64,000 nucleotides of DNA, taken from NCBI GenBank assembly GCA_964016885.1, contig OZ024742.1:8370001-8434000 (forward strand), written 5' to 3'. The notes under the pieces were generated by a model, which saw nothing but the letters and a program-made list of their open reading frames with translations, did not search any database and was not told the DNA's origin. Every line of letters begins with the position of its first letter. Position 1 is the first letter of the stretch. The stretch comes from Eledone cirrhosa. Its lineage: Eukaryota. The position numbers were made by a program, and so were the translations under genes. This document shows positions 1 through 64,000 of the stretch, in pieces.

Positions 1-3000
1 AGTGTGGTGTAGTAGTGTGGTGTAGTATGGTGGAGTGTGGTGTAGTATGGTGTAGTGTGGTGTAGTAGTGCGGTGTAGTATGGTGTAGTGTGGTGTAGTA
101 TGGTGTAGTGTGGTGTAGTAGTGCGGTGTAGTATGGTGTAGTGTGGTGTAGTAGTGCGGTGTAGTATGGTGTAGTGTGGTGTAGTATGGTGTAGTGTGGT
201 GTAGTAGTGTGGTGTAGTATGGTGTAGTGTGGTGTAGTAGTGTGGTGTAGTATGGTGTAGTGTGGTGTAGTAGTGTGGTGTAGTATGGTGTAGTGTGGTG
301 TAGTAGTGCGGTGTAGTATGGTGTAGTGTGGTGTAGTATGGTGTAGTGCGCTGTAGTATGGTGTAGCGTGGTGTAGTATGGTGTAGTGTGGTGTAGTAGT
401 ATGGTGTAGTGTGGTGTAGTATGGTGTAGTGTGGTGTAGTAGTGTGGTGTAGTATGGTGTAGTGTGGTGTAGTAGTGTGGTGTAGTATGGTGTAGTGTGG
501 TGTAGTAGTGTGGTGTAGTATGGTGTAGTAGTGCGGTGTAGTATGGTGTAGTGTGGTGTAGTATGGTGTAGTGTGGTGTAGTATAGTGTAGTGTGGTGTA
601 GTAGTGTGGTGTAGTATGGTGTAGTGTGGTGTAGTATGGTGTAGTGTGGTCTAGTGTAGTGTGGTGTAGTATGTTGTAGTGTGGTGTAGTGTGGTGTAGT
701 AGTGTGGTGTGGTATGGTGTAGTGTGGTGTAGTAGTGTGGTGTAGTATGGTGTAGTAGTGTGGTGTAGTGGTGTAGTATGGTGTAGTAGTGTGGTGTAGT
801 AGTGTGGTGTAGTATGGTGTAGTAGTGTGGTGTAGTAGTGTGGTGTAGTATGGTGTAGTGTGGTGTAGTAGTGTGGTGTAGTATGGTGTAGTGTGGTGTA
901 GTGTGGTGTAGTGTGGTGTAGTAGTGTGGTGTGGTATGGTGTAGTGTGGTTTAGTAGTGTGGTGTAGTATGTTGTAGTGTGGTGTAGTACGGTGTAGTGT
1001 GGTGTAGTAGTGTGGTGTGGTATGGTGTAGTGTGGTGTAGTAGTGTGGTGTAGTATGGTGTAGTAGTGTGGTGTAGTAGTGTGGTGTAGTATGGTGTAGT
1101 AGTGTGGTGTAGTAGTGTGGTGTAGTATGGTGTAGTGTGGTGTAGTACGGTGTAGTGTGGTGTAGTAGTGTGGAGTAGTATGGTGTAGTAGTGTGGTGTA
1201 GTATGGTGTAGTGTGGTGTAGTAGTGTGGTGTAGTGTGGTGTAGTAGTGTGGTGTAGTGTGGTGTAGTAGTGTGGTGTTGTATGGTGTAGTAGTGTGGTG
1301 TAGTGTGGTGTAGTATGGTGCAGTGTGGTGTAGTAGTGTGGTGTAGTGTGGTGTAGTAGTGTGGTGTAGTGTGGTGTAGTAGTGTGGTGTAGTATGGTGT
1401 AGTAGTGTGGTGTATTATGGCGTAGTGTGGTGTAGTATGGTGTAGTGTGGTGTAGTATGGTGTAGTGTGGTGTAGTATGGTGTAGTGTGGTGTAGTATGG
1501 TGTAGTGTGGTGTAGTAGTGTGGTGTAGTATGGTGTAGTGTGGTGTAGTATGGTGTAGTGTGGTGTAGTAGTGTGGTGTAGTATGGTGTAGTAGTGTGGT
1601 GTAGTAGTGTGGTGTAGTATGGTGTAGTGTGGTGTAGTATGGTGTAGTGTGGTGTAGTATGGTGTAGTGTGGTGTAGTAGTGTGGTGTAGTAGTGTGGTG
1701 TAGTATGGTGTAGTATGGTGTAGTGTGGTGTAGTAGTGTGGTGTAGTATGGTGTAGTGTGGTGTAGTATGGTGTAGTGTGGTGTAGTATGGTGTAATGTG
1801 GTGTAGTATGGTGTAGTGTGGTGTAGTGTGGTGTAGTAGTGTGGTGTAGTATGGTGTAGTGTGGTGTAGTGTGGTGTAGTAGTGTGGTGTAGTATGGTGT
1901 AGTGTGGTGTAGTATGGTGTAGTGTGGTGTAGTAGTGTGGTGTAGTATGGTGTAGTAGTGCGGTGTAGTATGGTGTAGTGTGGTGTAGTAGTGTGGTACG
2001 GTATGGTGTAGTGTGGTTTAGTAGTGTGGTGTAGTATGGTGCAGTGTGGTGTAGTATGGTGTAGTGAGGTGTAGTAGTGTGGTATAGTATGGTGTAGTGT
2101 GGTGTAGTAGTGTGGTGTAGTATGGTGTAGTGTGGTGTAGTAGTGTGGTGTAGTATGGTGTAGTGTGGTGTAGAATGGTGTAGTGTGGTGTAATATGGTG
2201 TAGTGTGGTGTAGTAGTGTGGTGTAGTATGGTGTAGTGTGGTGTAGTAGTGTGGTGTAGTAGTGGTGTGTAGTATGGTGTAGTACGGTGTAGTGTGGTGT
2301 AATAGTGTGGTGTAGTATAGTGTAGTAGTGTGGTGTAGTGTGGTGTAGTAGGGTGGTGTAGTAGTGTGGTGTAGTAGTGTGGTGTAGTGTGGTGTAGTAG
2401 TGTGGTGTAGTGTGGTGTAGTAGTGTGGTGTAGTAGTGTGGTGTAGTAGTGTGGTGTAGTGTGGTGTAGTAGTGTGGTGTAGTGTGGTGTAGTAGTGTGG
2501 TGTAGTAGTGTGGTGTAGTGTGGTGTAGTAGTGTGGTGTTGTATGGTGTAGTGTGGTGTAGTAGTATGGTGTAGTGTGGTGTAGTAGTGTGGTGTAGTAG
2601 TGTGGTGTTGTATGGTGTAGTGTGGTGTAGTAGTGTGGTGTAGTAGTGTGGTGTAGTGTGGTGTAGTAGTGTGGTGTAGTAGTGTGGTGTTGTATGGTGT
2701 AGTGTGGTGTAGTAGTGTGGTGTAGTAGTGTGGTGTAGTGTGGTGTAGTAGTGTGGTGTAGTAGTGTGGTGTAGTGGTGTGGTGTAGTAGTGTGGTGTAG
2801 TGTGGTGTAGTAGTGTGGTGTAGTAGTGTGGTGTAGTGTGGTGTAGTAGTGTGGTGTAGTAGTGTGGTGTAGTAGTGTGGTGTAGTGTGGTGTAGTAGTG
2901 TGGTGTAGTGTGGTGTAGTAGTGTGGTGTAGTAGTGTGGTGTAGTAGTGTGGTGTAGTGTGGTGTAGTAGTGTGGTGTAGTAGTGTGGTGTAGTAGTGTG

Positions 3001-6000
3001 GTGTAGTGTGGTGTAGTGTGGTGTAGTAGTGTGGTGTAGTAGTGTGGTGTTGTATGGTGTAGTGTGGTGTAGTAGTGTGGTGTAGTAGTGTGGTGTAGTG
3101 TGGTGTAGTAGTGTGGTGTAGTAGTGTGGTGTAGTGTGGTGTAGTATGGTGTAGTAGTGTGGTGTAGTAGTGTGGTGCAGTAGTGTGGTGTAGTGTGGTG
3201 TAGTAGTGTGGTGTACTGTGGTGTAGTATGGTGTAGTAGTGTGGTGTAGTATGGTGTAGTGTGGTGTAGTGTGGTGTAGTAGTGTGGTGTAGTAGTGTGG
3301 TGTAGTATGGTGTAGTGTGGTGTAGTGTGGTGTAGTAGTGTGGTGTAGTAGTGTGGTGTAGTGTGGTGTAGTAGTGTGGTGTAGTATGGTGTAGTGTGGT
3401 GTAGTACGGTGTAGTGTGGTGTAGTAGTGTGGTGTAGTGTGGTGTAGTAGTGTGGTGTATTATGGCGTAGTGTGGTGTAGTAGTGTGGTGTGGTGTAGTA
3501 GTGGTGTGTAGTATGGTGTAGTGTGGTGTAGTAGTGTGGTGTAGTATGGTGTAGTGTGGTGTAATAGGGTGGTGTAGCATGGTGTAGTGTGGTGTAGTAG
3601 TGTGGTGTATTATGGTGTAGTGTGGTGTAGTAGTGGTGTGTAGTATGGTGTAGTGTGGTGTAGTAGTGTGGTGTAGTATGGTGTAGTGTGGTGTAGTAGT
3701 GTGGTGTGGTGTAGTAGTGGTGTGTAGTATGGTGTAGTGTGGTGTAGTAGTGTGGTGTAGTATGGTGTAGTGTGGTGTAGTAGTGTGGTGTAGTATGGTG
3801 TAGTATGGTGTAGTAGTGTGGTGTAGCATGGTGTAGTGTGGTGTAGTATGGTGTAGTGTGGTGTAGTAGTGGTGTGTAGTATGGTGTAGTGTGGTGTAGT
3901 AGTGTGGTGTAGTATGGTGTAGTGTGGTGTAGTATGGTGTAGTGTGGTGTAGTATGGTGTAGTGTGGTGTAGTAGTGTGGTGTAGTATGGTGTAGTGTGG
4001 TGTAGTATGGTGTAGTGTGGTGTAGTAGTGTGGTGTAGTATGGTGTAGTAGTGTGGTGTAGTAGTGTGGTGTAGTATGGTGTAGTGTGGTGTAGTATGGT
4101 GGAGTGTGGTGTAATATGGTGTAGTGTGGTGTAGTAGTGTGGTGTAGTATGGTGTAGTGTGGTGTAGTATGGTGTAGTGTGGTGTAGTATGGTGTAGTGC
4201 GGTGTAGTAGTGTGGTGTAGTAGTGTGGTGTAGTATGGTGTAGTGTGGTGTAGTATGGTGTAGTGTGGTGTAGTAGTGTGGTGTAGCATGGTGTAGTGTG
4301 GTGTAGTATGGTGTAGTGTGGTGTAGTGTGGTGTAGTAGTGTGGTGTAGTATGGTGTAGTGTGGTGTAGTGTGGTGTAGTAGTGTGGTGTAGTATGGTGT
4401 AGTGTGGTGTAGTATGGTGTAGTGTGGTGTAGTAGTGTGGTGTAGTATGGTGTAGTAGTGCGGTGTAGTATGGTGTAGTGTGGTGTAGTAGTGTGGTGCG
4501 GTATGGTGTAGTGTGGTTTAGTAGTGTGGTGTAGTATGGTGCAGTGTGGTGTAGTATGGTGTAGTGTGGTGTAGTAGTGTGGTGTAGTATGGTGTAGTGT
4601 GGTGTAGTATGATGTAGTGTGGTGTAGTATGGTGTAGTGTGGTGTAGTAGTGTGGTGTAGTATGGTGTAGTGTGGTGTAGTATGGTGTAGTGTGGTGTAG
4701 TATGGTGTAGTGTGGTGTAGTAGTGTGGTGTAGTAGTGTGGTGTAGTATGGTGTAGTGTGGTGTAGTATGGTGTAGTGTGGTGTAGTAGTGTGGTGTAGC
4801 ATGGTGTAGTGTGGTGTAGTATGGTGTAGTGTGGTGTAGTGTGGTGTAGTAGTGTGGTGTAGTATGGTGTAGTAGTGTGGTGTAGTAGTGTGGTGTAGTA
4901 TGGTGTAGTGTGGTGTAGTATGGTGTAGTGTGGTGTAGTATGGTGTAGTGTGGTGTAGTAGTGTGGTGTAGTATGGTGTAGTGTGGTGTAGTATGGTGTA
5001 GTGTGGTGTAGTATGGTGTAGTGTGGTGTAGTAGTGTGGTGTAGTAGTGTGGTGTAGTATGGTGTAGTGTGGTGTAGTATGGTGTAGTGTGGTGTAGTAG
5101 TGTGGTGTAGCATGGTGTAGTGTGGTGTAGTATGGTGTAGTGTGGTGTAGTGTGGTGTAGTAGTGTGGTGTAGTATGGTGTAGTGTGGTGTAGTGTGGTG
5201 TAGTAGTGTGGTGTAGTATGGTGTATTGTGGTGTAGTATGGTGTAGTGTGGTGTAGTAGTGTGGTGTAGTATGGTGTAGTAGTGCGGTGTAGTATGGTGT
5301 AGTGTGGTGTAGTAGTGTGGTGCGGTATGGTGTAGTGTGGTTTAGTAGTGTGGTGTAGTATGGTGCAGTGTGGTGTAGTATGGTGTAGTGTGGTGTAGTA
5401 GTGTGGTGTAGTATGGTGTAGTGTGGTGTAGTATGATGTAGTGTGGTGTAGTAGTGTGGTGTGGTATGGTGTAGTGTGGTGTAGTAGTGTGGTGTAGTAT
5501 GGTGCAGTGTGGTGTAGTATGGTGTAGTGTGGTGTAGTAGTGTGGTGTAGTATGATGTAGTGTGGTGTAGTAGTTTGGTGTAGTATGGTGTAGTGTGGTG
5601 TAGTAGTGTGGTGTTGTATGGTGTAGTGTGGTGTAGTAGTGTGGTGTAGTAGTGTGGTGTAGTGTGGTGTAGTAGTGTGGTGTTGTATGGTGTAGTGTGG
5701 TGTAGTAGTGTGGTGTAGTAGTGTGGTGTAGTGTGGTGTAGTAGTGTGGTGTAGTAGTGTGGTGTAGTAGTGTGGTGTAGTAGTGTGGTGTAGTGTGGTG
5801 TAGTAGTGTGGTGTAGTAGTGTGGTGTAGTGTGGTGTAGTAGTGTGGTGTAGTAGTGTGGTGTAGTGTGGTGTAGTGTGGTGTAGTGTGGTGTAGTAGTG
5901 TGGTGTAGTAGTGTGGTGTAGTGTGGTGTAGTAGTGTGGTGTAGTGTGGTGTAGTATGGTGTAGTAGTGTGGTGTAGTATGGTGTAGTGTGGTGTAGTGT

Positions 6001-9000
6001 GGTGTAGTGTGGTGTAGTAGTGTGGTGTAGTAGTATGGTGTAGTGTGGTGTAGTAGTATGGTGTAGTAGTGTGGTGTAGTAGTATGGTGTAGTGTGGGGT
6101 AGTAGTGTGGTGTAGTATGGTGTAGTAGTGTGGTGTAGTAGTGTGGTGTAGTAGTGTGGTGTAGTAGTGTGGTGTAGTAGTGTGGTGTAGTAGTATGGTG
6201 TAGTGTGGTGTAGTAGTATGGTGTAGTATGGTGTAGTGTGGTGTAGTAGTGTGGTGTAGTAGCGTGGTGTAGTGTGGTGTAGTAGTGTGGTGTAGTAGTG
6301 TGGTGTAGTATGGTGTAGTGTGGTGTAGTATGGTGTAGTGTGGTGTAGTAGTGTGGTGTAGTATGGTGTAGTAGTGTGGTGTAATAGTGTGGTGTAGTAT
6401 GGTGTAGTGTGGTGTAGTATGGTGAAGTAGTGTGGTGTAGTATGGTGTAGTGTGGTGTTGTACTGTGGTGTAGTAGTATGGTGTAGTGTGGTGTAGTAGT
6501 GTGGTGTAGTAGTATGGTGTAGTGTGGTGTAGTAGTGTGGTGTAGTAGTGTGGTGTAGTATGGTGTAGTATGGTGCAGTGTGGTGTAGTATGGTGTAGTG
6601 TGGTGTAGTGTGGTGTAGTAGTATGGTGTAGTGTGGTGTAGTAGTATGGTGTAGTATGGTGTAGTAGTGTGGTGCAGTAGTGTGGTGTAGTAGTGTGGTG
6701 TAGTATGGTGTAGTGTGGTGTAGTGTGGTGTAGTAGTGTGGTGTAGTAGTATGGTGTAGTGTGGTGTAGTAGTGTGGTGTAGTATGGTGTAGTGTGGTGT
6801 AGTATGGTGTAGTGTGGTGTAGTAGTGTGGTGTAGTAGTATGGTGTAGTGTGGTGTAGTAGTGTGGTGTAGTATGGTGTAGTGTGGTGTAGTAGTGTGGT
6901 GTAGTAGTATGGTGTAGTGTGGTGTAGTAGTGTGGTGTAGTGTGGTGTAGTAGTGTGGTGTAGTAGTGTGGTATAGTATGGTGTAGTGTGGTGTAGTGTG
7001 GTGTAGTAGTGTGGTGTAGTAGTGTGGTGTAGTATGGTGTAGTGTGGTGTAGTAGTGTGGTGTAGTAGTATGGTGTAGTGTGGTGTAGTAGTGTGGTGTA
7101 GTATGGTGTAGTGTGGTGTAGTAGTGTGGTGTAGTAGTATGGTGTAGTGTGGTGTAGTAGTGTGGTGTAGTGTGGTGTAGTAGTGTGGAGTAGTAGTGTG
7201 GTGTAGTATGGTGTAGTGTGGTGTAGTGTGGTGTAGTAGTGTGGTGTAGTAGTGTGGTGTAGTATGGTGTAGTGTGGTGTAGTAGTGTGGTGTAGCAGTG
7301 TGGTGTAGTATGGTGTAGTATGGTGCAGTGTGGTGTAGTATGGTGTAGTGTGGTGTAGTGTGGTGTAGTAGTATGGTGTAGTGTGGTGTAGTAGTATGGT
7401 GTAGTATGGTGTAGTGTGGTGTAGTGTGGTGTAGTAGTGTGGTGTAGTATGGTGTAGTGTGGTGTAGCAGTGTGGTGTAGTATGGTGTAGTGTGGTGTAG
7501 TAGTGTAGTGTAGTAGTGTGGTGTAGTAGTGTGGTGTAGTATGGTGTAGTAAGGTTGCAGTGTGGTGTAGTATGGTGTAGTGTGGTGTAGTAGTATGGTG
7601 TAGTGTGGTGTAGTAGTATGGTGTAGTATGGTGTAGTGTGGTGTAGTAGTGTGGTGTAGTAGTATGGTGTAGTGTGGTGTAGTAGTGTGGTGTAGTATGG
7701 TGTAGTGTGGTGTAGTGTGGTGTAGTAGTGTGGTGTAGTAGTGTGGTGTAGTATGGTGTAGTGTGGTGTAGCAGTGTGGTGTAGTATGGTTTAGTGTGGT
7801 GTAGTAGTGTGGTGTAGCAGTGTGGTGTAGTATGGTGTAGTAGTGTGGTGTAGTAGTGTGGTGTAGTAGTGTGGTGTAGTAGTGTGGTGTAGTGTGGTGT
7901 AGTAGTATGGTGTAGTGTGGTGTAGTAGTATGGTGTAGTGTGGTGTAGTAGTATGGTGTAGTATGGTGTAGTGTGGTGTAGTAGTGTGGTTTAGTAGTAT
8001 GGTGTAGTGTGGTGTAGTAGTGTGGTGTAGTATGGTGTAGTGTGGTGTAGTAGTGTGGTGTAGCATCGTGTAGTGTGGTGTAGTAGTGTGGTGTATTATG
8101 GTGTAGTGTGGTGTAGTAGTGTGGTGTGGTGTAGTAGTGGTGTGTAGTATGGTGTAGTGTGGTGTAGTAGTGTGGTGTAGTATGGTGTAGTGTGGTGTAG
8201 TAGTGTGGTGTAGTATGGTGTAGTGTGGTGTAGTAGTGTGGTGTAGCATGGTGTAGTGTGGTGTAGTATGGTGTAGTGTGGTGTAGTAGTGGTGTGTAGT
8301 ATGGTGTAGTGTGGTATAGTAGTGTGGTGTAGTATGGTGTAGTGTGGTGTAGTATGGTGTAGTGTGGTGTAGTATGGTGTAGTGTGGTGTAGTAGTGTGG
8401 TGTAGTATGGTGTAGTGTGGTGTAGTATGGTGTAGTGTGGTGTAGTAGTGTGGTGTAGCATGGTGTAGTAGTGTGGTGTAGTAGTGTGGTGTAGTATGGT
8501 GTAGTGTGGTGTAGTATGGTGTAGTGTGGTGTAGTATGGTGTAGTGTGGTGTAGTGTGGTGTAGTATGGTGTAGTGTGGTGTAGTATGGTGTAGTGCGGT
8601 GTAGTATGGTGTAGTGTGGTGTAGTAGTGTGGTGTAGTAGTGTGGTGTAGTATGGTGTAGTGTGGTGTAGTATGGTGTAGTGTGGTGTAGTAGTGTGGTG
8701 TAGCATGGTGTAGTGTGGTGTAGTATGGTGTAGTGTTGTGTAGTGTGGTGTAGTAGTGTGGTGTAGTGTGGTGTAGTGTGGTGTAGTAGTGTGGTGTAGT
8801 ATGGTGTAGTGTGGTGTAGTATGGTGTAGTGTGGTGTAGTAGTGTGGTGTAGTATGGTGCAGTAGTGCGGTGTAGTATGGTGTAGTGTGGTGTAGTAGTG
8901 TGGTGCGGTATGGTGTAGTGTGGTTTAGTAGTGTGGTGTAGTATGGTGCAGTGTGGTGTAGTATGGTGTAGTGTGGTGTAGTAGTGTGGTGTAGTATGGT

Positions 9001-12000
9001 GTAGTGAGGTGTAGTATGATGTAGTGTGGTGTAGTAGTGTGGTGTGGTATGGTGTAGTGTGGTGTAGTAGTGTGGTGTAGTATGGTGCAGTGTGGTGTAG
9101 TATGGTGTAGTGTGGTGTAGTAGTGTGGTGTAGTATGATATAGTGTGGTGTAGTAGTGTGGTGTAGTATGGTGTAGTGTGGTGTAGTAGTGTGGTGTAGT
9201 ATGGTGTAGTGTGGTGTAATATGGTGTAGTGTGGTGTAGTAGTGTGGTGTAGTATGGTGTAGTGTGGTGTAGTAGTGTGGTGTAGTAGTGGTGTGTAGTA
9301 TGGTGTAGTACGGTGTAGTGTGGTGTAATAGTGTGGTGTAGTATTGTGTAGTAGTGTGGTGTAGTGTGGTGTAGTAGTGTGGTGTAGTAGTGTTTTGTAG
9401 TAGTGTGGTGTAGTGTGGTGTAGTAGTGTGGTGTAGTAGTGTGGTGTAGTGTGGTGTAGTAGTGTGGTGTAGTAGTGTGGTGTTGTATGGTGTAGTGTGG
9501 TGTAGTAGTGTGGTGTAGTAGTGTGGTGTAGTGTGGTGTAGTAGTGTGGTGTAGTAGTGTGGTGTTGTATGGTGTAGTGTGGTGTAGTAGTGTGGTGTAG
9601 TAGTGTGGTGTAGTGTGGTGTAGTAGTGTGGTGTAGTAGTGTGGTGTAGTAGTGTGGTGTAGTAGTGTGGTGTAGTGTGGTGTAGTAGTGTGGTGTAGTA
9701 GTGTGGTGTAGTGTGGTGTAGTAGTGTGGTGTAGTAGTGTGGTGTAGTAGTGTGGTGTAGTGTGGTGTAGTGTGGTGTAGTAGTGTGGTGTAGTAGTGTG
9801 CTGTAGTGTGGTGTAGTAGTGTGGTGTAGTGTGGTGTAGTATGGTGTAGTAGTGTGGTGTAGTATGGTGTAGTGTGGTGTAGTGTGGTGTAGTGTGGTGT
9901 AGTAGTGTGGTGTAGTAGTATGGTGTAGTGTGGTGTAGTAGTATGGTGTAGTAGTGTGGTGTAGTAGTATGGTGTAGTGTGGGGTAGTAGTGTGGTGTAG
10001 TATGGTGTAGTAGTGTGGTGTAGTAGTGTGGTGTAGTAGTGTGGTGTAGTATGGTGTAGTGTGGTGTAGTATGGTGTAGTGTGGTGTAGTAGTGTGGTGT
10101 AGTATGGTGTAGTAGTGTGGTGTAATAGTGTGGTGTAGTATGGTGTAGTGTGGTGTAGTATGGTGAAGTAGTGTGGTGTAGTATGGTGTAGTGTGGTGTA
10201 GTACTGTGGTGTAGTAGTATGGTGTAGTGTGGTGTAGTAGTGTGGTGTAGTAGTATGGTGTAGTGTGGTGTAGTAGTGTGGTGTAGTAGTGTGGTGTAGT
10301 ATGGTGTAGTATGGTGCAGTGTGGTGTAGTATGGTGTAGTGTGGTGTAGTATGGTGTAGTAGTATGGTGTAGTGTGGTGTAGTAGTATGGTGTAGTATGG
10401 TGTAGTAGTGTGGTGTAGTAGTGTGGTGTAGTAGTGTGGTGTAGTATGGTGTAGTGTGGTGTAGTATGGTGTAGTAGTGTGGTGTAGTAGTATGGTGTAG
10501 TGTGGTGTAGTAGTGTGGTGTAGTATGGTGTAGTGTGGTGTAGTATGGTGTAGTGTGGTGTAGTAGTGTGGTGTAGTAGTATGGTGTAGTGTGGTGTAGT
10601 AGTGTGGTGTAGTATGGTGTAGTGTGGTGTAGTAGTGTGGTGTAGTAGTGTGGTGTAGTAGTATGGTGTAGTGTGGTGTAGTAGTGTGGTGTAGTGTGGT
10701 GTAGTAGTGTGGTGTAGTAGTGTGGTGTAGTATGGTGTAGTGTGGTGTATTGTGGTGTAGTAGTGTGGTGTAGTAGTGTGGTGTAGTATGGTGTAGTGTG
10801 GTGTAGTAGTGTGGTGTAGTAGTATGGTGTAGTGTGGTGTAGTAGTGTGGTGTAGTATGGTGTAGTATGGTGTAGTATGGTGCAGTGTGGTGTAGTATGG
10901 TGTAGTGTGGTGTAGTGTGGTGTAGTAGTATGGTGTAGTGTGGTGTAGTAGTATGGTGTAGTATGGTGTAGTGTGGTGTAGTGTGGTGTAGTAGTGTGGT
11001 GTAGTAGTGTGGTGTAGTATGGTGTAGTGTGGTGTAGCAGTGTGGTGTAGTATGGTGTAGTGTGGTGTAGTAGTGTAGTGTAGTAGTGTGGTGTAGTAGT
11101 GTGGTGTAGTATGGTGTAGTAAGGTTGCAGTGTGGTGTAGTATGGTGTAGTGTGGTGTAGTAGTATGGTGTAGTGTGGTGTAGTAGTATGGTGTAGTATG
11201 GTGTAGTGTGGTGTAGTAGTGTGGTGTAGTAGTATGGTGTAGTGTGGTGTAGTGGTGTGGTGTAGTATGGTGTAGTGTGGTGTAGTGTGGTGTAGTAGTG
11301 TGGTGTAGTAGTGTGGTGTAGTATGGTGTAGTGTGGTGTAGCAGTGTGGTGTAGTATGGTTTAGTGTGGTGTAGTAGTGTGGTGTAGCAGTGTGGTGTAG
11401 TATGGTGTAGTAGTGTGGTGTAGTAGTGTGGTGTAGTAGTGTGGTGTAGTAGTGTGGTGTAGTGTGGTGTAGTAGTATGGTGTAGTGTGGTGTAGTAGTA
11501 TGGTGTAGTATGGTGTAGTATGGTGTAGTAGTATGGTGTAGTATGGTGTAGTGTGGTGTAGTAGTGTGGTTTAGTAGTATGGTGTAGTGTGGTGTAGTAG
11601 TGTGGTGTAGTATGGTGTAGTGTGGTGTAGTAGTGTGGTGTAGCATCGTGTAGTGTGGTGTAGTAGTGTGGTGTATTATGGTGTAGTGTGGTGTAGTAGT
11701 GTGGTGTGGTGTAGTAGTGGTGTGTAGTATGGTGTAGTGTGGTGTAGTAGTGTGGTGTAGTATGGTGTAGTGTGGTGTAGTAGTGTGGTGTGGTGTAGTA
11801 GTGGTGTGTAGTATGGTGTAGTGTGGTGTAGTAGTGTGGTGTAGTATGGTGTAGTGTGGTGTAGTAGTGTGGTGTAGCATGGTGTAGTGTGGTGTAGTAT
11901 GGTGTAGTGTGGTGTAGTAGTGGTGTGTAGTATGGTGTAGTGTGGTATAGTAGTGTGGTGTAGTATGGTGTAGTGTGGTGTAGTATGGTGTAGTGTGGTG

Positions 12001-15000
12001 TAGTGTGGTGTAGTATGGTGTAGTGTGGTGTAGTATGGTGTAGTGTGGTGTAGTATGGTGTAGTGTGGTGTAGTAGTGTGGTGTAGTAGTGTGGTGTAGT
12101 ATGGTGTAGTGTGGTGTAGTATGGTGTAGTGTGGTGTAGTAGTGTGGTGTAGCATGGTGTAGTGTGGTGTAGTATGGTGTAGTGTTGTGTAGTGTGGTGT
12201 AGTAGTGTGGTGTAGTGTGGTGTAGTGTGGTGTAGTAGTGTGGTGTAGTATGGTGTAGTGTGGTGTAGTATGGTGTAGTGTGGTGTAGTAGTGTGGTGTA
12301 GTATGGTGTAGTAGTGCGGTGTAGTATGGTGTAGTGTGGTGTAGTAGTGTGGTGCGGTATGGTGTAGTGTGGTTTAGTAGTGTGGTGTAGTATGGTGCAG
12401 TGTGGTGTAGTATGGTGTAGTGTGGTGTAGTAGTGTGGTGTAGTATGGTGTAGTGTGGTGTAGTATGATGTAGTGTGGTGTAGTAGTGTGGTGTGGTATG
12501 GTGTAGTGTGGTGTAGTAGTGTGGTGTAGTATGGTGCAGTGTGGTGTAGTATGGTGTAGTGTGGTGTAGTAGTGTGGTGTAGTATGATGTAGTGTGGTGT
12601 AGTAGTGTGGTGTAGTATGGTGTAGTGTGGTGTAGTAGTGTGGTGTAGTATGGTGTAGTGTGGTGTAATATGGTGTAGTGTGGTGTAGTAGTGTGGTGTA
12701 GTATGGTGTAGTGTGGTGTGGTAGTGTGGTGTAGTAGTGGTGTGTAGTATGGTGTAGTACGGTGTAGTGTGGTGTAATAGTGTGGTGTAGTATTGTGTAG
12801 TAGTGTGGTGTAGTATGGTGTAGTAGTGTGGTGTAGTAGTGTGGTGTAGTGTGGTGTAGTAGTGTGGTGTAGTAGTGTGGTGTAGTGTGGTGTAGTAGTG
12901 TGGTGTAGTGTGGTGTAGTAGTGTGGTGTAGTAGTGTGGTGTAGTAGTGTGGTGTAGTGTGGTGTAGTGTGGCGTAGTAGTGTGGTGTAGTGTGGTGTAG
13001 TAGTGTGGTGTTGTATGGTGTAGTGTGGTGTAGTAGTGTTGTGTAGTAGTGTGGTGTAGTGTGGTGTAGTAGTGTGGTGTAGTAGTGTGGTGTAGTGTGG
13101 TGTAGTAGTGTGGTGTAGTAGTGTGGTGTAGTAGTGTGGTGTAGTGTGGTGTAGTAGTGTGGTGTAGTAGTGTGGTGTAGTAGTGTGGTGTAGTGTGGTG
13201 TAGTAGTGTGGTGTAGTGTGGTGTAGTAGTGTGGTGTAGTAGTGTGGTGTAGTAGTGTGGTGTAGTGTGGTGTAGTAGTGTGGTGTAGTAGTGTGGTGTA
13301 GTTTGGTGTAGTAGTGTGGTGTAGTAGTGTGGTGTAGTGTGGTGTAGTAGTGTGGTGTAGTGTGGTGTAGTAGTGTGGTGTAGTAGTGTGGTGTAGTAGT
13401 GTGGTGTAGTGTTGTGCAGTAGTGTGGTGTAGTGTGGTGTAGTAGTGTGGTGTAGTAGTGTGGTGTAGTAGTGTGGTGTAGTGTGGTGTAGTAGTGTGGT
13501 GTAGTGTGGTGTAGTAGTGTGGTGTAGTAGTGTGGTGTAGTAGTGTGGTGTAGTGTGGTGTAGTAGTGTGGTGTAGTAGTGTGGTGTTGTATGGTGTAGT
13601 GTGGTGTAGTAGTGTGGTGTAGTAGTGTGGTGTAGTGTGGTGTAGTAGTGTGGTGTAGTAGTGTGGTGTAGTAGTGTGGTGTAGTAGTGTGGTGTAGTGT
13701 GGTGTAGTAGTGTGGTGTAGTAGTGTGGTGTAGTGTGGTGTAGTAGTGTTGTGTAGTAGTGTGGTGTAGTAGTGTGGTGTAGTGTGGTGTAGTGTGGTGT
13801 AGTAGTGTGGTGTAGTAGTGTGGTGTAGTGTGGTGTAGTAGTGTGGTGTAGTGTGGTGTAGTATGGTGTAGTAGTGTGGTGTAGTATGGTGTAGTGTGGT
13901 GTAGTGTGGTGTAGTGTGGTGTAGTAGTGTGGTGTAGTAGTATGGTGTAGTGTGGTGTAGTAGTATGGTGTAGTAGTGTGGTGTAGTAGTATGGTGTAGT
14001 GTGGGGTAGTAGTGTGGTGTAGTATGGTGTAGTAGTGTGGTGTAGTAGTGTGGTGTAGTGTGGTGTAGTAGTGTGGTGTAGTAGTGTGGTGTAGTATGGT
14101 GTAGTGTGGTGTAGTATGGTGTAGTGTGGTGTAGTAGTGTGGTGTAGTATGGTGTAGTAGTGTGGTGTAATAGTGTGGTGTAGTATGGTGTAGTGTGGTG
14201 TAGTATGGTGAATTAGTGTGGTGTAGTATGGTGTAGTGTGGTGTAGTACTGTGGTGTAGTAGTATGGTGTAGTGTGGTGTAGTAGTGTGGTGTAGTAGTA
14301 TGGTGTAGTGTGGTGTAGTAGTGTGGTGTAGTAGTGTGGTGTAGTATGGTGTAGTATGGTGCAGTGTGGTGTAGTATGGTGTAGTGTGGTGTAGTGTGGT
14401 GTAGTAGTATGGTGTAGTGTGGTGTAGTAGTATGGTGTAGTATGGTGTAGTAGTGTGGTGTAGTAGTGTGGTGTAGTAGTGTGGTGTAGTATGGTGTAGT
14501 GTGGTGTAGTATGGTGTAGTAGTGTGGTGTAGTAGTATGGTGTATTGTGGTGTAGTAGTGTGGTGTAGTATGGTGTAGTGTGGTGTAGTATGGTGTAGTG
14601 TGGTGTAGTAATGTGGTGTAGTAGTATGGTGTAGTGTGGTGTAGTAGTGTGGTGTAGTATGGTGTAGTGTGGTGTAGTAGTGTGGTGTAGTAGTATGGTG
14701 TAGTGTGGTGTAGTAGTGTGGTGTAGTGTGGTGTAGTAGTGTGGTGTAGTAGTGTGGTGTAGTATGGTGTAGTGTGGTGTAGTGTGGTGTAGTAGTGTGG
14801 TGTAGTAGTGTGGTGTAGTATGGTGTAGTGTGGTGTAGTAGTGTGGTGTAGTAGTATGGTGTAGTGTGGTGTAGTAGTGTGGTGTAGTATGGTGTAGTGT
14901 GGTGTAGTAGTGTGGTGTAGTAGTATGGTGTAGTGTGGTGTAGTAGTGTGGTGTAGTGTGGTGTAGTAGTGTGGTGTAGTAGTGTGGTGTAGTATGGTGT

Positions 15001-15975
15001 AGTGTGGTGTAGTGTGGTGTAGTAGTGTGGTGTAGTAGTGTGGTGTAGTATGGTGTAGTGTGGTGTAGTAGTCTGGTGTAGCAGTGTGGGTTAGTATGGT
15101 GTAGTATGGTGCAGTGTGGTGTAGTATGGTGTAGTGTGGTGTAGTGTGGTGTAGTAGTATGGTGTAGTGTGGTGTAGTAGTATGGTGTAGTATGGTGTAG
15201 TGTGGTGTAGTGTGGTGTAGTAGTGTGGTGTAGTAGTGTGGTGTAGTATGGTGTAGTGTGGTGTAGCAGTGTGGTGTAGTATGGTGTAGTGTGGTGTAGT
15301 AGTGTGGTGTAGTAGTGTGGTGTAGTAGTGTGGTGTAGTATGGTGTAGTATGGTGTAGTAGTGTGGTGTAGTAGTGTGGTGTAGTGTGGTGTAGTAGTGT
15401 GGTGTAGTATGGTGTAGTGTGGTGTAGTAGTATGGTGTAGTGTGGTGTAGTAGTATGGTGTAGTATGGTGTAGTGTGGTGTAGTAGTGTGGTGTAGTAGT
15501 ATGGTGTAGTGTGGTGTAGTAGTGTGGTGTAGTATGGTGTAGTGTGGTGTAGTGTGTTGTAGTAGTGTGGTGTAGTAGTGTGGTGTAGTATGGTGTAGTG
15601 TGGTGTAGCAGTGTGGTGTAGTATGGTTTAGTGTGGTGTAGTAGTGTGGTGTAGCAGTGTGGTGTAGTATGGTGTAGTGTGGTGTAGTAGTGTGGTGTAG
15701 TAGTGTGGTGTAGTAGTGTGGTGTAGTATGGTGTAGTGTGGTGTAGTAGTGTGGTGTAGTATGGTGTAGTGTGGTGTAGTAGTGTGGTGTAGTATGGTGT
15801 AGTGTGGTGTAGTAGTGTGGTGTAGTATGGTGTAGTGTGGTGTAGTATGGTGTAATGTGGTGTAGTAGTGTGGTGTAGTATGGTGTAGTAGTGTGGTGTA
15901 GTATGGTGTAGTATGGTGTAGTAGTATGGTGTAGTAGTATGGTGTAGTATGGTGTAGTAGTATGGTGTAGTATGT
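1..15975. repeat. Complex tandem satellite built from GTAGTGTGGT / GTAGTATGGT (10 bp) and GTAGTAGTGTGGT (13 bp) units
   Basis: Continuous from window start to about 15975. The + strand is almost devoid of C. Confidence 0.99.
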
Positions 15976-16063
15976 TGTTGTGGGTAGAATGAAATCCTGC
16001 CTGTAGTTAGACAGAGAGGGAAGGAGGGATTGTTGAAAATGTAGAAAAGCCGTATGACAATGG

Positions 16064-16288
16064 TAGGACAGGGTGTGGCGGGGGCTGAGTGGTGTATATA
16101 TAGGACAGGGTGTGGCGGGGGCTGAGTGGTGTATATATAGGACAGGGTGTGGCGGGGGCTGAGTGGTGTATATATAGGACAGGGTGTGGCAGGGGCTGAG
16201 TGGTGTATATATAGGACAGGGTGTGGCAGGGGCTGAGTGGTGTATATATAGGACAGGGTGTGGCGGGGGCTGAGTGGTGTATATATAT
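16064..16288. repeat. 37-bp minisatellite, 6 copies (TAGGACAGGGTGTGGCGGGGGCTGAGTGGTGTATATA)
   Basis: Unit starts at 16064, 16101, 16138, 16175, 16212 and 16249. Confidence 0.97.
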
Positions 16289-16289
16289 T

Positions 16290-16760
16290 CAGAGACGTAA
16301 CGGGAACATAACAGAGGCAGTACAAACAAAGGTTTATTAGTTAAACGCTTTTGAGAGTGTGTGAGGGGGGGGGGCCTTTCGGGCATAATCCCTTCTTCAG
16401 GAGATAAGTGGGTGGAAAGAGAGTTCCGAGGGTGTGTGGGGGAGTGGTGGTGAGACATTTAGACAAAAAGGGGGGGGGGGTGTAAGGGGTACAAATAAAA
16501 ATAAAAATAAACATGAAGATAAAGAAGTGGTGGAAGGGTGTGGGCTTGTAGGGGTGGTGGCGTGTGGAGTGGGGAGAGGGAGGCGGGGTGTCCGAGCGGG
16601 GAGGGCTGAAGGTGGTGTTTGTTTTATGTGTGTAGGTGTACGTGTGTGTGTGTGTGTATGTGAATGTGAGAGTTGGGGGAAGAACGTGCTTCCATGTTCA
16701 GGAAAAGGTGTGTGTGTGTGGGGTGGGGGTGGGGTGGGGGTGTAGAACGGTGCGTGTGTA
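16290..16760 (-). mobile_element. 3' end (pLTR) fragment of the Neptune-type PLE with degenerate HHR
   Basis: Aligns by eye to 53430-53940. Minus strand reads CTGAAGA-AGGGATTATGCCC-GAAA at about 16377-16400, followed by AATAAA. Confidence 0.85.
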
Positions 16761-16761
16761 A

Positions 16762-17053
16762 CACACTCGATATGCTAATTAGGCTACTCAGCCGTTAATA
16801 TGCATAAGGAAAGTATATACTTTCAGACGTTCGATCATCTGGCAGGAACGTATACGGTGCCGACGATAGCTAACAAGCTTGAAACTAGTACAGCGTTCCT
16901 TTGTCAGTGTTGACCAAAAGGGCAATGTGCATGTATTTATATATATACATACTACTGTACGTCTGTATACATATATGTATGTACGTATACATACTTATAT
17001 TTAAGTAACAGCCGTACTAAGAGTGCGATATGAAATTTCGTTTCATTTATTCC

Positions 17054-17058
<5 letters not shown>
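16762..17058 (+). mobile_element. Family B non-autonomous HHR element, internally deleted copy
   Basis: Homologous to 17422-17959. HHR at 16855-16895 has a CCGACGA core. Ends in (TA)n. Confidence 0.85.
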
Positions 17059-17118
<60 letters not shown>

Positions 17119-17421
17119 GCCGTATTTTGACTAAAGAAATTAAAGAAATTATTTAGCCTGGGGTTAAGAACGCAAGGAGAAATGTACGTCAATACTCATC
17201 TTTTTCCATTTCTCCGAGGGTCCTTAGTCAAAATTCGGCGATAGCTTACATTTATAATAATTTCAAATCCGCTCACTCTTTAGAAAATATTCTTACATAT
17301 ATATATATATATTCAAAACAACAAACAGCGAAGGACGCGTTCCGGACTTGTCCGACAGACAACCTTTTCCCCCACCCCGGAAAAAACCCCAGTTGATGGA
17401 TGTGAATCCGAAATATATAGG

Positions 17422-17784
17422 GACGTACTAAGAGTGAGAAATGAAATTTCGTTTCATTCTATTCCAATTTATCGTTTTCGGTGCGCCTGGCCGACTGAAC
17501 TCACTCGATATGCAAATTAGGCTGCTCAGCCGTTAATTTTCATAAGGAAAGTATATACTTTCGAACGTTCAACCAACAGGCAGAAGGGTATACGGTGCTG
17601 ACGATAGCTAACAAGCTTGAAACTAGTACATCGTTCCTGTGTCAGTGTTGAACAAAAAGGTGACGTGGTGCCTTAACACCGTACGGCATAAATCAGGCTC
17701 TCCGTTTGTTTACAAACGAGCAAAGCGAATATTATAATAAATATTCGCTAAACTGATACGTAGATATCTATATGTGTGCCTGTA

Positions 17785-17848
<64 letters not shown>

Positions 17849-17954
17849 TGCTACTGTACTTCTGTATACATATATGTATGTACGTATACATACATACTTA
17901 CATTTAAGTAAGTGACGTACTGAGAGTGAGAAATGAAATTTCGTTTCATTCTAT

Positions 17955-17959
<5 letters not shown>
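17422..17959 (+). mobile_element. Family B HHR element, one monomer plus a 46-bp terminal direct repeat
   Basis: GACGTACT(A/G)AGAGTGAGAAATGAAATTTCGTTTCATTCTATTCCAA occurs at 17422 and 17914. Internal HHR present. (TA)n at the 3' end. Confidence 0.88.
17593..17633 (+). ncRNA. Minimal type I hammerhead ribozyme (family B)
   Basis: CGGTG-CTGACGA-TAGCT AACA AGCTT-GAAA-CTAG-TA-CATCG. Stem I is CGGTG/CATCG, stem III is palindromic, cleavage site GUA. Confidence 0.85.
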
Positions 17960-18020
<61 letters not shown>

Positions 18021-18140
18021 ATAATTAATATGTTAGGAAAAACACACAAGACGTGATTAGAATACACACACACATACACACACACAACACACACGCACGC
18101 ACACACACACACACACACGCACGCACACACACACACACAT

Positions 18141-18203
<63 letters not shown>

Positions 18204-18757
18204 AATTCGAACACCATCAACATTCAACATCCACCATAGACTCTAATACATTAACATATTTGCTTTAACTGCAGTATTCATTCATTTATATATGCATAAT
18301 AGCTTTGCTTGTCTCCTTCTCATGTATATCACTAACGCAGTTGCACTCTCCAAACGCTTGCAAATGAATTGTTAATGCACTCTTCCTTTCTCAAAACTAC
18401 TTCCTCAATGCCTCTTTAATATTTGGACTATTTCCTTGTTTTAACTGTTGCATGTATTCCACTCCGTATCTGTGTGTTTCTAAATATATTGTTAATAACT
18501 CCCTCTGGTCGAGCAATCTTTGAAGTGTGGGGACTGCTGGAAAGCTTCCATTACTCATACTTCTCGCCTCCTTCACCACCTCTTCTACGGCTTCGATATA
18601 AATACCCCCCTCCGCCTCCGTGGTATTTTCTTTGGGGTTATAAGAGGCTTAGCTCTGTTTCTCGACCGTTATATCGCGTGACTATCTCCCCCTCCGCCTG
18701 TTGGGATTCTTTCTCACGTCGTGTAGACGCGTTCTTGGGACTAGTAAAATGAGGTAT

Positions 18758-18845
18758 CCTCTTGATAAGTCGGCAGACCTCGCAGGGACTCTATATCTTT
18801 ATGATGTATTGTTTTTGTTTATGCCACGAAACTACGCAGTCGAGG
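18758..18845 (+). ncRNA. Hammerhead-like motif with U3-A8 variant core
   Basis: CCTC-TTGATAA-GTCGGCA...TGCCAC-GAAA-CTACGCAG-TC-GAGG. Stem I is CCTC/GAGG, cleavage site GUC. Confidence 0.65.
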
Positions 18846-18939
18846 AATCTAGGAGCAGTTTAGGTATGATACATTTTATTACTAATTATATCTAAATGTT
18901 TCTTCTCTCTTCATAATATATATATATATATATATATAC

Positions 18940-19385
18940 ATGGAAAGTTATATTTAAATTGTTGGGTTACAACTAGTAAATATTTATAACTGATATAAAA
19001 GCACTCGACAAGTATTTGGAGTATATTTACAATATTAAATAAATGGAAACTATATATATAAAACCATATTTATTTCATTATATATATTTCAGGGATATCA
19101 TATTAACAATATGCTATGCCTTCCTCAGACAAAATACAATATAAACAGTTTTATAGATAAATAGATTTGACATACCGTAACAACATCGACTTGTATTTGC
19201 CAAATCAACTTTTCAAATACAAGTCGATGTTGTTACGGTATGTCAAATCTATTTATCTAAAAAACTGTTTATATTGTATTTTGTCTGAGGAAGGCATAGC
19301 ATATTGTTAATATGATATCCCTGAAATATATATGATGAAATAAATATGGTTTTATAAATATAGTTTCCATTTATTTAATATTGTA
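18940..19385. mobile_element. Fold-back (palindromic) HHR element, apex near 19206
   Basis: 19028-19199 is the reverse complement of 19214-19385. HHRs at 19073-19134 (-) and 19279-19340 (+) have a CTGAGGA core. Flanked by (TA)n. Related to 28997-29355. Confidence 0.9.
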
Positions 19386-19408
19386 TATATATATATATAT
19401 ATATATTT

Positions 19409-20206
<798 letters not shown>

Positions 20207-20222
20207 ATATATATATATATAG

Positions 20223-20261
<39 letters not shown>

Positions 20262-20266
<5 letters not shown>

Positions 20267-20870
20267 GAAAAAGTGAAACGAAATTTCATTTCCCACTCTT
20301 AGTACGGCTGTTACTTAAATATAAGTATGTACACGTACATACATATATGTATACAGACGTACAGTAGTATGTATATATATATACATATATGCACACATAT
20401 ATATATGTACATATGGATTCACCGAACATTTATTATAATGCTCGGTGTGTTTGTAAACAAACATCCCGTATTAAGCCGTAGTGTCCAGCAACCATCGTTG
20501 CTCGTTTGTTCAACACTGACAAAGGAACGCTGTACTAGTTTCAAGCTTATTAGCTATCGTCAGCAACGTATACCTTCCTGCCACATTGTTGAACGTATAT
20601 ACTTACCTTATGCATACTAACGGCTGAGTAGCCCAATTTGCATATCGAGTTGGCTAATCGGCCGGGTGCACCGAAATGGATAAACGGAGAAAATGAAACT
20701 AAATTTCATTTCTTACTCTTAGTACGGCTGTTACTTAAATATAAGTATGTACACGTACGTACATACATATATGTATGCAGACGTACAGTAGTATGTATAT
20801 ATATATATATATATATACATGCACACATAATACCGAACATTTATTATAATATATATATATATATATATTT

Positions 20871-20872
<2 letters not shown>
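20262..20872 (-). mobile_element. Family B HHR element, about 419-nt monomer plus partial tandem copy
   Basis: Direct repeat begins at about 20262 and 20681. HHR at 20528-20568 (-): CGTTG-CTGACGA...GAAA-CTAG-TA-CAGCG. Confidence 0.88.
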
Positions 20873-20927
<55 letters not shown>

Positions 20928-21389
20928 CACGTAAATTCAACCAATAAGCGAAAGAAGGGCGAGATAAGTACGAATAGTGAATGTGAGAATTGGCTAAAAG
21001 AATTTATGTTAAACATTTTAAGCTGCAACAAAGAATGGTAGAAAGGAACGATGGGGTGTGGGTGGGGATTTGAAAGTAGGAAAGGAGGGAGAACAGGGAG
21101 GATAAGAGCAAAAATTGGGAGAAACAAGGAACATATTTAAACAAAGAGGTTGTTTTCTAAGATGCTTGAAAAAATCGGTTTAAAGATTTTTGCGTTTTTA
21201 CCCAGGAAAGAGTTGATGCCAATTTTTGTTTCAATGGTTATGAAAGGGAATTAAAGTGTTATAACGAAAAATAAAAGATAGAAAATGACGGGAGAGAACT
21301 ATTGAATTATCTTCTTGAAACACAACTCTATCTCTTACAGTTATATATAAAAATATAATAATATATAACTGGACAAACATTTACATCTC

Positions 21390-21590
21390 AAACCTTTGTA
21401 ACCAAATAGATATTTCGTGTTCCACTGTGTAACCACACAACCCTTTCCTTTTCAAACCTTTGTAACCAAACAGTTATTTCGTGTTCCACAGTGTAACCAC
21501 ACAAGCCTTTACTCCTGAGACCTTTATAACTATATTGTTATATACTATTCCACTTTGTAACCAGTAATATGTTATTCCATACATTGTTTA
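21390..21590. repeat. Degenerate 64-bp tandem repeat, about 3 copies
   Basis: AAACCTTTGTAACC...TTCCAC.GTGTAACCAC units start at 21390, 21454 and 21518. Confidence 0.75.
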
Positions 21591-22210
21591 ATGAAGTCTT
21601 AAATCAATGTGTTATTAGAGAGAATTGTGGACAACATGGATTTATATTGTTAGAAAGAGTGGATTACCACATGGCTACTTGTTTGTGAACAGTGGAGCAT
21701 AGAAACGTGTTGATCATTGTGATGTTTGAATCTCGAATCAAATGACACCATCCTAGCTTCAGTCTTGTTAACTCTACAATTAGTAGATTTCTAGAAGATT
21801 TTACCTGAATGAGACAATATTTCTACAGCCTGAACGAACCTTCACACATTCGTACGACGTTTCTATTCCTATCGTTAAGTATCTTATGCTCCATTTCTTT
21901 ACTTGAATATCCAGTGGGACCAAGGTTTGTGCGATTGTTAGTGTGGTTGTTGGTGATCTTGTTCTTTTATGTTATAGTTGATGAAGATGATGATGAAGAT
22001 GATGATGATGAAGATGTTATTGTTGTTATTGCGACACACACCAGCGTATGATAAGATGGTCTCTTCTGAAGAGCTTCTATCTTGAAGGAAGCTGCTTGGG
22101 TAGTTTAATAATATATAACTTATAGTCTAGAGGCCCAATCATCGACAAAGAAACTAAAATACCAGCACTAAACCATAATTAGTATACTTCAGATTGGTAC
22201 ATATACACAT

Positions 22211-22290
<80 letters not shown>

Positions 22291-22336
22291 GAGAGAATTG
22301 TGTCCGCGCATCGCCTGGAGACTTACCTGAGAATAG

Positions 22337-22418
22337 ACTCCCTGATGACGTAATGAATTCTCGATGGTTATATTACGTAACTATCTTTATCCCATTACAG
22401 AAACTAATTAGTTGGAGT
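22337..22418 (+). ncRNA. Type I hammerhead ribozyme, copy 1
   Basis: ACTCC-CTGATGA-(C)GTAATG...CATTAC(A)-GAAA-CTAATTAG-TT-GGAGT. Confidence 0.85.
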
Positions 22419-22868
22419 GAAAATTTTAGTAAGTAAGTTAATTTTAAATTTTCTTATTTTACGTCTTTCATATTATTGTTCTGCATCCTCCTGCATTGAA
22501 CCACCTAGGTACTATGACATAACTTATGTATTTGCTAGCATTAGTGTACATCTGTACGCATATGTTGGTAGATATTCTAAATTCTCTATATGTATCTCCA
22601 AATTATTTATTTGTTGAGCAAACCTGCCAAAACCACTACTAATTCATTGGTGTGGTAGTAGGCTTCTGTCATCTTACCAACCCACTCCTTCCGACTAGCC
22701 TCAGTGTCACGTGATTGATTCTTTAGAATCTGCCATTTGACCAGAGACAGCGAACTTTTTCAGTGCATGGAATCCAGTCCCCGCTAGCTGTTCCATCCAC
22801 CGAATTATTATTATTTTTATATGGGTCCCCAGTGTCCGCGCATTGCCTGGAGACTTAGCTGAGAATAG

Positions 22869-22950
22869 ACTCCCTGATGACGTAATGAATTCTCGATGGT
22901 TATATTACGTAACTATCTTTATCCCATTACAGAAACTAATTAGTTGGAGT
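22869..22950 (+). ncRNA. Type I hammerhead ribozyme, copy 2
   Basis: Same motif as 22337-22418, 532 nt downstream. Confidence 0.85.
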
Positions 22951-23008
22951 GAAAATTTTAGTAAGTAAGTTAATTTTTAATTTTTTTAAAATTTTCTTAT
23001 TTTACGTC

Positions 23009-23055
<47 letters not shown>

Positions 23056-23057
<2 letters not shown>

Positions 23058-23113
23058 AACGAGTAGGACCCCGACGGGTGAACTTCAGCTGTTTCGACGG
23101 CTAATTCTGGACC
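23056..23113 (-). mobile_element. Family C fragment
   Basis: GACCCCGACGG...GTTTCGACGGCTAATTCTGGA between (TA)n tracts. Confidence 0.8.
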
Positions 23114-23466
23114 ATATATATATATATATATATATATATATTCTATATGTATTCTATCCAACGTTCTAACGACTCTTCCAATTCACCGCCTGTAGAGGTA
23201 TATTCCATCCTATGGGGACCTAAAATATAACCGGTTAAATGTCTACTTGGAGTGACAGCCTTATTTATTCTCAAAGTATTGAAGTACGGAACAAAATAAA
23301 CCTAGATCTTTATATTTATGACTAACAGAAATGTCTAGTCAAGTTGATTTGAGTACATTGTAAATAAATTGTTTGTTTGAAAAACTCCTTTGTGAATTGT
23401 GCTTAATATTAGCTTTTGGAATGTTATTCACCCCCCACTCTCTATGTTTCTCATTCTTTCTTCCGC

Positions 23467-23538
<72 letters not shown>

Positions 23539-24011
23539 GTATATATGTACATATGAAAATATATGTGTACGTATCTATGTATGTGATTTAGTATATTTGA
23601 ACTAATCGATTATAGGAATTTTATTGAACTGAATGTTTGCAACACTTCAGTTGAAATAAGTTGTGTTTGGTGCAACCCAACTTTAACATTAGTCTGACTG
23701 TTGCAGTTGATTCTCGTTGTCTTCTTCGTTTTATCTTGTTTATGGGTATTTGCACATTCATTTGAGCAAGAGTGTGTACCTCTCTCTCACATCCACTCTC
23801 TATCGCTCTTTGACTTGTGTCAGACGTTGTAACCCAGGATGTACAAGCTGTACCGTTGGTAGTCCATGTCACCGGCCGAGGAACCTGAACATCTGTGTCT
23901 ATCGTTTGTATTTCTATTTTCAAGAAATAATTTTTAAGGTTTCCCCTTAAAAACAAAAAATGTTTTTCTTTTGCCTTGTTTTCGTTCGTTGCCTTGTCCT
24001 CTCTTTGTTAA

Positions 24012-24409
24012 CCAGGAGCTGATTATACAGAACGATTGGCGGTCTTCTAAAATTTCTAATTAAGCATATGGTATATTGCCAAATATACTATACATTCATT
24101 CATGTATACATCACTATTTCAGAGCACCAATCCTAATACCTAATTTTTGCTGAACCGGCAATCGCTCTGTATAATCAGGTCCTGATTAATACTGGAATTC
24201 TATAAGAATTCAGCTTCTATAATTTTCGGCGGAAGCATGAGAGTGCGTGGCTCTGATGAACACCAGCCAGCGTGAAACAGACTGTCGGCAACTCTGCCTT
24301 CTTTCGCAGAAAAGAAGTGACATAGTCACTACTTTTATACTGGTAGCGTATGGTCTTCTAAATGTTTTAATTAAACATACGGTATATTGCCAAATATACT
24401 ATACATACA

Positions 24410-24415
<6 letters not shown>
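24012..24415 (+). mobile_element. HHR element with 311-nt monomer, about 62-bp direct repeats and a short 5' inversion
   Basis: GGTCTTCTAAA...CATTCAT occurs at 24041 and 24352. 24013-24042 is the reverse complement of about 24155-24184. Confidence 0.8.
24250..24289 (+). ncRNA. Minimal type I hammerhead ribozyme
   Basis: GCT-CTGATGA-ACACCAGCCAGCGT-GAAA-CAGACTG-TC-GGC. Canonical core with GUC site. Confidence 0.8.
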
Positions 24416-24469
<54 letters not shown>

Positions 24470-24735
24470 AGGGCCTTCTTTCAAGGGGGTACCAGGGGAC
24501 AAGGCCCCACTTTTTCAAACGTCTATATTTCATTTTTTGCTTATTTGATATAATACATTCTTTTTAAGTTTATTTGTTTTATATCTGAACTTCATTTGAA
24601 TATATCAAATTTAATTACCGTAAAATTTTGCTTATGTGATAGGGTCCAGGAAAGGCACCATAGGCAATTTATTCTCCTTTAAGAATCAACAAATGCTGGC
24701 TTGTTCCCCTCACATTTTTGAGACAAACGAGGCTC

Positions 24736-24810
<75 letters not shown>

Positions 24811-24813
<3 letters not shown>

Positions 24814-25010
24814 CAAAGGAATTGTGGTAAGGAACCAGATGGACCATAACGCACCAGAGTACCCAATACTTAGGGTAGTAGAGTGGAAAATAGGAAAAAG
24901 TATGACACCGACGGCAGAGCTCAAGCCGTTTCGACGGCTATTTCTGGACTATCCAGAAATAGCCGTCGAAACGGCTTGAGCTCTGCCGTCGGGGTCATAC
25001 TTTTTCCTAT
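24811..25010 (-). mobile_element. Family C fold-back element (half hammerhead)
   Basis: Palindrome apex CTGGA-CTA-TCCAG near 24950, with GAAACGGC...GCCGTC-GGGGTC. (TA)n on both sides. Confidence 0.9.
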
Positions 25011-25019
25011 ATATATATA

Positions 25020-25160
25020 AAGGAACCAAATAAATATATATATTTTTAAAAAAAATAAGACTCCAGTTGCATTTTCGATTTCATCTTTTTTTCTTTATAC
25101 TTTCACTCGTGTAGGACACAGGTTATTTTTCATTTTGTAAAAAAAACCTCACTTTCTAAT
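25020..25160 (+). mobile_element. Copy of the post-cleavage-site tail of the 29397-29650 element
   Basis: Near-identical to 29501-29641. Confidence 0.85.
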
Positions 25161-25174
25161 ATATATATATATAT

Positions 25175-25893
25175 ATAGAAGAAGTTAATATGCCCAAGGG
25201 TACTAAGTACCCCTAGAAATATATAGGTTGTCTATGATTTAAGGTTGTTCTATGGTATTAATTTGACATACCAGAACTATAATATTAAGATAAGCAGAAC
25301 AAGCAAAATTCAACCATTTTTTAAAATAAATTAAAAAATATAATTTAAATATTTACCTATTCTTTTGGCCCTTACCGATCGGTTTCGCTTTGTAAAACAC
25401 CAGAAATCCAATGGATTTCTAATGGAAAATCAAAGTTCATCAGAGAAGCATTTTCCTTTTCTAAGGCTAAAGACCCAGGGACGATAAAAAATATATTGTT
25501 ATCCGCCAGCTAGCACGGATCTAAAAGGTCGAAAAATGACCCGTACGTGAACTGCCCGAGGTAAAAGCGGGAAAACCATAGACGTGTTGTCTATCTCGTT
25601 ACTAAAAATAGCAGTTAAATAGAAACAACAAATTTGTTCTCAACATAACGGAGAATAATAATAGAAGAAGTTAATATGCCCAAGGGTACTAAGTACCCCT
25701 AGAAATATAGAGGTTGTCTATGATTTAAGGTTGTTCTATGGTATTAATTTGACATACCAGAACTATAATATTAAGATAAGCAGAACAAGCAAAATTCAAC
25801 CAATTTTTTTAAATAAATTAAAAAATATAATTTAAATATTTACCTATTATTTTGGCTCTTACCGATCGGTTTCGCTTTGTAAAATACCAGAAT
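25175..25893 (-). mobile_element. Family A HHR element, 486-nt monomer plus about 230-bp partial tandem repeat
   Basis: TAGAAGAAGTTAATATGCCC occurs at 25176 and 25662. HHR at 25367-25449 (-): CTGATGA...GAAA-CCGATCGG-TA. Confidence 0.9.
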
Positions 25894-25924
25894 TATATAT
25901 ATATAGTGTAAATGATTCAGTTGT

Positions 25925-26275
25925 GTTAAACCAGACGAACGATTAGTACCAGAAGTATAAGTGAGGATATTTCCCAAGATTTGCTATAAATACTAAACCA
26001 CGGGAAGTAGCGAAACGGGGCGAAAGTGTAGTTCCACGTGTAAAATTGAGGGAACTTCCCAATATTTGCTATTAGACCACATCACGGGAAGTATTGTAAC
26101 CGAACGAAAGAATATTCCCAGAAGAGAAAGTGGAGAAACTTTCCAGTGTTTGCTAAAATAGTAGCGTAATTGGAGGACAGATTAGTTCCTTAAGTGAAAG
26201 TGAGGGACCTTTACATTGTTGATAATATGAAAGCCAGGAAAGTAGTGTAACGGTGAGTAGGTGATATAGTTTAGA
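25925..26275. repeat. Degenerate tandem repeat of about 85 bp, about 4 copies
   Basis: TTGCTA anchors at 25981, 26066 and 26150. GGAAGTA and GTGAGG motifs recur. Confidence 0.65.
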
Positions 26276-27112
26276 ACTTCTAGTCTCCGCATCGCTTTAA
26301 CTTACCATTTTACTTGGTTGATTCCACTCACATTCTCCGGTTTTCATCGTCACATTCTCCCTTCCCTCACCCCTCTCCTCCTTCTCTCACCCCTCACCAT
26401 CCTTCTCTCACCCCTTCCCTCTTTTCCCTCACCCCTCTCCTCCTTCTCTCACCTCTATCCTCCTCTCACATCTCCCCTCTTTTATGTCACCCTCATCTCC
26501 TTCCCTTACCCTCTCCGCTTCTCTCACCCTCCTCATACTTCCCTCACCCTCTCCTCCTCCTTCTCTCACTTTCTATTTTCCTGTTCTATTCATTTCCATT
26601 CTTAATACGTTTACTTCATTGGCCGCTTAAGTCCTCTCTCTATATCTCTTAATCTCCTTATCTCCCCCTCTATCTCCTCATCTCCCTCTCTATCGCTCTC
26701 TCTCTCACTCTCTCTCTCACACACACACACCCTCTCCTTTCACTCAGTCCTCTCCTACACCCTGCTTACAACCCGTTTTATTCATAGACGTTTCTTTCAA
26801 ATGTTTCTCTTTAACACACAAAAGACCAGAGATATTACCCCGGCCCCTCCGGCGTCCATTCGCCACCCCTCCACCCGGCACCAACTTACGTGCAAAGCCC
26901 AATCGAGTTCTTTTACTGCTCTTCCTGATCATCAGACCAGATCAAAGGAAGACATGACTTGTTACTCTAAGCGTTGCTAATTGCCAAGTCTCTCTCTTCC
27001 ACCATACTTTCCTTCAACTTAAGTCAACCCAACAAAAAGACAATAACTGCGCCCAATGATGCATTTCGGCGTTTCCACTTTGATGATTAAAGCCCACTTG
27101 TCTATGAGACAA

Positions 27113-27168
<56 letters not shown>

Positions 27169-27255
27169 GTATATATATATATTTATATATATATATTTAT
27201 ATATGTATATATATATATGTATATATGTATGTATATGTATAGATGTATATATATG

Positions 27256-27306
<51 letters not shown>

Positions 27307-27307
27307 G

Positions 27308-27358
<51 letters not shown>

Positions 27359-27399
27359 GTATATATATGTATATATATGTATGCACATATATATCTATA

Positions 27400-27469
<70 letters not shown>

Positions 27470-27840
27470 ATGTGTGTGTATGTGTGTGTGTGCCTACATA
27501 TACACCTTTAATTAATTTATGTTTGTAAGATTGAGAAAGTAGAATATATTATTCATAGTTGACTAGATGTGTAAATATGCATACATACAGATATATAGGA
27601 AAGTATGAATATACATAGATAGAAACAGGTAAATACAGACGTCCACATATATGAGGGTGTGTATATATATATATATATAGTATTATGGATACTATTTATG
27701 GTTATTCATATACAAAAAGCTTTTGTAGTTATATATATTTTTACAAACCCTAAATAGTGATAGGCAGTAATATATTACTACCTTATTACCAGTAAGATAA
27801 ATAGCTCAATGTAATAACATCAGTTGTTTTACAGAGCAGT

Positions 27841-28934
27841 TATATATAAGTCATAAGAATCAAAGTTCCGTTCAAATCATTTATATGCTTACAATTGTTT
27901 CCTCCAAACCGAGGTTTGGTTTCTTCGGAACAATTTATTAATGAATGATCAGATATATGACCTCCTTTTCAACCCAAGAGACGTACAGATACATATGCAT
28001 ATATTGTCGCTTGGTGGGTCGACATCAATTATAACATTTAGCGTGGCAGTATACATTTAAAGATTACATTCATATCAAAAGAGGATCAAATTAAAATAAA
28101 TGTTAAAATACAACATGAAATTAATGCGATAGGATAGTCAGAAGCAGTTAGTATGTGCAATAGTTACACGTGTGGCAAGCACGTGTGTCTTGTTTATATA
28201 ATATTATAGTGCGGCAGGGAGTTACATGTAATACAAGCACTTTAAGCGGGTAATCAAGAGTATTAGGGGCTTGTACTGGTAAAGTATCTTTTATATGAAT
28301 GTTATAGTACCTTGTGTGTAGAGAAATATTATAAATATTTAAAATATTAGAAATGTGTAGCAAAGCGACGATATGGTTTTCGTGTACAACACCATTTTCA
28401 CAGTCCGGAGAGCGTAATATCTCGATTATATGCCCCTCACATAATCCACGACGATTCAATATTGGACGTTTGATGATTCTGTTAGAGTATCATAGTTTAT
28501 CATAGTTTGTTGGTCTTTAGTCCAATATAGCAGGTTGTTAAAGTTGCGAGAATCAACATCGTATTATTTTCCGCACTATAATATTATATAAATAAGACAC
28601 ACGTGCTTGCCACACGTGTAACTATTGCACACACTAACTGCTTCTGACTATCCTATCGCATTAATTTCATGTTGTATTTTAACATTAGTTTTTATTTGAT
28701 CCTCTTTTGATATGAATGTAATCTTTAAATGTATACTGCCACGCTAAATGGTATAATGGGTGTCGACCCACCAAGCGACAATATATGCATATGTATCTGT
28801 ACGTCTCTTGGGTTGAAAAGGAGGTCATATATGTGATCATTCATTAATAAATTGCTCCGAAGAATCCAAACCTCGGTTTGGAGGAAACAATTGTAAGTAT
28901 ATAAATGATTTGAACAGAACTTTGATTCTTATAA

Positions 28935-28940
<6 letters not shown>
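27841..28940. mobile_element. Inverted-repeat element with about 370-bp arms, each carrying an HHR with CCGAAGA core
   Basis: 27841-28213 is the reverse complement of 28571-28940. HHRs at 27886-27932 (-) and 28853-28899 (+): TGCT-CCGAAGA-ATCCAAACC TC GGTTTGGAG-GAAA-CAATTG-TA-AGTA. Confidence 0.88.
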
Positions 28941-28987
<47 letters not shown>

Positions 28988-28996
28988 TATATATAT

Positions 28997-29351
28997 ACAA
29001 TATATTAATAAATGGAAACTATATTTATAAAGCCATATTTATTTTATTATACATATTTCAAGGGCAACCAAGGTAAATTATGGTGCGCTTTCATCAGATA
29101 AAATACAGATTTGGTTTATAAATAAATATTGACATACCCGGAAAAAAAGACAACCTTAACGGTTGGAGCTTCCTGGATATACATATTTCAAGGTTGCCCT
29201 TGAAATATGTATAATAAAATAAATATGGTTTTATAAATATAGTTTCCATTTATTAATATATTCTGTATTTACTCCACTAAATTGTTGAGTCCTTTATATC
29301 AGTTATAACATTTTTAAGCTTGTTGAATCCCAACAAATTAAATACAACCTC

Positions 29352-29355
<4 letters not shown>
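28997..29355. mobile_element. Inverted HHR element related to 18940-19385
   Basis: Canonical HHR at 29042-29103 (-): TTTTAT-CTGATGA...GAAA-TATGTA-TA-ATAAAA. The second arm restarts inside stem II near 29190. Confidence 0.85.
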
Positions 29356-29396
<41 letters not shown>

Positions 29397-29398
<2 letters not shown>

Positions 29399-29650
29399 GA
29401 GTTGAGATGGAGGGTCTATGGTTTTTCTCACAGATGTCAGAAAAACCACAGATCCTCCATCTCAACTCTACTTTTGAAAAGCAGAACTGCGAAACCGGTA
29501 AAGGAACCAAATAAATATATATATTTAAACAAAAAATAAGACTCCAGTTGCATTTTCGATTTCATCTTTTTTTCTTTATACTTTCACTCGTGTAGGACAC
29601 AGGTTATTTTTCATTTTGTAAAAAAAACCTCACTTTCTAATACGTTTCTA
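29397..29650 (+). mobile_element. Hairpin plus U3-A8 variant HHR element
   Basis: 32-bp-arm hairpin at 29397-29470. CTT-TTGAAAA-GCAG AA CTGC-GAAA-CCGG-TA-AAG at 29471-29503, followed by AATAAA. Confidence 0.75.
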
Positions 29651-29700
29651 TATATATATATATAGATATATATATATATAGATATATATATATATATATA

Positions 29701-29870
29701 TAACGAAGAAGTTGTGGTTAGGAACCAGTTGGACCATAACACACCAGAGTACTCAATACTTAGGGTAGTAGAGTGGGTAATAGGGAAACGTATGACCCCG
29801 ACGGCAGAGCTCAAGACGTTTCGACGGCTATTTCTGGAGTCCAGAAATAGCCATCGAGGTCATACATTTT

Positions 29871-29875
<5 letters not shown>
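29701..29875 (-). mobile_element. Family C fold-back element
   Basis: Homologous to 24811-25010. Apex near 29839. Confidence 0.88.
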
Positions 29876-29925
<50 letters not shown>

Positions 29926-29928
<3 letters not shown>

Positions 29929-30099
29929 AAAATGTATGACCTCGACGGCAGGGCACAAGCCGTTTCGATGGCTATTTCTGGACTCCAGAAATAGCCGTCG
30001 AAACGACTTGAGCTCTGCCGTCGGGGTCTTATATTTTCCTATTACCCACTCTAGTACCCTAAGTATTGAGTACTCTTGTGCGTTATGGTCCATCTGGTT

Positions 30100-30104
<5 letters not shown>
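29926..30104 (+). mobile_element. Family C fold-back element
   Basis: Apex CTGGA-C-TCCAG near 29983. Confidence 0.88.
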
Positions 30105-30131
<27 letters not shown>

Positions 30132-30135
<4 letters not shown>

Positions 30136-31418
30136 GTTGAGGGATGCTTAAAGAGTCCGTATACGGTTGGCTGTTTGAGCACTCGATGCTCTTACAGAGC
30201 AGAGTATAATAGCACATAAGAAACGGAGAATCAGTGATGCGACGAATAAAATTGATGAGACATATTACAATCGTTTCTCTGGCGACCAGCTCGGGGTACG
30301 ATCGATGCAGTGATCGAACCTGACTCTGAAATTGCAAGTTCCTCAGATACGTTTCGATTTTTCGAAGCAGTGTTTATATATATACATAGACACTCTATGA
30401 AGAAACGTAGACTAGATTAGCTGCTTAAAACTATCGGGAACAAGGGCCTACAACAATGGAATGTCCCACTGCGGACTTTGCAATATGGAGTTGTTCCATA
30501 TTTTAAAGTATGATAAGATGCTGCTTAACAGCAAAATAGAACGATCAATGTTCTGTAGGCACAAAGCAGCTACCAAGTTCACAAATTTCAAACGAACATC
30601 ATTCGATCCAGCAATCCCAAAATTCGAACTGAACCACCCGGATTTTAATATACTAACTACATACCACCCCACTGTTATTAGCTGTCAACTGACCGACTGG
30701 TCACTAGATCAACATCATAAATCTCCTAACCTTTCTTTCACTCTCACTCCCTAAAGCCATATCAACCCCATTAAGATAAGACAATCAGCATGCGAGACAT
30801 TTACCACACACACACATATATATCAAGTCTCTCTATCTCGATTCTTATCCTCTATCTACCTATCTACTCCTTCCCCATCCTTAGCCCTAGCCCTTCTGTC
30901 TCATCCTCGTATCTCTTCCCCTCTCACCTAATTTTAAAATTATTAATGTTTATCTTTTATCTGCCATTTGTTACTATTTTTATTTTCTACTCTAACCCTC
31001 TGAGATTTGACCACCACCATATATGTATGTATTTGATGTTGCTCTTCATGTTAGTATTATCTTTACCCATACACTTACTTACTAACACCACTATTATCAG
31101 CAATCGTATTCTGTACTTATTATCTTTTTACTTATTTTTTACATCTGTACCTTCTTCACTCTAACTTCTTTCCCTCTTTATCATTATCTTTTATTATTGA
31201 TATTATTGTTTTGATTCTCCGTTCTATACCAACGCCATATGTAAAACTTCTAGTATTCAGATGATTTGATCAGGGGTAAACACTGTATTTAAGGTCGAGT
31301 GACGCAACTTCGAGTAATTAGCGGCCTTTACACTCACCTGATCAATGAAACAATTGTTAATACCTGAAATAAAACCCTTTTTGTACAACCGACCATGTTA
31401 TTTTTCAAGCTTTTACTA
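30132..31418 (+). mobile_element. Decayed PLE 3' end: GIY-YIG/C-terminal remnant, 3' UTR, HHR-like motif, AATAAA, (TA)n
   Basis: CGLCNMELFHILKYDKMLLNSKIERSMFCRHK matches the C-terminus encoded at 38600-38720 (-). GTATT-CAGATGA-TTTGATCAGG...CCTGATCAAT-GAAA-CAATTG-TT-AATAC at 31253-31363. Confidence 0.8.
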
Positions 31419-31644
31419 TATATATATATATATATACACACATTTTAGTACAGCATTAACGAAGCTTTAGACTGCGGCTAAGCTAACGAATGCAGATTCG
31501 GAATGTAGCTTTAGCACTCGATGTAGAACAATACCCCAGAGTTATAACAATACGTTTAGACAGCTTTGCAAATCAAATATAGCGACCGGCAGTCCAGCCG
31601 CATTGCCATAGCAACGAAAAAACTGAATTCAGGGAAAGATTTTG

Positions 31645-31796
<152 letters not shown>

Positions 31797-32299
31797 GAAG
31801 TAGATTATAAGGGTGATATAATTGTAACTCTACTTGTCCCAGACAATGAGATGCCTCATGAGTACTTAGTACGGATTGTTTAGCCTGTATAACAAGATGT
31901 TGACACACATACTATACAACAAAAACATCTAGTAATACAGCTTATTCTTCTTATAATACGTGTTTGATAGGCATGGTCAGCGTTGCCAGTCGGACCCAAT
32001 GTTTCAAAACCAGGCTAATAGTTTAACATTTCTCCATTTAATATATATACATGAGAACATCTAAACCTACTCATTTCACTTCATCGAATCGCATCGAATG
32101 TTTCTAAAACGGGTTCCTTCATGTTCCCATACTGCAGTGTTTCTTTCCTCTTAGAATCCACATTAAATATAAACACGAGAATATGGTCCTTTATTGCTTC
32201 AATCTGTCCAGAAAAGAAGAGAACTTCCTCTTATGACACCTGCTAACCGACCCAAATTCAGCGAATCAGCAGTACACTGCTCGCCTTCTCAAACTTGGC

Positions 32300-32329
<30 letters not shown>

Positions 32330-32330
<1 letters not shown>

Positions 32331-32882
32331 GAAATAAACGTGCTGCGGGGTTGCTAATGGGTTACATATGAATATAGTCAGTCCTTCATCAGTGATCTTC
32401 CAACCATCATTGGTATTTCATCGCTTTAATGACCATATACCTCCGGTTGGTGCGAGCAACGGCTAAAAAAAGTCGTTGGGACACGTAAATAAAGGAGACG
32501 CGAGTGTAAACAAACAAAAATGGTGAAGCAACGAAAAGTGAGGAAGAAGGAGTCAAGTCCCAAATTTCTATGAATTTAAATTTGGTGAAATCGTGAAAGA
32601 GAGAGAATAAAGACCATCAAACCTGGTTGAAATGTGAGCAAGGAAGGAATTTCGCACAGGTCTAACAGGAGGAAGAAGGGGTCTAGTCTGCGAATTCGGT
32701 AAACATAAGTTCTGTGAAATCGTAGACGAGAGACAGAAAAAATGCCGACCGGCCTGGCCAAGCGTGCGAAAGAAAAGAATTACGCACAGGTCAAACGGGA
32801 AGAAGGAGGAGGAGGAGAGGTAGTAACGGAGAATGAGTGAGTGAAGGGTTAGGAAGAGGCTAACAGAGAGAGAGACTGCTAG
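32330..32882 (-). mobile_element. Dispersed repeat, diverged inverted relative of 33780-34320
   Basis: Shares GATCACTGATG, CCGGAGGTAT, TGTTTGTTTAC and a pyrimidine-rich block in opposite orientation. Confidence 0.6.
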
Positions 32883-32883
32883 A

Positions 32884-32914
<31 letters not shown>

Positions 32915-32956
32915 CAAAGTGTTTAAACGATCAAATTTTACTTTAGAACATTTATT

Positions 32957-33003
32957 TGCTGACAATTGTTTCTTCCAGAGGGAAGTCTGGGATCATCGGA
33001 GTA
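32957..33003 (-). ncRNA. Hammerhead-like motif with CCGATGA core
   Basis: TACT-CCGATGA-TCCCAGA CTTCCC TCTGGAA-GAAA-CAATTG-TC-AGCA-AATAAA. Confidence 0.7.
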
Positions 33004-33386
33004 CATAATTGTTATTAGTGTCAAAGGTATCGTGTGGAGAGTCAGGAGTTAAAAAGATGTTCTGCTTGAGAGAACCCAATTACCGGCAGCACTGGTTGGA
33101 AGTGTAAGAGGTATAAGTGAAAAGCACAAGCAAAAAAAAAAAGCAGAAGCAAAAAAATACAGGCAAACAAAGTTATAAGCAAGGAAAATTAGTGTACAAT
33201 GCAGGAGTCAATACAGTCAATAATGCATGTATGAGGAAAGAGTTATAATGCAGTTGAAATAAACATATTTTTTGTTGGGTGTTAAACCGGCTAGTACCAA
33301 GTACTACACTCCATATTTATAGTTGTATCAAACATATAAATATAAATATTTTTATTATTTTATATATATGTGTGCATATGTATGTA

Positions 33387-33713
<327 letters not shown>

Positions 33714-33714
33714 C

Positions 33715-33745
<31 letters not shown>

Positions 33746-33779
33746 ATATATATATGTATATAGGAATGAAAATTGGCGT

Positions 33780-34320
33780 AACAACACAGCACGCCATTTT
33801 TCATTCCTATATGCTTTTCCCTTAGCTGTGACCTGTCTTATTCTCTTCCCTTACTGCTATCCTCTTTCTCTCTCCTTCTCCCTCTTACTCTCATTCTGCT
33901 CCTCTGCTAGCCACCCTCTCTCGGCTAGCCTGTTCCTCACGCTTTCACTCACTCACTCTCTGCTACTCACCCTCTCTCACTTCCTCCAACGTCCGGCACC
34001 GTGCGACATTCTTTTCTCGCTCACACTTCGCACGGTACGGATGATCTTTCGTCTTCTCGTCATTGTTCGCAAGTTTTTATGTTCAAATGAATCACTGACT
34101 TGATTTTCTCATTTCTTCTCTTTACGTTGCTTAACCATTTCATGTTTGTTTACCTGTCTCTCTTTATCCACCCAATTCTTTTTATCTCAATAACTTATTT
34201 TAGCTATTGTTCGCGCTTGCCGGAGGTATCTGCTCTTTAATGCGAAGAAATACTTATGATGGCTAGTAGATCACTGATGGCGGATAGTCCTGGCTTCTAT
34301 TTCCAATTCTTCATTTAATT
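33780..34320 (+). mobile_element. Dispersed repeat, relative of 32330-32882
   Basis: See the partner feature. Bounded by (TA)n. Confidence 0.6.
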
Positions 34321-34332
34321 TGTATATATATA

Positions 34333-34601
34333 TATAGTTATGTAATAAAAAACATAAGGCAATTATTCCATTTACCAGTGGTTTCTTAAAAGCAAAGAAT
34401 TTTGCTTTCAATCATCAGAATGAAAAAATCCTGGTCTGTTTATTGAATTTGGATTTTAAAAACATTTGGTTTTTAAAATCCAAAAATTCAATAAACAGAC
34501 CAGGATTTTTTCATTCTGATGATTGAAAGCAACATTTTTTGCTTTTAAGAAACCACTGGTAAATGGAATAATTGCCTTATGTTGTTTATTACATAACTAT
34601 T
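34333..34601. mobile_element. Fold-back element with canonical HHR on both strands, apex near 34466
   Basis: Plus-strand HHR at 34510-34567: TTCATT-CTGATGA-TTGAAAGCAA...TTGCTTTTAA-GAAA-CCACTGG-TA-AATGGA. Mirror copy at 34367-34424 (-). Confidence 0.92.
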
Positions 34602-34816
34602 AAGCTCTGTTACCTACATAGAGCACTCTTTTTTCCTGGACCTTTCCGACGGAATTACTTCATTTATATATATATATATATATATATATTGGGAGGGTCA
34701 TATTTGTGTAATAATATTGCTAGAATTAATAACAGAACACACTCACTGTTTGGTTGGTTTTCGCTTCTGTCTCTTTTATATCGGTTAATTTAATTTATTC
34801 GGTCCTCAATGTTACC

Positions 34817-34886
<70 letters not shown>

Positions 34887-35164
34887 ATATATGTATATAC
34901 ATATATATATGATTCTCTGTGTGTGAGCACATGTGTGTGTATGTGTCCTCCAATGTTTCTTCTTGCTGTACTTTCCCACCTAAAGTCATTCTTCCCCCAT
35001 CTTAGCAATAATCCAAGGTCAAACCTATTGCTCTGTGTATGAAGCAATAATTCTATTTAACTAAACTGTCAGACCAGAAGAAGTTCACACGTCTTCTACC
35101 GCAACAATCATTGAATGAACAAAAAAGAAATAATTGTAAAAATCGTCTGTGTAAGTTATCCAGT

Positions 35165-35357
35165 GTCTACATATGTTTGTATATACATATTTCTGTGTGT
35201 GTATATATATATATATATATATTTATAAATATATATATACACACAGAAATATGTATATACATATTTATATATTATGTATATATATATATATATATATATT
35301 TCTGTGTGTATATACATATTTCTGTGTATATACATCTTTCTGTATGTATATACATAT

Positions 35358-35395
<38 letters not shown>

Positions 35396-35787
35396 CTGTG
35401 TGTATATACATATGCCTGTGTGTATATATACATATAGTGTCTAGATATGTTTGGATATACATATATCTGTGTGTATATACATATTTATGTGTGTAGATAC
35501 ATATTTCTGTATGTATATACATATTTTTGTGTGTGTATATATATATTTCTGTGTGTATATAAATATTTCTATGTGTATATAAATATTTCTGTGCGTAGAT
35601 ACATATTTCTGTATATATATATACATATTTCTGTATATATATATATATATATTCCAGAATTAGCCGTCGAAACGGCTTGAGCTCAGCCGTCGGGGACTTA
35701 CTGGTTCCTATTACCCACTCTACTACCCCAAGTATTGAGTACTTTGGTGCGTTATGGTCCACCTGGTTCCTTACCACATTTCCTTCG

Positions 35788-35850
<63 letters not shown>

Positions 35851-35960
35851 TATATGTATATATATATTCCTGTATATATATATATTTCTATGTGTATATA
35901 CATATATCTGTGTGTATATACACATTTCTGTGTGTATGTATATATTTGTGTGTGTATATA
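35165..35960. repeat. Degenerate TATATACATATTTCTGTGTG-like minisatellite derived from (TA)n, interrupted by family C
   Basis: Units of about 20-22 bp recur on both sides of 35652-35790. Confidence 0.75.
35652..35790 (+). mobile_element. Family C element starting at the apex position (no inverted arm)
   Basis: Begins TTCCAGAATTAGCCGTCGAAACGG and ends CCTTCGTTA(TA)n. Confidence 0.9.
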
Positions 35961-35972
35961 TAGCAACTTTTC

Positions 35973-36085
<113 letters not shown>

Positions 36086-37247
36086 TTTGCTAGATCTGAA
36101 GAGTGTAAGTTTTAATACTTAAAATATTGTTATAGTGGATGTTGTTTTCATTGAGAAAGGTCAGGTGTCTTTACACAACTGACAGTCCGTAGCTGACCTG
36201 ATAGAAATTAGGAGTACATTAGTGACATCTTGTCATTATTGTTCCGGCTATTGTTCCATAACATTTCACAGAATATATTTTAATCACTTTTTATATATAT
36301 ATTATATGTACTCTCTGTCTTGGTGTGTTGTTTGTCTTTATTGATGTAATATATGAGATATAATAACCAACAGAGAAATATAAGTAACCTCGTGCTTGCT
36401 GAACCGAAACTACATCTCCCAAATTTGAGACCATCTGATATGATCACTTTCTTTACTAGGGACTACACGAACAGCAGGAACATCACGAAACATTCATACC
36501 TAGATTCGATGTCAATAGGATAGATTAAAGCTGATACAGCCTGTATGTTGCCGTCCTACCTGCTAGAAATCACAGCGAAATCTTCATAAAAATCACACAC
36601 ATTTGTTTTTATAATGGAAGGATATATTTGGTGATATATGCCTAGAAAGCCACCCTTGAAATAAAATGGAATTATGCTGGTTTAATAATTTCACAAATGT
36701 TTGCCAATAGAGAGTCGGTTTCTAACATAGACACAAGACTCTCTCATTGGAATTTACACATCAACTAGGTAGATATGTATGCCTGTGTAGATATAGATGT
36801 TATTGTAAGTGTGGTGTGGATGTTTTGAGTTGTATGTGGGCATGTGTATATGCTTTGTATCTGTAGATGTGTATATGCAGTTATTAGATGCAACATATTT
36901 GGAATGTTTTACATATTTTTACTGTTCCATTAACGGATTGTACTTGTAATCTCCTAACTAATTGTATTCTTTCTGTTCCTGTGAAGCCCAGCTTCTCCAG
37001 ATTTGTATTGAGGTATTTACTAACATAACCCAGTGCCCCAATAATCACAACAATAACAAACACTGATTTGGAAAAAAATGAAAAAATTAGACCCGATTTA
37101 TCGAACCCATAACTTTTGCTTAATACATATATATATCTTCGATTCCATACAATTTAGGGTCTCTCGTATGTTGAGGATCACAAATATAATCAATTGTGAA
37201 AGATAGGCATTGAAATGGTGTTGTGTGATGTACTACTGAATATATGT

Positions 37248-37280
37248 CTTGTTGTTGTTATTGTTGTTATTGTTATTGTT

Positions 37281-37379
<99 letters not shown>

Positions 37380-37477
37380 CTTCTTCTTCTTCTTCTTCTT
37401 CTTCTTCTTCTTCTTCTTCTTCTTCTTCTTCTTCTTCTTCTTCTTCTTCTTCTTCTTCTTCTTCTTCTTCTTCTTCT
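37248..37477. repeat. Compound (GTT)n(CTT)n microsatellite, possibly the tail of a minus-strand LINE
   Basis: Read directly. Unique sequence at 37478-37580 runs into (GAA)n on the minus strand. Confidence 0.95.
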
Positions 37478-37672
37478 CGGGAGGGTAGTGTGCAGAGCAT
37501 AATCAAGTCTCCAATTGATTGGACTAGACCCCCCCCCCCCCCAAGCCGGACCAACCGATCTTATCGACTTTATCATACAAACTAAAAAAAGATATCCACA
37601 ACAGCAATGTTTCCACTTGCAGCAACCAGACAGGATTCATATCACAAATATATATTTACAGTAAATAAATAA

Positions 37673-37722
<50 letters not shown>

Positions 37723-37940
37723 TTCATTTATGTATTAGATTTGCAAGATTTCTTATCTGAAAACGTGTGTTGAAACAGATATTGTTATACTTTGGGAGGG
37801 TCATATTGCCAATAAAAACTCACGCACCTGTGACTATTTTTCACTGGGAAAAATTTGTCAGCATTTTCTTTTCCTTTTTACTAATATATCACAACTCGTG
37901 TGCCACACCTCTATTTTTGTAAAACATATATATATATATA

Positions 37941-37984
<44 letters not shown>

Positions 37985-38026
37985 GAATATAAAATGAAAG
38001 TGCTTTTTTAAAAAGGAATTTATTAG

Positions 38027-38145
38027 GTATTGACATATGTTTCTGTAACAGACGGAATACCTATGTATCGCTGCTTGCGTAATCATATAATGTTAGCAAG
38101 TATTCGATAGCAAATGTATAATCAGTTGTCACTTCTTCAGAGATA
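38027..38145 (-). ncRNA. Hammerhead ribozyme in PLE 3' repeat
   Basis: TATCT-CTGAAGA-(A)GTGACA...TGTTAC(A)-GAAA-CATATG-TC-AATAC-CTAATAAA. Confidence 0.75.
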
Positions 38146-38579
38146 TTGGATAAATTGGAAAAAATCAGAAAAATTGAAGTATTTATATTAGTTGTAAGAA
38201 AGGAAGAGAGGGGATTGTATATGACAGATGGCAATTCAATTTACTGGTAAACAAGTATATAAAGGGTAAATAAGAATTTTTGGGAGTGCCTATTTTAATC
38301 TATACTTGACCAATTGAACAATGGACAGGGCTGGTCGTTTGGTGTAGTAGTATTAATACAGATATAAAGTGTCAATTAAGGAAGAGGGAGATTTACACTG
38401 CTACTGAATAACAACAATGCTGGTAGTCTGCTGGTATATGCATTAGGGAATTGAATTAAGAAATCTCATTTTATCTATAGCAGTTTATATCAAATGGTAA
38501 AGAATAGAAGAGTTGATAGAATCAAGACTGATAGGGAATGTTAATATGTATTTTGACAATCAAACGGAGATGGAGACAG

Positions 38580-39331
38580 GCGTTCAATCCTGGTAGTGTT
38601 TGTAATATGAAAATGTAGATTTCAAGCGATGGTTACAGTATAACGATCGCTCTATTCTGTTATTTAATAAAATATTTTTGGATTTCATAATACAAAATAA
38701 TTCCATATTACACAATTTACAAAATTCCTGTCCGTGGAGGTATGGAGGGGCATTTTAGGTTAAATTGTTGGTTATTTTCGCGCAGCTGCCAAGCCTTGTC
38801 TGCGAGTGTTGTTACATAACGCTGGTTTTCATGTTTTATCGAGTAACAATGTCTATAAAGGCGAGATTTGAAGGAGGTGGCTGTAGAACCTACGTAGTAC
38901 CACTTCTGGCTATCCGATTCGATAGTACATTTGTATATGATGTTGCGTTCAAGACACTGATTGTTCAACGGACACATTCCTGGTTGGACACAGTTACAGT
39001 TATAATTTTGTGTTGTTGTATTGGCATGGATGGGTTGATGAGGTTGCTTAGAAAGGACGGGATGTTGTTTGTTGTTTTGTGATGTTATAGCCGATGTTTT
39101 ACGTGTATTGTTATGTGTTGGAAGGCGTTTATACAACCGTTTTGCGTTAAGCTTTTTTATATGTTGTTCAATATCAGGGGCGGTTGAATATGAAAGTCGA
39201 ATAGTGTTAGGGTTTAAGATTTTATTATATTTATGTGATGTTGGAAAGTGTTTTTTAACTAATCGAAAGAATTGTGAGGGTAGATTGGTTTTAATAGAGT
39301 TGTTATAGACCGAGTTGTACCATATATACTC
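38580..39331 (-). pseudogene. Truncated, frameshifted PLE ORF (RT thumb plus GIY-YIG)
   Basis: ORF track 38717-39136 plus manual translation upstream and downstream. Confidence 0.88.
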
Positions 39332-39339
39332 TTTAAATC

Positions 39340-40200
39340 GCGGTCAGATTTACTGAGCACCTCCGGGATATTCGTCTCGGTGGTAGTTTCCCCATCGCCC
39401 GCCACTTTGGTGCCCGTGGACATTCCGCACACCATCTCACATTCTGTGGCCTACTCCAATGCCACGGAACATCCGCCAATCTCCTAAGAGTTGAACAACG
39501 AACCATCTTCATCTTACAGACCCACACCCCCCGGCCTGAACTCCCCACCCTTATTCCTTTAGCCTTCGACCACCACCCTCCTCCCACACATATCCCCCAC
39601 TAACACCACTAACACACCCCTCCTTTTCACCGCCCACCCCACAACTAACAATACTAACACCTCTACTCCACCCCACACCCGACCACCCTTCCCCAACTAA
39701 CATACTAACATCCCTCTCTTCTTCTCCTCCCCCTCCTTATCACACGCACACACCCACCGGCACATATATATACGCGCTCACACTAAACACACACCCTACT
39801 ACCACCACTAACCCTCACCCCCACACATCCACCCCACCACCTCGCAACTAACATCACTAACACCCCCTGACCACAAGCACAAGAACACACACACCCAGTT
39901 ACACCACCCACCCTACACGCATCTAACATCACTAACATCACTAACACCCCTCAACCCTACGCACACGTACACACACACCCTCTTACACCACCCACTCTAC
40001 ACCTCCTACCACCACTGACCCCCCACTAACACCCGCATTCAACCCTTTCTCCACCTCCTGTATACTAACACCCACTAACACCACCTTCACCAAACACACA
40101 TACCAGTACACTACACTCCCTCCATCGGCCCCACACCCTTCTCTCCCCGCTCCACCCACACCCTTTCTCCAACACTCACTCATCCCACTAACACCTCTAC
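39340..40200 (+). mobile_element. Fragment of the Neptune-type PLE (end of endonuclease and 3' UTR)
   Basis: Reverse complement of about 54400-55100 (RFTEHLRDIRLGGSFPIARHFG...EQRTIFILQTHTP). Confidence 0.92.
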
Positions 40201-40219
40201 TATATATATATATATACTT

Positions 40220-40385
40220 ATAATCTATTTTATACCATCTCCGCGCATGAGCTCACCACTTTTCATATTACCCCAAATGTATTTCTATCGTAACAATGAA
40301 GACCACACATTACACCAATTCATCTTCATTTCAAGTCACTTGCCAAACAACTACCATTCCGAATTCTTCATTTCTAGATTTAGTT
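40220..40385. repeat. Dispersed repeat, copy of 44865-45030
   Basis: CTATTTTATACCATCTCCGCGCATGAG...GAATTCTTCATTTCTAGATTT is shared. Confidence 0.85.
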
Positions 40386-40890
40386 TATCATTATGCTCCA
40401 GTGCAATATACACAATATACACCCAGGAGACTAATTGTGTGTATGTATGAGCATGTATGAGCATGTAATTGTGATTTATGTATGAACACATGCACGCTCG
40501 GCACACACACAGATATATGCATGTATATGTGTGTGTGTATATAAATATATATGTGTGTGTGTATGTATATATATATATATATATATACATACATACATAT
40601 GTGTATATATGTATATATGACAATAGTGAGGGAATAAGAGAGAGGGTGAGGGAGAGAAAAATGTAAATAGATAAACATAAGCTCACAGATAAAAACAATC
40701 TCTAGACTGAAGTGAAAATAGATTCCAATGTCTATATATGGTATGAGTTTATGTAATAGTGAGAATGCGCTGCAGTTTAAATACTGCTGTTTCTTGAGAG
40801 TACAGAGTAATGCAGTGAAGGTAATAAAAAGAGACCAATGGAAAAGAATTACAATTTAGAGATGCCGGGTAAAATATATGTATATATATA

Positions 40891-40993
40891 TGAAGAGGGT
40901 CGGGACACCGACGGCTGAGCTCCGGTCGTTTTGACAGCTATTGAATACTATGGTGCATTATGGTCCACCTGGTATCTTACCACACTCTCTTTG

Positions 40994-40996
<3 letters not shown>
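40891..40996. mobile_element. Family C-related rearranged fragment
   Basis: Same layout as 33559-33660. Confidence 0.8.
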
Positions 40997-41069
<73 letters not shown>

Positions 41070-41169
41070 GCATTATGGCTGCAACTCGATTTCGAGTAAT
41101 GCCATCACTTGGTACTTAAGCATGAATATCACAGACGTGGGTTTTAGTCGTGCTACAAAATTACCTTTG

Positions 41170-41312
41170 GCGGGCAAGTCTAGGTTTGAAAGTTTCCTCA
41201 TATTCCTGCTGTTCTGATGATCCCTAGTAGAGAAAGTGATGGTCTCTAAATTGGGAGTTGTTGTTTTGGTTCACCAGCACAAGATTACTTATATTTCTCT
41301 GTTGGTTATTAG
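41170..41312. repeat. Dispersed repeat, inverted relative of 36360-36495
   Basis: TTACTTATATTTCTCTGTTGGTTATT versus AATAACCAACAGAGAAATATAAGTAA. Confidence 0.75.
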
Positions 41313-41373
41313 ATCTCCTAATAAATTATTTAGACCATTATTCAACCAAGTGCTCGATACTTGGGATAGTAGA

Positions 41374-41427
<54 letters not shown>

Positions 41428-41433
<6 letters not shown>

Positions 41434-41879
41434 TATGTATACGTACATACATATATGTGTACAGACGCACAGTAGTATGTATATATATATATACATGCAT
41501 ACATATATATATGTACGTATGGGTTTACCGAACATTTATTATAATGTTCAGTTTGTTTGTAAACAAACAGATCGAATTACGCCGTACAGTGCTCGGAAAC
41601 CATCGTCGCCCTTTTGTTCAACACTGACACAGGAACTATGTACTAGTTTCAAGCTTATTAGCTATCGTCAGCATTGTATACCTTTCTGTCATACTTATAT
41701 TTAGGTATCAGCCGTACTATAAGTGAGAAATGAAATTTCGTTTCATTCTTTTCCATTTATCGTTTCGGTATGCCCGGCGACTAACTCACTCGATATGCAA
41801 ATTAGGCTGCTCAGCCGTTAATATGCATAAGGAAAGTATATACTTTCAGACATTCAATCATCTGACAGAAAGGTATACG
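41428..41879. mobile_element. Family B element made of two oppositely oriented segments
   Basis: 41428-41691 is minus orientation with HHR at 41636-41676. 41692-41879 is plus orientation. Confidence 0.85.
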
Positions 41880-41902
41880 TTCTGTATAATCATGTCCATC
41901 AC

Positions 41903-41938
41903 GAGCTGAAGATCCGCTAAGGTGAAACAATTGTTCTC
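41903..41938 (+). ncRNA. Minimal hammerhead ribozyme
   Basis: GAG-CTGAAGA-TCCGCTAAGGT-GAAA-CAATTG-TT-CTC. Confidence 0.7.
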
Positions 41939-43921
41939 AGTATGGTGAACTAACTGTTGTGTAACCACTTCTACCTAACTCATCCCATTGACTGAGTGCT
42001 CTACCACTACGGATATTACCTTCCAGTGTTCTACCACTATATATATATATATATATACACGTATACAATCACACACACACACAAGTATATATATACATGC
42101 ATATACACATACAAACACATACACACACATATATATATGCACACATACCCACACATATAAAGTATGTAAATGCATATATCTGGGCCTGTATTTACATCTT
42201 TATATATTCCATTTCTCCTGTTTTCTAGCAAGACCATTCTAAGCCACTGAAGTCACAAGTTATAATTTGCTAGATACACATCCTATTATCAGTTTCCACA
42301 CTAAATAGTTTTTTTGTACAAATCTTCCGGTTGGTTTCTGTTGCAATTTATCGCTTCTACATTGACAGTTGATCAATTTTCAACCTTGCAATGGCATAAG
42401 GCCAGCTATGTCCGGCTTTCAAAGCAACATAATTTGCCATCGATACAAAAGGCAGCCATTGATACAGAATGTATACATGTCATGTTGGTTCGTTGGTCAG
42501 TAGGTTGTTTGGTTGATGTGTCTGTATGTTTGTCTGTCTATCTGTTTGCCACTCTGTATATTTTTCTCTATATTTGCGTGGCAAGGTGTCTGTACGATGA
42601 TGTACCTGAGTGTAATGTTGTACAACGGATGTATACCTTTCATTTCACTTTATTGTAACTAGTTGTAAAAATATAAAACAACAAATAAAACAACAACTAC
42701 AAAACATTCTTGACGGAGGATGGAGAATAAGGTTGTTTTAGTTTGGTTTGTTAGAGAGAAACAAAAGACAGCAGTAAAAAAAAAAAACGACGAAAAAGTA
42801 GCAAAACTAAACAATCACAACAACAGTGACTGCAACTACAACAACGGAACAAATAAGGAGAAAAAGGCGAATAATAGCAACAATGATAACATCAGCAACA
42901 ACAACAGTTACAATAATAACAAGAAAGAAGAAAATGTATTATATTATAGGCTGAAAATGAAATGTAGTTAGTAGGTGAAACGTCAGCTAAATTAGATATA
43001 TACAAAAGCAACAATGCCCGACTAACAAACTGCTGATCAATCAGAAATTTTAGCGGTAAAAACCGTGACTAGATTTACTTTCCACCATAACTCGATTATG
43101 TTTTGTTGAAGCTTCTCTATATTGAGCCCTGAAAGAAATTATCTAAAAGCTACACAGCCACTATCATTGTTACTTAGATCACAATAGGTATCTCGATATG
43201 GTCACTTATCCTGCAAGATATTGCAGCCAAATCTCTCTCAGAATTTACCGTTCCGTCCAGGGCACAAATCACCGATAAAATTGGATGATCATATCTTGAA
43301 AATCATTCATAGTAGATTTACTCGATCAGGGCTTCCTCTATCGATTTATTCTCTTCTTTATTTCATCACAATTTGTGAACAATAGTATGTATTCTATCAT
43401 TAAATGACTAGTACACTATATGTCCTAAAGGGAAAGGGAAATGTGCCTGTCTAAGTATATTCAGGGGCCATTCTTCGTAAAACTGTATTTCTCGGCAAAT
43501 TGACAGAGTGATTAGAAAAACAGTTTCGTCTGGCTCGAACCCAGAAGCTCATGAAACCGGCGTTTGTCCCGGTTTCCTCTGGCATGAAGCAGTCGTAAGT
43601 TCAACACCTTGACCATTAGGCCACAAGCCTCCACTTGTTTGTTTGAGGAGTGGGGCAAGGAGTATTTGGAGCAGATCAGAGTTGGGTTTACATTTCTCAG
43701 AGAATTATGGAAGAAAATTAAGGATCAGACCCGAGTTCCCGTCAGAGTGTTTGCAACAGAATAGACTTCGCTAAAGTCACCCCAGAAATACGTAGTTGTG
43801 TGGATGTGGGCAACAAATCTAGTCTACTACTGTTTCTGTTTACTTTACTTATTATTGTTGTTGTTTCATGGCAGAGAACTGACATGAAACTTGTAGTGTT
43901 ATCCAGGTTTTCGTTGTAGTA

Positions 43922-44071
<150 letters not shown>

Positions 44072-44093
44072 AACACACGCACATACACACACA

Positions 44094-44131
<38 letters not shown>

Positions 44132-44171
44132 TATCGAGAAAGGGAGCGGATATATATATCTATATATATAT

Positions 44172-44372
44172 GAAAAAAAGGTTCAAGGCCCCGACGGCAG
44201 ACCTAAAGTCATTTTGACGGCTATTTCTGGACGTCCAGAAATCGCCGTTGAAGCGGCTTGTGCTTTGCTGTCGGGTTCTGACTCTTTTCCTATTACACAC
44301 TTTACTACCCAAAGTATCGACTACTCTGGTGCGTTATGGGCCACCTGGTTCCTTACCACACTTCCTTCGTTA
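44172..44372 (+). mobile_element. Family C fold-back element, diverged
   Basis: Apex CTGGAC-GTCCAG near 44232. Ends CCTTCGTTA(TA)n. Confidence 0.85.
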
Positions 44373-44780
44373 TATATATATATATATTTAGACAAAAACA
44401 TACGTCATATAGATAGATATATATATATATACATTGTAATAATTTGGTAGATTGAACAAACAACCAACTAGTGGCAAGTGAATAAGCACATAAGTAAATA
44501 CATAAACACACACACACATCCGGAAGTAACGCATGCGCAAACTAAGCACACAACACAACGCACAAAAAGAAGATGGTGTAGGACAGAACAAAGGAGAGAC
44601 ACAAAAGAAAAACCTCGTCACTGAGAAGGTCACAGAACTTTTGACGAAAGAACTTTGACAATATATAAACAACCATCGGTTATCGACCCTACCAGCCAAC
44701 CAACCGGAATTCATGATAAATTAAAGTGAAAACCAGCAGAGGCTTGTGCCTTTATTGGCAGCATGACCCGTCCCAAATTA

Positions 44781-44824
<44 letters not shown>

Positions 44825-46309
44825 CTTAGCAGCCAAAGGCAACTTCTTTTCCCGTCATTAAGGGTCTATATTCTATTTTATACCATCTCCGCGCATGAGT
44901 ACACCACTCTTTATATTACCCCATATGTATTTATATCGAAACAATGATGACCACATATTAAACCAATTCATCTTCATTATAAATCACTTGCCAAACATCT
45001 ACCACTCCGAATTCTTCATTTCTAGATTTCGTAAATTTATAATAAATTGAAGTGAAAACCAACAGCTGCGTGTCTTTTTATTGGCAGCATGCCCCTCCCA
45101 CAGTATAACAATATCTGTTTCAACACACTTTCTCAGATAAGAGATCTTGCAAAACAATTTCATTCAATATCTCTGCAATAACACTAACACTAAGTATGAC
45201 ACTAAGAAAGATATGAACGACACCACAACACTTTGTTTTGAAACTTTTGAAAGCAGGTTTATAGGTATGAATTTTCATAGTTGTCTCTGTGGCTTAGCGG
45301 TAGGTACTAGAGACGTTGGATATCCTAGCCTTGGGTTCTATCCTGGTCAAGAGGTGCATGTATTCTTTTTCAGTTTTTATTTTACAACCAATAGAAAAAA
45401 ACTGAATAGGCTTACTTGGAACCCTACTCCCGACCAGGATCGATCTTCAGCCTGGATCACCACCGTCTATCACACCTCCAACTAGGCCACCTAGACAGCT
45501 ACAGAAGTGTAATGAACATTGATAATTATAAACCTACTTCCAGTCTGTGGTTCATGGCTTTCCTAGAGCTATTAGTAATATTTAGGGTCGAATTCTGTTC
45601 ATTATTGAAAGTCTCTGGATTTCGCAAAATACATAATATTTTTTATTGGAGAAGGTAAGATATTTTCCGCAAAAATTCGATTGCACTGTTTTGTTTTCAC
45701 TTACGTATTTTTTGAAAAAGTTATTTATTCATTATAAAAATGATATTATAGTATTCTATATATAGGTGGGTCCCCTTCATCTCCTGGTAACCAATATTTT
45801 TAGACCTAGTCCGTCACTGTCTGTTGGTATTTTACAATCATCTACACTTCAAGCCAAGTATGAACTGAAATAAGTCTCTGCCAAAAAGAGAAACATCATA
45901 TATGTATCGTCACTCCTCTCATTCACATTACCATAGTTTGAATCACTCTCATCACTCACGTCTCCATCAACTTCTAGATATATCCACGTCCCTCTAATTC
46001 CTGCATGATTGAATCAAAAGAACCACCTTCACCAACAGAACACTGACGTGTCATTTCCTAATTGTCGCCTCTTATTGTTATATTGCTTCATGAATCCCAC
46101 ACATACTTTCAATTATTTAATACTTACATATCTTCCTCTGCAGTCATTCCTTTGACCTCCTATTGATTTATACAGGTTACCTGGCATCATTCAATATCCC
46201 TGCACAACACACAAATTGGTAATATATTAAACACGCATATATACACACACACACACACACACACATACACACACACACGTGCCGTCATACAAATATATGT
46301 GTATATAAG

Positions 46310-46468
<159 letters not shown>

Positions 46469-46472
46469 ATAT

Positions 46473-47829
46473 ATATATAATATATAAGATCAAAAGATGG
46501 TTAAATGAGTTCCATGTATTTTATTATGCGCATTTCAAAAACAAATATCATCATGAGATGATATCTGCGTTTTCATCAGATAAAATAGGGATACATGATA
46601 TGAAGGTTAAAGAACACTTGTGAATAGTGAAGTTTTAAATCAACATATGAAAAATAATTTAAGATTGATGTGTGATATTGGGAAAAAGTGAGGGGGGGGG
46701 TGGAAAAGGTAAGGAAGAGGAGGAGATGAGAGTAAATAATGGTGGGGGAGGAGTATAAGAAGGAAGGATGAGAGAGGAGGAGAGATGGGTGATAGAGAGA
46801 GAGAGAGATAGCCTTTACAATTGAGAAAAAATATATATTGTCTCACAGAGAGAAGTTAAAAAGCCGTTGGAAGATAATAGATAATTTAAAAGAATTTGAA
46901 ATTAAAAGTTGATGAAGAGAAAAAAATGGGTTAAGAATAATATTAAATTAAGGTTTGTATAATGAAGGGTTTAATAATATGTGCGAGGAAAAGTAATTAT
47001 GAATATGTATTATTAAAATTAAAATATTAATGTTATTAAGGATATAATGTGAAAAGAAGTAGAAGAGTGGATGAGTTATGAATTTAGAGGAATTATTTAG
47101 TGTTTAAGTTTGTTTTTATTTAATGTAATATGTGTGCGTAATATATGTAAATAGTTTGTTTAAAAATGAGCGCAGAAAGCAAAGAAGAAAAGAATGTTTA
47201 AGGAAGAAAATATCTAACATCAAAAAATATATATGTTTACGAAATATTTTCTAATGGTAATAATATAATATATTAAAAGAAATTAGTTAGGGTTTAAGTT
47301 TGTTTTTATGTATTGTAATATGTAAAAGTCAAACCCTTCAATATACAAACCTTAATTTAATATTATTCTTAACCCCTTTTTTTCTCTTCATCAACTTTTA
47401 ATTTCAAATTCTTTTAAATTATCTATTATCTTCCAACGGCTTTTTAACTTCTCTCCGTGAGACAATATATATTTTTTCTCAATTGTAAAGGCTATCTCTC
47501 TCTCTCTATCACCCATCTCTCCTCCTCTCTCATCCTTCCTTCTTATACTCCTCCCCCACCATTCTTTACTCTCATCTCCTCCTCTTCCTTATATCCCCCC
47601 CCCCCCTCCTCACTTTTTCCCAATATCACACATCAATCTTAAATTATTTTTCATATGTTGATTTAAAACTTCACTATACACAAGTGTTCTTTAACCTTCA
47701 TATCATGTATCCCTATTTTATCTGATGAAAACGCAGATATCATCTCATGATGATATTTGTTTTTGAAATGCACATAATAAAATACTTGGAACTCTTTTAA
47801 CCATCTTTTCATCTTATATTATTTATACA
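46473..47829. mobile_element. Inverted-repeat element with about 500-bp arms and about 360-bp spacer, canonical HHR in each arm
   Basis: 46473-46972 is the reverse complement of 47331-47829. HHR at 47714-47784 (+): TATTTTAT-CTGATGA-AAACGCAGATATCATC TCAT GATGATATTTGTTTTT-GAAA-TGCACA-TA-ATAAAATA. Mirror at 46517-46587. Confidence 0.92.
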
Positions 47830-47905
47830 CCAGTCCTACAAACTGTAGAGTGCTACTTATCCGATATTTGCATTGCTTTATGGTGCTACATTAAAACTCA
47901 CCTCC

Positions 47906-47952
<47 letters not shown>

Positions 47953-48004
47953 GTGTATATACGATACATATGTGTATGAATATACATATGTATATATGGA
48001 TTTA

Positions 48005-48615
48005 TGTGTCAGGTCACCAGTTGGTGCTACTGGTAACATGTATCCCAGTACAACCTGTCTCATGGTCGGGTCGTTGGCGACTAAACTGGCAACCTCACCA
48101 CGGTTTCTTGCTGAGGAGGGTAGCTTTGGACATCCTGCAGGAATAAAAACAAAACCTGTCAAAAGGCAAAGGGTCTCTTAAGGGTCAATCGCCATCCAAA
48201 ATCAACGGGAGAGATGACCCCTTAGCCTTTGTCAAGGCAGAATTCTAGGAGAAGGAAAACTCTGATATAACACCTGCAACCCTGATGGTATCCAATGATG
48301 TTGACTTGTTCATCTTTTTGGTAAATATCATCTTCGTTAAGAGAGTGGGACTGGCTTTGTGCAGTGCCTTTGCTCACTTTAAAAGCTTCACGGCACAGGC
48401 ATTGCTTTATATCTGGAGATCTCTGCACTTGTCGTCACATGGTATCATGGGCCCAACACTATGTGTCAATAATTGTCACAAGTGTAGTGTTTGTACCAGA
48501 GTTTTCAAGCCGCTAGCTGGACTAAATAGTCACACTCGTTCAGCGCATCGGTAGGGGTTCTCCTACATGGATATAAAGAGTGGCCGTACTCGAAAACGAG
48601 TTGGTAGCCACCATA
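48005..48615 (+). mobile_element. Internally deleted RTE-type LINE (5' UTR-like part joined to 3' end with C2H2-like motif)
   Basis: HKCSVCTRVFKPLAGLNSHTRSAH resembles RTE/BovB C-termini. The 5' part (AAACTGGCAACCTCACC) resembles RTE 5' UTRs. Confidence 0.55.
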
Positions 48616-50517
48616 TATGGATTTATATATTTCTCTCTCTCTAAATATAAATGCGTATGTGTGTGCGTGCATTCGTGCGTTTGAGTGTGTGTTTGTGTGT
48701 GTGTGCCTGTAAGTGTGTATGTGCGCGTGCATGCGTACGTGTCTGTGTGTGTATTGTTTATACATATGTATGTAAAAATATCGAATAATAGAGTTGGAAA
48801 TCGCTCAAATCTAATATTCTTAGATTATATGAAGAGAAAGGAGAGAAATGCTTGGTAAAATCTTTCTCCGTTGATTCTGTACAATATTAGTTGCAACATT
48901 ATTAACAAACGAAGCTTTTTTTCTTTAATTTCCAGTTCATTGTGAAAAACGTTATTGACATAAGCTGAGCAATATTGGAACTAAAGCATCTGAACATGTG
49001 ACAAAAGAATCTACTGTTAAACAAAATAGAACGAAACGGCCAGAATAGAAGACTGTTGTGGTAAACAGTAACATATAAATTGTCGACAACCATAAGTAGC
49101 GACAATAAAGAACACAACAAAGGGTATACAACCAATATAAAAGACTATGAATATCTACGAAAACACATGTGCTTAAAGCACGTGCCTATATAGAGGGGAA
49201 GCGGGGCGTCGTTGTAATAGGGAAAACATTGTAGATCTGGTAAGGGTTTATTCTAAAGTTGAAAAAAGGAAATTAGCATTGATTTTTTTTTCTTTTTACA
49301 TTGTAGGTAAATTCCACGATATGTAAAAAAAAAATAAAGCAATAAATACTAAATAAATTTAACCTAAAATATAACCAAAATATTCCTGACTCAATTTCCC
49401 CGAATCCCTGCCGAACACATTTGATAATGGATAAAAATCCGAAATGTTTTGGGACTTATAAATTTCTAAAGTAACTTTCAATCAGTCTTTATTTGGTATA
49501 TGAAGGCTAAAACAATATGAAAATGGAATTAAATAATACCACAAGGTATGTTGTCCCTACTTCTACGATTCTGCCAATCATTCCGCTCTATATAAAATAA
49601 GAAGTAGATGGTGGCATCGATGTAATAGACAATACTTTAGAGAATTATGCTGTGGCATGGCCAAATTTCAATGGTTGAAACGAGTGAAACAAGAAAGGAG
49701 ATTGTATAAAACTGAAAAAACGTCTGTGTCATTCAGTCCACAGAGACAAACCTCAGTAAATAACAAAACCCTTACCCAGCAGTTTGTATTCCCTTTTCTC
49801 ATATATCTATATTGGGCCTTCCTCTCCTGTCGCGCTCTTTCTCTTTCTTTCGTTCTTTATTTCTCCCTCTTGCTCTATCATATTCTCCTTTTCTCTTTCT
49901 CTCTCGTTATCTCATCCTATCTAGGCCCACACCTACGTCTCTATTTCTCTACCCTAAATTACCTGCCACCTTCACCAATTTAATCCACAGGTGTGCTTTT
50001 CCTGCTAAGATGGTGGAAATACTGGCGGTGATGGAAGGTGTGAGGTCTTCCTCTGCCTATAAAGGTGTGACAACCAAGTAGTCCTGCTTGATTGATGGCC
50101 AGATGGTGTGTGTATGTGTATGTGTTTGTGGCGGTGAGATGGGGGCCATTTTTGATTATCACCCCCATCATTCCAACATCAACCCTATAACACCACCACC
50201 CGGGGTTTCGTGTCACCCTGCCTTTGTTGATAACTCCGAGACACACCCCTTTCTAACATGAAATACTTAAACATTCTGACCCCCTTTTTCAATAGTCTTC
50301 ATTCTTTCTACCTTTGTTATTTATCACCATTCTTCATGTCCCTTCTACATATTTTACTTTATATCCTCTCTTACTTTCTTTGTTTTACTTCTTTCATGTT
50401 TTTTTTGTACCATTTTCATTTATTTTTTCCATTCTTTCCTTCCTCAATTTCTTTTGTTTTTCTTCTCTTCTTTCATTATTCAATATCTTTCCGTTTCCGA
50501 TCGTTAATCTTTTATTT

Positions 50518-50715
50518 CTACCAATATATCCACATGTGTGTCTACCTATATATCCACATGTGTGTCTACCTATATATCCACATGTGTGTCTATCTATATA
50601 TCCACATGTGTGTCTACCTATATATCCACATGTGTGTCTACCTATATATCCACATGTGTGTCTACCTATATATCCACATGTGTGTCTACCTATATATCCA
50701 CATGTGTGTCTACCT
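50518..50715. repeat. 24-bp minisatellite, 8 copies (CTACCTATATATCCACATGTGTGT)
   Basis: CACATG recurs every 24 bp from 50531 to 50699. Confidence 0.97.
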
Positions 50716-50861
50716 TTCTATGTAAACATGGAACTAGGCATCTAACGATATATTTATGTATCCTGCAGCCAACTATTCTTCTACCTATCTTCTCCCCTCT
50801 CTCTCTCCCTCTCTCTCTCTCTATATATATATTATATATATATATATTATATATATATATA

Positions 50862-50936
<75 letters not shown>

Positions 50937-51000
50937 TAGTATATATATATATATATATATATATAGTATATATATATAGTATATATATATATAGTATATA

Positions 51001-51085
<85 letters not shown>

Positions 51086-51088
<3 letters not shown>

Positions 51089-51276
51089 AACCAGTAAGAC
51101 CCCGACGGCTGAGCTCAAGCCGTTTCGACGGCTAATTCTGTTCAGAATTAGCCGTCGAAACGGCTTGAGCTCAGCCGTCGGGGTCTTACTGGTTCCTATT
51201 ACCCACTCTACTACCTCAAGTATTGAGTACTTTGGTGCGTTATGGTCCACCTGGTTCCTTACCACATTTCCTTCGT

Positions 51277-51278
<2 letters not shown>
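51086..51278 (+). mobile_element. Family C fold-back element
   Basis: Perfect palindrome of about 55-bp arms, apex AATTCTG-TT-CAGAATT near 51141, within long (TA)n. Confidence 0.92.
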
Positions 51279-51318
<40 letters not shown>

Positions 51319-51376
51319 GTATATATATATATATATATATATATAGTATATATATATATAGTATATATATATATAG

Positions 51377-51614
<238 letters not shown>

Positions 51615-51634
51615 TATATATATACATATAATAT

Positions 51635-51728
<94 letters not shown>

Positions 51729-51769
51729 TATATATATGTATTTATATATATATATATAGGATATATATA

Positions 51770-51968
51770 AAGCAAAGAAAGTGTGGTAAGAAACCAGGTG
51801 GACCATAATGCACCAGAGTACTCGATACTTAGGATAATAGGAAAATAATCAGGACCCCGACGGCTGAGCTCCGGCCGTTTCGACAGCTAAATCCGAACGC
51901 GGATGTGTTCGGATTTAGCTGTCGAAACGGCCGGAGCTCAGCCGTCGGGATCTTGACGCTTTTCCTAT
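51770..51968 (-). mobile_element. Family C subfamily fold-back element with a different apex sequence
   Basis: Apex GCTAAATCCGAAC GCGGATGT GTTCGGATTTAGC near 51901. Confidence 0.88.
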
Positions 51969-51997
51969 ATACATATATATACATATATATATATATA

Positions 51998-52698
51998 TAT
52001 AAGTATGTACACGTACATACATACATGTATACAGACGTACAGTAGTATGTATATATATATATACATACATGCACACACATATATATGTACGTATGGATTC
52101 ACCAAACATTTATTATAATGCTCGGTGTGTTTGTAAACAAACATCCCGTATTAAGCCGTAGTGTCTAGCAACCATCGCTGCTCGCCTGGTCAACACCGAC
52201 AAAGGAACGCTGTACTAGTTTCAAGCTTATTAGCTATCGTCAGCAACGTATACCTTCCTGCCAGATTGTTGAACGTATATACTTACCTTATGCATATTAA
52301 CGGCTGAATAGCCCAATTTGCATATCGAGTGAGTTAATCGGCCGGGTGTACCGAAAACGATAAACGGTATACGATGGCAGGAAGGTATACGATGCTGACG
52401 ATAGCTAATAAGCTTGAAACTAGTACAGCGTTCCTTTATCGGTGTTGAACAGGCGAGCAGCGATGGTTGCTAGATACTACGGCTTAATACGGGATGTTTG
52501 TTTACAAACACACCGAGCATTATAATAAATGTTCGGTGAATCCATACGTACATATATATATGTGTGCATGTATGTATATATATATATACATACTACTGTA
52601 CGTCTCTTTACATATATGTATGTACGTGTACATACTTATATTTAAGTAACAGCCGTACTAAGAGTGGGAAATGAAATTTTGTTTCATTTTTTCCGTTT
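51998..52698. mobile_element. Family B inverted (fold-back) element
   Basis: Left arm is minus with HHR at 52208-52248. Right arm is plus with HHR at 52390-52430. Junction near 52365. Confidence 0.9.
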
Positions 52699-53154
52699 AT
52701 ATATATATATAGAGAGAGAGAAAGTTTGACTATATGTTGGTTGTATACCACTACTATGAGAGATGGTGGCAGGAGATATGAAGAAAAAACACACACAGAT
52801 ACTTCTAAATTGTCAACAGAAGCAAGACATAAGCTGATCACAACACCAACAACACTACCAAAATAATTGTAGAGGTCAAATGTACTTAACAATAGCAAAC
52901 ACAAACACTACAGGGAGCCTCACCCCAGAAAGAATTCTATAGACTTCCGACTGAGGAATGCTCTCAGAACTGACCAATGGGAAGTTTGACACTTTTTTTG
53001 TTATTTTGCTCCTTTACCACCTTGCCCCTTCTACCACTTTATCAATTTTTTAAGCTAACTCCAACAATAACAACACTTAGAATGAGGAATGTTCTAACAA
53101 CTGACCAATGAGAGGAGAAGAGGCCCTTTGACACTGAAATTCGTTTGTTTGAAT

Positions 53155-53374
53155 TCATATGATTCCAGTTCCTCAGTGAAATAACAACCCAACCAGGAAC
53201 TGGGCATATCAGAGTATTGACAACATTATACCCCTCAACAACATATGTACTTGTCTATACCACACTCATTCGGACTGCCTGAAGAGGTCACAGCCAAAGA
53301 TGGCTGTCACCGAAATATATATAACAGCAATAAACGAAGCTAAATTTTAAACATTTGACTTTTTATTTAACTTT

Positions 53375-53378
<4 letters not shown>
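53155..53378 (+). mobile_element. HHR element, single-arm copy of 57777-58218
   Basis: ACTGC-CTGAAGA-GGTCACAGCCA AAGA TGGCTGTCACC-GAAA-TATATA-TA-ACAGC-AATAAA at 53274-53334. Confidence 0.88.
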
Positions 53379-53409
<31 letters not shown>

Positions 53410-53493
53410 AAAAATTGAACAGGGACAGAATCGAGAGGCAGTACGACAAATGTTTATTAGATTCACGCTCAGGAGAGTGGGGGGTAGGTGGAG

Positions 53494-53528
53494 GACGACG
53501 TTTCGGGCATAAGCCCTTCTTCAGGTAA
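53494..53528 (-). ncRNA. Minimal hammerhead ribozyme of the Neptune pLTR
   Basis: AC-CTGAAGA-AGGGC TTAT GCCC-GAAA-CG-TC-GT. Stems I and III are very short. Confidence 0.8.
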
Positions 53529-54360
53529 GAGTTCAAAAGGTGTGTAGGGGAGTGGTGGAGAGACATATAGCGAAAGGAAACGGTGCGAATGAAAAATTAA
53601 CAAATAAAGACAAAAATATAATAAATAATAAATAAAAATAAAGCATGATCAAAATACAAGGAATGAGAACATTTAAAAATAAAGGCATGATCAAAATAAA
53701 CTGAAATTAAAAGGGGGGTAAACAGGTGGTGGAAGGGTGTGGGGTGAGTAGAGGTGGAGGCGGGTGGAGTGGGGAGAGGGAGACGGGGTGTCCGAGCGGG
53801 GAGGGCTGAAGGTGGTGTGTGTGGTTAGGTGTGCGTGTGTGTGTGTGTGTGTGTGTATGTGAAAGTGAGGGTTGGGGGAAGAACGGGGTTGCATGTTCAG
53901 GAAGGTGTGTGTGGGGGGTGTTTTTGTGTGTCGGAGGGTCTGTGCGTGTGTGGATAGGGGGTGGGGGGAGAGGAATCAGGGGGCTGAGGGAGTAAATATG
54001 TGGTGGGAAGCACGTGTGTGTGGTTTAAGCGTGTTGTGGGTGTGGGTGGCGTGTGGATAAAAAAATTTGTTTTGGGATGTGTGTGTGGGTGAGTTATATA
54101 GGTGATGGTGTTAGAGGATGGTTGAAAGTGGTAAGTTACACGGATGTATGGAGATTTTGGTTGGAAGTCAAAACGCGTGTGGGTAATCCAAGAAGCGGTG
54201 GTCGGAAGAGGAGAGATGTGGGGTGCGCGCGCAACAGGAAGTGGTCAGCAGTGGAAGTGCTGTGGTAAGTTGGTGCTGAGACAGTGGTCGGAAGGGCATA
54301 GCAGCAGTCAGCGGAATGGTAGGGAGGCGAGGATGGGTAGGTGTGAGAGTTGGAATGAGG

Positions 54361-54401
<41 letters not shown>

Positions 54402-54880
54402 TAGTAGGGGTGTTAGTGGGATGAGTGAGTGTGGAGTGGGGAGAGAAGGGTGTGTGTGGTTCTATGGAGGGAGTGTGGTGTACTGGTGTGTGTGTGTAGT
54501 TTGGTGAGGAGGTGTTAGTGGGTGTTAGTAGACGGGAGGTGGGGAGGGGTGGAATGCAGGTGTGAGTGGGGGTTAGTGGGGGTAGGGTGTGTAGAGTTGG
54601 TGGTGTACGAGGGTGTGTGGGTACGTGTGCGTGGGGTTGGAGGGTGTTAGTGATGTTAGTTGCGTGTGGGGTGGGTGGTGTAAGTGTGTGCGTGTGATAA
54701 GGAGGGGGGAGGAGGAGAAGAGGGGAGGGAAGGGATGTTAGTATGTTAGTTGGGGAAGGGTGGTCAGATGAGGGGTGGAGTGGAGGTGTTAGTATTGTTA
54801 GTGTGGGGTGGGCGGTGAAAAGGAGGGGTGTGTTAGTGGTGTTAGTGGGGGATAAGTGGGGGAGGGGGGGCGGTCGAACG

Positions 54881-57340
<2,460 letters not shown>

Positions 57341-57493
57341 CTCCAAGAATGACTTGCATGGGAATTCTCGCAAACTCCCTACCTAACTAAGGAAACTTCT
57401 TGTTGAGTCAAACAACGCCGTATGTTAAAACTATCCATAGTACAGAGTACTCACAACCTATAACTGGATTACCTAAAATGATAACTTGTTATC

Positions 57494-57540
<47 letters not shown>

Positions 57541-57699
57541 GAAGAGCAAAACGAGGTCTCACATCACATTGAGGTTTCTATTGATTAGATTCAGTTACTA
57601 ACGTTTCTCAGATGTGTGGCTCCAGATCAATATTTGTGTTATAGACCAGACACCAGCCTCAATCTGCTCTTCAGAGATGTTAATCAGACAAAACCAAAA

Positions 57700-57776
<77 letters not shown>

Positions 57777-57783
<7 letters not shown>

Positions 57784-58218
57784 AAGTTAAATAAAAGTCA
57801 AATGATTAAAATTTAGCTTCGTTTATTACTGCTATATATATTTCAGTGACAGCCATCTTTGGCTGTGACCTCTTCAGGCAGTTTGAATTAGTATGGTATA
57901 GACAAGTACATATGTTGTTTAGGTGTATAATATTGTCAATACTCTGATATGCCCAGTTCCATGTTTGGTTGTTAATTCACTGAGGAACTGGAGTCATATG
58001 ACTCCAGTTCCTCAGTGAAATAACAACCCAACCAGGAACTGGGCATATCAGAGTATTGACAATATTATACACCTCAACAACATATGTACTTGTCTATACC
58101 ACACTCATTCGGACTGCCTGAAGAGATCACAGCCAAAGATGGCTGTCACTGAAATATATATAGCAGTAATAAACGAAGCTAAATTTTAATCATTTGACTT
58201 TTATTTAACTTTATTTTA
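57777..58218. mobile_element. Loop-less fold-back element with about 220-bp arms, HHR in each
   Basis: Apex GGAGTCATATGACTCC at 57997/57998. HHRs at 57828-57882 (-) and 58113-58167 (+), stem I ACTGC/GCAGT. Confidence 0.93.
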
Positions 58219-58308
58219 CACTTCTCCGGAGTAACCAAACCAACCTGCGCACTTCGTCGAGTGCTCCAGCCTGCATACTGAGGTGTTGGTATACAACCAA
58301 CATAAACT

Positions 58309-58422
<114 letters not shown>

Positions 58423-58944
58423 CGCGCGCGTATGTGTGTGTGTTTGTGTGTGTGTGTGTGTATGTGTGTGTGTGTGTGTGTATCATCAGCATCATAAACT
58501 TGTTATGAATGAAATCAACTTTGTCTTTCATCCGGGCTCAATACAATAAGTCCCAGTCAAGGACTGGCACGGATATAATCGAATCCCTTAACTTTATATG
58601 CAGTTATTAATAAGAAGATTTCACATTAACATTAATGTATGCAAGATTTCACAGCTCTAGTATCACTCCTTCATAGGCTGACCAAGATACTATAATGGAA
58701 TGATCAAATGAGGTTTATTCTTCAATATAGTCCTTCGAAATAAACAATACAGTTATTAATAAGAAACATCTCTATCATCATTCATTCATAGTCAGTCTAT
58801 AAAGTTTTCAGCCTATCCTCGTATAACACACTCAATGAATATATATCAGGTCTAATAAATTCCACAATATATATGTAGATGCCGACAAAACCAAACTTCT
58901 CTACTTGATAGGAACACTTACAGAAGATTGTTAGTAAACAATAA

Positions 58945-59170
58945 AATAGTTTCTTATATAGGCACAAGGCCAGCAATTTTTTTTGGGGGGTAGGGGAAAG
59001 TCGATTAAATCGACCCCAGTGTATGACTGGTACTTTATTTTATCGACCCTGTAAGGATGAAAGGCTAAGTTAACCTCGGCGGGATTTGAACTCAGACCGT
59101 AAAGGGCCGTAACTCTTTGCTGCAAAGCATGGTGTCTGACCACCTACCGATACTGCCAATCCACCATCCT
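58945..59170 (-). mobile_element. tRNA-derived SINE (octopus-type), near full length
   Basis: A-box-like TGGCAGTATCGG, B-box GTTCAAATCC and core GCCTTTCATCCTT...GGTCGATAAAATAAAGTACCAG. Confidence 0.85.
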
Positions 59171-59184
59171 ATTAGTAAACAATA

Positions 59185-59305
59185 TAATTGTTTCTACTAT
59201 TGGCACCAGACCAGGAATTATCGCAGTGCATTACTGGTACTTTATTTTATCGACCCCTTAATGATGAAAGGCAAAGTTAACCTCGGCGGGATTTGAACTC
59301 AGATC
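59185..59305 (-). mobile_element. Truncated copy of the same SINE
   Basis: Same B-box and core. Confidence 0.8.
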
Positions 59306-59616
59306 ATAAATGAAAACAGGAAGCTCAACTAAATATAAGATAATGAATGAGGAGGAGAAAACCATGACAACACATTTTAAACATGAGAAGATGAAGAGGT
59401 CTATGTCAACAACAGTCTAGTTGATCTCTTGTTTAAACTGTTGTCTTCTTTAGAAAGAATGGCAAAGTGGGAGGTATTAAACTATACGTTGTTTTTATAG
59501 GGAATTGGGAATCGAACACAGAGAAAGGTTGAAAAGTTCATAGGCTAGCCAAGATACTATCCTGGAATGAACAAATGAGGTTTATTTTTCTATTTAGTCC
59601 ATAGAAAGAAACAATC

Positions 59617-59850
59617 TATCTAGGGTGGGTAAAGTTCCCGAGATCCATGGAAGAGTTCTCTCCAGCGGTCTCTGTACCTCATTATCGCTGCCATGTCCTG
59701 TGTCTCCAAGAGATCAGTGTTTGTCCTTAGGGCATCAACATATGTTAACCTCGGTCTTCCTCTACCAGTGTGTCCATGGAGGGACTCCCTCAGGAGCACT
59801 GAGTGTAGTGTCAACTCTTGATGTCGGTGAGCATGCCCAACTAACCTTTT
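59617..59850 (-). mobile_element. RTE-clade LINE 3' fragment
   Basis: RLVGHAHRHQE...GRGRPRLTYVDAL...RDRWR. Same family as 61944-62393. Confidence 0.88.
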
Positions 59851-60657
59851 TATCATCGCAGTGGAGTATTGTATGCGCCTTGCGCTGGAGAAACACCAGG
59901 ACTCTGGCTTTACTGTAGCACCGGCTCAGAGGAGGAGAGTTAAGGCGAAACAGATATCGGATGGTGAATTTGCCGATGACATAGTTCTGGGGACAAAGAA
60001 ACAATGCAGTTATTAATTAGACGAATTATAATTAATAAATGCAAGATTTCACAGCTTTAGCATCATTCTTTCCGATCCAAGTACATATAAAAGTCAAATG
60101 TGTAAGAGGTTTGTTGAATTTCTAACGAATGTATGTGTGTATGAGCGTATGTATGTGTGTACATGTGTCTGTATATGAGATGAGAGCACTTACGGTTTAT
60201 GGGTCGATGGAAGATAGTCTAAGGTAGGATTTCCCAGTCTAAGTGATATCGGCCACCGTAACACAAAATGGTGGGCGATTGGAAATTTTGGTCGATGATA
60301 TAGAATTTCGAATATCAACAAGGTATTTCAAAATGCGCTCGCCGAAAAAAAAATTCAAAGGAGATATGCAAAGAACTTGTATAACAACAAAAGAGGAACC
60401 TGGGACTAACCGGGTCACATTTCTAGATAACATATAAAACCCGACCCACAAACAAAGACGAAATAATATTTCTAAAGATGTAAATGAGATACGGCAAGAC
60501 AAAAGACAACTTTACAGTGAAAATATAATTAAGAAGTGACCTCAGGATAAACTCACGCATGCCGCCAACACCGATAGATCACATATAAATTTGACACAAG
60601 CGATGACCTTTAAGAATTCCGACGACATGCTCTAGACAAGGAGGCTCTGCCTTGTTT

Positions 60658-60915
60658 GCCTTGGCGCCAACCGCGTCCTTCGGTTACGCTACGCCCTCCC
60701 TCAATCGCAATGGGACCAACTACGTCCTTCGGCTACGCTAGGCCCTCACTCACTCGCAATGGCACCAACTACGTTCTTCGGTTACGCTACGCCCTCCCTC
60801 AATCGCAATGGGACCAACTACGTCCTTCGGCTACGCTACGCCCTCCCTCACTTGCAATGGCACCAACTACGTTCTTCGGTTACGCTACGCCCTCCCTCAC
60901 TCGCAATGGCACCGA
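60658..60915. repeat. 49-bp GC-rich minisatellite, about 5 copies with A/B alternation
   Basis: GCAATG at 60707, 60756, 60805, 60854 and 60903. Variants alternate, giving a 98-bp dimer. Confidence 0.95.
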
Positions 60916-61364
60916 CCGTTCGTTTCTGGAGACTTTCTATTTGATGTAAGCAAGCGAGTTGATTTTCGGCTAAAGATGATTAATGTTGCACGGAATGTGT
61001 TTGCAGTAGCGGCATCGCATCATATAGAGTGGTCACATTGATGATATATAAACATGGTATATATGTGTCCAAATATTTGATGTTTCTACCTTTTAAATTA
61101 CTTTCAATGTTGTAATGTAGAAATTGTTCATTTATATTATCTTGCAAGTAGTAAACAAAATGGTAACGGTTTGAAATTTGATCGTAGACAGAATTTTTAT
61201 GACATCCTTTTTATTGTCCAGAAAAGTGCCAGGAAATCTGCTCATTCGAATTTATGCTTTTAAATATTTACTATACAGGTGGACGGTGAAAAGCTTTTCC
61301 ATGTGAAAGTGGGTGATGAAGAAATAGAGTTAGAAACCTCTGGTAAAATTGTTAATATTATTAG

Positions 61365-61485
61365 GATCTGAGTTCAAATCCAGCCGAGGTTAACTTTGCC
61401 TTTCATCCTTATGGGGTCGATACAATAAAGTACCAGTAATAGACTGGGATAATTGCTGGCCTTGTACCAAAAGTAGAAACAATTA
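61365..61485 (+). mobile_element. Truncated copy of the tRNA-derived SINE
   Basis: GAGTTCAAATCCAGCCGAGGTTAACTTTGCCTTTCATCCTTATGGGGTCGAT. Confidence 0.85.
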
Positions 61486-61943
61486 TTATGATAAGTGGAG
61501 CATGAAGAGGTTGGTGGAGAGTTTCATAGTTCTTCAATAAATATAAAGTAGTATGTCAACAGGATGTTATGAACTCCTGAATGCGATTGCAATTGTTCCC
61601 GCGGTTGAAGAACATTTCTAGATATTCACAGGTGCATATACATAAGAATCGGAACAAGAGTTTTATGGAATAAGTTAAATGTTTGTGGGAATGCTTAGTT
61701 AAGCAAGGATATGATAAGAAAATAGTATTGAGACGTTTTAATCGTTGCAATGAGGTGGGGGTGAGATTGTAAGGAAATACTGGGCTATTTCTGGTTTATA
61801 TTTAAGTAGGGGCTAAGGTGATGTTGGTAAAGATGGTATTAAAGTAAGGAGCGTCAGCCGGCTAGGATCTAGAAACATTGATGATTAATACTTTTAATTT
61901 TGTTACTTCTTTTTTCTTATTTTAATTTAATCTTATCTATTTT

Positions 61944-62391
61944 GTGTGTGTGCCTAAAGACCTGGAGATCCGTCTCTTCGTTACTGTAGTGGAGTCTGTG
62001 CAGCTGTGCGGGTCTGAAAATTGGACACTGACCAAGAAACTCACTCAGATGGTGGATGGGTGCTACATTAGAATGCTGAGAATGGCTCTGAACATTAATC
62101 AGTTTACACTGAGGATGAAGAACTCCGAGCTGTACGGGAGCCTCCCAAAAGTCAGCTCGAAAGTGACAAGGTGGAGACTGAGGTTACCTGTACAAGCTCG
62201 CCGACACCCAGAATTGACACTGCACTCAGTGCTCCTGTGGGAGCCCCTGCATGAGCACACTGGAACAGGAAGAACGAGGTTAACATATGTTGACGCCATA
62301 AGGACAGACACTGGTCTCATGACAGCGATAATGAGGGACAGAGATCGCTGGAGAGAAATCCTCCATGGATCTCGGGAATTTTACCCGGCTT

Positions 62392-62393
<2 letters not shown>
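61944..62393 (+). mobile_element. RTE-clade LINE 3' end (RT C-terminal region) ending in (TA)n
   Basis: RLF..VVESV..GSENWTL...DGCY.RMLR..LNI...N.ELY...RLR...R..TYVD...DR..WR. Confidence 0.92.
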
Positions 62394-62444
<51 letters not shown>

Positions 62445-62459
62445 TTCAAAATATTAACA

Positions 62460-62504
62460 TATCAGACATAATGTATGAGTTTGATCATACCACCTTCTTC
62501 GGAA

Positions 62505-62563
<59 letters not shown>

Positions 62564-62950
62564 GATAAATCTACCAAGAGTTTACGGTAGTGTCCAATCC
62601 GTATGAAGAACTCAATGTAATCCGGATTTCATGGAAAGAAGAGATGCATTCAAAAATCACTTTCGGTGAAAGATAAACGGAAAACAGAGTCAAGATAAAA
62701 TATTTAAAAAATAATGAATAAAACATTGTTTTATTCATTATTTTTTTAATATTTTATATATATATATATATATATATTTCCGATGAAGGTGGTATGATCA
62801 AACTCATACATTATGTCTGATAGCATACAGTTCCATAACCGCTATAGATCAGTCAATATATTGATATGATCAAACCTTCGAAACGATCGTAAAACAATGA
62901 ATAAGATATTTCAAATAACTTGCTTTTGTTATCATTGTTAAATAAAATGT
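62460..62950. mobile_element. Inverted pair with HHR-like motif, split by (TA)n and a nested segment
   Basis: 62460-62510 is the reverse complement of 62772-62822. TTT-CCGATGA-AGGT...ACCTTC-GAAA-CGATCG-TA-AAA at 62777-62894. Confidence 0.6.
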
Positions 62951-63046
<96 letters not shown>

Positions 63047-63072
63047 AAGGGGTATATATATATACATATATA

Positions 63073-63552
63073 TATTAATCTCATTTTATGTATATTCTTC
63101 CATGTGTAGAGAGGAAAGCGTTGTACCTTGCTGCTATTTTTTAGTGGCGTGGCAAACAACACGTCTATAATATTCCCGCTTTTACTAACGACCAGTTTAA
63201 GTATGGGTCATTTTAACGGCATGACCTCATACTATCTGGCAGTAGGCGATACATTTACAAACTGTGAGACTTTACGTCCTATAGAATGGAAATAGCTATC
63301 TGAAGAGCTGATCTTTCCGTTGGAAATTTTCTGGATTTCCAATCTTTTGTGAAGCGAAACCGTCGGTAACAGCATTTTTGACAGGTGAATATTTAAATCG
63401 TATTTTAATTTATTTAAAAGATTGTTTAATGTTTGCTAAATTTTATAGTTCTGGTATCTCAAATTAATAACATTGAACAACAAATGTATTATAGACACCC
63501 TATATATTTCCGTAGGTACTTAGTACTTAGTACCTATGGGATTATTAATCTC

Positions 63553-63556
<4 letters not shown>
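63073..63556 (+). mobile_element. Family A HHR element, about 470-nt monomer with short terminal direct repeat
   Basis: ATTAATCTCATT at both ends. HHR at 63295-63373: GCTAT-CTGAAGA-GCT...AGC-GAAA-CCGTCGG-TA-ACAGC. Confidence 0.88.
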
Positions 63557-63608
<52 letters not shown>

Positions 63609-63613
63609 CACAT

Positions 63614-63796
<183 letters not shown>

Positions 63797-63825
63797 TATA
63801 TATATATATAGATATATATACACAT

Positions 63826-63858
<33 letters not shown>

Positions 63859-64000
63859 AGTATATATATATATATACACACACACATTTCAAGAGTAACC
63901 AATCTTAAAGAGAGAGATTGAGATAGTAGAGGAGATATGAGAGGAAAGATTGGTGAGTTAGTTAGAAGCCAAAGCGTAAAGGCATGTGCTCAATGTGCAA

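Follow-up and report, generated by a model that had tools for sequence, protein, structure and literature searches.

The 64,000-nucleotide stretch of Eledone cirrhosa DNA analysed here (the window) holds, at 29471–29503 on the forward strand, a minimal type I hammerhead motif with a U3-A8 core, which lies inside a 250-bp element flanked by (TA)n. A second, partial copy of this element (25020–25160, +) is devoid of the core and starts 0–2 nt from the predicted cut. In the preliminary description of this DNA, that start had been taken for a genomic fossil of a self-cleaved RNA. Weighing the evidence, we lean, without strong conviction, to the view that the element is a fragment of a Penelope-like element (PLE), that intact RNA served as template for its long copy and that a TA overlap mediated the joining of the shorter one to (TA)n.

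Anatomy of the motif and of its host element

The motif begins with the 5′ strand of stem I (29471–29473), which comprises 3 bp only, followed by core positions 3–9 (TTGAAAA, 29474–29480, with U3 at 29474 and A8 at 29479) and by stem II (29481–29490), which is closed by a G10.1-C11.1 pair, consists of 3–4 bp of about −0.4 kcal/mol and carries no bulged base after A9. GAA (29491–29493), the palindromic helix III ACCGGT (29494–29499) and A17 (29500) come next, and cleavage is predicted between 29500 and 29501, at a GUA triplet. The 3′ strand of stem I (29501–29503) and a 148-nt 3′ tail follow, the region 3′ of the predicted cut being 29501–29648 (all features on the + strand). Compared with the core N3-UGAN-N8-A plus GAAA, positions 3 and 8 form a Watson-Crick pair (U3-A8) and the remaining core positions are canonical. 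The G10.1-C11.1 pair is present in a stem II that is weak, and helix III is a perfect 6-nt self-complementary palindrome with the GUA site. Thus, the U3-A8 variant hammerhead that had been picked out earlier (core TTGAAAA, GAAA, CCGG, cut after TA) is confirmed as described. Stem I forms three consecutive pairs (4/8 overall) and is open in the minimum-energy cofold; the consensus is 4–5 bp, and D. virilis has 2 bp.

Helix III is worth −8.3 kcal/mol, as an intermolecular duplex only. A dimer in which stem I is paired as well is less stable than the minimum-energy cofold by 3.4 kcal/mol. The monomer does not adopt a stable hammerhead fold (z = 0.24), and the motif ranks among the weakest hammerheads of the window, given its 3-bp stem I and a stem II of −0.4 kcal/mol. 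An Rfam scan of 29440–29560 returned no hammerhead match, and scanning of the whole window yielded no hammerhead among the best 150 of 166 matches, canonical-core neighbours included, so that the curated models apparently miss these neighbours too. TA repeats and foldbacks did match Rfam models of miRNAs, and a MALAT1 match (E = 2.2) was obtained as well; all of these were dismissed as chance. The core of the motif occurs a single time in the window, even when three mismatches are allowed, and a search of GTDB genomes for exact 26-nt matches to the motif returned none. Two phage records matched by blastn over 35 AT-rich nucleotides were discarded.

The element is bordered on its 5′ side by a (TA)n tract that represents the insertion target (29355–29398) and on its 3′ side by another one (29649–29702). 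At its 5′ end, it carries a foldback (29399–29468, +), whose 30-bp arms (29399–29428 and 29439–29468) show two mismatches and enclose a 10-nt loop. A foldback arm meets the (TA)n array with a 2-nt TA overlap, and the fold of 29395–29530 has a z-score of −10.6. This foldback, which is absent from the preliminary description, may be read as an inverted 5′-truncated piece typical of PLE insertions. PLEs have been described to carry hammerheads in their pseudo-LTRs, to show inverted 5′-truncated pieces and to target microsatellites (PMC8557442; PMC4209133). The element agrees with this architecture: the hammerhead lies near the 3′ end, at a distance of 148 nt from it, in a presumed 3′ pseudo-LTR, and the putative inverted 5′-truncated piece is accompanied by a (TA)n microsatellite on either side. 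The 250 bp contain no ORF, for which they are too short, and have no DNA match to the PLE at 54881–57078. From the architecture, with no ORF linking the family to PLEs, we infer that 29399–29648 is a 3′-end (pseudo-LTR) fragment of a PLE or a non-autonomous derivative. Head-to-tail hammerhead units, as expected for a retrozyme, were not found, the family being represented in the window by two dispersed copies and one core. Nonetheless, the element resembles the metazoan non-LTR retrozymes in that it is short, repetitive and non-coding, carries a type I hammerhead and is related to PLE pseudo-LTRs, whereas it differs from them in the lack of a head-to-tail tandem and in its minimal motif without the canonical helix lengths (PMC7229834; bioRxiv 10.64898/2026.07.22.740005).

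The window as a whole is animal DNA crowded with (TA)n, short foldback elements and PLE fragments. An interrupted Penelope-like ORF with reverse transcriptase (RT) and GIY-YIG parts extends in two frames over 54881–57078 (−) and matches proteins annotated with RT (PF00078) and GIY-YIG (PF01541) domains; the named matches are 40–50% identical and come from fish, echinoderms, molluscs and corals. In a Pfam search, none of three pieces of this protein was matched, and its identity rests on the annotated protein matches. We take its CxxC linker to suggest the Neptune clade. Related 3′ ends were observed at 53407–53913 and 16313–16716 and carry a minimal hammerhead (cut at 53496). By eye, 38717–39343 (−) appears to be a remnant of a second type of GIY-YIG endonuclease, which has no Pfam match and no similarity to the 54881 ORF.

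The U3-A8 variant as such is not new, as it has been published, PLEs included. Natural hammerheads with U3-A8 cores have been reported, with earlier in vitro activity being cited (PMC3088659), and about 1,300 matches to U3-A8 were given for the minimal hammerheads (min-HHRs) of PLEs in Schistosoma mansoni (PMC4209133). The motif at 29471 shows the same 3-8 covariation as the former (PMC3088659); it is of the minimal type and lies within an animal repeat. With the PLE min-HHRs, that is Cercyon of S. mansoni (U3-A8) and the palindromic-helix-III class of flies, rotifers and shrimps, it has in common type I topology, a short helix I, the G10.1-C11.1 pair, the U3-A8 core (Cercyon), a palindromic helix III and the occurrence as dispersed single copies in truncated elements, whereas its stem II has 3–4 bp as compared to 6–8 bp, the bulged base after A9 is missing and stem I has 3 bp (PMC4209133). 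The statement of the preliminary description that positions 3 and 8 covary as a Watson-Crick pair is supported by the cores at 29471 and 18762 as well as by these publications (PMC3088659; PMC4209133), in which the variant had appeared before. The core at 18762 belongs to a second U3-A8 hammerhead candidate (18757–18846, +), a single copy with a 5-bp stem I, a long stem II, a near-palindromic helix III and a GUC site, located ~75 nt before a (TA)n tract. Several families have U4C cores (28857, +; 16860, +; ~32999, −; 62800–62890, +; 57048–57333), a U4A core lies near 31260, and in one hammerhead of the U4C/U4A type the stem II region is unusually long, at 93 nt.

Hammerheads of the window and the role of chance

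A general hammerhead descriptor, which misses the candidate at 18762, found 15 matches with a canonical C3-G8 core in 16001–64000, as compared to a mean of 0.04 in 300 shuffles; both arms of a foldback are counted separately in this number. These data show that the window holds many real minimal hammerheads. Nearly all of these neighbours combine a palindromic helix III with a UA or UC site, and the distance to the 3′ end, which is 148 nt for the motif at 29471, ranges from 40 to 195 nt in the neighbouring families. With the same descriptor, U3-A8 matches arose in 42 of the 300 shuffles, and the motif by itself is thus not significant. A tuned descriptor gave a U3-A8 match in 2/400 shuffled windows and a match with any Watson-Crick core in 3/400. 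However, it rejects every canonical motif and was fitted to the motif at 29471, which makes this test post hoc. The case for the motif therefore rests on its context, i.e. the (TA)n-flanked foldback element, the 148 nt to the 3′ end, the palindromic helix III and the UA site as in the canonical neighbours.

One could argue that the hammerhead is a chance composite: the piece of 141–148 nt would be a TA-inserting element of its own, which abuts unrelated sequence at 29499, and the 3-bp stem I would be accidental. The frequent matches in shuffles scored with the general descriptor, the missing Rfam match, the failure of the monomer to fold as a hammerhead and the fact that the core is known from one copy would all be in line with such an origin. 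On the other hand, only 2/400 shuffles pass the tuned descriptor, and the helix III palindrome, the G10.1-C11.1 pair, the UA site and the 3′ distance of 148 nt are all as in the genuine neighbours. Moreover, no displaced tail from another element is present 3′ of 29650. We consider a chance composite highly improbable and are confident in our judgement that the motif is a true hammerhead.

Further repeats are abundant in the window. Family B comprises about 10 copies (23056–23112, 24813–25007, 29703–29870, 29927–30102, 33560–33659, 35653–35788, 40892–40994, 44185–44370, 51087–51276 and 51773–51965) and seems to keep no more of a hammerhead than its 3′ half. Most of its copies fold back or truncate ~40 nt upstream of the putative site, at the expected loop II; self-priming of the cDNA at stem II could account for this, as could a single foldback that was inherited. 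Family H consists of five copies of a ~370-bp hammerhead-bearing unit (16759–17958, 20267–20791, 41513–41881 and 52002–52700), arranged in partial tandems and inversions; every copy reads through the site, and the family is retrozyme-like. A 138-bp direct repeat (22300–22437 and 22832–22969, 98.6% identical), each unit of which contains a match to the canonical-core descriptor, forms a pseudo-LTR pair around ~400 bp. Positions 1–15978 are occupied by a 16-kb G/T-rich satellite with periods of 10, 23 and 33 bp and a GC skew of ~0.98.

The second copy and its origin

The second copy is separated from the family-B foldback element at 24813–25007 (−) by a (TA)6 spacer (25008–25019), whose final TA corresponds to ribozyme positions 16.1 and 17. 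Upstream of the cut site, the two copies have exactly these 2 nt (TA) in common. Both parts of the earlier observation thus hold: a copy at 25020 starts at the predicted cleavage site, within 0–2 nt, and it does so directly after (TA)n with a 2-nt ambiguity. Over 141 nt, 25018–25158 is 97.9% identical to 29499–29639, the three substitutions being clustered in one T/A run. The 3′ end of the second copy, on which the preliminary description is silent, is ~10 nt shorter than that of the long copy and coincides with a 3-nt overlap with (TA)n. A third copy of the family is absent from the window. Splitting of a once full copy by insertion of family B was rejected, as there is no core half beyond 24813.

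We surveyed 27 copies in the window whose families have a recognisable core; the list was compiled manually from BLAST rows that cover 48 kb. The 5′ start is defined in 16 of them and known as a bound in 7, and 4 are full-core copies with undefined start; family B (~10 copies, no 5′ core) and the full-core copies 22342 and 22874 are not part of the list. A single copy out of the 27, namely the one at 25020, starts at its own predicted site. This corresponds to 1/7 when copies with a defined 5′ end within −60 to +100 are considered, and to none of the 25 copies from other families. None of the ~10 family-B copies begins at the putative site either. Eighteen element/(TA)n junctions could be read by comparison with a longer copy, and 14 of them have TA overlaps of at least 2 nt, although five of these 14 are family-B arms at one position and probably reflect one inherited event. 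In the family of 29399–29648 all three junctions overlap in this manner, and the B35653 junction (register ±1) has an overlap below 2 nt. Among true 5′-truncation junctions, two of five show a TA overlap, the 25020 junction included.

The range in which the second copy could have started (167 nt) contains 8 TA sites (12 TA dinucleotides). The chance of hitting the site is P = 0.018 per copy if ends are uniform and 8–12% if ends fall on TA; over three (TA)n-abutting tries, the values are 0.053 and 19–24%, respectively. The TA-restricted null may overstate chance, since TA overlaps are seen at just two of the five true 5′-truncations. The coincidence of the start with the cleavage site is suggestive and not significant. 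At 15 of 19 scored motifs in the window the site is UA, so that in families that target (TA)n the junction expected from cleavage is also the one expected from TA microhomology. Families with a UC site also occur (for example 18842, 24287 and 53496), and in these a cut would not be mimicked by TA overlap. Separately, a mini-inversion (29178–29213) within a larger foldback has an arm that ends at the predicted cleavage base of the neighbouring family C; it may represent a template switch at a short overlap. We left it out as support because an overlap at the palindrome apex can explain this end.

In the scenario that we prefer, the PLE protein would have reverse transcribed an RNA that was intact across the site, ending in the foldback, which would yield the long copy at 29397. 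The copy at 25020 would be a more truncated sibling, the new end of which was joined to (TA)n via the 2-nt TA overlap. Cleavage by the hammerhead itself would require a dimer held together by the palindromic helix III and would probably be slow or assisted by protein. The dimer mechanism, retrotransposition and microhomology joining are steps that we infer. Since the joining TA also forms the two bases directly 5′ of the cut, agreement of the start with the cleavage site is most likely a coincidence. Templating by intact RNA fits the data reported for a lizard PLE in vitro, where ribozyme mutants still inserted, hammerhead cleavage was dispensable and unprocessed RNA was the dominant template; cleavage required protein, and no RNA-seq reads started or ended at the site (PMC11167929).

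A rival scenario predicts the same letters at the 25020 junction. That is, the U3-A8 ribozyme may have cut RNA in vivo, whereupon the 3′ product was reverse transcribed as far as the new 5′ end and integrated into (TA)n, and the second copy would record the cut. The junction lies within 0–2 nt of the predicted site, which has a P of 0.018 for this copy under the uniform null, and in vitro activity of U3-A8 is stated in PMC3088659, with reference to earlier work. In addition, two compensating changes would be an unlikely product of decay in a young element, whose copies are 98% identical and whose arms differ at 2/30 positions. R2 elements with HDV-like ribozymes offer a precedent, as their junctions follow the ribozyme site (PMC3774820). 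What they share with the 25020 case is the idea that a genomic 5′ junction mirrors a ribozyme cut and is shaped by chance microhomology, but ribozyme and element class are different: the R2 ribozyme resides at the 5′ end and its cleavage was assayed, whereas a cut at 29500/29501 would discard the core. Against a record of cleavage speak the single case (n = 1), the 0/25 copies of other families that start at the site, the long copy of the same family, which spans it, and the TA overlap, which is the usual junction in the window. The weak fold (3-bp stem I, stem II of −0.4 kcal/mol, dimer 3.4 kcal/mol above the minimum) and the poor in vitro cleavage of PLE min-HHRs (PMC4209133) point in the same direction. 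Of the earlier fossil interpretation, the position of the junction at the site remains, while the wider claim is weakened by a single junction, by a 2-nt ambiguity that equals the common TA overlap (14/18) and by the lack of an in-window peak (1/27). We regard a record of cleavage as conceivable, though doubtful. Alternatively, the second copy could have been made at the DNA level with no RNA end involved, either as a local templated copy of 29499–29641 or from a full copy that lost its 5′ part, with (TA)n and internal TA dinucleotides mediating slippage or microhomology repair. TA overlaps at both ends of the copy (2 and 3 nt), the same orientation of two copies that are 4.5 kb apart and differ in one T/A run only, and the lack of a third copy in the window would suit this origin. 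However, distinct flanks and the shorter 3′ end also fit separate retrotransposition, alternative 3′ ends are a feature of PLEs (PMC11167929) that is also seen in family B (30102), and another near-identical pair, family B 35653/51087 (98.5%), is 15 kb apart. A DNA-level origin appears unlikely to us.

Implications for PLE ribozymes

As one more example of a published variant class, the sequence at 29471 matters little. The role of PLE hammerheads has been stated to be unclear (PMC8557442), and in the literature searched, which was mostly open-access and represented in part (including PMC7229834, PMC6765202, PMC6155905 and the bioRxiv retrozyme preprint), we met no description of PLE 5′ ends that accumulate at the site of the hammerhead. 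A tentative idea, to which we give less credence than to its negation, is that the 3′ product of hammerhead cleavage serves PLE reverse transcriptase as an occasional template, giving rise to a class of copies that start exactly at the site. If this were true, plots of 5′ boundaries would provide a DNA-only readout of PLE hammerheads cutting in vivo, weak U3-A8 variants included. It would also bear on the function of PLE ribozymes, given that uncleaved RNA is the main template in vitro. The window shows which control such boundary plots need, namely for TA microhomology that mimics a cut. If 5′ ends were to peak at the site across a genome, this would directly evidence in vivo cleavage during transposition.
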